Shown: piece after piece, positions 1-64,000 of the stretch
How the letters are laid out: each line of letters starts with the position of its first letter
How positions within the stretch are numbered: the first letter of the stretch is position 1
DNA from: Synergistaceae bacterium
Lineage (GTDB): Bacteria; Synergistota; Synergistia; Synergistales; Aminobacteriaceae
Assembly (NCBI GenBank): GCA_031277095.1
Contig: JAISLU010000023.1
Span: 5-64,004 of the forward strand
Reading direction: 5' to 3'
Length of the DNA: 64,000 nt
Position numbers and translations under genes: made by a program
Notes under the pieces: model-generated
Seen by the model: the letters and a program-made list of their open reading frames with translations, nothing else
Databases searched by the model: none
Told to the model about the DNA's origin: nothing

Positions 1-114
1 TCTCCACTCCGCCAAAGCCCAGTTGTAGGCGAATCTTGCGACACCGCAGGCCTTGGAAAGGTAGGTGGCCTCTACATTGTTGGGGTACATCCGTATCCGA
101 TGAGCCAAAATCAC
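1..114 (-). CDS. tnpB: TnpB/OrfB-family protein (IS200/IS605-type), N-terminal 38 codons only; the gene continues beyond the left edge
   Basis: Minus-strand reading from GTG (112-114) gives VILAHRIRMYPNNVEATYLSKACGVARFAYNWALAEWR. This matches the conserved TnpB N-terminus (R-x-YPN ... G-x-ARF-x-YN). GGAGG lies 10 nt upstream of the GTG. Confidence 0.6.
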   Translation of the reverse strand, partial: MILAHRIRMYPNNVEATYLSKACGVARFAYNWALAEWR

Positions 115-133
115 GGCCCCAGCACCTCCCGTG

Positions 134-492
134 CCATGTTACACAACCCTATTCTGTTACATCACGAAGCTCCTAAAACCGCCCCCCATCTAGGTTTATA
201 TTTCAGAAATTTTAGGTACAGATTACGTTGTTTACTATAGATCTCTAACCACACCTATACTGCGTGAATTATAGCACATACTACTCTGATTCAATTTTTT
301 TTGCAACATCTTTATGCAGATCGTTTTCAAAAAAATAACTTCTCTTCATCAGCAACCTTATCCCAAAATTTCCCCCTTAATCCCTTTAGTGCAACATTTA
401 ATCCTTCAATGTATTTAAGTTTATTTTGCATCAAAAAAGATAAAATCATTCAAAAAATTGAAAATGTAACAGAATAGGGTTGTGTTACATGG
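134..492. repeat. AT-rich ~300-bp segment closed by 29-bp inverted repeats (134-162 and 464-492); MITE/PATE-like or inverton-like
   Basis: Left arm CCATGTTACACAACCCTATTCTGTTACAT. The right arm ATGTAACAGAATAGGGTTGTGTTACATGG is its reverse complement with 1 mismatch. The right arm also self-folds (ATGTAACA-11 nt-TGTTACAT). The interior is far more AT-rich than the flanks. Confidence 0.75.
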
Positions 493-598
493 TCCTTAAA
501 TCAGTATTCATACATGTTTATAAATTTCACCTCTGTCGAACAATTCAGTGAAATCTTTTCAAATGTTTTATATTCAGGTTATTTTGAAGAAATGTCGG

Positions 599-1582
599 TT
601 ATGTCGAGTATCCGGAGGGGTGGGTTTTATGCCATTCCCAAGCGGATCGTATGATGTCCTCCAGTTCGGGGTAACGGGGTGTCCAGCCCAAAATTTTGCG
701 GGCTTTTTCCGAGCTGGCGATAAGTATTGCCGGGTCTCCCTCCCGGCGCGGCTCCACTCGAAAGGGGATGGCGGCGGCTGTCACTTTTTCCGCGGCGGTG
801 ACGATCTCGCGGACGGAGAATCCTTTGCCGTTTCCCAGGTTGATTTTCTGACTGGCGCCCCCTTCCCTCAGATAAGCCAGGGCCTTGACGTGGGCGTCCG
901 CCAGGTCGGCAACGTGGATATAATCTCTTACGCAGGTTCCGTCGGGCGTGGGGTAATCGTCGCCGTAAACGGCCAGGCGCGCGCGTTTCCCCAGAGGGAC
1001 CTGAAGGGCGAGGGGTATCAGATGGCTCTCGGGGCGGTGGGCCTCGCCCTTGGCGGCGGTGGCTCCCGAGGCGTTGAAGTAACGCAAGGCCACGTGGGAC
1101 ATTCCATAGGCCGCGTCCACCCAGTCCAGAACCTGCTCCGCAAAATATTTGGACAGGCCGTAGGGGTTGAGGGGTTTTTGGGGATGGTCCTCGTCGATGG
1201 GCACGTACTCCGGTTCCCCGTACACGGCTGCCGTGGAGGAAAAAACCACGTTTTCCACGCCGCAGGATTGGAGGACGGAAAGCATCTTCACCATTTTCCC
1301 CAGGTTGTTATCGAAATACCTCAGGGGCGTCTGCACGGACTCCGAAACGGAGATGAAACTGGCGAAATGGACCAGTTGTTTTATCCCGTGACGTTTCACG
1401 ATGCCTGCAAGGGTTTCTCCGTCTTCCGTGTCGCTTTCGTAAAACGGAACGCGGGGATCCACCGCCTCCCGGTGCCCGTTGCTGAGGTCGTCCAAAACCG
1501 CCACACTCTCCCCCGCCGCAAGCAGGGCGTCCACCGTCACGCTGCCGATATACCCCGCGCCGCCCGTTACCAAAACGCTCAT
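599..1582 (-). CDS. galE: UDP-glucose 4-epimerase
   Basis: Starts MSVLVTGGAGYIGS (Rossmann motif) and has the YGLSKYF catalytic YxxxK. Full-length GalE-like sequence. Start placed at ATG 1580-1582 inside ORF 599..1732. Confidence 0.9.
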   Translation of the reverse strand: MSVLVTGGAGYIGSVTVDALLAAGESVAVLDDLSNGHREAVDPRVPFYESDTEDGETLAGIVKRHGIKQLVHFASFISVSESVQTPLRYFDNNLGKMVKMLSVLQSCGVENVVFSSTAAVYGEPEYVPIDEDHPQKPLNPYGLSKYFAEQVLDWVDAAYGMSHVALRYFNASGATAAKGEAHRPESHLIPLALQVPLGKRARLAVYGDDYPTPDGTCVRDYIHVADLADAHVKALAYLREGGASQKINLGNGKGFSVREIVTAAEKVTAAAIPFRVEPRREGDPAILIASSEKARKILGWTPRYPELEDIIRSAWEWHKTHPSGYST

Positions 1583-1664
1583 GCCGAACCCCCGTTTCTC
1601 ACGTGTGTCGATGAATGTTTCCCGAAATTTGCCTTTAAAATTAACTTTTATAATTTCCGGCGGC

Positions 1665-2537
1665 TTACGCCAGGCGCGCGTGGGTGACGTCGGCGACGTG
1701 AAAACGCCGGATTCCCGAGGGCGTCTCCACAATCAGCTCTCCGCCGTCGCCGATATCCGAGCAAGTCCCTATCAGGGTTTCGGTACCCGTTTCCACTTTG
1801 ACGGCCCGGCCGATGGACGCGCATTTTTTGCGGTAGGCCGCCAGCATGGACGCCGTGCCCTCCCGCTCCATAGCTTCCACCCAGCCGAAAAAAATTTCGA
1901 CCACCCGGCACAGAAGCGCCCTCTCTGCCCCATTATGAATTTCTATCGGGTCGCTCGCCTGGCTCAGCCATCCGCTGCTTTCCGCTATCTCCGGGGGCAG
2001 GCAAGGGGGTTTGCGCACATTGATGCCGATGCCCGTGACGCAGTAGTCCAGGGCCCCGTTCCGGGTGGCCGACTCCGAAAGAATCCCGCAGACCTTGCGT
2101 TCTTTCCTTTGTTCTTTTACTGCGTCGGCGGCGAGCAGAAGATCGTTGGGCCACTTGAGCTCCAGGCCGAGACCCAACAGAGACTCTACGGCCTCGGCCA
2201 CCGACAGAGCGGCCGCCACGTTGACCAGGTACGCTGCGGCGGGGGGCAGGGCGGGGCGAAAGAGTATGGAGAAATAAAGGCCGCTCCCTTTGGGGCTCTC
2301 CCATCGACGGGCGATTCGCCCGCGTCCCTTCGTCTGCTCCTCCGCCACGACCACGGCCTTGGACACGCCCTCCCGGGCCAGCTCCTGAGCGCGCAGTTGG
2401 GTGGAGGGAATGGACTCGTGGTATTCAACTGTCCCGCCGCCGATAAGGTTCCTCAATGTCCGATCCCACGTTCGGTTCCATTTTCCCGAAAGGTACGTGC
2501 TTTCGTCGCTCAAAATTGGTCCGCTCCCGATCTCCAC
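1665..2537 (-). CDS. birA: Biotin--[acetyl-CoA-carboxylase] ligase
   Basis: Contains QTKGRGRIARRWESPKGSGLYFS (GRGRxGRxW biotin-protein ligase motif) and KWPNDLL. GTG start at 2535-2537. Confidence 0.85.
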   Translation of the reverse strand: MEIGSGPILSDESTYLSGKWNRTWDRTLRNLIGGGTVEYHESIPSTQLRAQELAREGVSKAVVVAEEQTKGRGRIARRWESPKGSGLYFSILFRPALPPAAAYLVNVAAALSVAEAVESLLGLGLELKWPNDLLLAADAVKEQRKERKVCGILSESATRNGALDYCVTGIGINVRKPPCLPPEIAESSGWLSQASDPIEIHNGAERALLCRVVEIFFGWVEAMEREGTASMLAAYRKKCASIGRAVKVETGTETLIGTCSDIGDGGELIVETPSGIRRFHVADVTHARLA

Positions 2538-2576
2538 GATTCGTTCATATTACGTTATTATATACGTGTGCTGCGT

Positions 2577-2636
2577 TATTGAAGATGAGTGTGTATTGAA
2601 GATGAGTGTGTTGAGTGCGTATTGAAGACAAGTATA
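2577..2636. repeat. Tandem array, 17-nt unit TATTGAAGATGAGTGTG x2 plus degenerate copies, in the birA/prfB divergent spacer
   Basis: Read directly: 2577-2593 and 2594-2610 are identical, followed by partial copies up to 2636. Confidence 0.9.
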
Positions 2637-2652
2637 TGATGAATATATTAAG

Positions 2653-2682
2653 CGCGTTTGACTTCTTCGCGTTTGACTTTTA
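2653..2682. repeat. Tandem array 15 nt x2 (CGCGTTTGACTTCTT / CGCGTTTGACTTTTA) just upstream of prfB
   Basis: Read directly. Each unit carries a TTGACT hexamer. Confidence 0.85.
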
Positions 2683-2699
2683 TGGGGGGATGTTGATAG

Positions 2700-3798
2700 A
2701 TGATGCAAGCTAACGTTTCCGTATTGGAAGAACTGCGGTCCCTGAAACAGGAACTGCAGGACAGTCTTTGACCTTCCTACTTTGAGAGCGCGGGTGTCGG
2801 ACCTGGAGGCCGTGGCTACGGAGCCCGATTTTTGGTCCCGTGAGGGCAATCAGGAAATATTGAGGGAAATGTCCGGCATCTCGGGGCGCATCGAAGAATG
2901 GGACCGGGTCTGCCGGGAAACCGACGAGCTGGAGACCCTGGACGCGCTGCTGCGCGAAGAGGAAGACGCGGAACTGCAGAGGGAGTTCGAGACCCGGGCG
3001 CGGGAGCTGCGGCATATGCTGGACCGCCATCAGCTCCTGATCCTGCTGAACGAGGAGTACGACCGGTCCAACGCCATTCTCATGGTCCACGCCGGCTCGG
3101 GAGGGCTGGATTCTCAGGATTGGGCCGAGATGCTTTTGCGTATGTACCTGCGCTGGGCCGAGCGGGACGGTTTCAAAGCGACGGTGCTGGATGCATCGTC
3201 CGACGAGGAGGCCGGTATCAAGAGCGCCACCGTCCTCGTAGAGGGAGAGTACGCCTACGGGTATTTGAAGGCGGAAAAGGGAGTACACCGCCTGGTCCGG
3301 ATTTCCCCCTTCGACGCGGCCCACCGGCGCCACACCAGCTTCGCCTCGGTGGGGGTGTCTCCCGAGCTGGCCGACGACGTGGAGGTCGAGGTGCGCCCCG
3401 AGGATCTGCGGGTCGACACCTTCCGAGCCAGCGGCGCGGGGGGCCAGTACGTCAACCGCACGGACTCGGCGGTGCGCATCACCCACATCCCCACGGGGAT
3501 CGTGGTGAGCTGCCAGAACGAGCGCTCCCAGCACATGAACCGCCAGGTGGCCATGCACGTTCTGAGGAGCAGGCTCTACGAACGGGCGATACAGGAGCGG
3601 AGCGACGAGCTGGCGGCCGTGGTCGGAGACAAGAAAGAAAGCACGTGGGGCAGCCAGATCCGCTCCTACGTGCTGCATCCCTATACCCTCACGAAAGACC
3701 ACCGCACGGGAACGGAAAAAGGAAACGTCCAGGCCGTGCTGGACGGCGATATCGACGAGTTCATCATGGCCTATCTGCGCTGGAAAAAAAATGGTTGA
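2700..3798 (+). CDS. prfB: Peptide chain release factor 2, expressed through a programmed +1 frameshift
   Basis: Frame 1 (2700-2771) reads MMQANVSVLEELRSLKQELQDSL then TGA. The +1 frame continues DLPTLRARVSDLEAV... into ORF 2782..3798, which has the SPF and GGQ motifs (RISPFDAAHRRHTSFA, SGAGGQYVN). Confidence 0.9.
2766..2772 (+). promoter_or_regulatory. RF2 autoregulatory +1 frameshift site CTT TGA C
   Basis: The heptamer CTTTGAC sits at the junction of the two prfB reading frames, with a weak AGGA 5 nt upstream. Confidence 0.85.
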
Positions 3799-5746
3799 AC
3801 CCGGAGGGATATCTTTTCGATGGATACGGGTTTTAATATGGATACGGGTTTTAATGGGAATTTTCCTGCTTTCCTGCGCCGCCCCTTTCCCGGCGGAGCC
3901 CTCCGGCTTGCCGGAGCCCGCGGGCTCGACGGAGCCCGCCGTTTTCGTGCCGGAGCAGCCCACCCTCTCCACGAGAAGACTGCGGGCGGGAATGACGGGG
4001 TATATGCTCACGGTGCTGAAGGGAACGAAGCCGACGCGCCTGCCCGTCGAAATCGTGAGCGTCGTTCCCCAGAAGGGATCGGTCAAAAACTCCGTCATGA
4101 TCCGCATACTGCCCTCGGGGAAAAATACAATCGCTTTGGCTCAAGGGATGAGCGGGTCTCCTGTTTATGTGGAAGGAAGGCTGGTCGGCGCCGTGAGCGT
4201 AGGTTGGAATTTCAGTGATCACAGGACGGCGCTGGTCACTCCCATAGAAGATATGTACGAGGTTTTTTCCCGGCCGGACAAGGTGATCGGCGTCAAAAAC
4301 ATAGATCTAAAGCCTACGGAGAGCGCGGATAAAAGCTCCAGCCACGCCCGATCTCTGGCCTTGCCCCTGATGGTGGGGGGGGTGAGCGACCGCGCCCTGG
4401 CCGGGCTGAAAACGGCCCTGAACCTCCCCGCCGAGACGGTTGCCGTCGAGACGGTTGCCCAGGGAACCTCGGGGGAGCTGCCCCTGAGCGACGTCCGATT
4501 TTTCCCGGGAGAGGCCGCCGCGGTTCTTCTGGCGTGGGGGGACGTGGAAATGGCCGCGGTGGGCACGGTGACCGCAACCTCCAAAGACGGGCGGTTTCTG
4601 GCTTTCGGCCATCCTTTTTTGGAGCGTGGGGCGGTGAACTTTCCCGCGGCCCATGCCCGGGTACACGAAACCGTGTTCAGCCAGGTGTTCCCTTTCAAAA
4701 TCGCGTCTCCGACGGCTCTGGCGGGCACGGTGACCCAAGATCGCTCCGCCGGCGTGGGAGGGCGCATGGGGTACTTCACCCCCACCATCGCGGCGACCTT
4801 CGCTTTCAGGGACATGAATCTTTCCGGCAACGCACGGGTGGTCAAGAACTTCCGCGTCGTCCCGGACGCGTTTTTGGGGGCGAAGCTGCTCACCGGCATT
4901 TACGAAGGGCTCCTGGACGATCAGTGGGGCCGTAAAGGACAGGGCACCGCGACGGTGACCCTGCGGGTGGAGGGGCGCGGCCTGACCAAAGGCTGGACCC
5001 GGACGAACACCTTTTTTTCGGATGCCGACCTGGGGAGCCTGGCCGTAAAGGAGTCCGCTTTGATCATGGAAATGCTGCTGCTCCAGCCCTTCAAGGAAAT
5101 TTTCCCCATAGGTTTCAGGCTCGACGTCTCCGTGACCCAGGAGCCCCAAATTTTGTACATCGAAGATGTGGTGGTCTCGTCGGACGCGGCGCCGGGCGAC
5201 ACCTTGCCCGTGGAGGTGACTTTGCGCCCCTGGCGCCGGAACCCCGTGAAAAAGCGTTTCCAGGTGGTCGTCCCGAAAGACGCCACGGGAAGCTGCGAGC
5301 TGATCGTGCGCGGGGGAGGGACGAACTCCCTTTCTCAACTGGCGGTGGAGGGCGGCTGGAAATCCATCGACAGTTTCGACCGCATGTTGAAGGAAATAGA
5401 CGCGGCAGACGCCAACAACCAGTTGATCATCGAACTGCTTCACGATCAAACGGGCAAAACGGACGAGAAAACGGACAAAGACGGCAAAAAATCCACCGCG
5501 GAACTCCTGCCCGAGGAAAAAGAATTTCTCAGCGAGACGAAAGCAAGGCGCATCGAAGAGGGAACCCTGCGGATCTCCCGGTCGGACTACGTGGTGGAGG
5601 GCTTGATGAAGCGCCTGATCGATCTAAACGCGAAGCCCGAGGCAAAGTCCCAAGAAAAATCCAAGGAAAAATCCAAGGAGAAGCCCAAGGGGAAGTCCTC
5701 AGAAAAGTCCAACGAAAAGCCCAAAGGAAAGGGCGGCGGCAAATGA
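3791..5746 (+). CDS. Secreted S55 (SpoIVB-like) serine peptidase domain protein with a Lys/Ser/Glu-rich tail
   Basis: GMSGSPVYVEGRLVGAVSVGW protease motif, a hydrophobic N-terminus with an LLSC lipobox-like site, and a C-terminal KSKEKSKEKPKGK repeat. An alternative start is at 3854. Confidence 0.6.
   Translation: MVEPGGISFRWIRVLIWIRVLMGIFLLSCAAPFPAEPSGLPEPAGSTEPAVFVPEQPTLSTRRLRAGMTGYMLTVLKGTKPTRLPVEIVSVVPQKGSVKNSVMIRILPSGKNTIALAQGMSGSPVYVEGRLVGAVSVGWNFSDHRTALVTPIEDMYEVFSRPDKVIGVKNIDLKPTESADKSSSHARSLALPLMVGGVSDRALAGLKTALNLPAETVAVETVAQGTSGELPLSDVRFFPGEAAAVLLAWGDVEMAAVGTVTATSKDGRFLAFGHPFLERGAVNFPAAHARVHETVFSQVFPFKIASPTALAGTVTQDRSAGVGGRMGYFTPTIAATFAFRDMNLSGNARVVKNFRVVPDAFLGAKLLTGIYEGLLDDQWGRKGQGTATVTLRVEGRGLTKGWTRTNTFFSDADLGSLAVKESALIMEMLLLQPFKEIFPIGFRLDVSVTQEPQILYIEDVVVSSDAAPGDTLPVEVTLRPWRRNPVKKRFQVVVPKDATGSCELIVRGGGTNSLSQLAVEGGWKSIDSFDRMLKEIDAADANNQLIIELLHDQTGKTDEKTDKDGKKSTAELLPEEKEFLSETKARRIEEGTLRISRSDYVVEGLMKRLIDLNAKPEAKSQEKSKEKSKEKPKGKSSEKSNEKPKGKGGGK
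3821..3856 (+). repeat. Tandem duplication 18 nt x2 (TGGATACGGGTTTTAATA/G) inside the signal-peptide region
   Basis: Read directly. It encodes WIRVLI/WIRVLM. Confidence 0.9.
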
Positions 5747-6465
5747 CGACGCCGGATAGAGACTTGGATGGAGGCTTGGACAGAGACTTGGATAGAGGCT
5801 TGGATAGGGGCTTGGATAGGGGCTTGTTCATCACCGTGGAGGGCATCGACGGCTGCGGCAAAACCACTCAGGCCCGGAGACTCTGCGCCTGGCTGGAGGA
5901 CACATTGGGGAGCGGCAGGGCTCTTCGCACCTTCGAGCCCGGCGGCTGGGGCGGAGGAGCCCTTCTGCGGCGGCTTCTGCTGGACGGAACGGTCTTGACG
6001 TCCCGGACGGAATTGCTTCTTTTCCTGGCGGACCGCAGCGGGCACCTGGACGCCGAAGTGCTTCCGGCCCTGAATAGGGGGCAGTGGGTCGTGTGCGAAC
6101 GCTACACGGACTCGACCTTGGCCTATCAGTCCTGGGGGCGGGGCATCGCCCTGGAGGAAATAGAAGGTCTCTCGAACTGGTGCCGTTTTCCGGCCCCCGA
6201 CGTGACGGTTCTTTTGGACGTGGACGAAAAAACCGCCCGGTCCCGCCTGGGGGCGCGGGGAAAACTGGACCGTATGGAGTCGGGGTTCGAGACGGATTTC
6301 ATGGCACGGGTGGCTCTGGGCTACAGAGAGCTGGCGCGGCGATATCCCGGCAGGATCGTCGTCGTCGACGGGGCGGCGGACGAGGACCGCGTGGCGGCAC
6401 AGGTGACGGAGCGGGTGACGGAGCGGGTCAGGCAGCGGAGGCGCCTGGAGGGAGAGCGGACGTGA
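5743..6465 (+). CDS. tmk: Thymidylate kinase
   Basis: FITVEGIDGCGKTTQ P-loop and a DRSG/TDSTLAYQ core. The ATG overlaps the upstream stop (ATGA). The N-terminus carries a DRDL/DRGL repeat. Confidence 0.9.
   Translation: MTTPDRDLDGGLDRDLDRGLDRGLDRGLFITVEGIDGCGKTTQARRLCAWLEDTLGSGRALRTFEPGGWGGGALLRRLLLDGTVLTSRTELLLFLADRSGHLDAEVLPALNRGQWVVCERYTDSTLAYQSWGRGIALEEIEGLSNWCRFPAPDVTVLLDVDEKTARSRLGARGKLDRMESGFETDFMARVALGYRELARRYPGRIVVVDGAADEDRVAAQVTERVTERVRQRRRLEGERT
5755..5826 (+). repeat. Tandem array 12 nt x6 (GACTTGGATAGA / GGCTTGGATAGG) in the first 28 codons of tmk
   Basis: Read directly. It encodes DRDLDGGLDRDLDRGLDRGLDRGL. Confidence 0.9.
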
Positions 6466-6914
6466 GAATCAAGCGAGGCGCCGAAAGCAAGGCCGAAAGC
6501 AAAGTGGAAGGAAGGGGCGACGGGGGCGCCCGCCAGGGTTCCTCGCCTCAGGCCCTGACTGCCCGGCCGCCTTTTGCCGCCTCCATGGAAAGCGCCTTGG
6601 AGGAGCTGGAAGTCCGGGAGCTTTTGGAGCGCCTGGGCTACGTGACGGCGAAACTCTCCCATTTCCCGGCCGAGCGGCTGCTTCTCGAGTACAAAGTCAT
6701 TTTGAGGGAGCTTCTGGCGCGGGCCATGAAGGGGTTTACCCTGCGGCGGGACCTGAAGTGGCGGCGCACCGACCGCAGCACATACGTTATGATAGAAAAA
6801 GCGGAGTCCGCCCTGAAAGAGCTGGAGGACGTCTTTCGTCAGGAAAGTGGACGAACGCGGACCCTGCAGTTGATGGAGGAAATAAAAGGTTGTCTGATCT
6901 CGCTTCTGTTCTGA
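6462..6914 (+). CDS. DUF327 (YaaR-like) family protein
   Basis: The C-terminal two thirds (MESALEELEVRELLERLG...LMEEIKGCLISLLF) and the position between tmk and holB match the tmk-yaaR-holB-yaaT arrangement. GTG start overlaps the tmk stop (GTGA). An AESK x2 repeat lies at 6480-6503. Confidence 0.5.
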   Translation: MRIKRGAESKAESKVEGRGDGGARQGSSPQALTARPPFAASMESALEELEVRELLERLGYVTAKLSHFPAERLLLEYKVILRELLARAMKGFTLRRDLKWRRTDRSTYVMIEKAESALKELEDVFRQESGRTRTLQLMEEIKGCLISLLF

Positions 6915-7687
6915 ATCGCCCCAATCCGCCTTTTGCGGAGCTTCCCTCGTGGCGGGATGTCCTCGGGACTTTCGCTAAGGGTTCCGTTCCCCATTCCTGG
7001 GCCCTGGCCGCGCCGGTCGAGTGGCATGCCTCTCTCCGGGACGAGATGGCGCGGCTGTATCTCTGCGACCAGGGGATGGGGGGCGACGACTGCGAGGGCT
7101 GCCGGGGCTGGCGCCGAAGCGCCCAGGGCTCTCTCACTCATCCCGATTTGACGGTGGTGGGGGAAATCGACAAGGCGGGGAATGTCGAGGCGTGCCGCGC
7201 CCTGATCAAGGAGCTTTTTCTGAAACCCGTGGCGGCGAAGCGCCGGTTGGGGGTTCTGTTGGCGGCGGACAAACTGTTGGTCCACGCGGCGAACAGCCTC
7301 TTGAAAGTAGCGGAAGAACCTCCCCTGCACGCTTGCCTCCTGTTTTTGCTGGAGGGGGACAATTTGCTGCCTACCCTCCGAAGCCGTTCGCGCTTTACGA
7401 CTTTGACGGCGCCGTTGTCTTCCGCGCCCTGCCCCATGCCTCGGGGAGAAACCGAATGGCTGCAGTGGCTGCAAAATTTCAAAGACGGCGACGATATTCC
7501 CGGGCTTTTGTCCTCGTGGACGGAGGATTTTCTGCAGGCGGGCGACCTGGAGTCTGCCGCTCGGACGGAGAGACTGCGCCTGCTGGTTCTGCAAAAAAAA
7601 CTTTCTCAAACGATGACCTGCGATCTTTTAATTTTGACGCTCAAGGAGGAACTTCCTTTTGAACATATATTTGGCGGTTTTCGGTAA
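6890..7687 (+). CDS. holB: DNA polymerase III delta-prime subunit
   Basis: Cys-rich module CDQGMGGDDCEGCRGW, LLKVAEEPP and TLRSRS (SRC-type) motifs. Start is uncertain (TTG 6890, preceded by GGAGGAAATAAAAGG). Confidence 0.65.
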   Translation: MSDLASVLNRPNPPFAELPSWRDVLGTFAKGSVPHSWALAAPVEWHASLRDEMARLYLCDQGMGGDDCEGCRGWRRSAQGSLTHPDLTVVGEIDKAGNVEACRALIKELFLKPVAAKRRLGVLLAADKLLVHAANSLLKVAEEPPLHACLLFLLEGDNLLPTLRSRSRFTTLTAPLSSAPCPMPRGETEWLQWLQNFKDGDDIPGLLSSWTEDFLQAGDLESAARTERLRLLVLQKKLSQTMTCDLLILTLKEELPFEHIFGGFR

Positions 7688-9365
7688 GCCCCGTTATCTC
7701 GGACTGATGAACATCGGCGAGCCCGCGCCGAGGACGGGATGTTGGATCGTTGTCAAGACCCTCCGGGGCCTGGAAATGGCGCTGCTGGGCGGGACATTGT
7801 CCAAGGAGCAGGAGACGAAGTACAGAAGCACCTGCTTCGACGAACCCAGCGACGAGCACACCCGCGGCCCCGAGCCCATGCTGCAGGAAGTGGAGTTTGT
7901 GGACCCCGCCAGCGAGGCCCAAATCCGTGAACATTATCTGCGGCGCTTGGACGAAGATGGGGTGCTGGTCCGCTCCAGGCAGATTTTACAGAATCATCAG
8001 CTCCAGATGAAGCTGGTGGACGTGGAGTACACCATGGACCGGAAAAAATTATTTTTCTACTTCACCTCCGAACAGCGCATCGATTTTCGGGCTTACGTGC
8101 GGGACCTGGCAAGAGAGTTTCGCATCCGTATAGAGATGCGCCAGATAGGGGTGCGGGACGAAGCCAAGACCGTCCGGGGGATAGCTCCCTGCGGCCGGGC
8201 CTGTTGCTGCAGCTATTGGCTCCATCGTTTCACCCCGATCAACATCCGCATGGTGAAGGAGCAGAATTTGGCACTGAACCCCACAAAAATATCGGGCATC
8301 TGCGGCAGGTTGATGTGCTGCATGGCCTACGAGCATTCCCATTACTCCGAGCTTTGGAAGACCCTCCCCAACCCCGGCGCCAAAATCAAAACCACCCAGG
8401 GAAATTACATCCTCGAGGGCGTGGACCTCCAGACGGAAAGCGTGAAAGTCCGTTTCCCGGAAGGCCGGGAGGTCCCCATTCCCATTGCCGAGTTCGCCGA
8501 CTTCAAAGACACCATTCTGCGGGGCGAGGAATGGAAAGAAACCCCGGCGGAGACTCTCACGCGCCGGACGCTGCTCCCCTTCAGGTCCATAACCTCCAGA
8601 ACCGTCATTTCCCCCAAAACCCTGCGCCCCGCTGTGAGGGAGGTGCGGGCGGCGGAACATACGAAAGACCTGGCCAAAGAGTCCAAAGACGCCAGAAACA
8701 ACAAAAAATTCAAACCCGAGAAAATTTCCATCGAAGAGCATATCGCGGTGCGCATCAGCGAGAGAATCCCAAATGACAAAATCTCGAATGAGAGAACCGC
8801 GAGATCCGTCAATGAAAGAGCCCCTCATGAAAGGGCTCCCCATGAAAGGGTTCCTTATGAAAGATCTTCACATACTGAAAGATCTTTTAATGAAAGAAAT
8901 TCCCGCACTGAAAAACCTTCCCGCACTGAAAAATCTTTCAATGCAAGAACCGCCGATGAACGGGACCCGAATCCGCCGAAAGCCGATGCGGCTCAAAAAA
9001 ACATGCCCGGAAAGAAGCGCCTTCGGCATCACAAAAGCAGCAAGCCAGGCAAGCCACTCAGTGGCAAGCCAATCAGTGGCAAACCACCAAGCGACAAGCC
9101 ACTGCCCAATCCTGGGGCCCCGGGGGAGAGGCTCACGCGTCCAGAGCAGCCTTTGCAACCAAAGCAGGCGCAGCAACCTGCCCAGCCTTCGAGAAACTCA
9201 GCCCCCCAAAAGACCGACGCGGGGCCCCGCCCTCCTCGCGAGCCGGGCGGAGAGACACAAAAAGGAGCCGACGACCGCCGCCGCCCCCGCCCTCAGAACG
9301 TTCAGCGGAGCCCTCAGCGGGGCCGCGACGACCACAGCCAGGCCCCGGGTAAGGAGGATTCGTGA
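7659..9365 (+). CDS. ricT: PSP1-domain protein RicT/YaaT with a ~270-aa low-complexity C-terminal extension
   Basis: Contains KLFFYFTSEQRIDFRAYVRDLAREFRIRIEMRQIGVRDEAK...CGRACCCSYWL...CGRLMCCMAYE. TTG start lies 9 nt after AAGGAGG. Confidence 0.8.
   Translation: MNIYLAVFGKPRYLGLMNIGEPAPRTGCWIVVKTLRGLEMALLGGTLSKEQETKYRSTCFDEPSDEHTRGPEPMLQEVEFVDPASEAQIREHYLRRLDEDGVLVRSRQILQNHQLQMKLVDVEYTMDRKKLFFYFTSEQRIDFRAYVRDLAREFRIRIEMRQIGVRDEAKTVRGIAPCGRACCCSYWLHRFTPINIRMVKEQNLALNPTKISGICGRLMCCMAYEHSHYSELWKTLPNPGAKIKTTQGNYILEGVDLQTESVKVRFPEGREVPIPIAEFADFKDTILRGEEWKETPAETLTRRTLLPFRSITSRTVISPKTLRPAVREVRAAEHTKDLAKESKDARNNKKFKPEKISIEEHIAVRISERIPNDKISNERTARSVNERAPHERAPHERVPYERSSHTERSFNERNSRTEKPSRTEKSFNARTADERDPNPPKADAAQKNMPGKKRLRHHKSSKPGKPLSGKPISGKPPSDKPLPNPGAPGERLTRPEQPLQPKQAQQPAQPSRNSAPQKTDAGPRPPREPGGETQKGADDRRRPRPQNVQRSPQRGRDDHSQAPGKEDS
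8808..8943 (+). repeat. Degenerate tandem array (~15-nt units, core ATGAAAG / CTGAAAA) in the ricT tail
   Basis: CAATGAAAGAGCCCCT CATGAAAGGGCTCCC CATGAAAGGGTTCCTT ATGAAAGATC..., encoding ERAPHERAPHERVPYER and TEKPSRTEKS. Confidence 0.8.
9036..9105 (+). repeat. Tandem array 15 nt x~4.5 (GGCAAGCCACTCAGT) in the ricT tail
   Basis: Encodes GKPLSGKPISGKPPSDKPL. Confidence 0.85.
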
Positions 9366-10364
9366 ATGGCTTTTTTCGCCAGCTTGAAAGAAAATCTCAA
9401 AAAAAACCTCAAAGAGAATCTCAGGGGCGTCAAGGAACGATGGAGCGAGGGCATAGCGTCGCTTTTTACCGGAGAGCCTTTCGACGACGCTTTCTGGAAC
9501 GAATTGGAGGAGCGATTGATCCTGGGCGACGTGGGCGTGGATCTTTCCGAGGCTATCGTGGACGAGATGAAACACGAGGCGAAAAAGAGAAAGGTGTCCA
9601 CAAAGTCCGATCTCAAGAGTATTTTTGTGGCGGACATTGCCCATCGGCTGGCGGCTGTGGAGGGGATGGGACAGCCCTTTTCGGTGGACGACCCTCCTCT
9701 CGTCCTTTTGATGGCGGGGGTGAACGGAAGCGGGAAAACCACCTCCGCCGGGAAGCTGGCCCTGCAATTTTCGCGTCAGGGCCGGCAGGTCGTCCTGGGT
9801 GCCGCAGACACCTTTCGCGCCGCCGCCACGGAGCAGCTGCAGGTATGGGGAGAGCGCGCCGGAGTGAGAGTCGTGGCCCAAAAGCCGGGCAGCGACCCGG
9901 CGGCCGTCGCCTTTGACGCCTGGCAGGCAGTGCGGGCCTCGTCCTCGGACGTGCTGATCGTGGACACGGCGGGACGCCTGCACGCAAAACACAACTTGAT
10001 GGAGGAGCTGCGGAAAATCTACAAGGTGCTGGAGCGGGAGGCCGGCGCGGACCATATACGGACCGTTCTGGTGCTGGACGCCGTGACGGGCCAAAACGGC
10101 GTCGCCCAGGCCGCGACCTTCAATCAAATTTTCCCCTTGTCCGCGGTGATCCTGTCCAAGTACGACAACACCGCGAAGGGCGGCGTCGTGCTGCCCATCG
10201 CCTGCAACCTGAAAATACCCATTCGCTACATTGGCCTGGGAGAGGGGATAGAGGACCTGAGCCCCTTCGACCCCGGGGAGTTCGCCTCGGCCCTGATGGA
10301 ACAGGATGAAACGCAGCAGGATGAAATGCAGCAAAATAAGGCGGACAACGGGGGTGCCCAATGA
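9366..10364 (+). CDS. ftsY: Signal recognition particle receptor
   Basis: [22 protein letters not shown] and KYDNTAKGG motifs. In-frame repeats lie at both ends (9387-9422 12 nt x3 KENL/KKNL; 10302-10331 15 nt x2 [10 protein letters not shown]). Confidence 0.9.
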
Positions 10365-11509
10365 TCTTTTCTCGCGCCCAAGAGCTTAAAGCTCTCACCA
10401 CCCGATCGAGCCTGACCGTTTTGCTGCGCGCGTTTTACCGCATGGGACTGGATTACTGCGTCCTGCCTCCCTCCGACGGGTTCGGAGACATCATCGTCTT
10501 TACGAAAGACCAGTTGGTCTCCTTGATTGAACGCAACAGCGAGGCCTCCATCCTGGACATATCGAGGCGGGTCGCCCAGGGGCTCTTCAAGCCCGTCGCG
10601 ATTTTCAAGTCCGATGCGTCCTCCAGCGATTTCGTTTCCAAAGGAGGCTTTGCGGACCCGGAAAAACTTCAAGTCCTCGTCGTCGACGAAGAGGGGGCGA
10701 GCGTTTCTTCCCTGAAGGAGGCCCTCATCCCCAGAACACCCAATTTTCCCGAATGGTGGGAGGCCCCGATCCCCTTCGCCCTGTTCGAGCGGGGAAAAAC
10801 CTACATCAACCGCACGGCCATGCTGATGTTCGGCCCCGATCTGAAGCGCATCGCGACCGACGACCTCCCCGACAAAAATGAGTTTTTGGTGACCCTGGAG
10901 GGAAAAGGGAGCCCCTGCACCGTCACCTTTCGCCGCTTGGAGGGAACTATTTTCATGCTGGACGACTGCACCAGCGACGCCGCGGCCGCGGCGGACATAG
11001 CCTGGTGGGCGGCGGTGGGCAAGGCCTGGTCCACGGAACTCGACGCGGAAAAACGTGTTCACCGCCGCTGCGGCAAAGAGGAGGCGGAGAGCCTCCGCGC
11101 CAACCACATCGTTCTCACCTGCGAATGGGAGGGTGAACTGCTGGGATATTTTTGCGTAGAAAAGACCGCCAGAAAAATACGCCGCTCCCCCGCGACTCTC
11201 GCAAAAGACCAGACCAAAACCGGAATAAAAGAGAAAGGGAAAGAAAAGGAAAAAACGGGGGAAAAAGAAACCCGCCGCTCCTCTTCCCAATCTTCTCCCA
11301 AATCTTCTTCTCAATCTTCTTCCAAATCTTCTTCCCAGCCCTCTTCCGAGAAAAATTCGGGAGAAGATACGGAGGACCAGGGCAACGAAACCCTCAGAGT
11401 TCTCGGCCCTCAGGCAATGGGACTCCTGGCGCCCGGGCTCTATCCTTCCGCCCCAGAAGAATCAGATCATGAAGAATTGGATCATGAAAAATTTGATCAT
11501 GGGCAATGA
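10361..11509 (+). CDS. Hypothetical protein with a Ser/Lys/Glu-rich tail
   Basis: Long ORF coupled to ftsY by an ATGA overlap. No family recognised. The tail is KEKGKEKEKTGEKE...SSSQSSPKSSSQSSSKSSSQPSS. Confidence 0.5.
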   Translation: MIFSRAQELKALTTRSSLTVLLRAFYRMGLDYCVLPPSDGFGDIIVFTKDQLVSLIERNSEASILDISRRVAQGLFKPVAIFKSDASSSDFVSKGGFADPEKLQVLVVDEEGASVSSLKEALIPRTPNFPEWWEAPIPFALFERGKTYINRTAMLMFGPDLKRIATDDLPDKNEFLVTLEGKGSPCTVTFRRLEGTIFMLDDCTSDAAAAADIAWWAAVGKAWSTELDAEKRVHRRCGKEEAESLRANHIVLTCEWEGELLGYFCVEKTARKIRRSPATLAKDQTKTGIKEKGKEKEKTGEKETRRSSSQSSPKSSSQSSSKSSSQPSSEKNSGEDTEDQGNETLRVLGPQAMGLLAPGLYPSAPEESDHEELDHEKFDHGQ

Positions 11510-11575
11510 GGTCATGGAAGATCCGATCATGAAAAATGAGGTCATGAAAAATCCGATCATGGGAAATCCCATGAC
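11464..11575 (+). repeat. Tandem array ~15 nt x7 (GATCATGAAAAAT-type units) spanning the junction of two genes
   Basis: GATCATGAAGAATTG GATCATGAAAAATTT GATCATGGGCAATGAG GTCATGGAAGATCC GATCATGAAAAATGAG GTCATGAAAAATCC GATCATGGGAAATCC. Confidence 0.9.
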
Positions 11576-12098
11576 CGACCCGCTGGTAAAGCGAATTGCG
11601 GGCATTTTGTACCCGGCTGAAGATTTGGGCGGGCAGTGGTTCGACTGGGCGGTGGAAAAGCTGCGGGCCCTTTGGGGCGAGCCGGAGATCCTCGGCCTTC
11701 CCGTGCCTTTCACGACCACGGACTACTACCGTTGTATCGCTCCGCGCCTTCTCCGCCGTTTCGTCTGTTTCCAGGGGCTCGTTCCGGCCGGCGGCCTGTC
11801 CGAGTGGAAGCGCGCCTCGATAGAGATCGAGAAGGCAAGCCGGACCCCCCGGATCGTCAACATCGACCCTGGATACGTGGACGGGGCACGGCTCGTTCTG
11901 GCCTCCACGAAGGACCACGCCCACCGGATCTATCTCCGGGACGGCATTTACGCCGAGGTGACGATGCGTTTTCGGTTCGGAAAATGGGCGTCCTTCGACT
12001 ATACTTTTCCTGATTTCGCCGGCGGCCTCTACGACGATTTCTTGTCGGAAGCGCGGGACGCCTGGCGGAATTCCGATAAAAGGAGGAAGAACCGATGA
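11469..12098 (+). CDS. DUF4416-like protein
   Basis: The core NIDPGYVDGARLVLASTKDHAHRIYLRDGIYAEVTMRF resembles DUF4416. Eight in-frame ATGs lie at 11469-11571, so the true start is ambiguous (11571 gives MTDPLVKR...). Confidence 0.5.
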   Translation: MKNWIMKNLIMGNEVMEDPIMKNEVMKNPIMGNPMTDPLVKRIAGILYPAEDLGGQWFDWAVEKLRALWGEPEILGLPVPFTTTDYYRCIAPRLLRRFVCFQGLVPAGGLSEWKRASIEIEKASRTPRIVNIDPGYVDGARLVLASTKDHAHRIYLRDGIYAEVTMRFRFGKWASFDYTFPDFAGGLYDDFLSEARDAWRNSDKRRKNR

Positions 12099-13390
12099 TC
12101 GATCGTTACACCACCGCGGCGATGTCCAAGATATGGAGCGAGGAAAATCGCTTTGCCCTCATGCTGCAGGTGGAGCTTGCGGCGTGCCGGGCGTGGAGCG
12201 AGGAAGGGCGGATTCCCCGGGAGGCCCTGGACGATATTTTGAAAAAGGCGGCGTTTTCCGTCACCCGCATCGGGGAAATAGAAAGCACGGTCCACCATGA
12301 CGTCATCGCCTTCGTCACCTCCGTGGCCGAAAGCATCGGAGAAAACGGGCGTTACGTCCACCTGGGGCTTACCAGCAGCGACGTCTTGGACACGGCCTCG
12401 TCCCTGATGCTGCGGGATGCCCTTGCCCTCGTCAAGGAGGCGGTTCTTGAGCTGGACGCCGCCGTGACGGAGAAGGCCCTGAAGTACAAACATCTGCCCT
12501 GCGTGGGGCGAACCCACGGCATACACGCCGAGCCCATGACCCTGGGGCTCAAATTTTTGAACTGGCACGCCGAGCTGCAGCGGGACCTGGAGCGCGTCGA
12601 CCTGGCGGCTTCCCAGATTTCCTGGGGTAAAATTTCCGGCGCGGTGGGAACCTACGCCCTCTGTCCTCCGGAAATCGAGGCGCGGGTGTGCGAACTGCTG
12701 GGCCTGAGCCCCGCGCTCGTCTCGAACCAGATTCTCCAGCGGGACCGGCACGCCCAGGTTCTGAGCGCCCTGGCGCTGTTGGGCTGCGGACTGGAACGCA
12801 TGGCTATGGAGGTGCGCCACCTCCAGCGCACCGAGGTCGGCGAGCTTTACGAACCCTTCGGCAGCGGGCAGAAGGGCTCCAGCGCCATGCCCCACAAGCG
12901 CAATCCGATCAAGAGCGAGCGGGTCTGCGGCATGGCCCGCCTGTTGCGCGGCTACGCCCTGACGGCCATGGAAAACGTGGCCCTCTGGCACGAGCGGGAC
13001 ATCAGCCACTCCTCCACGGAGAGGGTGATCTGGCCGGACGCCTTTCACACGGTCCATTTCATGCTCTCGGATATGAGGGATATCCTGGCCAAGCTCACCG
13101 TGGACGAAAAACGCATCCAGGAGGACCTGGAACTCACCCACGGACTTATCTACAGTCAGCGGGTGATGCTGGCCCTGCTGGACGAGCTGGCGCTTCCCCG
13201 GGAGGCGGTCTATGAGATCGTCCAGGACAACGCGATGCTCACGGCGCAGGGCGGCGGAAAATTTATCGATCTCCTGAAAAAAGACCCGCGCCTCGAGGGA
13301 CTGATAGACGCGGAAAAACTGGCTTCTTTGTTTGAAGCGAATTTTTACACCCGTTACGTGGACAGAATCTTCGAGCGTTTCGGGCTTTAG
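12095..13390 (+). CDS. purB: Adenylosuccinate lyase
   Basis: MIDRYTTAAMSKIWSEENRF..., the GSSAMPHKRNP signature, full length. ATGA overlap with the upstream stop. Confidence 0.92.
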   Translation: MIDRYTTAAMSKIWSEENRFALMLQVELAACRAWSEEGRIPREALDDILKKAAFSVTRIGEIESTVHHDVIAFVTSVAESIGENGRYVHLGLTSSDVLDTASSLMLRDALALVKEAVLELDAAVTEKALKYKHLPCVGRTHGIHAEPMTLGLKFLNWHAELQRDLERVDLAASQISWGKISGAVGTYALCPPEIEARVCELLGLSPALVSNQILQRDRHAQVLSALALLGCGLERMAMEVRHLQRTEVGELYEPFGSGQKGSSAMPHKRNPIKSERVCGMARLLRGYALTAMENVALWHERDISHSSTERVIWPDAFHTVHFMLSDMRDILAKLTVDEKRIQEDLELTHGLIYSQRVMLALLDELALPREAVYEIVQDNAMLTAQGGGKFIDLLKKDPRLEGLIDAEKLASLFEANFYTRYVDRIFERFGL

Positions 13391-13410
13391 CCCACCCGCT
13401 CCAGAACGGG

Positions 13411-13495
13411 AATCATGAGCAGAGAGTCATGGCAGAAAAGCATGAATGGAAAAGCATGAGTAGTCATGAATAGTCATGGATAGAAAATTATGAGC
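13411..13495. repeat. Irregular tandem array of (A/G)(G/T)CATG(A/G) units (7 copies, 10-14 nt apart) between purB and the recombinase gene
   Basis: AATCATGAGC AGAGAGTCATGG CAGAAAAGCATGAATGGAAAAGCATGAGTAGTCATGAATAGTCATGGATAGAAAATTATGAGC. The last ATG (13490) is the CDS start. Confidence 0.85.
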
Positions 13496-14509
13496 GAGAA
13501 ATCCGAAATCATGGACGAGGCTTCAGAGCGTAGAGAAGAGCATGAAGAAGAACGTGGAGAAGAGCGTAGAGAAGAGCATGAAGAACTGCCCCTCTGGAAC
13601 GAGCTGAGTATCGACGAGGCGAGGGTCCTGCTGGATCGTTTCCGCATGTACCTCATAGGGGAGCGGGGGCGCAGCCATCTTACGGCCGAAGGCTACACCT
13701 CCGACCTGCGGCAATGGCTGAAGTTTTGCGAAACCAACGGCCTGGTTGCCTTTCCCCCCACGTTTCCCGCCGTCAGCGCATTCCGAAAGCACATGGACGA
13801 GGAGGGCAAACTGCGCTCCACTCAGCAGCGCTGCATCGCCGCCATGCGCTCCTGGATTCATTTCGTGGAGATGGAGGAGGGGGAGGAACTGGAGATCCCG
13901 CTGCCCGACCTGCCCGACAAAACCAGGCTCCAGCCCCGCATACTGAACGAAGGGGAAATCAAAAGGCTGATGGACGCCTGTCAGGGAACCAAGCCTTTGG
14001 TCGTGCGGGACCGGGCCATCTTCGAGATCGGCTATGGGTGCGGGCTGAGGGCCAGTGAAATTTGCGGGCTGGACATGTTGGACCTGGATTTCGACTCGAA
14101 AATTCTGCGGGCAAAAGGCAAGGGAGACAAGGAGCGGGTGGTCCCCTTCCTGGGCGAGGCCGCGCGGAGCGTGAAAATCTATCTCGAAACGGCCCGCCCC
14201 CAGTTGAAGGGCGACGCCGGCCACAAAAGCAAAAACAAGGTCTTTTTGTCCTGCTCCGGGCGTCCCCTGAACCGCCAGGACATGTGGCGCATTTTGAGAA
14301 AACGCGGACGCCAGGCGGGGATAGCCTCGTCCCGGTTGTATCCTCATATCCTGCGGCACAGCTGCGCGACGCATCTTTTGGCCAGGGGTATGGACATGCG
14401 GACGCTGCAGGAAATGCTGGGGCATTCCTCGATCATTACCACTCAAACCTACGCCCACTTCGACCGGGAAATGAGGCTTGTCTACGACCAGTTCCACCCG
14501 CGAGCATAA
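13490..14509 (+). CDS. Tyrosine site-specific recombinase, XerC/XerD family
   Basis: GLRASEICGL (Arg), HILRHSCATHLL (HxxR), LGHSSIITTQTYAH (His...Tyr). The N-terminus has a 24-nt unit repeated at 13526-13549 and 13562-13585 (ERREEHEE). Confidence 0.85.
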   Translation: MSEKSEIMDEASERREEHEEERGEERREEHEELPLWNELSIDEARVLLDRFRMYLIGERGRSHLTAEGYTSDLRQWLKFCETNGLVAFPPTFPAVSAFRKHMDEEGKLRSTQQRCIAAMRSWIHFVEMEEGEELEIPLPDLPDKTRLQPRILNEGEIKRLMDACQGTKPLVVRDRAIFEIGYGCGLRASEICGLDMLDLDFDSKILRAKGKGDKERVVPFLGEAARSVKIYLETARPQLKGDAGHKSKNKVFLSCSGRPLNRQDMWRILRKRGRQAGIASSRLYPHILRHSCATHLLARGMDMRTLQEMLGHSSIITTQTYAHFDREMRLVYDQFHPRA

Positions 14510-14700
14510 AAGTTTTGCTTGAAGGAGTTTTTTGTGCCCGTAATTCAAGCCCCCTACATTCGATTCCCATCTGACAGCGGTTTATGTTCAGGGGGGTCTC
14601 GGGGGGCCAGTGAGGCCGCTTTTGGGCGAACGAGTTCCGCCCCTCTGAGCTTGAAGGTTTTATTCAGGTATGAGATTTACGTTGGGAAGGTGTGTTGCAA

Positions 14701-15546
14701 ATGTCTGACGATCGTTATTACGAAAATGTCCAGGAGGCCCTGAGGTATCTCCAGTCCGCCGCGGAGGGCTTCCAACCTAAGACCGCCATCGTGCTGGGGT
14801 CGGGGTTGGGGAGCGTCTCCGAAAAAATCCTCGGCGCCCAGGTCATCGATACGAAAGATATCCCTCATTGGCCGCGCTGCACGGCGCCCGGTCACGCGGG
14901 GAAGGTTTTCCTGGGGAAAATCGAGGGCCGCCCCGTGGTGCTGCTCAAGGGGCGTGTGCATTTTTACGAGGGATACCTCATGCGGGACGTCACCTTCTCC
15001 ACGCGGGTGCTGGGAATGTGGGGCGTCGCGCAGTATGTGGGGACAAACGCTTCGGGCGCTGTGGACACCCGTTTGAAACCTCGGGATATCGTGCTGCTCG
15101 AAGATCACATCAACTATATGGGGACCAATCCGCTGATCGGCGGACCCGAACCGCGATGGAACGCGCGCTTTCCCGACATGACTCAGGTGTACAGCCCCCA
15201 CTTGCTGGATTTATGCGAGAGAGCCGCCTTGACGGAGGGGATTCGGACCCGGCGAGGAACCTATATCGCCTTTTCCGGCCCCTCCTACGAGACCCCGGCG
15301 GAGATCATGATGGCTCGCACTTTGGGGGCCTCGGTGGTGGGAATGTCCACCGTCCCGGAGGCCATCGTCTCGAAGGCGATGGGCATAGAGACGGTGGTAC
15401 TCTCCTGCGTGTCCAACATGGCGGCGGGTCTGGGCGGCGAAATTTTGACCTACGAAGAGGTGCTGTCGGTCATGGAGGAAACCTCCGCCCAATTGGGGAC
15501 CCTGATCTGCGCCTTCATGAAACAACTGGAGGACAACGCCCTCTGA
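14701..15546 (+). CDS. punA: Purine nucleoside phosphorylase (trimeric PunA type)
   Basis: IVLGSGLG, GHAGKVFLG, GRVHFYEG, GPSYETPAE and VGMSTVPE motifs. ATG 14701 is preceded by GGGAAGG. Confidence 0.85.
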   Translation: MSDDRYYENVQEALRYLQSAAEGFQPKTAIVLGSGLGSVSEKILGAQVIDTKDIPHWPRCTAPGHAGKVFLGKIEGRPVVLLKGRVHFYEGYLMRDVTFSTRVLGMWGVAQYVGTNASGAVDTRLKPRDIVLLEDHINYMGTNPLIGGPEPRWNARFPDMTQVYSPHLLDLCERAALTEGIRTRRGTYIAFSGPSYETPAEIMMARTLGASVVGMSTVPEAIVSKAMGIETVVLSCVSNMAAGLGGEILTYEEVLSVMEETSAQLGTLICAFMKQLEDNAL

Positions 15547-16469
15547 TGCAAGGGATTCGATTGAAGAGAGCGTGTTTGTTTTTGTGGTGGGCGGCCTGTT
15601 TATGGCGAGGAGCGCCTGCGGAGGCTTCCACCTCCGTGATCTTCCCGGAGAGCTGGGAAATCGGCCAGGCTTTTGCTGTGGCCCTGTCGTCCCACTCGGT
15701 CTTCGAGAGTCCATCGGTGACGTGGATGAACCGGGTGGTCTCCCTGGACGTGGAACCCGGGCGGGAAGGGTACGTTTCTTACGGGCTCCTGGGTTCCTAT
15801 GTGCGCGACGTGAAGCCGGGAGACTATCCACTGGAGTTCCAGTTCGTTCAAGACGGCGAACGGTTTCTCGTTCAATGCACCGTGCAATTGAAGGCAAAAA
15901 AATATCCGGAAGAACACCTGAAGGTGGACGGTAAAATGGTGACGCCGCCCAAAAAACAACTGGCGCGCATCCAAAAAGAGGCGAAGCTGACCGCGGCCGC
16001 CCGCAGGACGATGACGCAAAAACGTCTTTGGACGACTCCCCCCGCCCGCCCCGTTTCGGGAGTTTTTACCAGCAGCTACGGTTTTCGGCGTGTCTACAAC
16101 GGCGTTCCCAAGGGCTATCACGCAGGAACGGATTTCCGCGCGCCCGTGGGCACTTCTGTCAAGGCGCCCTTTGCGGGCAAGGTGGTTCTCACCGGAAATC
16201 ATTATTACGCGGGGGGGAGCATATTCATCGATTCCGGCAATGGGGTTGTCAGTCTGTTTTTTCACATGAGCGAGATTGCGGTGAAGGAGGGGGATACGAT
16301 CGCAAAAGGGCAAGTCGTAGGCAAAAGCGGTGCCACGGGGCGGGTTACCGGCCCTCATCTCCACTACGGGCTCAGCTTGGCGGGACAGTACGTGGATGCC
16401 GCCCCCCTTTTTGAGACCAGCATAACGGCTCTCCTGAAAACCATGAAAAGCGCGGTCGTCCGCGAGTAG
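15546..16469 (+). CDS. M23 family metallopeptidase
   Basis: Signal-like N-terminus, with YHAGTDFRAP and GPHLHYGL (HxxxD / HxH) motifs. The ATG overlaps the punA stop (TGATG). Confidence 0.85.
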   Translation: MQGIRLKRACLFLWWAACLWRGAPAEASTSVIFPESWEIGQAFAVALSSHSVFESPSVTWMNRVVSLDVEPGREGYVSYGLLGSYVRDVKPGDYPLEFQFVQDGERFLVQCTVQLKAKKYPEEHLKVDGKMVTPPKKQLARIQKEAKLTAAARRTMTQKRLWTTPPARPVSGVFTSSYGFRRVYNGVPKGYHAGTDFRAPVGTSVKAPFAGKVVLTGNHYYAGGSIFIDSGNGVVSLFFHMSEIAVKEGDTIAKGQVVGKSGATGRVTGPHLHYGLSLAGQYVDAAPLFETSITALLKTMKSAVVRE

Positions 16470-16706
16470 CGCCCTCGGAAACGCCAGGGGGGGCCGCGTG
16501 GCTTTTTAAATTTCACTTTTTTTCCACTTTTTTCCATCTTTTCCATCTCGCGGATTTGGGCTATCCCGTTATTGACGTTTGAAAATAAATGAGGTAGACT
16601 TCTCCCAATTGTATAGAAAAGTTACTGTGCAAAAAGCATGAAGGAAGAGGTTTGTTCAGGGGTTTCGTTATAAATTATTTATTGGATATTGGGGAATAAA
16701 CAACGT

Positions 16707-16792
16707 GCCGGGATGGCGGAATGGTAGACGCAGTGGACTCAAAATCCACCGAGGGCAACCTCATGGGAGTTCAAGTCTCCCTCCCGGCACCA
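16707..16792 (+). tRNA. tRNA-Leu (anticodon CAA), CCA encoded
   Basis: Acceptor GCCGGGA/TCCCGGC, anticodon arm GTGGA-CTCAAAA-TCCAC, long variable arm, T arm GGGAG-TTCAAGT-CTCCC. Confidence 0.9.
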
Positions 16793-16820
16793 AGACAATA
16801 AAACACAGAATTAGGTAGGA

Positions 16821-16851
16821 AGCCGCTCATTATTTGGGCGGCTGTTTTTTT
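16821..16851 (+). terminator. Rho-independent terminator after tRNA-Leu
   Basis: AGCCGCTCA-TTAT-TGGGCGGCT followed by GTTTTTTT. Confidence 0.7.
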
Positions 16852-17042
16852 ATTGAATATCATCAAAGATCGAAAGAATACTCTTTAATGTACTCACATC
16901 TTTACGCCAAATATTCTTCTTCGCGACGGCAGATACGAGCCACATCGCGGGAGGTTAGAATTCATTAAAGAACAAAAGACGTAAAAGTGTGTTAAAATGC
17001 TGCTTTAACAGTTAAGTCAGTGCCGATGCATGGAGGCAGTTT

Positions 17043-18587
17043 ATGCAAGAAAAAGAAATGTTGCGGATCGAACGTTTAACAAAAATCTATCCAGGTGGTG
17101 TACTTGCAAATTACGAAGTCAGCTTCAGCGTCAATCAAGGAGAAATTCACGCTCTTGTAGGAGGAAATGGCGCGGGGAAATCCACGCTGATGAAATGCTT
17201 GTTTGGTATCGAAGAAATCACTAGCGGGCAGATTTTCCTTGAGGGCAAGGAGGTATGTTTTTCCAGCAGCCAAGATGCCATCGATCATGGGATAGGTATG
17301 GTGCAGCAAAACATGATGCTCGTTCCTTCGTTCACTGTAGCGGAAAATCTCGTACTTGGCATGGAACCTCATAAAGGTATTTTTATCGATAAAAAGAAAT
17401 GTATCGAAGATACGGAAAAAATATCCCAGCGATACAACCTTAAAGTAGACGCAAAGAAACGAGTTCGGGATATCTCGGTCGGTATGAAACAAAAATTGGA
17501 AATCCTGAAAGCCATGTACAGAAACGCTAAAGTTATCATCCTCGACGAACCGACGGCTGTCCTGGCTCCGCAAGAAACAGAAGTGTTGTTTCAGCAATTG
17601 AGAAAATTAAGAGAGAATGGATTCACAATCATCTTCATTTCTCATAAATTGGGTGAAGTAAAGGCTTTATGTGATCGTTTGACGGTTTTAAAAGGAGGGC
17701 GGGCTGTTGGCACTTACAATGTAGCTGACGTGACTGAAAAAGACATCAGCCGGGCAATGATTGGACAAGATATCGCTGTCTCTTACGAAAAAAACGTCGG
17801 TAATTTGGGCGAAGTCTTGTTGCGAGTGGATAATTTGAGATATAAAGATTATTTTGGCGCACAGAAACTGAAAAATGTTTCGTTTTCGCTAAAAACTGGA
17901 GAAATATTGGGGATCGCTGGGATCGAAGGCAATGGGCAACTGGAAATCCTGAATATTCTTACAGGTAATTTGAAGGCGGACAGAGGACGTGTTTTTTTTC
18001 GAGGAAAAGATATCACTGGAAGAAAAATACGCTATATCAGAGACTGCGGTATTGCCCACGTTCCAGAAGACCGAGCCTACAACGGCAGCGCTATGGATAT
18101 GAGCCTTCGAGACAATTTCATTGCTCCCGCCCTAAAAAAATTTGTCGGGTTTATGGGGTTGCTCAACAGGAAAAAAATCGACTCTTACTGCAACAAGTGT
18201 GTGGCTGAGTATCAAATAGTCAGCCACAGTTTGAACGCACCCATCAAGAGCCTTTCCGGTGGCAACGTTCAAAAGTGCATCGTGGCTCGCGAATTTACAA
18301 ACGACGCGGAATGTATTGTCCTCAATCAACCTACACGAGGCGTGGATATAGGCGCGATGAAATTCATTCATAACAAAATACTGGAAATGCGGAGTTTACG
18401 CAAATCCATGCTCTTGCTCAGTTCTGATCTATCTGAACTTCAATCGCTCAGCGACAGAATTATTGTGATATACGAAGGCACGATAGTGGGTGTTATCGAG
18501 AACGTCGCGGAGACAAGTGAAGAAGAACTGGGACTCTACATGCTGGGCTTGCGAAAAGACTCCGACGATAAACTAATGAATATTTGA
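17043..18587 (+). CDS. ABC transporter ATP-binding protein, duplicated ATPase (CUT2/BMP-type nucleoside or sugar uptake)
   Basis: Walker A GGNGAGKST, a second domain GIEGNGQ, and LSGGNVQK signatures. Lower GC than the backbone. Confidence 0.85.
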   Translation: MQEKEMLRIERLTKIYPGGVLANYEVSFSVNQGEIHALVGGNGAGKSTLMKCLFGIEEITSGQIFLEGKEVCFSSSQDAIDHGIGMVQQNMMLVPSFTVAENLVLGMEPHKGIFIDKKKCIEDTEKISQRYNLKVDAKKRVRDISVGMKQKLEILKAMYRNAKVIILDEPTAVLAPQETEVLFQQLRKLRENGFTIIFISHKLGEVKALCDRLTVLKGGRAVGTYNVADVTEKDISRAMIGQDIAVSYEKNVGNLGEVLLRVDNLRYKDYFGAQKLKNVSFSLKTGEILGIAGIEGNGQLEILNILTGNLKADRGRVFFRGKDITGRKIRYIRDCGIAHVPEDRAYNGSAMDMSLRDNFIAPALKKFVGFMGLLNRKKIDSYCNKCVAEYQIVSHSLNAPIKSLSGGNVQKCIVAREFTNDAECIVLNQPTRGVDIGAMKFIHNKILEMRSLRKSMLLLSSDLSELQSLSDRIIVIYEGTIVGVIENVAETSEEELGLYMLGLRKDSDDKLMNI

Positions 18588-18644
18588 TTTTAAAAGTGAT
18601 ACCTGCTTCGGTATAGTCAATTTGCGCAAAAGGAGCATTTGTAC

Positions 18645-19811
18645 ATGCTGAAATCGAAGAATTTTGGGTGGTACGAAATTACACGAAACTTGGCCGCCAG
18701 TTTTTTGGCCTTTCTAATTGCTACGATTATCATTTTTGTCGTTGCCAGAGAAAATGCCAATATTGCGCTAAAAAATTTTTTCCTCGGCGCGTTCAGCAGC
18801 AGGCATAACTTTTCTAAAGTCGTAGAAGATTTTATTCCGATGGTATTTTCAGGGCTGGCTATCAATATCATGTTTAAAAGCGGACTTTTTTCTTTGGCGG
18901 CTGACAGTGCATTTTATATGTCGGGGGTTGTGGCAACTGCAATCGCTATCGGTATGCCGCTACCGGCGGGCATCCACCAAATCGTCATTTTGTTGGCTGG
19001 CGCCTTGGTTGGAGGATTGCTCTGTCTGATTCCGGTCGTCGTCCGTAAGTATACCGGAGCCCATGAATTGGTCACTTCCATGATGCTCGGTTACATTACC
19101 TTCAATTTCGGATACTGGATCATTCGAGAGTTTTTTCTCGATAAAAATAACGGAGTGTTTTCCACGACTTTTGCCGCTACCGCCACTTTATGTAAAATGT
19201 TCAAGGGAACTAATATTCATTTCGGTCTATTAATCATGGCGGCTGCCGTGATTGTCATGTGGATCGTCGTCGAAAAATCTCGTTATGGGCGGGAATTATC
19301 TTTTACCGGCTCCAATGAAAATTTTGCAAGATACGCCGGAATCGAAATAACGACGGTCATTATCATTTCTCAATTTGTCGGGGGCTTCTGGGCGGGGCTT
19401 GGTGGGGCGGTCACTATGATTGGCATCTTTAGAACTTTTCAATGGGTGACTCCTGTGGACTATGTTTGGGATGGCATCTTAATCAATCTGCTGGCTGGGA
19501 GAAAACCTCTAATGATTCCATTAGCCGCGTTTTTCATGTCTTCTCTGCGAGTAGGGGCCAATATCATGTCGCGAGTGGGCCATGTGGACTCAGAATTGGT
19601 CGCGATAATTCAGGCAATCATCATCTTGTTGATCGCGTCTGAGCGCTTTTTGTACCGTATGAAACAACGTAAGGAAGAACGTGAAGCCCTGCTAAACAGA
19701 ACATCGAACTCCATTCAAAATGAAGAGGTTCAAATTGAAGAGGTTCAAATTGAAGGAATTAAAGTTGAAGGGATTAAAATTGAAGATGTGCCTGGGAGTT
19801 CTCAATCATGA
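18645..19811 (+). CDS. ABC transporter permease (BMP-type system)
   Basis: Multi-TM protein. AGGAG lies 9 nt upstream of ATG 18645. The C-terminus has an EEVQI/EGIKV repeat. Confidence 0.8.
   Translation: MLKSKNFGWYEITRNLAASFLAFLIATIIIFVVARENANIALKNFFLGAFSSRHNFSKVVEDFIPMVFSGLAINIMFKSGLFSLAADSAFYMSGVVATAIAIGMPLPAGIHQIVILLAGALVGGLLCLIPVVVRKYTGAHELVTSMMLGYITFNFGYWIIREFFLDKNNGVFSTTFAATATLCKMFKGTNIHFGLLIMAAAVIVMWIVVEKSRYGRELSFTGSNENFARYAGIEITTVIIISQFVGGFWAGLGGAVTMIGIFRTFQWVTPVDYVWDGILINLLAGRKPLMIPLAAFFMSSLRVGANIMSRVGHVDSELVAIIQAIIILLIASERFLYRMKQRKEEREALLNRTSNSIQNEEVQIEEVQIEGIKVEGIKIEDVPGSSQS
19719..19790 (+). repeat. Tandem array 15 nt x~5 (ATTGAAGAGGTTCAA-type) in the last 30 codons of the permease gene
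   Basis: AATGAAGAGGTTCAA ATTGAAGAGGTTCAA ATTGAAGGAATTAAA GTTGAAGGGATTAAA ATTGAAGATGTG. Confidence 0.9.
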
Positions 19812-20731
19812 CGATATTGATGAAATTTTTTGTGACCGAGAGCTTTTGGTTTACCGTACTACGCTGTATCACGCCGATTTTATTTGCAACCTGCGCTTCT
19901 CTTGTGGCTAATATCTCCGGGGTTTATTTTCTGGGCGTCGAAGGCTGCATGACGGTTGCCGCGCTTTGCGGTGTTTTAGGCAGCGGTTTTTCCGGGAGCC
20001 TTTTCCTCGGTATGCTTTGCGGTATGGTAAGCGGAACATTGTATAGCCTCCTGCAAGCCTATTGCGTGCTGCGTTTGCGCGCGCAAACGATCATTACGGG
20101 AATTGCCCTGAACTTGGCGGCTGCCGGCGGATCGGAATTTTTGCTCTACACGCTTACAGGAGACAAAAATGCCAGCAATTCTCTTCCTTCCCTTGTCTTT
20201 CCTGTAGTCAACATTCCCTTGATCGAGGATATCCCGGTGGTTGGAAATATTTTATCAGGACATAACGTTCTCACTTACCTCTCTTTTATCGCCGCAATTT
20301 GTGTATTTATTATGATGAAACATACGCGATTTGGAATCAAATTGAGAGCTGTAGGTGAAATGCCTGCCGCAGCGGAGTCTGTGGGTATCAAGGTGGACGG
20401 TGTACGTTATAAGGCACTGTTCATCAGCGGAATTTTGGCTTCATTCGGCGGGATGTATTTGTCGATGGGCTACATTCACCGTTTTACTACCGGTATGGTG
20501 GCCGGACGGGGCTATATTTCTTTGGCAACTGAAGCTATGACAGGGGGAAACGCACTTATGGGCATCCTCTCTTCCTTTTTATACGCTTTTGGTAACTCCA
20601 TATCCATTCACCTCCAAAATTTCGGTTTCGATCCTTATTTGATAACTATTGTCCCGTATGTTTTCATTATTGTTTTCTACATAATTTTCAGTCTTGCCCG
20701 TAAATTACGAGAGAAAGACGGAAAAGCCTGA
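19808..20731 (+). CDS. ABC transporter permease (second subunit)
   Basis: Multi-TM protein with an ATGA overlap with the upstream permease gene. Confidence 0.8.
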   Translation: MTILMKFFVTESFWFTVLRCITPILFATCASLVANISGVYFLGVEGCMTVAALCGVLGSGFSGSLFLGMLCGMVSGTLYSLLQAYCVLRLRAQTIITGIALNLAAAGGSEFLLYTLTGDKNASNSLPSLVFPVVNIPLIEDIPVVGNILSGHNVLTYLSFIAAICVFIMMKHTRFGIKLRAVGEMPAAAESVGIKVDGVRYKALFISGILASFGGMYLSMGYIHRFTTGMVAGRGYISLATEAMTGGNALMGILSSFLYAFGNSISIHLQNFGFDPYLITIVPYVFIIVFYIIFSLARKLREKDGKA

Positions 20732-20793
20732 ACATATAAAGCAGTAATTGATTTTGAGGAAAGTAATTTATTTTGAAGAAGGAGTAAAGACTT

Positions 20794-21921
20794 ATGAAAA
20801 CCATGAACTGGCAAAGAGGAATTTTACTGGCGCTCATAGCACTTTCGATACTCTACATTTTGGGCTCTTGCAGCAGTGCCGCGACGTTACCCACTCTCAG
20901 CCCCAATACGAGCGGAAAAAAGATAAAGCTTGTTTTGGTTGTGCAACGTATCCATGATATGTCTTTTCAGCAGTCTGCCTACGACGGTACGCAACGCATC
21001 AAGGATAAATTGGGCGACTACTACGATGTTCAAGTGGAGGAAACAGGGAGCGACTCTACCGTATTGGAGAGCGCTATTTACGACGTTTGTGACAAAGGCG
21101 CGGATATTGTGATCGGCATGGGCTTCGAAAATCTAGAGAACTTTCAGAATATCCCCCCAGAATATCCCAATATTAAATTTATCTTGTTGGATGAAGTCCT
21201 AAATTATTCCGGTAAGAATCTTTCAAATTTATTGACCGTTACCTTCAAATCCAGCGAATCTGGTTTTTTAGCTGGAGCTGTTGCCGCCTATTACACGACC
21301 CCCCACGGCAATCCTGCAAAAACGGTGGGTTTCGTCGGAGGAACTGAAGCGGTCACAGTTACGGACTTTTTAGTGGGCTATGCGGAAGGTGTGCATTACG
21401 TCGATCCGAGCATCAAAATCCTTACGGCTTACGTTGGAAATTACTTTGATAGCGCCAAAGCCAAAGACTTAGCCAACGCCCAAATTGCCGAAGGAGCCGA
21501 CATAATCTTCCAAGCAGCAGGCGGCGCTGGAAATGGGGTGATAGAGGCAGCGGCTGAAGCTGAAAAGGTCATGGCCATTGGAGTCGATTCCGACCAATAT
21601 AAAATTCTCGAGGGTACAAATCTTCAGTCGTGTATCATCACTTCCAGCTTGAAACACTTGGATAACGCTTTGTTTATAATCGCCACCCAATATGCGGCAG
21701 ATCCGTCAAGCGTTGCCTTCGGTTCCACTGTAACCTTTGATTTAGAAGACGACGCTGTAGGAATCGTTTTTAACGACCACCTGACCGCCTCTATTGGAGA
21801 AAACAATGTATCGAAAATTCGCGAATTGCAGACTAAAATTCAAACTGGGGAAATTGTCGTCAGTGAAGCTGCATCTCTAACGGCTGATCAGATCGCGAAT
21901 ATCGTAAAAGGCAATCAATGA
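20794..21921 (+). CDS. BMP-family (PnrA/Med-like) ABC substrate-binding lipoprotein
   Basis: Signal peptide with lipobox ILGSC and a BMP-like core (FVGG...DFLVGYAEG...IFQAAGGAGNGVIEAA). Confidence 0.8.
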   Translation: MKTMNWQRGILLALIALSILYILGSCSSAATLPTLSPNTSGKKIKLVLVVQRIHDMSFQQSAYDGTQRIKDKLGDYYDVQVEETGSDSTVLESAIYDVCDKGADIVIGMGFENLENFQNIPPEYPNIKFILLDEVLNYSGKNLSNLLTVTFKSSESGFLAGAVAAYYTTPHGNPAKTVGFVGGTEAVTVTDFLVGYAEGVHYVDPSIKILTAYVGNYFDSAKAKDLANAQIAEGADIIFQAAGGAGNGVIEAAAEAEKVMAIGVDSDQYKILEGTNLQSCIITSSLKHLDNALFIIATQYAADPSSVAFGSTVTFDLEDDAVGIVFNDHLTASIGENNVSKIRELQTKIQTGEIVVSEAASLTADQIANIVKGNQ

Positions 21922-22203
21922 CCGTGGGACCTCATCTATAATCCGTAATTTCCGCCCTATTTTTCTACCAGGGGTATGTGGCCTAACAAAATCGAAAATG
22001 AATTAAGAGAAGTGTACCCGCTTTTCTCTGTTTCCTTTCCGGCCAAAGTTCTGGGCGGGCGGGCTTGCGTTTCCGTCGATTCAGCCGCGTGTTTTCCAGT
22101 GTTATAATTGCGCCGAAGAGACTATTACGCCTTCATGGGCATTTTCGGCCGCGTAGACACTGGAGAGAACCAGCGGTAGGAGTTCCGCGAGCGGCCGTGT
22201 CCG

Positions 22204-22803
22204 ATGGTGAAGGAAAGTTTTGAGGAGGCATTGACTGTGAAGAAAAATATCGGGGCCGCGCTGGGTATTTACCCGACGCCTGTGGTTGTGGTGGGAACCT
22301 ACGACAAGAACGGTAAACCCAATATCTCCACGCTGGCATGGACGGGAATTTGTTGCTCCGAGCCGCCCTCGGTGCAGGTTTCCATCCGCAAAAGCCGTTA
22401 CACCCATGAGGCCATCCTGGAGCGCAAGGTTTTCAGCGTGAACGTGCCCTCGACCCAATACCTGGTGGAGACGGATTACGTCGGCATCGTCTCGGGAAGA
22501 GACGTCGATAAATTCCAGGTGACGAAGCTCACCCCCGTGCGAGGGGAATCCCTGGATGTGCCGTTGGTGGGGGAATTTCCCATCTCCATGGAATGCCGCC
22601 TCACTCACACGGTGGAGCTGGGAAGCCATGATCTGTTCGTGGGGCAGATAATCTCCTGCTGGATCGCGGAGGAGGCCCTGCGCAACGGCAAAACGGACCC
22701 CAAAGCGATCGATCCCCTGACCTTCGTCCCGAGCGGAGGATATTTCGGCCTCTCCGACCTTCTGGCCAACAGCTTCAACGCGGGGAAAAAACTGATGAAG
22801 TGA
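22204..22803 (+). CDS. Flavin reductase-like FMN-binding protein
   Basis: YPTPVVVVGTYDKNGKPNISTLAW...FSVNVP...HDLFVGQI, typical of the flavin reductase / flavoredoxin split barrel. Confidence 0.75.
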   Translation: MVKESFEEALTVKKNIGAALGIYPTPVVVVGTYDKNGKPNISTLAWTGICCSEPPSVQVSIRKSRYTHEAILERKVFSVNVPSTQYLVETDYVGIVSGRDVDKFQVTKLTPVRGESLDVPLVGEFPISMECRLTHTVELGSHDLFVGQIISCWIAEEALRNGKTDPKAIDPLTFVPSGGYFGLSDLLANSFNAGKKLMK

Positions 22804-22967
22804 AACCAAACTAGGGATTGGGGAGGTAGGACAAAATTATAACGCCACGTATATTTTTCAAAAAAAACGCTGTCAGGGTGCTTTCCTTTGTACTTTTTCT
22901 CGTGTTTTCCCTTGAGTTTTCTTTTGATTTTTCCCTTCCGCTGAGGCCGGGCGCGGAGGCGCTGGGC

Positions 22968-24872
22968 ATGGAGAGGGCCGCGGAGTTGGAGCGAATCTGC
23001 GCGTCCGGAACCGGAGCCGAGTTGGAACTCGCCCTGGAGGAGGTTTCGGCGGACGTCGTTTTCCCCAACGGCAACCGCCCCCTGCACGTGGTGGCCGAAC
23101 GGTCCTCCGACCCCGCTATGGTTCGGCTGCTCGTGGACCGCGGAGCCTCGCTCTCGGAAGAAGGCCTCGAACGATTGACGCCTCTCATGCTGGCTGCCGC
23201 CTACAACCCCAACGTCGAAATAACGGAGGCGCTGCTCGAAGCCGGAGCTTCGGTGAATTCCGCCGACAAACAGGGCAGGACTCCCCTTTACCTGGCCTCT
23301 GCCACCAACGAATCTCCGGAGGTCGCGGCCTCCCTTTTGAAGCATGGAGCGCAGCCGAACCTTCGCGACAAAAGCGGCAGAACGCCTCTCTGGGCTGCGG
23401 CTGTGAGGGCCAATGGCGAAATCGTAACACTTTTGTTGAACGCCGGCGCTAAAGCGGACGAACCCAACAACGAGGGCGTTACTCCCCTCATGTTGGCGTC
23501 GGAAAAACCCGACGCCGCCGTTCTCCGGTGTCTCGTGGAGGCCGGGGCTGACGTGGGCGTGCGGGGGAAGAACCGATACACCCCCCTGATGAGCGCGGTG
23601 GCCGCCGGGGCCGATCTCGATTCCATCCGGGCGCTGCTGGAAGGAAAAGCCGACGTCAGCGCGGAAGACGATCAAAACAGGAGCGCAATTTTGATTCTCT
23701 CCTCGCGTCAAAACGCCGATCCGGAGATTTTGAACGCTCTGATCCAGGCGGGAGCCGACCCCAACGCCGTGGATTCTTCTTTGACGACTCCTTTGATGGA
23801 AGCGTGCAAACAAAAGAACGCGGCCTTGGCGGAGGCTCTTTTGAAAGCGGGAGCGGAGGTGGGACTTCGAGACCGCAATTCTTGGACGGCGTTGATGCAC
23901 GCGGCCTCCAAGGGCGCGCCCGAGGAGATCTACTCGCTGCTGAAAGGCGCGGGCGCGGATATGGACGAGAGTACGCGGGAGGGAACCTCCGCCTTGATGA
24001 TCGCCATAGAGGCCAAGGCGGGCGCGGATAGTCTTGGTGCCCTTCTGAGGCAGGGGGCGAACCCCAACCATAAAACCCACGACACCGTTTCCGCGTTGAT
24101 GAGCGCCGTGGCCAACAACGACATCGATGCCGTGAAAACGTTGCTGGAAAACGGCGCCGACCCCGATCAATCCACGTGGGACGGATTGTCTCCCCTGATG
24201 CTGGCCGTTCAGAGGACGCAAAACGAAAAAATGCTGGAAACGCTGGTCGCCGGCGGAGCATCCGTGAATCAAACGAGCGGGCAGGGCATGACGGCTCTCA
24301 TGGTCGCGGTCACGGTGGACAACGTTCCGGCCGTGAAAAACCTCGTGGCCATGAGCGCAGACCTGCACGTCAAGGACATGGACGAGTTCACATCCCTCGT
24401 TCACGCCATTCAGAGCCGCGAGGAAAATACCGACAATCTCGCGATCATCGATTTTCTCATCGCCTCCGGCAGCGATGTCAACACGACGGATTCCGGCCGC
24501 GCGACGCCGTTGATGCACGCCGCCCTGCGGGGGAAGCTGGAGACGGCCAAGCGCCTTCTCGGCGCCGGGGCGAAGGCGGATGCCGCCGACAGAGTGGGCT
24601 GGACGCCGCTGCACTTCGCGGCGCGGAGTTCCTCCGGGCTGGAGGTTCTCCGCCTCCTGCTGGAAGGGCGGAACGCCGACGTCCCCGACCACGGAGGTAC
24701 GACCCCTCTGATGGTTGCGGCGTCCTACAACAACGGAGACTCCACGTACCTCCTTCTTTCCGCCGGCGCCAGCCCTACCCGCACCGACCACACCGGGCGC
24801 AGCGCCTACGACTACGCCACGCTGAAAAACGCCCCCGAAACCAAAAGAATCCTCGAAGAAGCCCGAGAATAA
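22968..24872 (+). CDS. Ankyrin-repeat protein (~18-19 consecutive ANK repeats)
   Basis: A repeating ~33-aa unit of the form G-x-TPLM-x-A...G...v..LL..GA..n. ATG 22968 lies 8 nt after GGAGG. The ORF could extend to GTG 22878, which would add a hydrophobic N-terminus. Confidence 0.85.
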   Translation: MERAAELERICASGTGAELELALEEVSADVVFPNGNRPLHVVAERSSDPAMVRLLVDRGASLSEEGLERLTPLMLAAAYNPNVEITEALLEAGASVNSADKQGRTPLYLASATNESPEVAASLLKHGAQPNLRDKSGRTPLWAAAVRANGEIVTLLLNAGAKADEPNNEGVTPLMLASEKPDAAVLRCLVEAGADVGVRGKNRYTPLMSAVAAGADLDSIRALLEGKADVSAEDDQNRSAILILSSRQNADPEILNALIQAGADPNAVDSSLTTPLMEACKQKNAALAEALLKAGAEVGLRDRNSWTALMHAASKGAPEEIYSLLKGAGADMDESTREGTSALMIAIEAKAGADSLGALLRQGANPNHKTHDTVSALMSAVANNDIDAVKTLLENGADPDQSTWDGLSPLMLAVQRTQNEKMLETLVAGGASVNQTSGQGMTALMVAVTVDNVPAVKNLVAMSADLHVKDMDEFTSLVHAIQSREENTDNLAIIDFLIASGSDVNTTDSGRATPLMHAALRGKLETAKRLLGAGAKADAADRVGWTPLHFAARSSSGLEVLRLLLEGRNADVPDHGGTTPLMVAASYNNGDSTYLLLSAGASPTRTDHTGRSAYDYATLKNAPETKRILEEARE

Positions 24873-24979
24873 ACTCGGGCGAGCTAAAGTATGAAGAATC
24901 GCCGGAATATCCCGAGATCCGTGTGCGCAGTTTGCGCAGCAGGTTTCGGGATATTTCACATTGGGCAGCTTTCTTCGGC

Positions 24980-25063
24980 CCTTTCATTCAGCCTTTCATT
25001 TAACCTTTCACTCAGTCTTTCATTCAGTCTTTCACTCAGCCTTCCATTCGGGCCTTCATTGCC
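24980..25063. repeat. Non-coding tandem array 12 nt x7 (CCTTTCATTCAG-type) downstream of the ankyrin gene
   Basis: CCTTTCATTCAG CCTTTCATTTAA CCTTTCACTCAG TCTTTCATTCAG TCTTTCACTCAG CCTTCCATTCGG GCCTTCATTGCC. Confidence 0.9.
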
Positions 25064-25330
25064 CGATTCCTGGAAATCCACCCACTCATTCACCGAGTCG
25101 TCAAAGCGCCGTGATGAATATTCCCATGCGCTTTTAATTCACTGATATATAATTATAAAACTTTCAATTACATTGCGTTATGATATATAACTATTATAAA
25201 GTAAGTTTATGGCTTAATTTATATACCTAAAATATTTTAAGTATTAATATATACTAAATTTAAATAACGAATGCTAGAATCTCACCTGCAGCACCTCCCT
25301 GTGTTGCGAGGCCGGCCATCCACCGGCGAT

Positions 25331-25360
25331 AAGGTCGCTGTTTACAGCGGCCTTATTTTT
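25331..25360 (+). terminator. Rho-independent terminator with no CDS immediately upstream
   Basis: AAGGTCGCTG-TTTA-CAGCGGCCTT (10 bp, one G-U pair) followed by ATTTTT. Confidence 0.65.
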
Positions 25361-25524
25361 AGGATATCGTAGTTTTCATTGCCGCCCCATTCGCAAATTT
25401 TCGCATATTTTTCAAATTTTCTTGGCTCCTTGATTGAGCGGCTGCTTGGGTCGCTTGGGTTTACTTTCCCTTTCCCTGTTTCATGGTAAAATGATCTTTT
25501 AAACTATCAAAGGGGTGAAACGGA

Positions 25525-26766
25525 ATGGACTTTTTAAAATTTTTTTTGGTCAATAACCCGATCGACGCCGGTTTGGGGCTGATCGCCGTCGTCATGCTGG
25601 CTTACGCCATCGGAGATATTGTCTCGAACAAAACAAAGGCGCTGTTTTCCATGATTTTCGTCACGGGCGCGATTTTCCTCTTTTCCTTCTGGGGCGGCCT
25701 GCCGAAGGAAATATTCAACATGTCGGGGCTCATGCCCTTCGCTGCCATGTCCATGCCCTTCATTCTGGTCCAGATGGGGACTTTGATGAAGGTCAAGAAT
25801 CTTATCAACGAGTGGAAAACCGTCACTGTCGCTCTTGTGGGCCTGGTCGGCTTATCCGTGGGGCTCTTTTACATCGCGGGGCCGGTCATTGGCGGTGTGA
25901 TGGCGCTCACGGCGGCGGGGCCCATTTCCGGAGGTGTCGTCGCCACGATTATTGTTCGTGAAGCCGCTGAAGCCAAAGGTTTTGCTGATTTGGCCGTTTT
26001 TGCCTCTCTGCTGCTGGTTCTCCAGAATTTTGTGGGGCTTCCCGTCGCTTCGGTGTGCCTCAAGTTCGAGAGCGCGCGCCTCCTGAAGAAATTTCGCTCG
26101 AACTCGGCGGACCAGGTGGGGGAGGCCGCGAAGATCGACCCCGAGGTCCCTGCGTTTCGGATATTCCCGGAGACGCCCAAAGCCCTGCGGACACCCTTCG
26201 TTCTGCTTTTCAAAGGGGCGCTGGTGGCCTACTTGGCGGTGTGGTTCTCTCCTGTCCTCTCCAGCCTCACGGGAGGCTACGTCAATATCCACAAGCTGGT
26301 TCTCGCCCTCATCTTCGGGATCGTTTTCTACGAAACAGGGTTTTTGGAGCATGACATTTTCACCAAGGCCAACGCCGGGGGGTACATGACGTTCTTCTGC
26401 CTCGTCCCCATCTGGACGGGGCTGACCGCCGCCACTCCCGAAATGGTCGTGAATCTCTTCAAGCCGGCCCTTTTCTGTTTCGCCGTCACACTGGTGGCGC
26501 TGGCCGTCACGTCCTTGCTCACGGGCCCGATTTTAGGTTACTCGTGGTTTGCCGCTATGGCCATCAGCGTAACGTGCCTCTTCGGTTTCCCCGGAACCTT
26601 CATTCTCTCCAACGAGGTCAGCACGGCCGTCACGGAGGACGAGGAAGAAAGGAAATATGTCCTGAGCCAGATTTTACCCAAAATGCTGGTCGGCGGGTTC
26701 ACTACGGTTACCATCGGTTCCGTCATCCTGGGCGGATACCTGGCCCAGATCATCAAAAATCTGTGA
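25525..26766 (+). CDS. Polytopic membrane protein, putative transporter (family not recognised)
   Basis: About 11-12 hydrophobic segments in two halves joined by a charged loop. It sits immediately upstream of an amidohydrolase gene. Confidence 0.6.
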   Translation: MDFLKFFLVNNPIDAGLGLIAVVMLAYAIGDIVSNKTKALFSMIFVTGAIFLFSFWGGLPKEIFNMSGLMPFAAMSMPFILVQMGTLMKVKNLINEWKTVTVALVGLVGLSVGLFYIAGPVIGGVMALTAAGPISGGVVATIIVREAAEAKGFADLAVFASLLLVLQNFVGLPVASVCLKFESARLLKKFRSNSADQVGEAAKIDPEVPAFRIFPETPKALRTPFVLLFKGALVAYLAVWFSPVLSSLTGGYVNIHKLVLALIFGIVFYETGFLEHDIFTKANAGGYMTFFCLVPIWTGLTAATPEMVVNLFKPALFCFAVTLVALAVTSLLTGPILGYSWFAAMAISVTCLFGFPGTFILSNEVSTAVTEDEEERKYVLSQILPKMLVGGFTTVTIGSVILGGYLAQIIKNL

Positions 26767-26814
26767 AAACCATTTTGTGCAAACTATTTTGTGCAAAGGA
26801 CAAGGAGAACGAAC

Positions 26815-28005
26815 ATGCTGGAGAAAATCAAAACCATAGCGAAAAAATATGAGGGAGAGATCATCGAGACGCGGCGTCATTTCCATAAAAACCCGGAAAC
26901 GTCGTGGAACGAGGTGGAAACGACCCGGCGTATTGCGGAGGAGCTCGAAAAGCTGGGGTACGAGAACATCAAAGTAGGCTTCGGCGGCACCCAGAGCGGA
27001 GTCGTCGCCGACATCGGAACGAAAGCCGGTAAATGCGTCGCCCTCCGCGCGGACATCGACGCCCTTCCTCTGAACGACGAGAAGGACGTGCCCTACAAGT
27101 CCCAGAAAGAGAACGCGATGCACGCCTGCGGCCACGACGCCCATACCTCCATGCTTCTGGGCGCGGCAAAGGTTCTCGCGGAGATCAAATCGGAGCTGAA
27201 GGGAAGGGTGCGCCTTCTTTTCCAGCCCGCCGAGGAACACGGGATAAAACCCGGAGCGCAGGCACTGGTTGACGGAGGGGCGCTGGAAGGTGTGAGCGCC
27301 GTATTTGGCATTCACGTGATGTCCCCTGTCCCCTCCGGAGAGTTTCACTATCGGGCGGGCCCTTTCATGGCGGCGGCCGACGCCTGGGAGCTGACTTTGA
27401 CGGGCAAGGGCGGCCACGGCTCCATGCCCGAGGGCGCCATTGACCCTATTATCGCAGCCTTTCAGCTTGGTGGCGCGCTTCAGACCATCGTCTCCCGGGA
27501 GGTTTCCCCCAAAGACACCGCCGTGGTGAGTATCGGCGGAATGAGGACGTCGTCCCATGTTTTCAACATCATTCCCGAACGTGTAGAGATGAACGGGTCC
27601 GTCCGGACGTTCCGCGGCGAGGTCCAGGACTGCGTGGAAGCGGCCATGAGGCGTATCATCGGGGGAATCTGCGACTGTACCCGCTGCAAGGCCGACTTCA
27701 AGTACAACCGCGTTCTCCCCGCAACGGTCAACGACGCCGGCATCACGGAATTGGTCAAGTCGGTGGCCGAATCTCTTTTGGGCGCGGACAAAGTGAAAGA
27801 ATCGCCCCTCAACATGGGGTCGGAGGACTTCAGCCACTACGGGCGAGTCGTCCCTTCCGCCTTCGCCTTCCTGGGAACCGGCCGCGCGGACAAAAAGACC
27901 GACGCCCCCCACCACTCTCCGAAGTTCGACGTGGACGAAAGCGTACTCTTCGAGGGCGCGGCCATGTACGCGGCCTTCGCCTGGTCGTATCTCGCAAAAG
28001 CATGA
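26815..28005 (+). CDS. M20D family amidohydrolase (N-acyl-amino-acid / hippurate hydrolase type)
   Basis: MHACGHDAHTSMLLGAA, LLFQPAEE and GGHGSMPE motifs. ATG 26815 follows AAGGAGAA. Confidence 0.85.
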   Translation: MLEKIKTIAKKYEGEIIETRRHFHKNPETSWNEVETTRRIAEELEKLGYENIKVGFGGTQSGVVADIGTKAGKCVALRADIDALPLNDEKDVPYKSQKENAMHACGHDAHTSMLLGAAKVLAEIKSELKGRVRLLFQPAEEHGIKPGAQALVDGGALEGVSAVFGIHVMSPVPSGEFHYRAGPFMAAADAWELTLTGKGGHGSMPEGAIDPIIAAFQLGGALQTIVSREVSPKDTAVVSIGGMRTSSHVFNIIPERVEMNGSVRTFRGEVQDCVEAAMRRIIGGICDCTRCKADFKYNRVLPATVNDAGITELVKSVAESLLGADKVKESPLNMGSEDFSHYGRVVPSAFAFLGTGRADKKTDAPHHSPKFDVDESVLFEGAAMYAAFAWSYLAKA

Positions 28006-28073
28006 CATCGAGAATGACATTGAGAATGACATCAATGACATAAAAATCTGACATAAAAACCTGACATAAAAAC
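28002..28073. repeat. Tandem array beginning at the amidohydrolase stop codon (ATGACAT / CTGACATAAAAA units)
   Basis: CATGACATCGAGA ATGACATTGAGA ATGACATCA ATGACATAAAAATC TGACATAAAAACC TGACATAAAAACC. Confidence 0.9.
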
Positions 28074-28168
28074 CGCAATAAACGAAATGAGCGATTGACG
28101 AAAAACGTTTTTGGAAAAATAATAAACTAGAGATTCCTCACCATTTCAAAAAATTAGGAGGGTGCGAA

Positions 28169-29170
28169 GTGAAGTCAGAAAAAATTCGGATGTTGTCGAC
28201 GGTCTGCATGGTGCTTCTCGGCATTTTCGCGGAGGCGGCTGCGTTCGCGGGGGTGCCGAACATAGCGGCGCTCATTTACAAGTATGACGACACGTATGTT
28301 TCGACCGTGCGCAACGCGCTGAGCAAAGCATTCGACGGCAAAGCAAACCTCACCATGAAGGATGGCGAGGGCCAACAGGCCATCCAGAACGACCAGCTCG
28401 ACGTCGTGATTGAAAAGAAAATGGACGGGATCATCGTGAACATGGTCGACGCTCAGGCGGCGGGCGGCGTGGTGGAGAAAATCAAGGCGGCCGGCATTCC
28501 CGTGGTGTTTTTCAACCGCGAGCCGGATCTGAACGTACTCAAGGGTTACGACAAGGCCGTTTTCGTTGGAACCAACGTGGTCGAAGCGGGCAAGCTGCAG
28601 GGCGACATCATCAAGAGCCTGTGGGACGCGAACCCGAATTTCGACCTCAACAAGGACGGTCAGTTTCAGTACGTCATGTTCAAGGGCGAGCCCGACAACC
28701 CCGAAGCCATAGCGCGCACCGAATTCAGCGTGAAACAGGCCGAGGCCAACGGCGTGAAAATGGCTCAGATAGGCGAGACGTTCGTGTGCAACTGGGACAC
28801 CGCTCAGGCTGAGACGGCCATGGAATCGGCGCTGGCGTCGAACGAGGGCAAGATCGAACTCGTCATCGCGAACAACGATGCGATGGCTTTGGGCGCGATA
28901 GCCGCTCTCTCCGGCATCGGCTATAACGTGGAAGGCGGAAGCAAGTTCATCCCCGTAATCGGAGTAGACGCCACGAATCCGGCGGTCGACGCGATAGGCA
29001 AGGGGATTATGAGCGGCACGGTGAAACTGGACGGAGAGGCTATGGGCGAGGCGATCGCGGCTATCATGCTCAACATGACGGCGGGCAAGGCTCCTCTCGA
29101 CGGAACCCAGTATACATACGACGACAGCGGCATAGCCGTCCGCATCCCCTACTCTCCTTACGTGAAATAA
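28169..29170 (+). CDS. mglB: Galactose/glucose ABC transporter substrate-binding protein
   Basis: Signal peptide, then [16 protein letters not shown], resembling the MglB N-terminus. GTG start lies 8 nt after AGGAGG. Confidence 0.85.
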
Positions 29171-29178
29171 CGAAAAAA

Positions 29179-29208
29179 AACCGCCCCGGGAACCTTCACG
29201 GAGCGGTT
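29179..29208 (+). other. Intercistronic hairpin between mglB and mglA
   Basis: AACCGCCCCG-10 nt-CGGAGCGGTT (10 bp, 1 mismatch) with no U-tract. Possibly an mRNA-stabilising or processing hairpin. Confidence 0.4.
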
Positions 29209-29237
29209 TCTCCGGCCAAAGACGAATAAAAAGACTA

Positions 29238-30761
29238 ATGAACGAAGAGACTGAGGCTTCATCGGAAACAGGCGGCTATATACTTGAAATGAACGGCGTT
29301 GACAAGTCCTTCCCCGGGGTAAAAGCCCTGGATCGGGCCGAGCTGCGCCTCAGAGCGGGCACGGTTCACGCTCTCATGGGAGAGAACGGCGCCGGCAAAT
29401 CCACGCTGATGAAGTGTCTTTTCGGCATATACCGCGCAGACAGCGGCGAAATATCCGTGATGGGCAAACCGGTCCGTTTCAGCGGGCCGAAGGAGGCCTT
29501 GGAGAGCGGCGTCGCCGTGGTTCATCAGGAACTGAATCAGGTATTGAAGCGCAGCGTGATGGAAAACATATGGCTGGGGCGATTCCCCCAAAGATACGGC
29601 TTCGTGAGCCACAAAACGATGTACGAGCGTTCGGCGTCGATTTTCCGCGAACTCGAGATCGACGTGAACCCGCGAATGATCATAGGCCGCCTTGGCGTCT
29701 CCCAGCGCCAGATGGTGGAAATAGCCAAAGCGGTATCCTACAACGCTAAAATCCTGGTTCTCGACGAACCGACCAGCTCTCTCACAAACGACGAAGTGGA
29801 ACGCCTTTTCAGGATAATAAGTAAACTCCGTTCGAGGGGAGTGGGGATTATATATATATCCCACAAAATGGAAGAAATACTCGAAATTTCGGACGAAGTG
29901 ACTGTAATGCGGGACGGTTGCTGGATCGGAACCGAAACCGTGTCGTCTCTCACCGTGGACAAGATAATAAAAATGATGGTCGGACGCGACCTCATTCAGC
30001 GTTTCCCCCCGAAGACCAACGAGCCGGGGGATGAATTGCTGGCCGTCGAAGGGCTCACGGGCATGTATGCGCCGACCTGCCGGGAGGTGAGTTTCACCCT
30101 GAGACGGGGTGAAATCCTGGGCGTGGCCGGGTTCGTCGGAAGCCGCCGCACGGAATTGCTCGAAACCATTTTCGGCATAGCTCACCGTTCGGGTGGAGTC
30201 ATTCGTAAGGACGGGTGCCCCGTGGTCAACAAAAACTCTGCGGACGCGATTAAAAACGGCTTCGCCATGATCACGGAGGAACGACGGGCCACCGGCATAT
30301 TCTCTATGCTGGATATCACTTTCAACTCCACCGTGGCGAACATCAAAAGCTACGCCAAGCGTGGACTGCTCGATGGAAGCAGAATGTACGCCGACACCCA
30401 GTGGGTGATCGATAGCCTGAAGGTAAAAACGCCGTCGCACGGTACGCACATACGCGACCTGTCGGGCGGAAACCAGCAGAAAGTGATAATAGGGCGCTGG
30501 CTCCTCACCAATCCCGACGTACTCTTGCTCGACGAACCCACGAGAGGCATCGACGTGGGCGCTAAGGCCGAGATATATCAGTTGATAATCAATCTGGCGG
30601 CGGAGGGCAAGGGCATAATCATGGTCTCCTCGGAAATGCCGGAACTGCTGGGCTTATCCGACAGGATAGCCGTGATGTCCGGAGGTCGTCTCGCCGGCAT
30701 ACTCGACGCGGCGGTCGCCACTCAGGAAGAGATAATGCGGCTCGCCGCTCTGTACGTTTAA
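29238..30761 (+). CDS. mglA: Galactose/methyl-galactoside ABC transporter ATP-binding protein
   Basis: [50 protein letters not shown] closely parallels MglA. Two ATPase domains. Confidence 0.9.
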
Positions 30762-30793
30762 CCGGGACGTTTAATTGGGGAGGAATATTCAAC

Positions 30794-31840
30794 ATGACGG
30801 ATACCGGCGCGAAATGGAAAGAGTGGAAATGGAAAGAATGGAAATGGAAGGAGTGGCTCCTGAACTACTCGCTCTACGTTATTCTCGGAGTCCTGATAAT
30901 AGCCGTGGTGGTGAAGGAACCTGGTTTCCTCTCACTGAACAACTTCAGCAAAATAATGGCCCAGGCTTCGACCAAGGGCATACTGGCGCTGGGCGTGGCG
31001 GGAATGATAGTCTACACCGGCACCGACCTTTCCGCAGGGCGAATTCTGGGATGCGCGGCGGCCGTATCGGCGTCCCTCCTGCAAAGCGTCACTTACGCGT
31101 CGCGGATGTACCCCAATATTACGGAGCCGCTGCCCCTCGTCGTCCCTCTGCTGCTCGCGATGATGGTGAGCATGATGTTTTGCTGTCTGAACGCCTTCGG
31201 CATAGCGATACTCAAAATGCACGCCTTCATCGTATCTCTTGGTACGCAGCTCGTAGCCTACGGCGTGCTGTGCCTTTATATCGACAGCCAGCAGCACGGC
31301 GCGCAGCCGCTGGCAAGCCTCGATCCGCGCTATATACACATAGTGAACGGCTACTTCGACCTCGGTTTCATGCATCTGCCGTATCTGGTCGTGTATCTCG
31401 CTATATGCTCGGCTTTCATGTGGGTTGTCTGGAACAAGACCACCATCGGTAAAAATATGTTCGCGATAGGCGGCAACCTCGAAGCCGCCGCGGTATCGGG
31501 AGTCAATGTCACCAAAAACATCTTCTGCGTATATCTGATAGCCGGCGCGCTCTACGGCATAGCGGCGTTCCTCGAAGCGGGCAGGGTGCAGAGCGTCACC
31601 ACCTCGACCGGCCTCAACTACGATCTCGACGCGATAAGCGGGTGCGTCATCGGCGGCGTCTCCTTCGCCGGAGGCGTCGGAACCATACCCGGCGTCCTGA
31701 TGGGAGTCATCATATTGCAAGCCATAAACTACAGCCTGTATTATCTCAACGTACACGCCTATTATCAGTACATCATCAAGGGACTGATAATAATAGTGGC
31801 GGTGGCCATCGATGTCCGCAAGTACATCGCGAAGAAGTAG
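30794..31840 (+). CDS. mglC: Galactose ABC transporter permease
   Basis: ILALGVAGMIVYTGTDLSAGR and an overall MglC-like topology. The N-terminus has a KWKEW x3 repeat. Confidence 0.85.
   Translation: MTDTGAKWKEWKWKEWKWKEWLLNYSLYVILGVLIIAVVVKEPGFLSLNNFSKIMAQASTKGILALGVAGMIVYTGTDLSAGRILGCAAAVSASLLQSVTYASRMYPNITEPLPLVVPLLLAMMVSMMFCCLNAFGIAILKMHAFIVSLGTQLVAYGVLCLYIDSQQHGAQPLASLDPRYIHIVNGYFDLGFMHLPYLVVYLAICSAFMWVVWNKTTIGKNMFAIGGNLEAAAVSGVNVTKNIFCVYLIAGALYGIAAFLEAGRVQSVTTSTGLNYDLDAISGCVIGGVSFAGGVGTIPGVLMGVIILQAINYSLYYLNVHAYYQYIIKGLIIIVAVAIDVRKYIAKK
30812..30856 (+). repeat. Tandem array 15 nt x3 (AAATGGAAAGAGTGG) in codons 7-21 of mglC
   Basis: Read directly. Confidence 0.9.
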
Positions 31841-31844
31841 AAAA

Positions 31845-32009
31845 ATGCCGCCGGAAGAAGAAGCCGAAAGACTCGCGTCGCGCGCCGCTGGAATCAGACG
31901 CAACCCTTACGAGAACATCGACGTTTCGCTTCGCACCCTCGATATCGTCATCGCCGCCTGTTCGGCCGCGACAATCATTTTATTGCTGCTCGGGATATTT
32001 GCCGGGTAA
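31845..32009 (+). CDS. Small hypothetical membrane protein (54 aa)
   Basis: MPPEEEAERLASRAAGIRRNPYENIDVSLRTLDIVIAACSAATIILLLLGIFAG, with one C-terminal TM segment and backbone-like GC. No clear RBS. Confidence 0.35.
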   Translation: MPPEEEAERLASRAAGIRRNPYENIDVSLRTLDIVIAACSAATIILLLLGIFAG

Positions 32010-32393
32010 GCGTCAAATAGACAGTCCCACCGTTTAGACCCGTCAATTTTTACTTTTTTATTTAATGAGCTTCCATCTGTTGTCTGGGAATATTGTGTTA
32101 CGTTGTCACGCATATTCCGTTCAAACCTTCTGCCCGCGAATACGCTCAGGCACGTATTTCCCCAAGGGCCGAACGAGTTCCGCCTCCCCCCTGAGCTCGA
32201 ACGGTTACAATTTTTTGAATTCGAATTTGAATTTGAGATTTGAAATTTATCGATGTGACATTATTGACATTAATCGGGGTAATATATTACAATTTTGTCC
32301 TCATTGCACGGTACGATAAATATTGGCATGGTTGTCGTTGTCCTTAACATCATTTCATCACCAAAAGAAACAAAAAGGAGGTCTGATCCGTCC

Positions 32394-33155
32394 ATGTTGA
32401 AAGATAAGGTAACCATTGTTACAGGTGCGGCGAGCGGCATCGGGTTGAGCGTTGCGCAGGAATTTGCCAAAGACGGCGCCAAGGTCGTGATGGCAGATGT
32501 GAGCGAAGCGAAGCTCAAAGAAGAGTCCGAGAAAATCGGTCAAAGTTATTTTCCTGTAGATTTGACCAAGCGAGCGGGATGCAGAGGGCTGGTGGATTTT
32601 ACCCTCGAAAAGCACAAAAGGGTGGATGTCCTCGTAAACGTGGCGGGCGTACAGACAGTGGCCCCTATCGATCAATTTCCGGAAGACCGCTGGGACTTCA
32701 TCATCGCCCTCATGCTCACGGCTCCCTTCTATCTCACGAAATACGTTTGGCCTTCCATGAAACAAAACGAGTGGGGTCGTATCATCAACCTGAACTCGAT
32801 TCACGGCCTGGTCGCCTCCGAATTCAAATCGGCCTATGTCTCGGCCAAACATGGTCTGATGGGACTCACGAAAACCGCAGGACTGGAAGGCGGACCGTTG
32901 GGTATCACCGTCAATTCCATCTGTCCGGCGTACGTGCGTACTCCTTTAGTGGACAATCAAATTGCCGATCAAGCAAAATCTCACGGAATCAGCGAAGAAG
33001 AAGTTGTCTCCAATATCATGCTTGTCAAATCCAGCATTAAAAAATTGTTGGAACCCAAAACCGTAGCAGATATCGCCAAATTTTTGTGTTCTCCTGCAGC
33101 AAATTCCATTACGGGCGCGGCAATCCCCGTAGATGGCGGGTGGACTGCAGGTTAA
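32394..33155 (+). CDS. bdhA: 3-hydroxybutyrate dehydrogenase (SDR family)
   Basis: TGAASGIG, NVAGVQ, YVSAKHG and PAYVRTPLV motifs, with an end typical of BdhA. AGGAGG lies upstream of ATG 32394. Confidence 0.8.
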   Translation: MLKDKVTIVTGAASGIGLSVAQEFAKDGAKVVMADVSEAKLKEESEKIGQSYFPVDLTKRAGCRGLVDFTLEKHKRVDVLVNVAGVQTVAPIDQFPEDRWDFIIALMLTAPFYLTKYVWPSMKQNEWGRIINLNSIHGLVASEFKSAYVSAKHGLMGLTKTAGLEGGPLGITVNSICPAYVRTPLVDNQIADQAKSHGISEEEVVSNIMLVKSSIKKLLEPKTVADIAKFLCSPAANSITGAAIPVDGGWTAG

Positions 33156-33316
33156 ACGGGCCTCGTGGGGTTTCTCTCCGACGAGTGAAGTGCTTTAGCG
33201 CCTCTCATTATTTTTGTTACCGACAATTGATGATTGATTACTGCAATATTTCGTGCCTGCAATGATTTTTGCAACAATTTTAGTGCATATGCCGCACCCG
33301 ATGAAGGGGGAGGAAA

Positions 33317-34606
33317 ATGAATATATCGTTGGTTGGTATTTTTGTGGGATTGGTCCTATTGATGTTTCTCGCGTACCGAGGTCATTCCATCATCTGGGTG
33401 GCGCCGGCCTGTGCCGTTGTGGTCGCTGCGCTGGGGGACCTGAATATTCTCGATTCTTATCTGGGAGATTACATGAAGGGCTTGGCCGGATACGTGGTCT
33501 CCTGGTTTCCGGCGTTTTTCCTGGGGGCCGTCTATGGCAAGGTCATGGACATGACGGGTTCGGCCCGCTCTCTGGCCGAGGCCCTGGTCAAGCTCATCGG
33601 AAGCAAACGCGCCGTTTTGGCCGTGACGCTCCCCTGCCTGTTGATGACGTACGGCGGGATCTCGCTGTTTGTCGTGGTTTTCGTTATTTATCCCATGGGC
33701 TATGCCATTTACCGAGCAGCCAATCTGCCTCGTACCCTTTTGCCCGGAGCCATCGCATTCGGTGCCTTCGGTATCACCATGACCTCCGTTCCCGGCACTC
33801 CCCAAATTCAAAACCTGATTCCCATGCAGTTCTATGGTACCACCCCCATGGCCGCGCCTCTCATGTCCATCGTAGGAATGGTCGTTATCGGCATTCCCGG
33901 TTACCTGTGGCTGGAATGGCGCGCCCGCAAGGCCATCAAAGAGGGCCGCGGGTTCGTGGAGGATCCCAAATTCGTCGAGGCGACCTCCGACCGCAGCGTG
34001 CTGCCGTCGTGGCACTGGCTGGCCGGGCTGCTTCCCGCCATTACGGTCATTCTCCTGTTGAACGCCTTCAAACAGCACATTGTCATTTCCCTCCTGGGAG
34101 GCATTCTGGTCTGCTGCGTCCTGAATTATAAACAGTACAAAATCCTCCTGCCCTCCATCAGCGAAGGCGCCAACGGCTCTTTGAGCGCCATCATGAACAC
34201 CTCCGCCGCTGTTGGATTTGGCTCGGTGGTGAAAGTGGTTCCCGGCTTCGCGGTTCTCACCGCCGCCATGATGAACATGCCGGGCAGCATTCTGTTTTCC
34301 GAAGCGGTGGCCGTCAACGTGCTGGCGGGCGCCACGGGTTCCGCGTCGGGGGGCATGTCCATCGCCCTGAACGCTTTGGCCCCGCAATATCTCGAAAGAG
34401 CTCTGGAGATCGGTATGAACCCGGAGCTTCTGCACCGTATCGCCTCCATCTCCTCCGGCGGCTTGGACACCCTTCCCCACAACGGGGCGGTGCTTACGCT
34501 GCTGGCCGTTGCCCACTGTACCCACAAAGAATCCTACGGTGACGTTTGTGTGACCACCTGCATCATCCCGGTCATTGCCTCTTTGGTGCTTGCTTTGGTG
34601 TTTTGA
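33317..34606 (+). CDS. GntP-family permease (probable 3-hydroxybutyrate / short-chain acid carrier)
   Basis: GntP-like N-terminus (LVLLMFLAYRGHSIIWVAP...) and about 12 TM segments. Substrate is inferred from context only. Confidence 0.75.
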   Translation: MNISLVGIFVGLVLLMFLAYRGHSIIWVAPACAVVVAALGDLNILDSYLGDYMKGLAGYVVSWFPAFFLGAVYGKVMDMTGSARSLAEALVKLIGSKRAVLAVTLPCLLMTYGGISLFVVVFVIYPMGYAIYRAANLPRTLLPGAIAFGAFGITMTSVPGTPQIQNLIPMQFYGTTPMAAPLMSIVGMVVIGIPGYLWLEWRARKAIKEGRGFVEDPKFVEATSDRSVLPSWHWLAGLLPAITVILLLNAFKQHIVISLLGGILVCCVLNYKQYKILLPSISEGANGSLSAIMNTSAAVGFGSVVKVVPGFAVLTAAMMNMPGSILFSEAVAVNVLAGATGSASGGMSIALNALAPQYLERALEIGMNPELLHRIASISSGGLDTLPHNGAVLTLLAVAHCTHKESYGDVCVTTCIIPVIASLVLALVF

Positions 34607-34659
34607 CCGTACTTCATCGAGCAAAGCCTTGACAAAATTATAACGAATGGCAAAATGAA

Positions 34660-34710
34660 ATGGCATGGAACTCTCGTAAATTTCAAGAGTTCTATGCCAT
34701 ATTTCGTTTT
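34660..34710 (+). terminator. Hairpin plus U-rich tract between the gntP-family gene and atoD (terminator or attenuator)
   Basis: ATGGCATGGAACTCT-11 nt-AGAGTTCTATGCCAT (15 bp, 1 mismatch) followed by ATTTCGTTTT. Confidence 0.5.
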
Positions 34711-34782
34711 GAAGAGGGCTTTTGAGGAGCGCACGTTTCGAGTGACGTCATGATACTGTAAATTTATGAAAGGGCTGATAAA

Positions 34783-35472
34783 ATGACAAAATTTATTTCT
34801 CCCAAAGAGGCGGCTGCGCTGATCCCGGAGGGCGCTTCTATCATGTTCGGCGGTTTCATGGGCTGCGGCAACGCCCATAAAGTCATTGCCGAGCTGGCGA
34901 AGCTCGGTACAAAAAATCTGACGATGATCTCCAACGACGGCGCCATGTTCAACGGTCCCGATGGCAGCGAGTATTACGGCGTCGCAAAACTCATCCACAA
35001 CAAGCAGGTCAAAAAAATGTTCGCCACTCACGTGGGGCTGAACCCTGACGTGGCGCAGCAAATGAATGAAGGCACGTTGGAATTGGTGTTGATTCCCCAA
35101 GGCAGCATGGCGGAGATGATCCGCGCGGGCGGCGCGGGCTTGGGCGGGGTGCTGACGCCCACCGGCGTGGGGACCATTGTGGAAAAAGGCGAACACGTTC
35201 ACAGTAAAGTAGAAATCGACGGACGCGTCTATTTGTTGGAGCGCCCTCTTCGCGCGGATTTCGCGCTGATAAGCGGCTATAAAATCGACAAGGCGGGCAA
35301 CGTCTGGTACAAAGGGACCACCCGTAACTTCAGCGAAGCGATGGCAACCGCCGCGGATACCGTGATCGCGGAAGCTGAACACGTCGTCGAGATCGGCGAT
35401 ATCGCGCCCGAGGACATCGTCACGTTCGGCGTACTCGTCGATTATGTTGTTGCACCGGAGGAGGCTCAATAA
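34783..35472 (+). CDS. atoD: 3-oxoacid/acetate CoA-transferase subunit A
   Basis: IMFGGFMGCGNAHKVI, with an overall AtoD/ScoA-like sequence. Confidence 0.88.
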   Translation: MTKFISPKEAAALIPEGASIMFGGFMGCGNAHKVIAELAKLGTKNLTMISNDGAMFNGPDGSEYYGVAKLIHNKQVKKMFATHVGLNPDVAQQMNEGTLELVLIPQGSMAEMIRAGGAGLGGVLTPTGVGTIVEKGEHVHSKVEIDGRVYLLERPLRADFALISGYKIDKAGNVWYKGTTRNFSEAMATAADTVIAEAEHVVEIGDIAPEDIVTFGVLVDYVVAPEEAQ

Positions 35473-35474
35473 TT

Positions 35475-36128
35475 ATGGAAAACGCGAAATCCTTTATTGC
35501 GGCGCGCGTGGCAAAAGAACTGAAAGACGGCGACGTCGTCAACTTGGGTATTGGGCTGCCCACGATCGTTCCTTCTTATCTGCCCGAGGGCGTCAACCTC
35601 GTTCTGCAATCCGAAAACGGCATTATCGGAACCGGAGCGAAGCCTACCCCCGACCAAGCCGATCCGATGCACATAACAGACGCAGGGGGACAACCGGCTA
35701 TAGCGAGCCCCACCGGCGCCTATATCGATTCCACCGTGAGTTTCGGCCTGATCCGCGGAGGTCACGTGGACTGCACGATTTTAGGCGCACTGGAGGTGGA
35801 CCAGGAAGGCAACCTCGCCAATTGGATCATCCCCGGCAAAAAAGTACCGGGAATGGGAGGCGCGATGGACCTTGTCGTGGGAGCCAAAAAAGTGATCGTG
35901 GCCATGGAGCATACCGCCAAGGGAAGCCATAAAATCTTGAAAAAATGCAACCTTCCCCTCACCGCCATAAACTGCGTGGACTTGATCGTCACCGAAATGG
36001 GTGTGTTGGAGGTGACCCCGAAAGGATTGGTTTTGAAGGAATACAATCCCGAATTTACCGTAAAGCAGATTCAGGAAGCCACGGAAGCCGAGCTTATCAT
36101 CTCCGACGACTTGAAAGCGATGGCGTAG
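35475..36128 (+). CDS. atoA: 3-oxoacid/acetate CoA-transferase subunit B
   Basis: VNLGIGLPT and LQSENGIIG (catalytic Glu motif). Confidence 0.88.
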   Translation: MENAKSFIAARVAKELKDGDVVNLGIGLPTIVPSYLPEGVNLVLQSENGIIGTGAKPTPDQADPMHITDAGGQPAIASPTGAYIDSTVSFGLIRGGHVDCTILGALEVDQEGNLANWIIPGKKVPGMGGAMDLVVGAKKVIVAMEHTAKGSHKILKKCNLPLTAINCVDLIVTEMGVLEVTPKGLVLKEYNPEFTVKQIQEATEAELIISDDLKAMA

Positions 36129-36144
36129 TCAAAACAAAAAGTCA

Positions 36145-36182
36145 AAAAGTCAAAAATATAAGCCCCCGGTCACGCCGGGGGC
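36145..36182 (-). terminator. Rho-independent terminator of the tRNA-Gln/tRNA-Glu transcript
   Basis: GCCCCCGG-5 nt-CCGGGGGC hairpin at 36162-36182. On the minus strand it is followed by TTATATTTTTGACTTTTT. Confidence 0.6.
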
Positions 36183-36217
36183 AAAATCGCTAAACCAAAT
36201 CAATCCAATCAAATCAA

Positions 36218-36293
36218 TGGCGGCCCCAACGGGGTTCGAACCCGTGTTTTAGCCTTGAGAGGGCTACGACCTAGGCCGCTAGTCGATGGGGCC
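36218..36293 (-). tRNA. tRNA-Glu (anticodon CTC), CCA encoded
   Basis: Reverse complement is GGCCCCATCGACTAGCGGCCTAGGTCGTAGCCCTCTCAAGGCTAAAACACGGGTTCGAACCCCGTTGGGGCCGCCA. Acceptor GGCCCCA/TGGGGCC, anticodon arm TAGCC-CTCTCAA-GGCTA. Confidence 0.85.
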
Positions 36294-36309
36294 GCAAATA
36301 TTTACCACT

Positions 36310-36383
36310 TGGCTGGGGAACAGGGACTCGAACCCCGATTACCTGATCCAGAGTCAGGCGTGCTGCCATTGCACCATTCCCCA
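36310..36383 (-). tRNA. tRNA-Gln (anticodon CTG), CCA encoded
   Basis: Reverse complement is TGGGGAATGGTGCAATGGCAGCACGCCTGACTCTGGATCAGGTAATCGGGGTTCGAGTCCCTGTTCCCCAGCCA. Acceptor TGGGGAA/TTCCCCA, anticodon arm CCTGA-CTCTGGA-TCAGG. Confidence 0.88.
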
Positions 36384-36402
36384 CTGCCGCACAATCGTCA
36401 AA

Positions 36403-36430
36403 ATCTTATCAGAAACAAAGAGGTTGTCAA
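36403..36430 (-). promoter_or_regulatory. Sigma-70-type promoter of the tRNA-Gln/Glu operon
   Basis: On the minus strand: TTGACA-16 nt-TAAGAT, with the -10 ending about 20 nt before the tRNA-Gln 5' end. Confidence 0.45.
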
Positions 36431-36730
36431 GCCACAATGCTCCAAATCTGTGAGATGTTGAAGCAGCAAAAATCGTCCAATTCCTTGTATTGCGAAGATT
36501 GACAGTACTTTTCTGAGTGCATCTCGCGGATTTGGGATTGCCGGTGGATATAAATACAGGTAATTTAACGCCTGTGTTTGCCTCACTACCTGTTTTTAAA
36601 AAACTTCTGCCTCAAAAAAACACTCATGCCGCATATTTGTTGACCTCATCAAACTCTGCTGTTAACATAAAGTTCAATCACGATAAATATTTGTGGGGAA
36701 GCAAAAATATTCAGTGCGGAGGGATTTTTT

Positions 36731-37573
36731 ATGTGGGTTCAATTCAAGAAAATTTTGTTGTTTACACTGGCTGTCTTTTTTACCGTATGCCCATCGGCCG
36801 CCTTTTCCGAGGAAGTGGATTTCACAGTTACATCGCAATTGATGTCACCTTCGAAAAACGCGGCCGGTCTGATATTCCTGGCGACTCCGGCCACCGAGGC
36901 ATTCACTGAGCAGCAAAAAGTCGCCGCTGACCATGCCCTGATATGGGCATACGAAATTCCCAAAATCGACGGCAGCGAATCTCGATTCTTTACAGAGGGC
37001 ACCCATCAGCTTTCCAATGAGAGCGGTTTTAGCTTCGCGATCCAGACAACCGGTGAAAGTGCCGGGAAATCCGCAATTGTAGGCTTGAATGCACTTTTTT
37101 ATTTCACGCCTGAAAATTTGGGACAAGAGAAATACGACGCGATGCTGGCCAAGCTGGAAGCAGCCGAGAACTACGAAGGTTGGTGCGTCGCAAGCCCCAT
37201 ACTGGCAGATTTGAGACTATCGGTCAACTGCCGTTATCCCGATGGTAGCCAGCGCGATATCACTTCGGTCATCACGGCCTTCATCAGCATAGGAGAAAAG
37301 GATTCGGAAAAGCTGCTGCTTTCCTACGGGGCTGTGATTGCAGACAGGGCAGTCACCGACAAGGAAGGGGAAGAACTCTTCCTGAGCGATGAGACCGAGG
37401 TGCTTTTAAGCGACGGAAAGCATGACGACGTCATCACCGGAACCTGGTGGATAGCGGATAAATCCAGCTCCGGCGAAAAAAGCGGCGGCGGTTGTAATGG
37501 CGTAACTTCTGGAATGTTGGTCTCCCTGATTGCCGCTGCAGCCGTAATGAAAATTCGACAAAAATTAGGATAG
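36731..37573 (+). CDS. Secreted hypothetical protein with a C-terminal sorting-signal-like tail (Gly/Ser-Cys motif, TM helix, basic end)
   Basis: Signal peptide MWVQFKKILLFTLAVFFTVCPSAAFS. The C-terminus is SSSGEKSGGGCNGVTSGMLVSLIAAAAVMKIRQKLG. Lower GC than the backbone. Confidence 0.7.
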   Translation: MWVQFKKILLFTLAVFFTVCPSAAFSEEVDFTVTSQLMSPSKNAAGLIFLATPATEAFTEQQKVAADHALIWAYEIPKIDGSESRFFTEGTHQLSNESGFSFAIQTTGESAGKSAIVGLNALFYFTPENLGQEKYDAMLAKLEAAENYEGWCVASPILADLRLSVNCRYPDGSQRDITSVITAFISIGEKDSEKLLLSYGAVIADRAVTDKEGEELFLSDETEVLLSDGKHDDVITGTWWIADKSSSGEKSGGGCNGVTSGMLVSLIAAAAVMKIRQKLG

Positions 37574-37688
37574 AGAATTAGTGTGAACTGAGCGTCCTTA
37601 GGTTCGTAAACCTCCGATCTGGCTCGGTCATACAGGCCTTTGTCGGAGGTTTTCAATAGTTTTGCCGTTGTGTGTTTCAATGTGCGCA

Positions 37689-38672
37689 TCATGCCTTTGC
37701 ATTGTCTTTCGGATTATGGGAAATGTATTCTCGGTACTCGGTCGGCGTCACTCCATAAGTATGCTTAAAAATTTCCGAGAAGCGACTGGGATTTTTGAAC
37801 CCGATCTCCTGTGAAATTGTGTATAGAGGAATATCGGGATTCTCAATTTTATACAGTGCCGATGTCATCCGATTCTTTTGCAGATACTCATGGATCGTGC
37901 AGCCAAACGCCGTCTTGAAATCGTTTTGAAGTTTAGTGACGCTCGTTCCTGTCAGAAAGGCGAGTTCCGATAATTTCGGAGGAGAAGAAAGCTGCGTTGC
38001 CACAATATCTTTTACGCGGCTCACAGCTTCAAAATCATCTTGCTTCAGGCGGTTCTGCCGGCGGGGCAGCCATCTTCCAGAGTTTTCCGCGGAGAGGACG
38101 AACAGTATTTCTGCCATTTTACTTTCGTAGTAGAGTTCGGAATCAGTGCCGTACGACATATTGCGCCTGACTTGCTCGAAAATGAATCTCAGTTCGGGGC
38201 TTGGCCAATTTTTGTTGTTCATTGAAAACAGGTGATCTACGTTTAAATAATCGTTGGGGAAACGCTGTTTCAAGTAAGACTGGTAGAACTCTTCCTGAAT
38301 TATAATTCTGACTCCCTTGATTGGAACGGTATGAGAGAAAAATATCTCTCCGCTGTTGCCTTGATTCATATAAACGTAAATACCTTTGCCATAATTGAAT
38401 TCTCCTTCGCCATGCTCGCGGTTCACTGCCTCCAGGGAGTCGAGGCACAACAGTTCTATAAAGCGTTCCTGTGTTTCATAGGGTATTACGACGGGACGGT
38501 TGAATTGAAAATCCATATTTTCCACCGAGAACTTCCCGTCAAAGGAAAGAAGTTGTACGACGCCCTTTCGGATGGAGTCCGTTTTTTCGAAATAACACTC
38601 ATTGTCATTTTGGGTAAACTTACAGCGTCTGACGAAACGCTCTAAAACCCTGTTTTTTGTGTATAACTGCAA
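37689..38672 (-). CDS. AraC-family transcriptional regulator
   Basis: C-terminal double HTH (LAFLTGTSVTKLQNDFKTAFGCTIHEYLQKNRMTSA...GFKNPSRFSEIFKHTYGVTPTEYR). Confidence 0.85.
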   Translation of the reverse strand: MQLYTKNRVLERFVRRCKFTQNDNECYFEKTDSIRKGVVQLLSFDGKFSVENMDFQFNRPVVIPYETQERFIELLCLDSLEAVNREHGEGEFNYGKGIYVYMNQGNSGEIFFSHTVPIKGVRIIIQEEFYQSYLKQRFPNDYLNVDHLFSMNNKNWPSPELRFIFEQVRRNMSYGTDSELYYESKMAEILFVLSAENSGRWLPRRQNRLKQDDFEAVSRVKDIVATQLSSPPKLSELAFLTGTSVTKLQNDFKTAFGCTIHEYLQKNRMTSALYKIENPDIPLYTISQEIGFKNPSRFSEIFKHTYGVTPTEYREYISHNPKDNAKA

Positions 38673-38689
38673 AATCTTTCACCTGCGCG

Positions 38690-39175
38690 CTACAGACCGC
38701 ATATCCGCACGGGCTCGGGGTCGCGAAAAATCGACGCCATGTCCTCTATTGTGCGCTCTGTGACAGGGTGGACCCAAAGGGGAAGAATTTGAGCCAGGGG
38801 GATCAGCACAAAGCCCCGCCGGTGCATCTCTTTGTGGGGAATATGCAGGTCCGGCGAGTGGTGAATCAGGGAACCCATCGTCAGAACGTCGATATCCACA
38901 ATCCGCTCGCCCCAGCGCCGCGTCGCTCTGCGGCCCATTTTCGCCTCGATGTCCTTTACCCGCCTCAGCAGCTCCTCCGGTTGGAGGGCGCATTCCGCCA
39001 GGATACAGGCGTTCAGAAAATAGGGCTGGTCCGTCACGCCCCAGGGGGCGGTCTCGAAAACGTCGCTGGTCCGAATGACCTCCAGCCCCGCGCCTTTCAA
39101 AAAACGCAAGGCGGTGCGCAGATGCAGTAGCCTATTGCCCAAGTTGCTTCCGACGCTCAGAGTCGCGGCGGGCAT
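38690..39175 (-). CDS. folK: 2-amino-4-hydroxy-6-hydroxymethyldihydropteridine diphosphokinase
   Basis: LSVGSNLGNR, TAPWG, RWGERIVDIDVL and PHKEMHRRGFVL motifs. Confidence 0.9.
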   Translation of the reverse strand: MPAATLSVGSNLGNRLLHLRTALRFLKGAGLEVIRTSDVFETAPWGVTDQPYFLNACILAECALQPEELLRRVKDIEAKMGRRATRRWGERIVDIDVLTMGSLIHHSPDLHIPHKEMHRRGFVLIPLAQILPLWVHPVTERTIEDMASIFRDPEPVRICGL

Positions 39176-40386
39176 CAGAAAACGTCCTTTATGGCGCGGG
39201 CCATCGAAAGCGCTCCCATGTTCTCGCGGACGTCGTGTACCCTGGTCATCTGGACGCGCCCCTCTATCAGAGCGGTGACGGCTATGGTCCCCGACAGACG
39301 GTCGTCCGTCTTTTCCGCGCCCGTGACCCTTCCCGTAAAATTTTTGCGGGAGTAACCCAGAAGGATGGGGCAGCCGAAAACCCTCAAACTTTCGATCTCC
39401 TTGAGGATCAGGAGGTTGTCTTCCATGCGCTTGCCGAAGCCCAGGCCGGGATCGAGGATTAAACGCTCCCGCCCCAGCCCCGCCTGCTCCGCCTCCTCTA
39501 TTTTCTGCCGGAAATAAACATTGAGCTCGCTCAGCAGGTCGTCATAGGCCGGCGAACGCTGCATGTTCGAGGGCGTCCCTTTGATGTGGGACAAAACGTA
39601 AGGCAGGCCGGATTCCGCGGCGCGGGACAGCATATCGGGGGCCAGCCCGAAACCTCCCACGTCGTTGATGATGTCGGCCCCGGCCTCGGCTGCGGCGGCC
39701 GCCACCTTGCCTTTGTAGGTATCCACGGACAAAACGGCCGCGGGAAAGGCCTCTCGAAGGGCTTTCACGCCGGGGATCAACCGGGAAATCTCCTCTTCCT
39801 CGGGAATAGGGACGGAGCCGGGGCGCGTGGACTCCGCGCCTACGTCCAGCACGTCCGCTCCATCTTTCAGCATGGCCGAGGCTCGCTCCAGCAAAGTGTC
39901 GAGATCTTTGACGCGGCTTCCGGCGTGGAAGGAGTCGTCGGTCAGGTTCAAGATCCCCATGATTTTCGTGCGAACGTCCAAAACCAATTCGCGCCCTCTG
40001 GGCAGGCGCAGGGTCCAGGACGACAAGGCGGTATTCCCCACAAGCCGGCGCAGGCCCTCCCTCAGGTCCTCGAGCCCCCAGCAGTCCATAGCCTCCATTT
40101 TTTGCAAAAGGGCGGCCAACTGTCCGTCCGTTCCCAACAGCAGAATGTCGCTGCGCTCGGCTTTGCCGTCGATCACGTGCTTCGCCACGACGGCGTCTCC
40201 TCCCCGGGCCAGCAGCTCCTGTTTCACGTAAGCGGCGGCCCGGAAGTCCACGCTTTTGACAAAAAGATGCCGTCTGCGCCGTTTGGGCTGGAAATAAGCG
40301 TTGGAGCGCGGGTCGGCCCCGATGCGGGCGATCATTTCGCTCAATTCTCTCGACGAATGGATATTCAAAGGGTAGATAACGCACAT
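39175..40386 (-). CDS. folP: Dihydropteroate synthase with a ~135-aa N-terminal extra domain
   Basis: The DHPS core has GILNLTDDSF, DVGAESTRPG, SVDTYK, IINDV and DPGLGFGK motifs. ATGA overlap with folK. Start is uncertain (40386 or 40413). Confidence 0.85.
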   Translation of the reverse strand: MCVIYPLNIHSSRELSEMIARIGADPRSNAYFQPKRRRRHLFVKSVDFRAAAYVKQELLARGGDAVVAKHVIDGKAERSDILLLGTDGQLAALLQKMEAMDCWGLEDLREGLRRLVGNTALSSWTLRLPRGRELVLDVRTKIMGILNLTDDSFHAGSRVKDLDTLLERASAMLKDGADVLDVGAESTRPGSVPIPEEEEISRLIPGVKALREAFPAAVLSVDTYKGKVAAAAAEAGADIINDVGGFGLAPDMLSRAAESGLPYVLSHIKGTPSNMQRSPAYDDLLSELNVYFRQKIEEAEQAGLGRERLILDPGLGFGKRMEDNLLILKEIESLRVFGCPILLGYSRKNFTGRVTGAEKTDDRLSGTIAVTALIEGRVQMTRVHDVRENMGALSMARAIKDVF

Positions 40387-40598
40387 ATTCGTATTGGGTC
40401 TCCTTTTTCTCATACTACTATACTTTGTGTTAATATTTTGCAAGGATTTTTCATGGGCAAAAGGGTAAAAATGACGTATTGGCGCGCTTGTCAGCGTGAC
40501 AGTCACTGTGAAGGGCAGCGTGATAGCCGCACGAGCGCATTTTTCGATAAGGTTGAAGTTTTCAAATATAATTTCCAATCGGAAAGGAGTGTTGGCGA

Positions 40599-41858
40599 AT
40601 GGATGCGGGGGACAAAGGATATCAAAAAATGTTGGAGCGCAGACCGCTGAACGTCAAAGCCTTATGGGGGAACGAGAACGTCGGTTTGGTCAGCGGACGG
40701 GATATTTTCGCCGCGGCGAAAGAACTGGGGTGTGTCATTCTGGCTGCGAACTGCCGCTGCCCTCTGACGACGAAGGGGATTTTGAGGGCCGCTAAAAAGC
40801 TGAACTCCGCCGTGGTGCTGGAAATCGCGAAGTCCGAAGCGGGCTATTGTCACGGCAACTTCGAGAATCTCCCGTCCTACGCCGTGAAATACTCGAAAGA
40901 GCTGGGCGACGGCGTAATTTTTGCCATGCACGTGGACCACTACGGCATCAAGGGAACGGCCGACGTCAACAAAGCCGTGTCTCACCTTCCCAAGCTGGTG
41001 TCTCAGGGATGGACCTCCATAGCCGTTGACGCCTCCCATCTTCAGGATTACGAAAACCTATGCGCGACCCGGGACGTCGCCATGAGCATCCCCGCCTACC
41101 TGGGGCTGGAGGTGGAGGTGGGCGAAATCAAGGGCGCGGGCGAACTTTCCACGGTGGAGGAAGCGCTTTTCTTCATCGGCGGCTTGAACGCCTGGGGGAT
41201 ATATCCCGATTTGCTCGCCATATCCAACGGTTCGCTGCACGGGACCTACGACGCCGCCAGCGGTGAGCAGGAGGGCATCGACCTGAAACGCACGCTGGAA
41301 ATCGCCGACGCCATCGCTCCCTACGGCGTTTCCATCGCCCAGCACGGTATCTCGGGAACGCCCCTCAGCAAGGTGGAGGAATTTCACAAGTTTCGTATCA
41401 ACAAGGGCAACGTCGCGACCCTGTTCCAGAACGTAGCGTTCGGCATCCGCATGGATCCCAACACCGGCAACGCGGACACGTCCTCGGGTTCTTACGTGAA
41501 GGAGAACGGGCGGGGCATCAGCGACGCCCTGTGGAGCAAAATCGTCTCCTGGGCGGACGGCGAAAAGATAAACCGGAAAAGCGGCGACTACAAAAAAGCG
41601 AACTTGCCCTTCGGCCCGGCCATCATGAACGAGCCCGAAGAGGTGACGGAGCGGATCGTCGCCGAAACGGAAGAGTGGGCGGCCCGTTTTATCAAGGCCA
41701 TGAAGAGCGAGGGCAGCGCCGATAAGGTCGTCGAAGTGATGAACCGTCGTCTCGACCACAACTCGGCGCCCGACCGCAAGCCGGCCAATCCCCGCGCGAA
41801 CTACACCGAAGACCATGCCCCGAACAAAAAGAAGGGCGAAGGGAACTTCGACGACTGA
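40599..41858 (+). CDS. Class II (metal-dependent) fructose/ketose-bisphosphate aldolase family protein
   Basis: ILAANCRCP, AMHVDHYG, AVDASH, LEVEVGEIKG, NGSLHGTY and AQHGISG, as in the F_bP_aldolase fold. An alternative start is at 40629. Confidence 0.7.
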   Translation: MDAGDKGYQKMLERRPLNVKALWGNENVGLVSGRDIFAAAKELGCVILAANCRCPLTTKGILRAAKKLNSAVVLEIAKSEAGYCHGNFENLPSYAVKYSKELGDGVIFAMHVDHYGIKGTADVNKAVSHLPKLVSQGWTSIAVDASHLQDYENLCATRDVAMSIPAYLGLEVEVGEIKGAGELSTVEEALFFIGGLNAWGIYPDLLAISNGSLHGTYDAASGEQEGIDLKRTLEIADAIAPYGVSIAQHGISGTPLSKVEEFHKFRINKGNVATLFQNVAFGIRMDPNTGNADTSSGSYVKENGRGISDALWSKIVSWADGEKINRKSGDYKKANLPFGPAIMNEPEEVTERIVAETEEWAARFIKAMKSEGSADKVVEVMNRRLDHNSAPDRKPANPRANYTEDHAPNKKKGEGNFDD

Positions 41859-42031
41859 AAAAGAATCAAGAAAGAAATAGTGGACTCCGCCACACCCGGG
41901 GTATGGACGCCTTCAAGGCGTCGACCCTGGGGGCGTGCGGAAAGTCACATATCACCGAAGAGCTGCAGTGAGCGATGAATCTCGCCGGCTCTCACAATAT
42001 ACCCACAATACGCCAGGGTACGATTTGGGTC

Positions 42032-42059
42032 TTGACACAACATAAATGAGTAATAAAAT
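42032..42059 (+). promoter_or_regulatory. Near-consensus sigma-70 promoter (TTGACA-16 nt-TAAAAT) overlapped by an 8-3-8 palindrome
   Basis: TTGACA at 42032-42037, TAAAAT at 42054-42059, and palindrome TGAGTAAT-AAA-ATTACTCA at 42047-42065. Confidence 0.45.
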
Positions 42060-42066
42060 TACTCAC

Positions 42067-42753
42067 ATGATGGACTCATTGATTTCTTCAAAAACACGTA
42101 TAAAACTACTCATGAAATTTTTTTTGAACTCCGACGTATCGGCTCACCTTCGTGGATTGGCCGAAGAGTTCGGGGAATCCACCAATGCCGTGCGAGTGGA
42201 GCTGAATCGTCTGTGCGCGGCGGGTTTTTTGCGGGAGCTTTCGGCGGATGCGGGAAGCGGCGGAAATGGAGCAGGGGGAAATGGAGGAGGAAGGAAAAAA
42301 AGCTACTGCGCCAATCCTTCGCACCCGCTGTTTCCCGAGCTTCAGCGCATCGTGCGCAAGGTCCTGGGCATCGACCAGTTGGTGGACGGTATTGTGGAGC
42401 GTCTGGGGAACGTGAAGCTGGCGCTTGTCACCGGGGACTACGCCCACGGAATCGACAGCGGGATCATCGATCTGACCCTGGTGGGCGACGTGGATAAACA
42501 ATATTTGAACACTCTGGTGGAAAAAGTGGAGAACCTGATCGCCCGCAAGGTGCGTGTTCTTGTATTGTCGCCCGAGGAGTACGAAAAATTGCTGGGAACC
42601 TTGAGGCCGGAAGAATCTTTGTTTCTGTGGGGAGATAGAGAAAGTTTGGCAAAAGCGAGTTTGGCGAAAGAAAATATTGCAAAAGAGAATATTGCAAAAG
42701 AAAATATTGTGTTGGAAAATTTTGCGTTGGAGCCTGTGAAAAATGCCGGATAA
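42067..42753 (+). CDS. Winged-helix (ArsR-like) regulator fused to a nucleotidyltransferase-like domain
   Basis: MMDSLISSKTRIKLLMKFFLNSDVSAHLRGLAEEFGESTNAVRVELNRL. The ORF opens at 42046, but ATG 42067/42070 fits homologous N-termini and the promoter. The C-terminal repeat is LAKENIAKENIAKENIVLENFALE. Confidence 0.7.
   Translation: MMDSLISSKTRIKLLMKFFLNSDVSAHLRGLAEEFGESTNAVRVELNRLCAAGFLRELSADAGSGGNGAGGNGGGRKKSYCANPSHPLFPELQRIVRKVLGIDQLVDGIVERLGNVKLALVTGDYAHGIDSGIIDLTLVGDVDKQYLNTLVEKVENLIARKVRVLVLSPEEYEKLLGTLRPEESLFLWGDRESLAKASLAKENIAKENIAKENIVLENFALEPVKNAG
42643..42732 (+). repeat. Tandem array 15 nt x6 at the 3' end of the regulator gene, ending 10 nt before the wzm start
   Basis: AGTTTGGCAAAAGCG AGTTTGGCGAAAGAA AATATTGCAAAAGAG AATATTGCAAAAGAA AATATTGTGTTGGAA AATTTTGCGTTGGAG. 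Confidence 0.9.
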
Positions 42754-43597
42754 CCTGGGTTTCTCGAAAAGTGCCGAGGCGGAAAAATTCGATTTGATCA
42801 TCGAGCCCAACCGGGCGGCGTCGGCTTTCTTCAAGGAGCTGGTCCGTTACCGCGAGCTTTTCTATTTCTTGGCTTGGCGGGACATCTTGGTGCGCTACAA
42901 GCAGACGGTGATCGGTATTGCCTGGAGCGTCATCCGGCCGTTTCTGACCATGATCGTGTTCAGCGTCGTCTTCGGCCGCTTGGCGAAGCTGCCGAACGAA
43001 GGGGTACCCTACCCTATTTTAGTGTTTTCCGCGATGCTGCCCTGGCAGTATTTCGCCAACGCCATGCAGGAGAGTTCGAACTCCTTGATCGCGGAATCCC
43101 GCCTGATCAGCAAGGTTTATTTCCCCCGGCTGATCGTGCCCACCAGCTCCGTGATCGTCAGCGCGGTGGATTTTTTGATTTCCCTCGTGCTGTTGGGGGT
43201 TTTGATGTTGTGGTACGGTTTTATCCCATCCCCCGGCATGGTGTTGCTCCCGTTCTTTTTCCTTATGGCGACGCTGGCGGCTTTGGGCGTGGGGTTCTGG
43301 CTGTCCGCGCTGAACGTGAAATACCGGGATTTCCGTTATATCGTGCCCTTTTTGGTGCAATTCGGGCTTTACGTCTCGCCTGTGGGCTTTTCCAGCTCCG
43401 TCGTTCCAGAAAGGTGGCGTGCCCTCTACAGTCTGAACCCCATGGTGGGTGTGATCGACGGCTTCCGATGGTGTATCCAGGGCGGTTTCCTCTACCTTCC
43501 GGGCTTTGCCGTCTCCGTGGCGACCTCCGCCCTCCTCTTCTGGAGCGGCGTAAAATTCTTCCGCCGCACCGAACGCTTCTTCGCGGACTTTATCTGA
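42743..43597 (+). CDS. wzm: ABC-2 type polysaccharide export permease
   Basis: YRELFYFLAWRDILVRYKQTVIGIAWSVIRPFLTM, typical of Wzm/TagG. Six TM segments. Confidence 0.85.
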   Translation: MPDNLGFSKSAEAEKFDLIIEPNRAASAFFKELVRYRELFYFLAWRDILVRYKQTVIGIAWSVIRPFLTMIVFSVVFGRLAKLPNEGVPYPILVFSAMLPWQYFANAMQESSNSLIAESRLISKVYFPRLIVPTSSVIVSAVDFLISLVLLGVLMLWYGFIPSPGMVLLPFFFLMATLAALGVGFWLSALNVKYRDFRYIVPFLVQFGLYVSPVGFSSSVVPERWRALYSLNPMVGVIDGFRWCIQGGFLYLPGFAVSVATSALLFWSGVKFFRRTERFFADFI

Positions 43598-43644
43598 CCT
43601 TCGAGGCGCCGTTAAGAACAAAATAATTTTCGTAAAAGGAGGGG

Positions 43645-43905
43645 TTGAAATTGAGTGAGTTGAAAGAAATGATGCAGACAGAAATGATTTTGAACACAAG
43701 CATACTGCCGGAGCCTCTGATCGGGCTCATTCATGCCCCTCAAATGAAAGTGCAAAAAACAACAAACGGAGGAATCCTTCTGATCCCTCTAAAAAATTCT
43801 TTTGATTGTACAGCAAAAGTGCGCGGTATGTTGGCGGGAAGTAGATATATGTCAGTGGATAAGTTTTTAGAGAGAAAACGCGCCGACATGGAGTTGGAAC
43901 GTTGA
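43645..43905 (+). CDS. Putative antitoxin (VapB-like) of the downstream PIN toxin
   Basis: Small ORF ending in a TTGA overlap with the PIN gene. AGGAGGGG RBS. Start ambiguous (TTG 43645/43651 or ATG 43669). Confidence 0.55.
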   Translation: MKLSELKEMMQTEMILNTSILPEPLIGLIHAPQMKVQKTTNGGILLIPLKNSFDCTAKVRGMLAGSRYMSVDKFLERKRADMELER

Positions 43906-44318
43906 GCAGCCAATATATTTTAGACGCCTGTGCCCTTATCGCTTTACTGATGAATGAAACCGGTGCTGATGAAGTATCTGCTATGTTCAATCAGGCTTAC
44001 AGAAGGGAAATGAAGATCTCTATGAACAAGTTGAACCTTTTGGAAGTCTATTACGATACGTACCGCTCGCATGGGAAAGAAACAGCTGATATTATGTTTG
44101 TCGCCGTTAAAGAACTGCCTATTATGGTTATTTCCGATATGACCGACAACGTATTTGCTGAAGCCGGCCGACTAAAGGCAACGTATAGAATATCCTTGGC
44201 GGATGCGGTTGCTTTGGCCTCAACGTCCGTTTCGGGGGGGATGCTCGTGACAGCTGATCATCACGAATTTGACGTAATCGAACAAAAAGAAAAAATTCAA
44301 TTTTATTGGATACGTTAA
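43902..44318 (+). CDS. vapC: PIN-domain ribonuclease toxin
   Basis: MSSQYILDACALIALL (first acidic residue), LLEVYY, SLADAVALA and TADHHEF match the PIN acidic quartet layout. 138 aa. Confidence 0.8.
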   Translation: MSSQYILDACALIALLMNETGADEVSAMFNQAYRREMKISMNKLNLLEVYYDTYRSHGKETADIMFVAVKELPIMVISDMTDNVFAEAGRLKATYRISLADAVALASTSVSGGMLVTADHHEFDVIEQKEKIQFYWIR

Positions 44319-44416
44319 TGGTGTACGCGGAAGGCGCAGTACCGATTTATGAACTACGCGAGACACGTAGAAAAGCAAAGCACTGAACGTGTAGAGAGGA
44401 AACTTTAAAAATCGAA

Positions 44417-45715
44417 ATGTCGGATACTGTCATCAAAATCGAGAATCTGGGCAAGAAATACATGCTGGCCCATAAGCAGCCTCAAAAGTACATCGCGCTC
44501 CGCGACGTCTTGGTGGATCGTGTAAAGCGCTTGGGCCGCCGATGGATGCGCCCTTTTTCGGAAGGTGAAGCGAAAGTGTCGGGAACCGAGGAGTTTTGGG
44601 CGCTTTCCGATATTTCTTTCAACGTGAAGCAGGGCGAGCGGTTGGGCATCATCGGTCGCAACGGCGCGGGCAAATCCACGCTGCTCAAGATCCTCTCCCG
44701 CATCACGGAGCCGACAACGGGGCGCGTGTCCATCAAGGGCCGCATAGCGAGCCTTCTGGAGGTGGGAACGGGTTTCCACCCCGAGCTGACAGGCCGCGAA
44801 AACATCTACCTGAACGGCGCGATTCTGGGCATGAGCAAGGCCGAGATTCGGAAAAACTTCGACGCCATTGTGGACTTCGCCGGGGTGGAACAGTTTCTGG
44901 ACACGCCGGTGAAGCATTATTCCAGCGGCATGTACGTCCGCCTCGCCTTCGCCGTAGCCGCGCACCTCGACACCGAAATCCTCCTGATCGACGAGGTCCT
45001 GGCCGTAGGCGACGCCGAGTTCCAGAAAAGGTGCATGGGCAAAATGGACGAGGTCAGCCACAAGCAAGGCCGGACGATTTTGTTTGTGAGCCACAATATG
45101 GGAATGATAATGTCGCTTTGCGAGAGTGGAGTGTGTCTGGAGCGCGGAAAAATTCTCTATCGCGGAACAGCGTCTTCCCTCGTAACAAAATATGCGAAGA
45201 TGAACGCGGAAGGTGCCGCGTGTGCCGCCGAGTTTTCTCCAGGGCAATACGGCAATGACACTGCCGAGTTGCTTGGCGCTTCGATAGAAAAAGAGACAGA
45301 ACAATTATCGGAAAAATTCTCTGTTACCGAAACGATTCTTTTGAAAATGAAGTATCGGGTCCTGAAGGAAAATATTTCTCTCACTGCGCATTTTCATTTA
45401 TATGACTCTACGGGACAATGTGTCTTTGTTGCGGGCGATACTGGATTTGATTACGCCGGAGCGAAGAAAAGCGTTCCGGGAATCTATATCACTTCTTTTG
45501 AAATTCCCGGAAATTTTCTCAACGATGGAACATATTTTTTAAGTTTCGCGTTAATTACGCCTTCCAGCGCGACTATCCATTTTTTTGCCGATAACGTAAT
45601 GCATTTTGTTGTTCTTGACGATATGGCGAACACGCCGACCAGAGGGCTTTATCGAGGCCCTCACAAAGGCGCCGTCAGGCCGCTATTAAAATCTGGCATT
45701 CAGAAAATTTCTTGA
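44417..45715 (+). CDS. wzt: Polysaccharide export ABC ATP-binding protein with a C-terminal glycan-binding-type domain
   Basis: [25 protein letters not shown] and LLIDEVLAVGD motifs. The ~170-aa C-terminal beta-rich domain (Wzt_C-like) has markedly lower GC. Confidence 0.85.
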   Translation: MSDTVIKIENLGKKYMLAHKQPQKYIALRDVLVDRVKRLGRRWMRPFSEGEAKVSGTEEFWALSDISFNVKQGERLGIIGRNGAGKSTLLKILSRITEPTTGRVSIKGRIASLLEVGTGFHPELTGRENIYLNGAILGMSKAEIRKNFDAIVDFAGVEQFLDTPVKHYSSGMYVRLAFAVAAHLDTEILLIDEVLAVGDAEFQKRCMGKMDEVSHKQGRTILFVSHNMGMIMSLCESGVCLERGKILYRGTASSLVTKYAKMNAEGAACAAEFSPGQYGNDTAELLGASIEKETEQLSEKFSVTETILLKMKYRVLKENISLTAHFHLYDSTGQCVFVAGDTGFDYAGAKKSVPGIYITSFEIPGNFLNDGTYFLSFALITPSSATIHFFADNVMHFVVLDDMANTPTRGLYRGPHKGAVRPLLKSGIQKIS

Positions 45716-45731
45716 AAAGGTCGGGATTCTC

Positions 45732-46631
45732 GTGAATAAGACGACTGTAATCGCTGAAATCGGGTGTAACCACATGGGGCAAATGCGGATAGCGTTGGAG
45801 ATGATAGATGTTCTTTCTATTTACTGTAAAGTCGATGCCGTGAAATTCCAGAAGCGTACTGTCAAAGAACTGCTCTCGCCGTCAGAGTATTCCGCGCCCC
45901 ACCCGAACCCGGCAAACAGTTACGGAATGACCTACGGGGAGCACAGGGAATTCTTGGAATTCGGCATGGAACATCATGCGGAACTGAAAAAATACGCGGA
46001 ATCGAAGGGCCTTATATATTCAAGCTCTGTGTGGGATTTGACCGCCGCTAAAGAAATAGCGTCTCTGAAGCCGGTTTTTATAAAAATACCGTCGGCCAGT
46101 AATCTAAACTTCGAAATTTACGACTATCTTTGTGAAAATTTTTCCGGGGAAATACACATTTCTCTGGGAATGACCACGCACGTCGAGGAAGAACGCATTG
46201 TCGATTATTTTGTTTCCAAGGGCAGAAACAAGGATCTGGTTTTATACTCTTGCACATCCGGCTATCCTGTACCGTTTGACGATATTTGCCTTTTAGAAAT
46301 CGTCAGGTTGAAGGAGAAATACGAAGATACCGTCAAGGCGATAGGATTTTCGGGCCATCATCTGGGCATTGCCGCTGACGTCGCGGCAATGGCGTTGGGC
46401 GCGACCTACTTTGAGAGGCATTTTACATTTGACAGAACATGGAAAGGCACCGACCACGCAGCCAGCTTGGAACCTGACGGCATACGCAAGCTGAAAAGAG
46501 ATCTCGCCAATGTGGACAAAGCTCTGAGATATAAAAAAAAGGAGATACTCGATATAGAAGAAGAGCAGCGTAAAAAATTGAAGAGAAAGCTTGAAAAAAC
46601 CTCTGAAAACTCTTCTTCAGAAAGAATTTAG
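45732..46631 (+). CDS. NeuB-family nonulosonic (sialic-like) acid synthase lacking the C-terminal SAF domain
   Basis: VIAEIGCNHMGQMRIALEMI...VDAVKFQKR...IKIPSASN...GFSGHHLG...FERHFT. Ends in a Lys-rich tail instead of SAF. Confidence 0.75.
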   Translation: MNKTTVIAEIGCNHMGQMRIALEMIDVLSIYCKVDAVKFQKRTVKELLSPSEYSAPHPNPANSYGMTYGEHREFLEFGMEHHAELKKYAESKGLIYSSSVWDLTAAKEIASLKPVFIKIPSASNLNFEIYDYLCENFSGEIHISLGMTTHVEEERIVDYFVSKGRNKDLVLYSCTSGYPVPFDDICLLEIVRLKEKYEDTVKAIGFSGHHLGIAADVAAMALGATYFERHFTFDRTWKGTDHAASLEPDGIRKLKRDLANVDKALRYKKKEILDIEEEQRKKLKRKLEKTSENSSSERI

Positions 46632-46799
46632 CCTTATAAATTCCGGCATTCGCCAAAATAGTACCCGGCAAAAATGGAATTTCTAGAGATTCCCTCGAGA
46701 AAATATTGTTATGATTGAAATTCATGATTGCCGTCTTGTGAAAATTCGCGTATGCCTACAATAACTTCCCCAAAATACACTGATTGGAGGAGAATCTGT

Positions 46800-47681
46800 A
46801 TGAAATGTTTGTGTTGTAACAGTTCTGAATTAGAAGCATTGCATATTATAGATGAATCTTTCGGTAAGCCTTTAATACAATGTAAGGAATGTGCGCATAT
46901 CCAATTAGAAATTTTCCCTGACGCAGAAGAATTGAATACATATTATGAAACGACCTATAGTGAATCTCGCAACATGACTACGACAGAGAGAGCTTTTTGG
47001 AAACATTATGAAGAGAGGGCAATCTCTCAGCTTGATTATATAAGCGGATTCTTAGATGTAAAAGATAAAGTAAAATCTGTCTGTGATTTAGGTTGTGCTT
47101 ATGGAGTATTTTTGCAGAAATGTTCGATGTATGTACAGAATGTCAGTGGGTATGAATTAGATCCGCTATGCGTTGAATATTGCAAAAAACAAGGGTTAAA
47201 CGTAAGCGTTATCAATGATTACTATAGTGGGAATACTCACTTCGACCTTACGGCTATGAGTCATTTTTTAGAACATATTCCCGATATTTTCAATTTACTA
47301 ACGCTGTTGAATAACCGCACTCGCTATTTATTTATAGAGATACCTGCCACAGACAAAGTATATCCTTTTGGTAATCTGGGACATGTTCATTTTTTCAATG
47401 AAAAAAGTATTTTTAAGGCTATACAATCTTCAGGGTTTGAAATTATTAATATCAGCAGATGGGGTCCTTCGTTTAATGAATATTATCCTCATTACCGTAT
47501 CAAAAAAATCATTCGACGTTATAACCTTTTATATAACTGTTGTACGTATTTACGTGAGAAATGGCAATTTTTTAAAAACGGTATTTCCCTCTTTCGCGAG
47601 GATGCTATAACTGTTCAAAGGGAGGGTATCGTAAAGAATAAACACGGTATCTGGATACGAATTCTTGCCGTAGCAAGATAG
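46800..47681 (+). CDS. Class I SAM-dependent methyltransferase with an N-terminal Cys4 zinc ribbon
   Basis: MKCLCCNSSEL...CKECAH, VCDLGCAYG (motif I), and LTAMSHFLEHIPD. ATG 46800 follows GGAGGAG. Confidence 0.7.
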   Translation: MKCLCCNSSELEALHIIDESFGKPLIQCKECAHIQLEIFPDAEELNTYYETTYSESRNMTTTERAFWKHYEERAISQLDYISGFLDVKDKVKSVCDLGCAYGVFLQKCSMYVQNVSGYELDPLCVEYCKKQGLNVSVINDYYSGNTHFDLTAMSHFLEHIPDIFNLLTLLNNRTRYLFIEIPATDKVYPFGNLGHVHFFNEKSIFKAIQSSGFEIINISRWGPSFNEYYPHYRIKKIIRRYNLLYNCCTYLREKWQFFKNGISLFREDAITVQREGIVKNKHGIWIRILAVAR

Positions 47682-47762
47682 AGCTATAATTTTATAATTT
47701 TGGTCTCTTTGATTGTCCTTATAATATTTTAAAAAACGCTTGTTGGGACTTGAGGTGCTGTT

Positions 47763-48908
47763 ATGAAAGAAATTGTCTCATGCTTGATTCCCCTCCGGGG
47801 AGGGAGTAAATCAATTTTATTAAAAAATATAAAACTTATCGCTGGCAAGCCTCTCTGTTTTTGGGTGATAGATGCGGCCACAAGGTCATGCCTGTTCGAT
47901 AAAATTTATGTGTCCACAGACAGCCTCCATATTGAAGATGTGGTTCAGAGTTTAAATATTCCTGGGGTTGAAATTGTGAAAAGGCCTGATATCTATGCCT
48001 CAGATACATCATCGACCGAAGAAGTAATTTTACACCTGACGCGATTGAAGAATTTCGATACCCTTTTCACGATACAGGCAACATCTCCTTTGACCGGGCC
48101 CGAAGATCTCCGCGGCGCGTATAAAGTATTCAAAGAAGGCCGCTTTGACAGCCTATTGACAGGCGTCTCAAGTAAACGCTTTTTTTGGTCTCATGACGGG
48201 ATTCCATTGAATTACGACTATAAAGAACGCCCGTTAAGGCAAGATTTTCATGGATGTGTTATGGAAAATGGAGCTTTTTATATTACCAAAAAAGAAATAT
48301 TGCTAACGCATCGTAACAGACTGGGAGGGAAAATAGCCGTATATTCAATGCCGAAAGATACGGCTGTTGAAATCGACGAACCCGAAGATTGGGCGATTGT
48401 GGAGCAGCTCCTAAAAAAACGTTCTTCACAAAATTTGGGACACATTAAAATGCTGATTACGGATGTGGACGGCGTGTTGACGGACTCTGGAATGTACTAT
48501 TCTTCGAATGGAGATGAATTTAAGAAATTCAACACCCGTGACGGGAAAGCTATGGAATTGTTAAAAAACGCGGGCATCGAGATAGCTGTGGTAACTTCTG
48601 AAGATACTCAAATAGTCTCTAACAGAGCAAAAAAACTGCGTGTAGAGTATCTGTTTCAGAATGTGCAAGATAAATACGACATTTTGCAGCGGGTCGAATC
48701 TTTATCCGGAATTTCCAGAACTGAAATGGCCTATATTGGAGACGACCTCAACGACGAAAAAATAATAGACGCTGTCGGCTATTCCTATGCGCCCGCGGAC
48801 GCAGTCCACATTATAAAAATCAAAGTATCCCATGTTCTGAATTCCAAAGGCGGCGCAGGGGCTTTTCGTGAAGCTGCGGAACATATTTTGGAAAATCGGA
48901 AGGTGTAG
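47763..48908 (+). CDS. Fusion: CMP-nonulosonate synthetase (NeuA-type cytidylyltransferase) plus HAD-IIIA KdsC-like phosphatase
   Basis: The N-terminus has IPLRGGSKSILLKNI...IQATSPL (CTP_transf_3). The C-terminus has ITDVDGVLTD...VVTSE...IGDDLNDE, so the HAD motifs I-IV are intact. Confidence 0.8.
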   Translation: MKEIVSCLIPLRGGSKSILLKNIKLIAGKPLCFWVIDAATRSCLFDKIYVSTDSLHIEDVVQSLNIPGVEIVKRPDIYASDTSSTEEVILHLTRLKNFDTLFTIQATSPLTGPEDLRGAYKVFKEGRFDSLLTGVSSKRFFWSHDGIPLNYDYKERPLRQDFHGCVMENGAFYITKKEILLTHRNRLGGKIAVYSMPKDTAVEIDEPEDWAIVEQLLKKRSSQNLGHIKMLITDVDGVLTDSGMYYSSNGDEFKKFNTRDGKAMELLKNAGIEIAVVTSEDTQIVSNRAKKLRVEYLFQNVQDKYDILQRVESLSGISRTEMAYIGDDLNDEKIIDAVGYSYAPADAVHIIKIKVSHVLNSKGGAGAFREAAEHILENRKV

Positions 48909-48914
48909 CGTATT

Positions 48915-49769
48915 TTGTTCATGATCAGGCATATTGCTCAAAAATACTTGCCGCCCATTCTGACCGAAGGTTTGCGGAGTTTAAAAAAACAAAAAAATCT
49001 TTGGGCGAATAGAAGACTGCTCGCTAAAAATCAGGAAATTGAAGGCAGTTTTGCTGGAGAAGACTGCTTTATTCTGGCTTCCGGTCCTTCTATAGCCAGG
49101 CAGGATTTAACAGCACTGAAAGACTGCCGTTGTATATCCGTAAATAATTTTTTTGTCCATCCTGACTTCAAGACAGTAAAGCCGGTATTCCACTGCATAG
49201 CGCCGTATCATCCGCCAATTTCCGAAAATACCTGGCGTAACTGGATGTTTGATCTTAAAAATCACTTGGATCACCATACGTCCGTCGTCTTTGGCGTGAA
49301 AGATTTCAAAAGGAGCGACGAATATTTCAAGGATTTTAAACGATATTATCTCAGCTTCGACGCCAGCGTAAATTATATCGATAAAAACGGCGTGAATTTG
49401 ACGGGAGCGTTATTGTCACCCTACTCCGTTACCGTCCAGGCTATACAATTGGCGTTAGGGTCAGGTTTTGCGAGAATATTTCTGCTCGGCTTCGACCACG
49501 ACGGGATATTGCATCATGGAAAAAGCAGTCATTTCTATAATGAGGAGAAAGACGTAAAAGTCAGAGACGGGTACTCGGAGTGGGATAAATCAATGGTCAA
49601 GGATATCGGCACTCAGTTTGAAGCATTAGCTGAATTATGGAAACAATACAGGCTGCTGAAGAAAGTTGCGGAGCGCCGCGGCGTGAAGATAATCAATCTC
49701 ACCGAAGGCGGTTTGCTGGACGTTTTTGAACGAGGGAATTTTCTCGAAACGCATATTGTCAAACGATAA
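48915..49769 (+). CDS. Hypothetical protein, possible nonulosonate transferase (DUF115/MptE-like or GT42-like Rossmann motif)
   Basis: CFILASGPSIARQDL...CISVNNFF resembles the GNGPS...RCNxF motif of Maf/Cst-type enzymes. Context lies between the NeuA-like gene and a methyltransferase gene. Confidence 0.35.
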   Translation: MFMIRHIAQKYLPPILTEGLRSLKKQKNLWANRRLLAKNQEIEGSFAGEDCFILASGPSIARQDLTALKDCRCISVNNFFVHPDFKTVKPVFHCIAPYHPPISENTWRNWMFDLKNHLDHHTSVVFGVKDFKRSDEYFKDFKRYYLSFDASVNYIDKNGVNLTGALLSPYSVTVQAIQLALGSGFARIFLLGFDHDGILHHGKSSHFYNEEKDVKVRDGYSEWDKSMVKDIGTQFEALAELWKQYRLLKKVAERRGVKIINLTEGGLLDVFERGNFLETHIVKR

Positions 49770-49878
49770 AATCAATAGTTATCGTAGAAAACCGGAAATA
49801 ATAACTGATATTGCATGTGAGATTTAGATAAGCAAGGGTGATGTTGTCACGGGTGCGTTTGATTGGAGGACGGTCAAG

Positions 49879-50712
49879 GTGGGTAGTTTAACTAATAAAA
49901 TTTATGGAAAGGTTTATAATGCATATAAAAAAATTCAGGAAACATACTCATATTGGAGTTACCGCCAAAATAACCCTGCTATTTCTCCAGAAAACAAACT
50001 CTTACTTAACGTTGGTGCCGGAAACTGGAAGTGTCTTGGGTGGCTTAATTTAGATTTTCCTTCTGAATGGTATAAATCAGCCCAAGAGAAAAATAATTTT
50101 ATAGCATACGATATTCGGAGCGATAAAATACCCTTTGAAAGCAATTCTGTTGATGCCATTTATTGTTCTCATGTTATAGAGCATATTGAGAATGAATTTG
50201 TAAAGAACATGTTTGCGGAGTGTTATAGGGTATTAAAAAAGGACTCAGTTTTTAGAATAGCGTGCCCTGATGCCGAATTCCTCTATAATATTTCGCAATT
50301 TCGATCAGATTACTGGGAATGGAGGAAATATGACTGGTTTAAATCAGACCTATTTAATAAAAAGCTGATACCACGAGAAGTAGATTTCTTGGTTAGAGAT
50401 ATTGCAACACCGAAGTTGCTGGGTTATAAATTTTCAATCAGTCAAGAAGAGTATCTTGAACAATTTAATTCTATGCCAATGAACGATTTCTTTGATTTCT
50501 TGACATCTGACTTAAATTTCAGACAAGAATGCCCTGGGGATCACATTAATTATTGGACATACGAAAAAATGCGTCATTTCCTTCAGGGGGCTGGGTTTGA
50601 AAACGTTGTCAAGTCAAAATACATGGGTAGTTGTTGTTGTGAAATGACCATTCGCTGCAAATTTGATTTGACATACCCTGGGATGACTCTCTACGTAGAA
50701 GCACTAAAATAA
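49879..50712 (+). CDS. Class I SAM-dependent methyltransferase
   Basis: LNVGAGNW (motif I) and VDAIYCSHVIEHIEN...VLKKDSVFRIACPD. GTG start lies 9 nt after GGAGG. Confidence 0.7.
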   Translation: MGSLTNKIYGKVYNAYKKIQETYSYWSYRQNNPAISPENKLLLNVGAGNWKCLGWLNLDFPSEWYKSAQEKNNFIAYDIRSDKIPFESNSVDAIYCSHVIEHIENEFVKNMFAECYRVLKKDSVFRIACPDAEFLYNISQFRSDYWEWRKYDWFKSDLFNKKLIPREVDFLVRDIATPKLLGYKFSISQEEYLEQFNSMPMNDFFDFLTSDLNFRQECPGDHINYWTYEKMRHFLQGAGFENVVKSKYMGSCCCEMTIRCKFDLTYPGMTLYVEALK

Positions 50713-50852
50713 GAAAGATCCATTCACACCCCTTGGAGAGAATGAATGTTTACGGCCTTTCTGTCAAAGGCGTTAACGAGATACTTTTTTCAGCAAAGAA
50801 AAAACGGCGATTTTGGAAGAGTCCAAGAGGAATTGCAGAAAAAAAGATCGGG

Positions 50853-51083
50853 ATGACAGTAGCAGAGCATCAGGACATTCATAGCACCACCGCAGAACTT
50901 TCCGATGCTGCACTGGAGAAATTTGCCCGTTACATTGATTTCCTGCGTTACGAGGAGCGCATGGATGAGCTGGAGGACGAAGAGGATATCGCGTATATTG
51001 AGGCGCATAAAGATGAGGGTCCCAATGTCCCCTTAAGTGTTGTTATCGCCGAATATGAGGCGAAATATGACCCACTTGGTTGA
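50853..51083 (+). CDS. Putative antitoxin (DUF2281/RelB-like)
   Basis: MTVAEHQDIHSTTAELSDAALEKFARYIDFLRYEE...EDIAYIEAHKDEG. The 3' end overlaps the ATG of the RelE-like gene. Confidence 0.5.
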   Translation: MTVAEHQDIHSTTAELSDAALEKFARYIDFLRYEERMDELEDEEDIAYIEAHKDEGPNVPLSVVIAEYEAKYDPLG

Positions 51084-51377
51084 ATTTAAGCTCGCGTTGA
51101 CAAGGAGATTGAGGCGTTGCCCCGAGAGGCGCAGGCGCGTATAGTTAACGCGGTAACGACGTTTTCCGAGAACTCGTGCCCTGCCGGTTGCAAGAAACTG
51201 AAAGGCCAGGACGCGTGGCGTATTCGTATCGGCGACTACCGGGTAATCATCGATGAGATCCGTGATGACGCGCTTATTGTCTTGGTGGTGAGGGGCGCGC
51301 ACCGGCAAGAAACCTATAAGGCTTGCATTTTTGAAGAGGAGCAAAGTTCTTATATCGATAAAAATTATGAAGAATAA
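51067..51377 (+). pseudogene. relE: RelE/ParE-family toxin gene, apparently disrupted by a 1-nt frameshift after codon ~8
   Basis: ATG 51067 gives MTHLVEFK. The conserved remainder ARVDKEIEALPREAQARIVNAV...GCKKLKGQDAWRIRIGDYRVIIDEIRDDALIVLVVRGAHR lies in another frame, which has a stop at 51087-51089. Confidence 0.55.
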
Positions 51378-51390
51378 AGAGGTACGGGCT

Positions 51391-52224
51391 ATGAATTTAT
51401 TTAAGAAGATACAAAACCGTGTTATGCGTTTCAAAGCGGGATGGAATGCGCGAGTTACGTATTCTTCGTACAAAGATGCGCTCGCTGCGTGCCAATTAGG
51501 TTATGAGGATTATGAAATAATTTCCGTAGTCGCTAAAAAAACTCGGCATTTCATTAAAGCTCTTGAGACCATGCCTCAAATCGACTCGGCCTCAGTCTGC
51601 GGAATGTATAGTTTACTTTACTGCCTTTTCAAGAAACACAAAGATTCACCTTATGCTTTTTCCGTCCTTGATGTTGGAGGAGCTTGTGGTGCAAACTATT
51701 TTCGCATTAAGGCACTTCTCGGCAATGAAGTCAAATGGCGCTGGCATGTGGTGGAGACACCGTCAATGACGGAAGCGGGAAAGCTCTTTACCACCAGCGA
51801 TGAACTCTCTTTTTTCCCCGCACACGATATAGAGAAAGCTCAAAAATTGCTAAACGGCATTGACATGATTTACTTGTCTGGGTCTTTACAATATATGGAA
51901 GATCCTATTGCGTGTCTTAAAAACCTCCTAAGTTACGAAGCAGAGTATATCTACATCGGAAGACTGCCTTTACGAGAGAGAGAGAGAATTATTACTGTCC
52001 AGAAACATCTGCTCAGCGACAACGGCATAGGCGCATTACCTGAAGGGTTCAAGGACAAATGGAAAGCTTACCCCGTAACTTTTGTTTCCAAAAGGGAATT
52101 AATGGATGTTTTGTCAAAAAAATATGATGTTATCAATGAATTTCATGACAATTCCGGAGCAGTGGCGTTTTGGAATGTTCGAAGCGGAGGCTTTCTTGTA
52201 AAAAAACGTTCGAAAGCCGAGTAA
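51391..52224 (+). CDS. Putative SAM-dependent methyltransferase (LIC12133-like family seen in O-antigen clusters)
   Basis: VLDVGGACG (motif I), IYLSGSLQYMEDP. ATG 51391 follows AAAGAGG. Confidence 0.5.
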   Translation: MNLFKKIQNRVMRFKAGWNARVTYSSYKDALAACQLGYEDYEIISVVAKKTRHFIKALETMPQIDSASVCGMYSLLYCLFKKHKDSPYAFSVLDVGGACGANYFRIKALLGNEVKWRWHVVETPSMTEAGKLFTTSDELSFFPAHDIEKAQKLLNGIDMIYLSGSLQYMEDPIACLKNLLSYEAEYIYIGRLPLRERERIITVQKHLLSDNGIGALPEGFKDKWKAYPVTFVSKRELMDVLSKKYDVINEFHDNSGAVAFWNVRSGGFLVKKRSKAE

Positions 52225-52239
52225 TCTGCAGATTGGGAG

Positions 52240-52683
52240 ATGTTTGTGATGCTTGAAACTATCACTTTGCAAGGGCGAATCTTTGCTGTTGTCATGCGGG
52301 CAAACTATTCGGCATCAGGGATCTATTTTTTCACCCCTCCCGATTTTTCTCAGCAGCTTGCCTATATGCAACACCCGAGGGGCAAGATCATCGAGCCTCA
52401 TATTCATAACCCTGTCTCGCGCGAAGTTCACTATACGCAGGAGGTTTTGTTCATCCGTAAAGGACGACTGCGAGTCGATTTTTATGACGAAAGCCATAAT
52501 TACCTTGAGAGCCGTGTACTTGGCGCGGGAGATGTTATACTTTTGGCCAGTGGCGGGCATGGATTCGAAGTCTTGGAAGAAATTGAGATGATAGAAGTCA
52601 AACAAGGCCCCTATGCCGGAGACGCCGACAAAACTAAATTTTCAAGTGTCAGCGCCTCTCAAATTATATTCCCTGAAAAGTGA
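52240..52683 (+). CDS. Cupin-domain protein (WxcM/WbuC-like; candidate sugar-nucleotide isomerase or epimerase)
   Basis: PHIHNPVSREVHYTQEVLFIRKGRLRVDFYD...GGHGFEVLEE double-stranded beta-helix signature. Start ambiguous (52240/52246/52249). Confidence 0.5.
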   Translation: MFVMLETITLQGRIFAVVMRANYSASGIYFFTPPDFSQQLAYMQHPRGKIIEPHIHNPVSREVHYTQEVLFIRKGRLRVDFYDESHNYLESRVLGAGDVILLASGGHGFEVLEEIEMIEVKQGPYAGDADKTKFSSVSASQIIFPEK

Positions 52684-52692
52684 GGTACGGCT

Positions 52693-53820
52693 ATGATGCT
52701 GAACGTCCCTGTCAACGAACCCCTATTCTCGGGGAATGAAAAAAAATATTTGAACGAATGTATTGACACCGGGTGGATTTCTTCCGAGGGACCTTTTGTG
52801 GGGCGTTTCGAAACGGGTATGGCCGACTTGTGTGGACGAAAGCACGGGATCGCGGTTTGCAACGGCAGTGTCGCGTTGGACGTTGCCTTGCAAGCTCTGG
52901 AATTACCCCCCAATTCCGAAGTCATCATGCCCTCTTTCACTATCATTTCCTGCGCCTCGGCAATTATAAGGGCAGGTTGTACACCTGTTTTGATCGACAG
53001 CGACGCTTTGACGTGGAATATGGATGTCTCTCAGGTCGAATCTAAAGTCACGTCGAAGACAAAGGCCATTATGGCCGTTCACCTCTATGGGTTGCCTGTA
53101 GAAATGCAACCTTTAATGGAGATTGCCGCTAAATACGATCTTAAAGTGATCGAGGACGCAGCGGAAGAAATCGGGCAGAAATGTGACGGGATACCCTGCG
53201 GCTCTTTCGGGAATGTCAGTTGTTTCAGCTTCTACCCCAACAAGCATGTGACGACGGGCGAGGGAGGCATGATTCTTTGCGACGATAATGAACTTTATGA
53301 GAAATGCCGTTCCTTACGAAATTTGTGTTTCATTCCCGAGCGCCGTTTCGTACATCGGGAATTAGGGTACAATTTTCGGATATCAAATATCCAAGCGGCC
53401 CTGGGCGTAGCGCAGCTCGAAAAAATCGAGGCGACTCTTAGAAAAAAGCGTTATATCGGTGCGCGATACCAAGAACTGTTGAACGGAGTAAAAGGATTGC
53501 AATTGCCTTTGCCTAAAACTGTTTACGCGGAAAATCTCTACTGGGTTTTTGGGATTCTTCTTGATGAATGTATTTCCGGTGACGCAAAGGAGTTCGAGAA
53601 GCGGCTGCAAGCAAGAGGCGTAGGGACACGCCCTTTCTTCTGGCCTATGCACGAACAGCCGGTATTTCAAAAGCAAGGTCTGTTTAGCGGAGAACATTAC
53701 CCTGTAGCGGAAAATTTGGCTAGAAAGGGTTTTTACATCCCTAGCGGACTTGCTTTGACGGACGAGCAGATAGAGTACGTTGCCGCTCAGGTAAAGGCCG
53801 TAGTCGAGGAGTTGAGCTGA
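52693..53820 (+). CDS. DegT/DnrJ/EryC1/StrS-family PLP-dependent sugar aminotransferase
   Basis: EKKYLNECIDTGWISSEGPFV, NGSVAL, FSFYPNKHVTTGEGGM (PLP lysine). Confidence 0.88.
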   Translation: MMLNVPVNEPLFSGNEKKYLNECIDTGWISSEGPFVGRFETGMADLCGRKHGIAVCNGSVALDVALQALELPPNSEVIMPSFTIISCASAIIRAGCTPVLIDSDALTWNMDVSQVESKVTSKTKAIMAVHLYGLPVEMQPLMEIAAKYDLKVIEDAAEEIGQKCDGIPCGSFGNVSCFSFYPNKHVTTGEGGMILCDDNELYEKCRSLRNLCFIPERRFVHRELGYNFRISNIQAALGVAQLEKIEATLRKKRYIGARYQELLNGVKGLQLPLPKTVYAENLYWVFGILLDECISGDAKEFEKRLQARGVGTRPFFWPMHEQPVFQKQGLFSGEHYPVAENLARKGFYIPSGLALTDEQIEYVAAQVKAVVEELS

Positions 53821-53821
53821 C

Positions 53822-54571
53822 ATGTCTGTGTTTGGCGATTACAGCAAATATTATGACCTCCTTTATCGAGACAAGGATTACGAAGCCGAAGCCCGATATG
53901 TCGATGCACTGATCAAAAAATACGGGCATAATGCGCGTTCTATGTTGGAGTTAGGCTGCGGGACAGGGCGTTATACAAGGGAATTTTCACGTCTGGGATA
54001 TGCGGTGCATGGCGTCGATTTCAGTGAAGATATGCTCACAGAAGCCAGGGAAAAAAGCGAAAACGTCGAAGGACTGCGTTTCTCATATGGAGACATGCGT
54101 TCCGTGCGTTTAGGTGAAAAATTCGATGTTGTCGCCGCCCTTTTTCACGTTCTCAGTTATCAAACGACCAATCAGGACGTACTTGACGCTTTTACAACAG
54201 TCAAGGAACATCTAGCGCCCGAGGGGATAGCTGTTTTGGACTTTTGGTACGGGCCTGCCGTATTGACTCAGCAGCCGGAGGTACGTATCAAGGAAGTGAG
54301 TAATGATAAACTCCAGATTACTCGAATTGCCCGTCCCGAGCTTTGCCCCAACGAAAACCTCGTTGAAGTCAATTACGATGCTTTTATTGACTTCAAAGCA
54401 GAGAATCGTATCGATAAAATCCGCGAATGCCATCATATGCGATATTTTTTTATATGTGATCTCGCTTTAATATGCAATATCATTCCCCTAGAAATTCTAT
54501 CTATTGAAGAATGGATGACGGGAAATGAGCCCAGTGTAAATTCTTGGGCGGTTGTTGCGGTTTTGCGCTAG
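53822..54571 (+). CDS. Class I SAM methyltransferase, TylM1/DesVI-like (candidate amino-sugar N-methyltransferase)
   Basis: YSKYYDLLYRDKDYEAEARYV...MLELGCGTGRYT...GVDFSEDML...GDMRSVRLGEKFDVV parallels the sugar N,N-dimethyltransferase layout. Confidence 0.65.
   Translation: MSVFGDYSKYYDLLYRDKDYEAEARYVDALIKKYGHNARSMLELGCGTGRYTREFSRLGYAVHGVDFSEDMLTEAREKSENVEGLRFSYGDMRSVRLGEKFDVVAALFHVLSYQTTNQDVLDAFTTVKEHLAPEGIAVLDFWYGPAVLTQQPEVRIKEVSNDKLQITRIARPELCPNENLVEVNYDAFIDFKAENRIDKIRECHHMRYFFICDLALICNIIPLEILSIEEWMTGNEPSVNSWAVVAVLR
54017..54298 (+). repeat. Copy 1 of a 282-bp direct repeat (about 97% identical to 55807-56089)
   Basis: Compared base by base: 7 differences, all third-position transitions. 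The last ~110 nt are identical. Confidence 0.9.
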
Positions 54572-54587
54572 CTCTGGGGTATTGTCA

Positions 54588-55787
54588 ATGAAATTAGGAG
54601 TATTTTTAGAACAAAATCTTAATGTAGGCGGAGGGTTTCAGCAGGCTTACTCCGTGTTGAAGCTGTTACAAAAAAAACCTCTGAAAAACATAAAATGTAT
54701 ATTTTTCGTTTTCACTCGTGAAAACGAAAAAATATTGCGCGATGAAGGAATAAATGCTGTATACATCGGTTTCAGTATTTTGCGTTTGCTGCATAGGATT
54801 AAAGCGAAATTTTTTAGAGTTGTATTTGGCCTTCTTCTGCCCTTTCAGGGGCATATAGATAAACTGCTTGATCAGTATGAGATTGATTTAGTTTATTTTT
54901 TGACACCGTCTCCGTACGCAATGGGTTTGAAACAACATAATTATATCGTTACTGTTTGGGATCAATGTCACCGAGATTGGATGGAATTTCCAGAGGTCTA
55001 CGCCGATTTCGAATTCGAACTGCGAGAATTTTTTTATCGACAGACGTTATTCAAGGCGGTGGCGGTGTTAGTGGATTCTGCTATAAGCAAACAGAAACTT
55101 CATGAGCGATACGGCGTAGATTTAGAGCGCATACAAATAGCCCCTTTTTTCCCATCGAAAGATGAGGATACAAGAGAACAGGAAGCAAAAACTGACATTG
55201 ATGTATGCAAAAAATATTCTATCAGCCTCCCTTTTCTCTTTTATCCAGCACAGTTGTGGACACACAAAAACCATATTTACATTTTAGACGCTTTAGCGTT
55301 ATTGCGGCATAATGGTCTTAAAATTGCGGCGGTTTTTGTAGGCAACGATTTCGGTAATAAATTTTTCTTGGCAGAGCAAACACGAGCTATGGGCTTGATA
55401 GATCAAGTGTATTTTCTAGGTTTTATACCGCGCCAAGAACTTATCGCATTCTATAAAAAAGCTTTAGCTCTCGTAATGCCGACATATTTTGGCCCAACCA
55501 ATATCCCTCCTCTAGAGGCTTTTTCTCTAAAATGCCCCGTCTGTTATCCTAATTTACCTGGGCTGCGTGAACAAGTTGCGGACGGAGCGTTTTTAATGGA
55601 TTTAGATGATCCAAAAAGCCTCTGTAATATTGTCAAAACACTCCTATTCGATAAAAACAAAGTGGAACAAAAACTTGCCGCCGGGGTTAAACAGTTGGAG
55701 CTTTATTCAGAAGAGAATTATCTAAATATATTGTGCCGTCTATTCAATACATATTCTCAACTTTTGCGTTGCCGCCGTCGAATTTGA
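54588..55787 (+). CDS. Glycosyltransferase family 1 (GT-B)
   Basis: The C-terminal half has FVGNDFGNK...YFLGFIPRQELIAFYKKALALVMPTYFGPTNIPPLEAF (E-x7-E-like region). ATG 54588. Confidence 0.75.
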   Translation: MKLGVFLEQNLNVGGGFQQAYSVLKLLQKKPLKNIKCIFFVFTRENEKILRDEGINAVYIGFSILRLLHRIKAKFFRVVFGLLLPFQGHIDKLLDQYEIDLVYFLTPSPYAMGLKQHNYIVTVWDQCHRDWMEFPEVYADFEFELREFFYRQTLFKAVAVLVDSAISKQKLHERYGVDLERIQIAPFFPSKDEDTREQEAKTDIDVCKKYSISLPFLFYPAQLWTHKNHIYILDALALLRHNGLKIAAVFVGNDFGNKFFLAEQTRAMGLIDQVYFLGFIPRQELIAFYKKALALVMPTYFGPTNIPPLEAFSLKCPVCYPNLPGLREQVADGAFLMDLDDPKSLCNIVKTLLFDKNKVEQKLAAGVKQLELYSEENYLNILCRLFNTYSQLLRCRRRI

Positions 55788-55795
55788 AAAATGAA

Positions 55796-56404
55796 ATGAC
55801 GACGGGCGATTTCAGTGAAGATATGCTCACAGAAGCCAGGGAAAAAAGCGAAAATGTCGAAGGACTGCGTTTCTCGTACGGAGATATGCGTTCCGTGCGT
55901 TTGGGTGAAAAATTCGATGTTGTCGCCGCCCTTTTTCACGTTCTCAGTTATCAAACGACCAATCAAGACGTACTCGACGCTTTTACAACAGTCAAGGAAC
56001 ATCTAGCGCCCGAGGGGATAGCTGTTTTGGACTTTTGGTACGGGCCTGCCGTATTGACTCAGCAGCCGGAGGTACGTATCAAGGAAGTGGACAACGAATC
56101 CGTCAAAATTCTCCGAATTGCCGAGCCAAAGATGTTTTATAACCAAAATGCAGTAGACGTGAATTATCATACTTTCATTTTCAATAAAATGACAATGCAA
56201 TGCCAAGAGTTAAAAGAGTCTCATCGTATGAGATTTTTTTCTCTTCCTGAACTGCACCTGATTTTAGATTCCCTTGAAATATCCATTCTTTTCACGGCAG
56301 AGTGGAAGACGGAAAACAACCCAGACAATACTTCTTGGTCAGCAGTGATTGTCTGCCAAAAAAACGAGTGTGGCTTCGAAGTGGCGGCCGGTCCGAGGCT
56401 GTGA
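55796..56404 (+). pseudogene. 5'-truncated paralogue of the 53822-54571 methyltransferase (lacks the GxGxG SAM motif)
   Basis: Begins MTTGDFSEDMLTEAREK... It is identical in protein to residues 66-159 of the upstream copy, then diverges (about 40% identity by eye). There is no N-terminal motif I. Confidence 0.55.
55807..56089 (+). repeat. Copy 2 of the 282-bp direct repeat
   Basis: See 54017-54298. Confidence 0.9.
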
Positions 56405-56437
56405 CACACCGTTTGTGACCCACTGTCCTTCATACCC

Positions 56438-57778
56438 ATGAAACGTTTCATTTCTCTTTTGCGAGAGCTGAAAAGCAGAGGGATCGAGGAAGCCTGGCTC
56501 GTGGGAGGTGTCGTCCGCGACTTTTTCCTGGGTCGCGAGCCGACAGATGTGGACATCGCCTGTGGAGAATCCGACGTCAACGCGGTTGTCGCCCGATTGG
56601 GCGGAGCGATTGTGGGGAAGCCGCCCTTCTGCACGGTCAGCACCTCCCTGCTGGGTTTTCCGGTGGAGATTTCCCTTTTGTCAGGCCCAGGCATCCCAAA
56701 AGACCTGGAGCGGCGAGACTTCACAATCAACGCTCTGGCGATGGACGCCGAAGGAAACATTATCGACCCCTTCGGCGGGGCGGGAGATATCCGCCGCCGA
56801 GTTTTGCGCCTGGTGCCCGCGCCCGCGTCGCCCTATGACGCCGACCCCGTCCGTGTGGTGAGGCTGCTGCGTTTCGCCTGCACCCTGGGCTTCGCCGTCG
56901 ATCCCGAAACCGAGGAAAGGACAAAGAGCTTTATTGCGGCGCACAAAGGGGAACTCGCGAATGTCGCCCAAGAGCGGTATGGGAAAGAGCTTCTGAAGGG
57001 TTTTGCGGAGCGCCCTCATTATTTTCTGTCGCTGCTGGAGGATTATTTCCTGCTGCCCGTGGTGCTTCCCCAGGTGGAAGCCATGCGGGGAGTGGAGCAG
57101 CCCGTTATCTTTCACCCCGAGGGCGACGTGCTGCGGCATACTTTCCGGGTGCTGGCGGAAGCTGAGAAAACAATGGAAAACACGGGACAGGACGTCGTTC
57201 TTGCGCTGGGAGCATTGCTTCACGACGTCGGCAAGCCGCAAAGCGCCCAGCCTCACCCTAAATACGAGCGCGTCTGCTTCTTCGGCCACCAGGAGGCGGG
57301 CGAGGAGATCGCCCTGGATCTGTTGAGCGGATGGGCGGTTCCGGGGAAAACCGCGTCCCAGGTTGCCGCCCTCGTAAAGCACCACATGATTCCCGGAGGA
57401 AATTTTACGAAACGCACCTGCGTCAAATTGATCCGCAAGCTGGGGCCGGAGCTTGCGGAGAAGCTCTTCGACCTCGCCCTCTGCGACGCCAGAGGGTCCA
57501 TGGGCAGCGGAGAAAATATCCAGGCGGCCAGAGAACTTTTCCTCGAAGTGCTGGATAACCTCCGGCAAGCACAAGAAGCGTCCGACAAGCGGTGGGTGAA
57601 CGGGCACGACGTCATGGAAATCCTGGGCATTCCCCCGGGGCCCGAAGTGGGGAGAGTGCTGGAGGAACTGGACGTGGCGGCCGGGACAGGACGGCTTCGC
57701 GGCAAAGACGAGGCCCTCGGATGGCTGAAGGAAAGGGCGAAAGGCGAGGGGAAAAGCGAAGTGAATAGAACGGGCTGA
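56438..57778 (+). CDS. cca: CCA-adding tRNA nucleotidyltransferase with an HD domain
   Basis: WLVGGVVRDFFLGREPTDVDIA, RRDFTINALA, and an HD region LLHDVGKP. GC returns to the backbone level. Confidence 0.85.
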   Translation: MKRFISLLRELKSRGIEEAWLVGGVVRDFFLGREPTDVDIACGESDVNAVVARLGGAIVGKPPFCTVSTSLLGFPVEISLLSGPGIPKDLERRDFTINALAMDAEGNIIDPFGGAGDIRRRVLRLVPAPASPYDADPVRVVRLLRFACTLGFAVDPETEERTKSFIAAHKGELANVAQERYGKELLKGFAERPHYFLSLLEDYFLLPVVLPQVEAMRGVEQPVIFHPEGDVLRHTFRVLAEAEKTMENTGQDVVLALGALLHDVGKPQSAQPHPKYERVCFFGHQEAGEEIALDLLSGWAVPGKTASQVAALVKHHMIPGGNFTKRTCVKLIRKLGPELAEKLFDLALCDARGSMGSGENIQAARELFLEVLDNLRQAQEASDKRWVNGHDVMEILGIPPGPEVGRVLEELDVAAGTGRLRGKDEALGWLKERAKGEGKSEVNRTG

Positions 57779-57780
57779 GA

Positions 57781-60219
57781 TTACTTGCCGCTTACGGTAT
57801 ACGCCGCGACGACGGCCTGGCCCGCGGAGACTCCTTCGTCGTTGGGGGAGAGGGTACGATGTACCAGAACGGCGAGACCGCGGTTTCGGAGTTCTCTGCA
57901 GGTCAAGTCCAGCAACAGCCGATTCTGCCACACCCCTCCCGAGAGGGCGGCGCACCCGATCCTCGTTTTTTCCCTCAAAAGAACGCACACATCCGCCACA
58001 GCCCGGGCCAGGCCGCCATGAAAAGCTGCCGCCAGCGCTCCAATTTTCCCAACTTCAGATTTCCCAATTCCAAAATTCTCAATGCCAAAATTTTCAGCGT
58101 CTTGTCTCCCTCCAGGAGGTTCGGGGTCGAGACAGTCCAGCAGCGACCTCACCGCGCCGCGCCAGTCCAAGCGAACAAAGCTCTCCTCCTCCTGCAGGGC
58201 GAAACTCAGGACGTCAGATTCTTTTAAAATTTCAGGTCTTTTCGCAACTACAGAGCTTTCCGCGGCGTTTTCCAGAGCTGCCGCCGCCTGTCCGTCGTAG
58301 GTAGCTACCGGGCAGAGGTTCAAAAGGGCGGAAAACCCGTCGAAGAGCCTACCGCAGGAAGTCGTGACGGGGGAAACCTCTACGGCGGCCAGGACGGGCC
58401 CGATCCGAGCCTCGAACTCGGGCCAGAGGGACGCGGCGATTTTTGCCGCCTCCTCCCCGCCCACCGCGCCGCCGAGAAGGGCCAGAGCGTAGCGCCAGGG
58501 CTCGTGAATGGCGTTTTCTCCACCCGGCAGCCGGCAGGGGAGGAGAGAGCCCATGCGCGTAAAGCCTCGGGCGTCGCCCACCAGAAATTCTCCGCCCCAA
58601 AGGGTACCGTCGTCGCCGTACCCCGTCCCGTCGAACACGACACCGATGACGGGATCGAAACGGCCATTGTCCAGCAGCACGGAGGCCAGGTGAGCGTGGT
58701 GGTGCTGGACGGGGCAGACGACGACCTTCTCCAGGTCGAGAAAACTCTTGGCCAGATCCGCCGCCGCGTAACCAGGATGCTTGTCCAGAGCCAGGACCTG
58801 GGGGTCGATGGCGTAGAGTCCCATAAAATGCCGTAGGGAATTTTTGTAGTAGACGGCCGTCCCCAGTTGTCCCAGGTCCCCGAGATACTGCCCCGGGAAA
58901 AGAACCCGGCCTCGTGTCAGGGTGTAGGTCGCCTTCATCTGTGCGCCGGCGGCCAGAATGTTCGGAGCATCCCGAGGCAAGGGGGGCAAAGTCATGGGGT
59001 TGGGCACATAACCTCGCCCCCGGCGCAAAAAAATCGGCAGCGACTCGTTACGTTTTTTTTCAGTCTCATCTTCCTTAGCGCCGGACTCCCCGGGCAGCAG
59101 AACGGAGTCGTCGACGGCCGTGTGGATGATCCGATTGTGGCAGAGAAAGAAATCCACAACGCCGGAAAGGGAGGAAAACGCCTCTTCGTCGGAGGACACG
59201 ATGGGCGCGTCTCCCAGGTTCCCGCTGGTCATGACCAGCGCCTCGAACTTCTCCATGATCAGGTGGTGCAAGGGGGTGTAGGGCAGCATGAGGCCCAATC
59301 TCCTCTGTCCCGGCGCGGTCAGGGGCGAAATAGGCGCGTCTTCTCTGGCGGGGCAGAGGACGATGGGGCGCTGCACTCCTGTCAGCAAGCCCTCCGCGTC
59401 CGGGGAGATCCAGGCGAGGGAGCGGGCCGCGGCCATATCTCGGACCATCAAGGCAAAGGGCTTGTCTGGCCTGTGTTTTCGGAGGCGCAGTTCCCCAAGA
59501 GGCGCGTCGTTGGGCAGGCAGGCGATGTGAAACCCGCCCACGCCCTTGATGGCAACGAGCTTCCCCTTCGAAATTTCGGAAATCAGCCTCCTTATCGCCT
59601 CCTCTTCCTGGCAGAGAAGCCGCCCCGCCGGGTCCCAGAGGCGCACCTTGGGCCCGCAGACGGGACAGGCGTTGGGCTGGGCGTGGTAACGCCGGTTGGC
59701 GGGGTCGAGGTACTCCCGTTCGCAGTCCGGGCACATGGGGAAATCCGCCATCGTCGTCAGAGGGCGATCGTAGGGAAGCGCCCGGATGAGAGTGTAGCGC
59801 GGCCCGCAGTGGGTGCAGTTGATGAAGGGATAACGATAGCGCCGGTTTCCAGGGTCGTTCATTTCGGCCAGGCAGTCTTCGCAGACGGCCAGATCGGCGG
59901 GGATCAGGGCGTGTCCGCCCCTCGCCCGCGCGTCGCCGGTGCTGCTGGAAAGGACGGAAAAATCCCCGAAGGTTCGCCGCGCCAGGGGAGCGCGCCGGAC
60001 ACGCACGTCCGTTACCGCCGCCGCCTGGGGATGTTCTTCCCATAGGACTCGCAGGTATTCGTCGATGACGGACGTCTCTCCCTCGACCAGCAGTTCCACT
60101 CCGCCCCAGGTGTTGCGCACCGTCCCAGTCAGCCCCAGGGCCTTTGCCTCCCGGGCGCAAAAAGGGCGGAACCCGACGCCCTGCACGATACCTGTGACCC
60201 ACAACTCGGCCCGCTCCAT
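57781..60219 (-). CDS. hypF: [NiFe]-hydrogenase maturation carbamoyltransferase
   Basis: Acylphosphatase N-terminus (VTGIVQGVGFRPF), two CxxC-x18-CxxC zinc fingers, and YrdC and Kae1-like domains. 812 aa. Confidence 0.9.
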   Translation of the reverse strand: MERAELWVTGIVQGVGFRPFCAREAKALGLTGTVRNTWGGVELLVEGETSVIDEYLRVLWEEHPQAAAVTDVRVRRAPLARRTFGDFSVLSSSTGDARARGGHALIPADLAVCEDCLAEMNDPGNRRYRYPFINCTHCGPRYTLIRALPYDRPLTTMADFPMCPDCEREYLDPANRRYHAQPNACPVCGPKVRLWDPAGRLLCQEEEAIRRLISEISKGKLVAIKGVGGFHIACLPNDAPLGELRLRKHRPDKPFALMVRDMAAARSLAWISPDAEGLLTGVQRPIVLCPAREDAPISPLTAPGQRRLGLMLPYTPLHHLIMEKFEALVMTSGNLGDAPIVSSDEEAFSSLSGVVDFFLCHNRIIHTAVDDSVLLPGESGAKEDETEKKRNESLPIFLRRGRGYVPNPMTLPPLPRDAPNILAAGAQMKATYTLTRGRVLFPGQYLGDLGQLGTAVYYKNSLRHFMGLYAIDPQVLALDKHPGYAAADLAKSFLDLEKVVVCPVQHHHAHLASVLLDNGRFDPVIGVVFDGTGYGDDGTLWGGEFLVGDARGFTRMGSLLPCRLPGGENAIHEPWRYALALLGGAVGGEEAAKIAASLWPEFEARIGPVLAAVEVSPVTTSCGRLFDGFSALLNLCPVATYDGQAAAALENAAESSVVAKRPEILKESDVLSFALQEEESFVRLDWRGAVRSLLDCLDPEPPGGRQDAENFGIENFGIGKSEVGKIGALAAAFHGGLARAVADVCVLLREKTRIGCAALSGGVWQNRLLLDLTCRELRNRGLAVLVHRTLSPNDEGVSAGQAVVAAYTVSGK
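58040..58099 (-). repeat. In-frame tandem array 15 nt x4 inside hypF (encodes AENFGIENFGIGKSEVGKIG)
   Basis: Plus strand: CCAATTTTCCCAACT TCAGATTTCCCAATT CCAAAATTCTCAATG CCAAAATTTTCAGCG. Confidence 0.85.
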
Positions 60220-60228
60220 GACGGGCGC

Positions 60229-61233
60229 TTATATTTCAGGCGAGAGGAGGGAGACGATGTCCTCGGGGCTGGAGCCGGCGAAAATCCTGCCCATTCCTTC
60301 CGGGTCCATTCCCTGCAGGGCCCGGACGATCCCCTCTTTCGTGTAGGGGCAGCCCACGATGCAGGACAGCAGGGGCGCGTAATCCCCGCTGCCGAAGTAG
60401 TCCCCTCGAAAGGAGCATTCGACCACCGTCCCCTCCTCCACCACCAGGAAGGCCTCGGCCCCGCCCCAAGGGAAGCGCCTTCTTTTGCGCTCCGTGAAAC
60501 GGGGGGACGCGCCGTAGTTCCACTCCCACGTGGAATATTTTTCCTTTTCGAGTTTTTCGACCTCCTCCAAAGCATCCCGCTCCAGCGTCAAGGGCGTCAG
60601 ACCCTGGATGCCGCGCTGCAGGCGCTCTTGAAATTCGGCGACGGGCAGAGGGGACGGCAAAAAGGGCATGATATTGCCTACCCTGCTGCGGACGGACTTG
60701 ACGGCCTTGCTCTGAAATTTGTCCTGGGACGGCCGCAGGGCCTGGGACAAAACCTCCAGGTCCACGTTGTAGAGCAGAGTCCCGTGATGGAGCGTGACCC
60801 CGCCCCTCCGGAACTGCGCGCCGCCCGACACCTTTTTCCCCTGTATGGCGAGGTCGTTGCGCCCCGAGGACTCGGCCGCGACCCCCAGCGCCGCCAAGGC
60901 CCGGATGATCGGTTCCGTGAAAAAGGCGAAGTCGAAGGCGGAGGAAAATTCTCCCGAGGAATCCGGCAGGACGAAGCTGTAGTTGATGTTCCCCAGATCG
61001 TGGTACACGGCGCCGCCCCCGGAATTTCGCCGCACCACGTGGATGCCGCGCTCCTCGACGAAGGCGGTGTCGATCTCCTCCAGAGTGTTCTGAAAACGCC
61101 CGACGATGATGGACGGTTCGTTCTGCCACAGCATGAAGAACCGCGATCCGTCTCTTGTGGCTCGGAGGCAAAGGTATTCCTCCAGCGCCAGATTGTACTG
61201 AGGTTTCGTATTCTTGTTCTCGACTACGTACAT
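60229..61233 (-). CDS. lplA: Lipoate--protein ligase
   Basis: NLALEEYL, WQNEPSIIVGRFQN, VVRRNSGGGAVYHDLGN and GKKVSGGAQ motifs. Confidence 0.88.
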   Translation of the reverse strand: MYVVENKNTKPQYNLALEEYLCLRATRDGSRFFMLWQNEPSIIVGRFQNTLEEIDTAFVEERGIHVVRRNSGGGAVYHDLGNINYSFVLPDSSGEFSSAFDFAFFTEPIIRALAALGVAAESSGRNDLAIQGKKVSGGAQFRRGGVTLHHGTLLYNVDLEVLSQALRPSQDKFQSKAVKSVRSRVGNIMPFLPSPLPVAEFQERLQRGIQGLTPLTLERDALEEVEKLEKEKYSTWEWNYGASPRFTERKRRRFPWGGAEAFLVVEEGTVVECSFRGDYFGSGDYAPLLSCIVGCPYTKEGIVRALQGMDPEGMGRIFAGSSPEDIVSLLSPEI

Positions 61234-61308
61234 GTTCGCACCCCCAGGAAATGTGGATCAGAAAAGTATATATCAGGAAGCACGGATCGAGAAAGGGGAT
61301 CAGGCAAG

Positions 61309-61368
61309 ATTGAATCGAGAAAAATTGAATCGAGAAAGGCTGGATCGGGAAAGATTTGGATGTCGGGG
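61309..61368. repeat. Non-coding tandem array 15 nt x4 between lplA and the AraC-family gene
   Basis: ATTGAATCGAGAAAA ATTGAATCGAGAAAG GCTGGATCGGGAAAG ATTTGGATGTCGGGG, with degenerate copies from 61282. Confidence 0.85.
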
Positions 61369-61375
61369 GCGGCAT

Positions 61376-62392
61376 TCAGCAAGGGGGTGAGGGCCGGCCG
61401 CTTCGGCGGAACTGAGCCGGAGAGACGCCGTAACGTTTTTTGAAAGCGTTGCTGAAATTTCCGCTGCCCAGGTATCCCACATCCCCGGCTATTTCGGAGA
61501 CGGCCTTGCTCGTGTCCAGCAGCATGATCGCGGCGCGCTCCAGGCATACGTCCCGGCGGTGGGCATAAATGGGTTTGCCGAAAATTTCTTTGAACCCGCG
61601 CTTCAATTTTGTGGCGTTCAGCGACAGCTCCCGGGCAAGCTCCGGAATGGACGGAGGGGCGCCGCGGCGCTCCATCAGAATTTCGGGGACGCTTTTTATC
61701 CGTTCCACTTCAAATTCGTCCAAATTTTCGGGGGTTTCGTCCGGAGGGAGTCCGCGCGCAATGATTTTCAGGAGAATTTCCCTCAATATGTTTTCGAAAA
61801 ACATCTGCTTGATACGATGGGGATAATGACAGTGGGCGACCTGAAAAAAAGAGTTGACCACGTCCGGGGAAGGAGACATGAGAGGGTACAATTTCCGGCA
61901 TTTTCCCCCTCCGCCCGACTCTATCGTTTCCGACCACAGTTCATATCCGCTTTCTTCCAAAATTTTGCCCAGCACTTCATTGGGTGAGCGGAGGGCGGAG
62001 AACGAAATCGTTTTAAGGGGCAGATCCCGGTAATAGGTGATCTTGCCCTGGGAACCCGAAGGGGGCGCTATGTAAAGGTGCCGGGAGCCGATTACGTCCT
62101 CCCCGTAACCTTCCGTCAGAAGATAAAAAGAACCCTCCCTCACGTACCCGATCTCGAAAAAACCCAGATCCAGTTCATATTTGAAGTGAATGTCCGCAGC
62201 CGGCACTATTTCATAAAGCTGCAGCTCCACCATACCGAACAGTCGGTACCTTTCACTCTTGACGGAGGCAAAAGGAGTCCTCAAATGGAAAACAAGCCCC
62301 TCAGGAAAATCCTCTGCGCGATCCCTTTCGGTTGTCGCGCGGCAAAATTCGGCGTAATCCCCAAAATTGACGGTGTCGAAACGCGTTGGCAT
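61376..62392 (-). CDS. AraC-family transcriptional regulator
   Basis: C-terminal HTH pair (IPELARELSLNATKLKRGFKEIFGKPIYAHRRDVCLERA...GYLGSGNFSNAFKKRYGVSPAQFRR). ATG at 62392. Confidence 0.85.
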   Translation of the reverse strand: MPTRFDTVNFGDYAEFCRATTERDRAEDFPEGLVFHLRTPFASVKSERYRLFGMVELQLYEIVPAADIHFKYELDLGFFEIGYVREGSFYLLTEGYGEDVIGSRHLYIAPPSGSQGKITYYRDLPLKTISFSALRSPNEVLGKILEESGYELWSETIESGGGGKCRKLYPLMSPSPDVVNSFFQVAHCHYPHRIKQMFFENILREILLKIIARGLPPDETPENLDEFEVERIKSVPEILMERRGAPPSIPELARELSLNATKLKRGFKEIFGKPIYAHRRDVCLERAAIMLLDTSKAVSEIAGDVGYLGSGNFSNAFKKRYGVSPAQFRRSGRPSPPC

Positions 62393-62644
62393 TTGAGATT
62401 TCTCCTCGATAACAAAATAACATAATAACACAATACCCAAAAATTGAGAAAATTTATTTACACGACAAACTTTTTGACTTTTTGACAGTATAAAAGATAC
62501 GCCTCAAAAAGATACGCTTCAATGTGAAAAGACCTTCCCGCATAAAAAATATACCCGCAAGCATACTCGATTTTAAGTTTAATGCCTCATACTTTTATCG
62601 ATACTTCAGGTTGCAGGTTTAGGTTTTCGTCACAATATTTTCTG

Positions 62645-62674
62645 AACGTTATCACATGAAACGTTATCACATGA
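62645..62674 (+). repeat. Tandem duplication 15 nt x2 (AACGTTATCACATGA) that duplicates the start codon of the downstream gene
   Basis: Read directly. ATGs at 62656 and 62671 are in frame. Confidence 0.9.
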
Positions 62675-63888
62675 AAGGAAGGTTTTTCGCGATGCGCAGA
62701 AAAAGCGGGATTCTATGGGTATTGCTGGCAGGGACATTCGTTTTTATGCTCCTTTGCGGCGGATGCGGCGGCTCGTCTAACGACGGAGGCTCGGACTTTG
62801 CAGGGGGAAGCGGAACGAGGGAGGATCCGTGGCAGATCGCCACAGCGCAACAACTGGAGAACGTAGGTCATCATCTTGCGGGGCACTTCCTTTTGACGAG
62901 GGATATCGACCTCGCCTCCTACGAAAACTGGACACCGCTGGGCGCGTTTGTCCCCGCCTCCGGGGAGGACGAAGAGGCGCCGATTATGGAGTTGACTTTC
63001 ACGGGCGTCTTCGACGGCGGCGGCCACACGATTTCGAATGTCACAGTCAGCGCGCCGGAAGGATCGGGCGTCGGGCTTTTTGGCTGTACGGCGGGGGATA
63101 ACGGTTCGGTCTCGAATTTGACCGTCAAGAACGTGAAAGTGAAAGGCGCTATGCTTGTGGGGGGCGTAGTCGGCTACGGCAGAGGTTCCGGGGTGAAGAA
63201 CGTTCGGCTGGCGGGAGACAATACGGTCGAAGGCGGATTCCTCGTTGGGGGCATCGTAGGCGGAGGCTTTTGCGATATCGAAGGCTGTACGGCTCAGGCG
63301 GACGTGACGCTTTCCGGTAACGACTCCCAAGGCATAGGAGTGCTTGCCGGAGGCATGGAAGCGTGCGATATCGTCGATAGCTCCGCGGCAGGCACCGTAA
63401 CCGTGAACGGTACGGGCAACATGAGCATCGGCGGGCTCGCCGGCTCGGCGCACAACAGCAAAAATGTCCGAAACTGCACGTCCGATGTGACCATGACAAT
63501 CGGCGGGAACAACATATTGATCGGCGGCCTTGTGGGTCATTCCGGAATGGAAAGCAGCGAAGGCGACGAACCCACGTCGATCTCCGGCTGTTCGGCGACT
63601 GCCGTCATCAATGCGTCCGCCGGCTCCGAGCGTATAGGCGGGATCGTCGGAGGCGGATTTTTCACGCAGCAGTACCGGGAGTTCCGCCCGGAGCCTGGGG
63701 CGATACGTGTAGAGAAATGCGTCACCCACGGAAAAATCGACGGAGGGACCCTCGCAGGCACCCTCATCGGCTACGCTTACTCCAACTCCGTCGCCGAGGG
63801 TTGCACCTCCGACATGACAATAAACGGCCAACCCGGAGACCCCATCGGCGCCACCTCCGCCACCGTCTCCCTGGACGATTTGAAGTAA
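62656..63888 (+). CDS. Putative surface lipoprotein with GLUG-motif repeats
   Basis: Signal peptide ...VFMLLCGGCGG. Recurrent GG(L/I/V)VG motifs (GGVVGYG, GGIVGGG, IGGLAGSA, IGGLVGHS, IGGIVGGG), as in GLUG-repeat adhesin or protease accessory domains. Start ambiguous (62656/62671/62692). Confidence 0.65.
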   Translation: MKRYHMKGRFFAMRRKSGILWVLLAGTFVFMLLCGGCGGSSNDGGSDFAGGSGTREDPWQIATAQQLENVGHHLAGHFLLTRDIDLASYENWTPLGAFVPASGEDEEAPIMELTFTGVFDGGGHTISNVTVSAPEGSGVGLFGCTAGDNGSVSNLTVKNVKVKGAMLVGGVVGYGRGSGVKNVRLAGDNTVEGGFLVGGIVGGGFCDIEGCTAQADVTLSGNDSQGIGVLAGGMEACDIVDSSAAGTVTVNGTGNMSIGGLAGSAHNSKNVRNCTSDVTMTIGGNNILIGGLVGHSGMESSEGDEPTSISGCSATAVINASAGSERIGGIVGGGFFTQQYREFRPEPGAIRVEKCVTHGKIDGGTLAGTLIGYAYSNSVAEGCTSDMTINGQPGDPIGATSATVSLDDLK

Positions 63889-64000
63889 AGCAACTATACC
63901 CAAACCCAAATCCGCGAGACAAATTCAGGAGAACGCTGTCAATCCTCTCAATGCAATAGGGCGATTTTTTCTTTTTCCCTCAATGGTGAAAAAGGGAAAA

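Follow-up and report, generated by a model that had tools for sequence, protein, structure and literature searches.

The stretch of DNA analysed here, a 64,000-nucleotide window from an uncultured Synergistaceae bacterium, is studded with short tandem arrays in and between its genes (Table 1). Arrays were called with Tandem Repeats Finder (TRF) and merged, which gave 28 at a score of at least 50 and 38 at a score of at least 40 over the 64 kb. Dinucleotide-preserving block shuffles of the sequence lead us to expect 0.35 arrays, with a maximum of 2, against the 28 observed at the stricter score, and unrelated bacteria hold about 0.03-0.08 arrays per kb in the same score >=50 comparison. Nearly all of the arrays listed in the initial annotation were recovered in place by TRF; the array at 2653-2682 scores below the TRF threshold of 30 and was read directly by eye. 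The units are mostly of 12 or 15 nt, as had been proposed (21 of the 28), and no period exceeds 19. They are also unrelated to one another, with unit-to-unit similarity no greater than among shuffled units.

Table 1. Tandem arrays of the window and their gene context
Positions	Strand	Unit and copies	Context
2577-2636		17-nt TATTGAAGATGAGTGTG, two perfect copies and a degenerate third	divergent spacer, 1665-2537(-) / RF-1 gene 2782-3798(+)
2653-2682		15-nt x2 (GCGTTTGACTT...)	spacer 1665-2537(-) / RF-1 gene; holds -35-like TTGACT
3820-3855	+	18-nt x2.0, perfect	doubles WIRVLI in signal-peptide region, S55-family peptidase (3791-5746)
3894-3941	+	18-nt x2.7 (EPSGLP/EPAGST)	directly past S55 peptidase signal peptide; orthologs L161, L163 without array
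5640-5730	+	12-nt x7.5, (EKSK)n tail	ends 16 nt 5' of S55 peptidase stop; orthologs without array
5754-5826	+	12-nt x6.1, (DRGL)6	Tmk (5743-6465) N-terminus; in-frame TTG per unit; orthologs without array
6402-6438	+	12-nt x2.2-3.1, VTER-VTER-VRQR	27 nt 5' of Tmk stop
6480-6502	+	12-nt x1.9, AESK-AESK	N-terminus of DUF327 gene (6462-6914)
8812-9103	+	15-nt x3.5 ERAPH; 18-nt x2.1 SRTEKP; 15-nt x3.7 GKPLS	PSP1/RicT (7659-9365) variable C-terminal linker
9387-9423	+	12-nt x3.1	FtsY N-terminus; 24-nt in-frame insertion versus four relatives with one copy
10302-10333	+	15-nt x2.1	31 nt 5' of FtsY stop
11227-11337	+	purine-rich 10-nt array and 12-nt x4.4 (SSQS)n	variable C-terminal region, unnamed protein 10361-11509
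11456-11569	+	15-nt x7.1	across overlap of 10361-11509 (stop TGA at 11507) and DUF4416 gene
13411-13483	+	seven CATGR units, spacings 14, 13, 14, 10, 10, 15 nt	PurB-XerD spacer
13525-13585	+	12/24-nt array (ERREEHEE...)	N-terminal extension of XerD (13490-14509); L161-L163 without array
15347-15377	+	15-nt x2.1	interior, PNP_UDP_1 gene 14692-15546
16514-16548		9-10-nt T-rich array	intergenic, between M23 peptidase gene (upstream) and tRNA-Leu
19714-19786	+	15-nt x4.9 (QIEEV)n	25 nt 5' of stop, ABC permease 18639-19811; low-GC island
20743-20780		19-nt x2.0	fills spacer, permease 19808-20731 / binding-protein gene 20794-21921
22904-22937	+	12-nt x2.8	hydrophobic N-terminus, ankyrin-repeat protein 22878-24872
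24969-25060		12-nt x6.8 (CTTTCATTCAGC)	97 nt 3' of ankyrin gene stop; covered by short, unsupported ORFs only
25390-25421		10-nt x3.3	intergenic, 104 nt upstream of 25525-26766
26762-26797		14-nt x2.6	spans stop of 25525-26766 and start of M20 peptidase gene 26791-28005
28002-28082		12-nt x2.7 then 13-nt x3; (A)TGACAT six copies in total	from M20 peptidase TGA stop; upstream of binding-protein gene 28169-29170
30811-30856	+	15-nt x3.1 (KWKEW)3	17 nt past start, ABC permease 30794-31840; unit ATG out of frame
32214-32248		6-7-nt TTTGAA array	intergenic, 47 nt upstream of 32295-33155
36135-36156		8-nt CAAAAAGT x2.8	7 nt 3' of stop of 35475-36128
42262-42290	+	15-nt x1.9 (GNGAG-GNGG)	within 42046-42753
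42639-42731	+	15-nt x about 6 (ENIAK)n	22 nt 5' of stop of 42046-42753
58061-58096	-	15-nt x2.4 (ENFGI)	interior, 812-aa gene 57781-60219
61284-61361		15-nt x5.3 (4% indels)	142-nt spacer, AraC-type gene 61376-62440(-) / lipoate-protein ligase gene 60229-61233(-)
62409-62522		8-nt ATAACAAA x3.4; 8-nt ACTTTTTG x2.2; 15-nt x2.1	divergent region, 61376-62440(-) / 62656-63888(+)
62645-62676	+	15-nt x2.1, perfect	doubles GLUG-motif protein start region; in-frame ATGs 62656, 62671

Within genes the arrays encode in-frame oligopeptide repeats, as the initial annotation had noted, at the ends of Tmk, FtsY and XerD and in the S55 peptidase signal peptide; ABC permeases carry them at their ends too. The gene at 42046-42753, which carries two arrays, overlaps the ABC-2 permease gene at 42743-43597.

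A few arrays copy genuine start codons, at DUF4416, Tmk and the XerD leader. The one at the DUF4416 junction provides eight ATGs in frame: seven at 15-nt steps (11469-11559) and the last, at 11571, 12 nt further on, where the conserved DUF4416 protein begins. Upstream of XerD, the PurB-XerD spacer measures 100 nt in the window versus 5-22 nt in relatives, and its CATGR units resemble duplicates of the start of XerD; they create mini-ORFs that end at or 5' of the XerD ATG, with an ATGA overlap with the XerD start.

Location and reading frame

Three quarters of the arrays (75%) fall no more than 100 nt from a CDS boundary, compared with 30% for random placement and with none of 5000 simulations reaching the observed value, where the gene starts of the window come from our own ORF scoring and are ambiguous just where arrays hold several start codons. 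The enrichment that had been claimed is thus real, though "nearly all" overstates it: the remaining quarter or so sits in variable linkers within proteins. Per kb, intergenic DNA holds 1.36 arrays, the first 100 nt of coding sequences 1.22, their last 100 nt 0.90 and CDS interiors 0.17, and density by location trends the same way in six relatives with independent gene calls. Most terminal arrays begin 11-35 nt within the gene and leave the junction proper in single copy.

The period is a multiple of three in 22 of the 24 coding arrays versus 5 of the 11 non-coding ones (Fisher p=0.006). The non-coding periods are 6, 8, 9, 10, 10, 12, 13, 15, 15, 17 and 19, and their share of multiples of three is indistinguishable from one third (p=0.29), so that the triplet bias proposed for non-coding arrays does not hold. 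Nor does the NTG(A/G) core said to occur in almost every unit: of 38 units, 19 contain it when read on the gene strand and 16 when read on the opposite one. By itself, ATG is not enriched (10 of 38 units, with 7.5 expected); TGA and NTGR are in excess on the gene strand relative to boundary controls (p about 0.01). The Glu/Asp/Lys codon content explains this excess, and the narrow size range of the units, only loosely.

The arrays are AT-rich, with a GC content of 0.41 versus 0.55 in their flanks (lower in 32 of 38, p=2e-6); the purine richness also ascribed to them is weak (mean 0.56; 23 of 38 exceed 0.5). They are depleted about 3-fold in low-GC islands (4 of 28, p=0.011), where they had been described as almost absent and where they nevertheless occur. 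Disorder-promoting residues make up 69% of the array peptides versus 48% of the proteins of the window, and charged residues 39% versus 23%. Differences between units fall at codon positions 1, 2 and 3 in the ratio 22/20/33 (p=0.14), 45 of them nonsynonymous and 30 synonymous, and the array peptides are under weak constraint. An AT-rich composition, rich in K, E, S and P, fits weakly constrained, disordered sequence.

Comparison with related genomes

Arrays of period 10-20 reach 0.44 per kb in the window and 0.14-0.27 in relatives at 77-88% PurB identity, compared with 0.011 in distant Synergistaceae that carry the same syntenic genes and 0.024-0.028 in unrelated bacteria. Two related sequencing projects (JGI 33000426xx and NCBI JAIS...) supplied all of the high-density relatives, and L166, a relative of 72% identity that shares a project with them, is array-rich too, so that phylogeny and source are confounded. 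The PurB of the window itself has one 100% match in the database, namely the contig from which the window was taken.

In ortholog alignments the arrays stand out as insertions specific to the window, whose flanks align closely with relatives of 85-88% PurB identity. The FtsY insertion consists of two extra copies of AAAGAAAATCTC (LKENL from one copy to three), which is single-copy in four relatives, and DUF327 contains a 12-nt duplication of GCCGAAAGCAAG (AESK from one copy to two) that is likewise single in L161. The PSP1/RicT linker holds a window-specific insert relative to L161 and L163. Relatives also carry different arrays in the matching tails: L161 in the C-termini of PSP1 and of FtsY (the latter EENR-EENR-EKNR), and L001 at the junction of the unnamed gene and DUF4416, where a unit with its own Shine-Dalgarno sequence and ATG occurs three times.

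The initial annotation knew of no described system that explains the pattern. It has nevertheless been described elsewhere: Borg tandem repeats are reported to obey the same frame rule, to be A-rich, to have unique units and to create disordered protein segments (PMC9879509).

Origin of the arrays

The explanation that we consider probable, with good confidence, is that tandem duplications of 10-19 nt arise at a high rate throughout the clade and are then sifted by selection, which favours an intact reading frame and tolerant, disordered positions. The data show duplication in situ, the filters of frame and location, and the raised density across the clade; the molecular cause of duplication, and whether more mutational input or less purging lies behind the excess, are inferred. 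A short stretch of local DNA, 10-19 nt long, would be copied head to tail, most likely when a strand slips or a displaced strand is misprocessed in replication, and would at times expand further. This Synergistaceae clade retains such duplications about 5-16 times more often than other bacteria. Within genes, only units of 12, 15 or 18 nt survive, because these keep the reading frame, and almost only where extra residues can be tolerated, namely in N- and C-terminal tails, signal peptides and variable linkers, while in intergenic DNA any period survives. The arrays hug starts and stops because the tolerant DNA of a compact genome sits at gene boundaries. A few chance to lie across a start or stop codon and thereby copy it, which accounts for the start-codon-like cores at the starts of DUF4416, Tmk, the XerD leader and the GLUG protein. 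The null model of the initial annotation, slippage-made minisatellites kept only where tolerated, is supported by the evidence. The roughly 3-fold scarcity of arrays in horizontally acquired low-GC islands fits gradual accumulation in resident DNA. The unusually high count of small tandem duplications in this bacterium is a striking case of an ordinary process, and no new system.

Alternative explanations

Some of the intergenic arrays could have a function and not be neutral relics, either as direct repeats bound by regulators or as duplicated promoter elements. Ahead of a binding-protein gene there are six (A)TGACAT motifs spaced 12-13 nt apart, and two more lie upstream of 32295; promoter regions contain GCGTTTGACTT x2 and TTGACA-like cores, and the identical 16-mer CAAAAAGTCAAAAAGT is found at two loci versus 0 expected. 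Such sites would cover a handful of loci at most, however, and the arrays share their period range and composition with the coding ones, and we regard this reading as unlikely, if the best placed of the alternatives.

It is rather less likely that the arrays are selected translation devices, an alternative raised in the initial annotation. Start codons or ribosome standby sites would then form ladders by which tightly coupled operons tune initiation or re-initiation. The eight ATGs before DUF4416, the L001 array at the same junction, six in-frame TTGs before the conserved Tmk core and the ATGA-terminated mini-ORFs upstream of XerD all speak for it, but they concern only about 5 of the 38 arrays. 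Unit ATG is not enriched, NTGR is not strand-specific, and in most N-terminal arrays NTG is out of frame (the FtsY, XerD, permease and S55 arrays either lack it or have it out of frame); arrays at C-termini, within genes and past stops share identical features, and the same genes in close relatives do without ladders.

Slightly less probable again is a duplication process aimed at gene junctions, triggered for example by the NTGA start/stop overlap or by coupled transcription and translation. Beyond the boundary enrichment, the arrays at 28002, 26762, 11456 and 62645 either open right at a start or stop codon or run across one, and the window and L001 have independent arrays at the DUF4416 junction. 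The test that the initial annotation had set goes against such targeting: density at CDS ends is not above that of intergenic DNA, and the non-coding arrays lack a multiple-of-three bias. In addition, the junction itself is mostly left single-copy, about a quarter of the arrays occupy internal linkers, and the NTG(A/G) motif lacks strand specificity.

Contingency loci, at which rapid change in copy number would switch or tune expression, had also been suggested. The 5' coding and promoter-proximal positions recall classical phase-variable genes, and presence and copy number do vary among related species. Yet the coding units are multiples of three in 22 of 24, and copy change therefore cannot switch frame; copies are degenerate (mean match 84% in arrays of at least 2.5 copies), four exact decamers are found at no locus, and the hosts are housekeeping genes (tmk, ftsY, xerD, purB neighbours) and not surface or restriction genes, all of which makes the idea very improbable.

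An artefact of assembly or sequencing is hardly credible, even though the window comes from a metagenome-assembled contig of 64,023 nt and the array-rich relatives stem from the same projects, given that substitutions distinguish the copies, that assembly k-mers are longer than periods of 12-15 nt and a single read can span an array of at most 115 nt, that the arrays keep reading frames and match alignable insertions relative to orthologs, and that the low-GC islands of the same contig hold fewer of them.

Abundance and form of the arrays

Nearly all of the short tandem arrays listed in the initial annotation were recovered by TRF, and once overlapping rows were merged the window held 28 arrays at a score of at least 50 and 38 at a score of at least 40. 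Dinucleotide-preserving shuffles within 200-nt blocks gave an expectation of 0.35 arrays at the higher score, with a maximum of 2, against the 28 observed; the excess over chance is real and statistically robust. Over all periods the density is 0.44 per kb, compared with 0.077 per kb in unrelated bacterial loci (1.9 Mb), and for periods 10-20 it is 0.44 versus 0.024-0.028 per kb, so that TRF density in the window is ~6-16 times that of the control loci. Periods of 12 and 15 nt account for 21 of the 28 arrays. They are small, with 2-7 copies and at most 115 nt, and the copies match at 94% in two-copy arrays, which are nearly perfect, versus a mean of 84% in arrays of at least 2.5 copies, which are degenerate. 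Under the SATFIND rule, which demands four exact decamers in 800 nt, zero loci were found in the window, and zero arrays pass the rule used for Borg repeats (perfect repeats free of mismatches, in 3 or more units and over 50 nt or more; PMC9879509). The longest run of at least three exact decamer repeats covers 71 nt (11482-11552), and whole units repeat almost exactly only in the 37-nt array at 28036-28072.

The window is nearly all of a 64,023-nt contig from an uncultured Synergistaceae MAG, and its PurB matches MDR2179165.1 at 100% identity. Exact PurB look-up, a metagenome scan and a genome scan turned up no second genome of the species, and in the protein database the sole 100% match is the source contig itself. 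The nearest relatives by PurB identity are the loci L161-L163 (85-88%), followed by L001, L082, L164 and L165 (77-80%). Genes were mapped by codon-usage scoring and then corrected by synteny with L161. The first 16.5 kb form a conserved syntenic block in the order RF-1, S55 peptidase, Tmk, DUF327, HolB, PSP1/RicT, FtsY, an unnamed protein, DUF4416, PurB, XerD, a PNP-family enzyme and an M23 peptidase. In L165 this otherwise conserved order is broken by a helicase gene, and the PSP1/RicT gene call missing from L164 may reflect a frameshift or repeats that defeated gene calling.

For arrays of period 10-20 and score at least 50, the density is 0.44 per kb in the window (0.91 in the syntenic 16.5 kb), 0.135 in relatives at 85-88% PurB identity, 0.27 at 77-80%, 0.076 at 71-72% (a group in which 4 arrays fall in the 16.7 kb of L166 alone) and 0.011 in distant Synergistaceae with the same genes. 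Array abundance is a trait of the clade and not of the gene set, with source and phylogeny confounded, since every array-rich locus stems from one of two related sequencing projects. An assembly artefact is an unlikely source of the arrays, because the copies differ by substitutions, no period reaches the length of an assembly k-mer and the reading frames are kept. Nothing relevant on tandem repeats in Synergistetes came up in the literature searched.

Coordinates and features of the window and of related loci
Feature	Position	Strand	Observation
S55 peptidase	3791-5746		(EKSK)n insertion at C-terminus (protein alignment)
Tmk	5743-6465		(DRGL)6 insertion ahead of P-loop (protein alignment)
DUF327	6462-6914		Start in GTGA overlap with Tmk stop; missed by mechanical ORF listing; placed by L161 synteny
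HolB	6890-7687		Mechanical ORF listing 44 codons too long; start 6890 set by L161 synteny
PSP1/RicT			~50-residue repeat block inserted in linker (protein alignment)
Unnamed protein	10361-11509
15-nt array	11456-11569		Spans overlap of unnamed gene (stop at 11507) and DUF4416
DUF4416			27-30 extra residues (protein alignment)
PurB-XerD spacer	13411-13495		Mini-ORFs MSSHE*, MNSHG*, MDRKL*; stop of the last overlaps XerD ATG as ATGA
XerD	13490-14509		27-30 extra residues (protein alignment)
Low-GC island 1	16500-22000		GC ~0.42-0.45 vs ~0.60 backbone; array-poor; adjoins tRNA-Leu (16707-16792); codes for BMP-family ABC transporter
Ankyrin protein	22878-24872	+	664 residues; Pfam Ank_2, E=6.6e-133
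Non-coding array	24969-25060
TGACAT, six copies	28002-28082		Part of -35-like TTGACA; upstream of periplasmic binding-protein gene
TGACAT, two further copies	~32258-32272		Upstream of gene at 32295
16-mer, copy 1	36135-36150	+	3' of a stop codon, 5' of GC hairpin and two tRNA genes
Low-GC island 2	43600-56400		GC ~0.42-0.45 vs ~0.60 backbone; array-poor
Non-coding array	61284-61361
16-mer, copy 2	62469-62484	-	Upstream of AraC-type regulator gene
FtsY, L161			Own C-terminal array, EENR-EENR-EKNR
PSP1, L161			Own C-terminal GKQDGRQ repeats
Unnamed protein, L162			Own SKE/TLKE repeats
PSP1/RicT place, L164	5721-7208		No gene called at expected place; tandem array 6840-6875
SLFN-like helicase, L165	7700-9676		658 residues (ResIII / SLFN-g3 helicase); between DUF4416 and PurB

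Local duplication and its effect on proteins

The arrays arose by in-situ tandem duplication of local sequence. In DNA alignments, FtsY carries a 24-nt in-frame insertion made of two extra copies of AAAGAAAATCTC, which stands three times in the window and once in four relatives, and in DUF327 GCCGAAAGCAAG is present twice in the window and once in L161. In protein alignments every terminal array is an insertion specific to the window, with ortholog flanks that align closely with the relatives. Differences in the arrays are seen between species in FtsY, PSP1/RicT and other orthologs; the relatives bear different arrays of their own in the same tails, which are therefore recurrent hotspots with turnover.

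Disorder-promoting residues make up 69% of the array peptides versus 48% of window proteins, disorder being judged by composition only, and charged residues 39% versus 23%. Differences between units fall on the three codon positions as 22/20/33 (p=0.14); 45 of them are nonsynonymous and 30 synonymous, and the array peptides are only weakly constrained.

Position and reading frame

The claim that the arrays lie close to gene boundaries holds for about three-quarters of them and fails for the rest: 75% are within 100 nt of a CDS boundary versus 30% under random placement, a value that 0 of 5000 simulations reached. Intergenic DNA carries 1.36 arrays per kb, the opening 100 nt of genes 1.22, the closing 100 nt 0.90 and gene interiors 0.17, and six relatives with independent gene calls have the same ordering in weaker form. 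The arrays are thus no denser at gene ends than between genes, and this comparison, which the initial annotation had itself put forward, speaks against a duplication process directed to gene junctions. Interior arrays sit in variable linkers, for example in PSP1/RicT (its C-terminal half) and in the unnamed protein (its last third). Most N-terminal arrays start 11-35 nt into the gene and C-terminal arrays stop 16-31 nt short of the stop codon, and in most terminal arrays the initiation region and the ribosome-binding site of the downstream gene are left single-copy, so that these sites look avoided rather than targeted.

Unit lengths had also been described as multiples of 3 even in non-coding arrays. 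Only 5 of the 11 non-coding periods (6, 8, 9, 10, 10, 12, 13, 15, 15, 17 and 19) are such multiples, which is not different from one third, as against 22 of 24 in coding arrays (Fisher p=0.006). Of the two coding exceptions, the one at 62409 probably lies in a 5'UTR, and the other amounts to a weak purine run. The two arrays that had been cited as non-coding examples do appear so, and they are just 2 of the 11; the possibility that they are hidden within genes was rejected, and they were kept as non-coding, since the ORFs that cover them are short and unsupported.

Copied start and stop codons

Arrays that straddle and copy a start or stop codon are a minority. At the DUF4416 junction there are eight in-frame ATGs (11469-11571), the first seven 15 nt apart and the eighth 12 nt beyond the seventh, and it is at this eighth one that the conserved DUF4416 protein starts; L001 has at the same junction an independent unit of Shine-Dalgarno sequence and ATG, present three times. 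Tmk has six in-frame TTGs, and the start of a GLUG protein is perfectly duplicated. The spacer between PurB and XerD, 5-22 nt in three relatives versus 100 nt in the window, has grown by seven CATGR units similar to the XerD start. In these MAGs, start-codon calls and protein lengths are unreliable at any place where an array copies start codons.

Such loci give some substance to the proposal that the arrays are ladders of start codons for initiation or re-initiation, but in-frame ladders are found at 3-5 loci only. An NTG(A/G) core, said to be in almost every unit, occurs on the gene strand in 19 of 38 units, which is above the controls (9.8 in unit shuffles; 31% of non-array 15-mers near boundaries, p=0.011); the same core is on the opposite strand in 16 of 38, and ATG alone is not enriched (10 versus 7.5 expected in 38 units). 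The ladder proposal does not account for the pattern. On the gene strand TGA shows a moderate enrichment (16 of 38 units, p=0.010), which plausibly follows from NNT-GAR codon pairs in repeats rich in Glu and Asp, and TGA recoding was rejected because standard-code gene lengths match those of orthologs.

Unit sequence and composition

As the initial annotation held, the unit sequences are unrelated, with no pair more alike than shuffled units, and the array set is therefore not a dispersed element. Dispersed mobile repeats of REP, MITE or CRISPR-like type were rejected in that no unit family recurs at many loci; the sole recurrence is CAAAAAGT, present twice at two loci, and an Rfam search of the window returned tRNAs only. 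An identical 16-mer, CAAAAAGTCAAAAAGT, stands at two unrelated intergenic sites, where 0 are expected by chance, and may be a common binding or promoter element.

The description of the arrays as AT- and purine-rich islands stands for AT (GC 0.41 versus 0.55 in the flanks, p=2e-6; A content 33.7% in units versus 24.1% in the window), while the purine bias is weak. AT-richness may stem from easier strand misalignment, from AT-biased drift of unconstrained DNA or from both. The low-GC islands, which had been thought almost free of arrays, have ~3-fold fewer (p=0.011) and are not devoid of them. Both islands were probably acquired horizontally.

Explanation and known systems

The pattern is explained by the plainest of the readings offered at the outset, slippage-made minisatellites that survive only where they are tolerated, rather than by a new system. 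The features for which this reading accounts are a filter on reading frame, a filter on location that matches DNA which is tolerant, disordered or non-coding, units that are single-copy in relatives and a clade-wide excess. The duplications themselves probably came from replication slippage or from ligation of unprocessed flaps, and the narrow 10-19-nt range recalls the duplications in flap-nuclease mutants. Either higher mutational input or weaker purging could have produced the excess.

Levinson and Gutman are said to have ascribed bacterial minisatellites and VNTRs to slipped-strand mispairing in 1987. Membership of this type is indicated by copies above chance, a single-copy unit in relatives and frame-preserving coding periods. 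The likeness extends to head-to-tail local copies with a unit proper to each locus, to genic repeat lengths in multiples of 3 that code for amino-acid repeats and to densities that differ greatly among lineages. Lineage-specific bursts are known from the survey 'Satellites in the prokaryote world', in Methanosarcina and Burkholderia (PMC6749651). The window arrays differ in being short, degenerate and on housekeeping proteins, and none has the four exact decamers of that survey (PMC6749651), so that densities are not directly comparable with those of the surveyed bacteria.

The tandem repeats of Borgs (Schoelmerich et al. 2023) form many independent, A-enriched arrays with unique units and conserved hotspots; genic units are all divisible by 3 versus 14-38% of intergenic ones, and genic arrays form disordered segments, sometimes as N-terminal extensions, while arrays may begin at the end of an ORF (PMC9879509). 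By analogy the window closely parallels them, in unique units, genic divisibility by 3 with intergenic periods mostly not so, A-enrichment, segments disordered by composition, and hotspots. In Borgs the repeats are perfect, of recent origin and in many cases long (PMC9879509), whereas the window arrays are degenerate and short, lie on a bacterial chromosome backbone and encode peptides with little sign of selection.

It is conceivable, though rather improbable in our judgement, that the excess is the footprint of a clade-specific 12-15-nt mutational process that continually adds disordered tails to housekeeping proteins across the lineage, a bacterial chromosomal counterpart of Borg repeats in which some copied starts were co-opted. 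A candidate behind such a process would be weak flap or single-strand-exonuclease processing at Okazaki-fragment maturation, for which yeast rad27 and E. coli polA 5'-nuclease mutants offer an analogy, and some start copies, at DUF4416, at Tmk and in the XerD leader, could since have come to tune translation.

What is noteworthy here is mainly the density of arrays on housekeeping genes in a bacterial clade. Short tandem duplications can be dense on a bacterial chromosome, and not just in Borgs, a few archaea or intracellular pathogens, and here they lengthen conserved FtsY, Tmk, XerD and RicT by new disordered tails. The clade would be a natural system for the birth of disordered protein segments and alternative start sites, and would suit both the separation of mutational input from selective filtering and a search for a fault in repair or replication behind the 12-15-nt scale.

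Conserved proteins of Plasmodium falciparum have low-complexity inserts, mostly homopolymeric Asn/Lys, in an extremely AT-rich eukaryotic genome. These too are lineage-specific, compositionally biased, largely neutral and attributed to slippage in housekeeping proteins, whereas the window has a backbone of ~60% GC and units of 4-6 residues. The tandem repeats of Ehrlichia ruminantium (Collins et al. 2005) reportedly vary actively in copy number, inflate intergenic DNA and differ among strains. That host-associated bacterium shares with the window many unrelated, lineage-specific units mostly in and around intergenic regions, but the window is ~91% coding and its units are shorter.

Contingency repeats of Neisseria, Haemophilus and Campylobacter are perfect, lie in surface or restriction genes and have 1-7-nt units whose gain or loss changes the frame or the promoter spacing. 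The window repeats share with them a place at gene 5' ends and promoters and differ in all those features, and phase-variable contingency loci were rejected on the in-frame periods (22 of 24 coding arrays), the mean 84% match in arrays of at least 2.5 copies and the absence of four exact decamers.

The ankyrin protein of the window has ~12 ankyrin repeats behind a hydrophobic N-terminus. Proteins of that kind are typical of bacteria living with eukaryotic hosts, and this one hints at a host- or protist-associated lifestyle.
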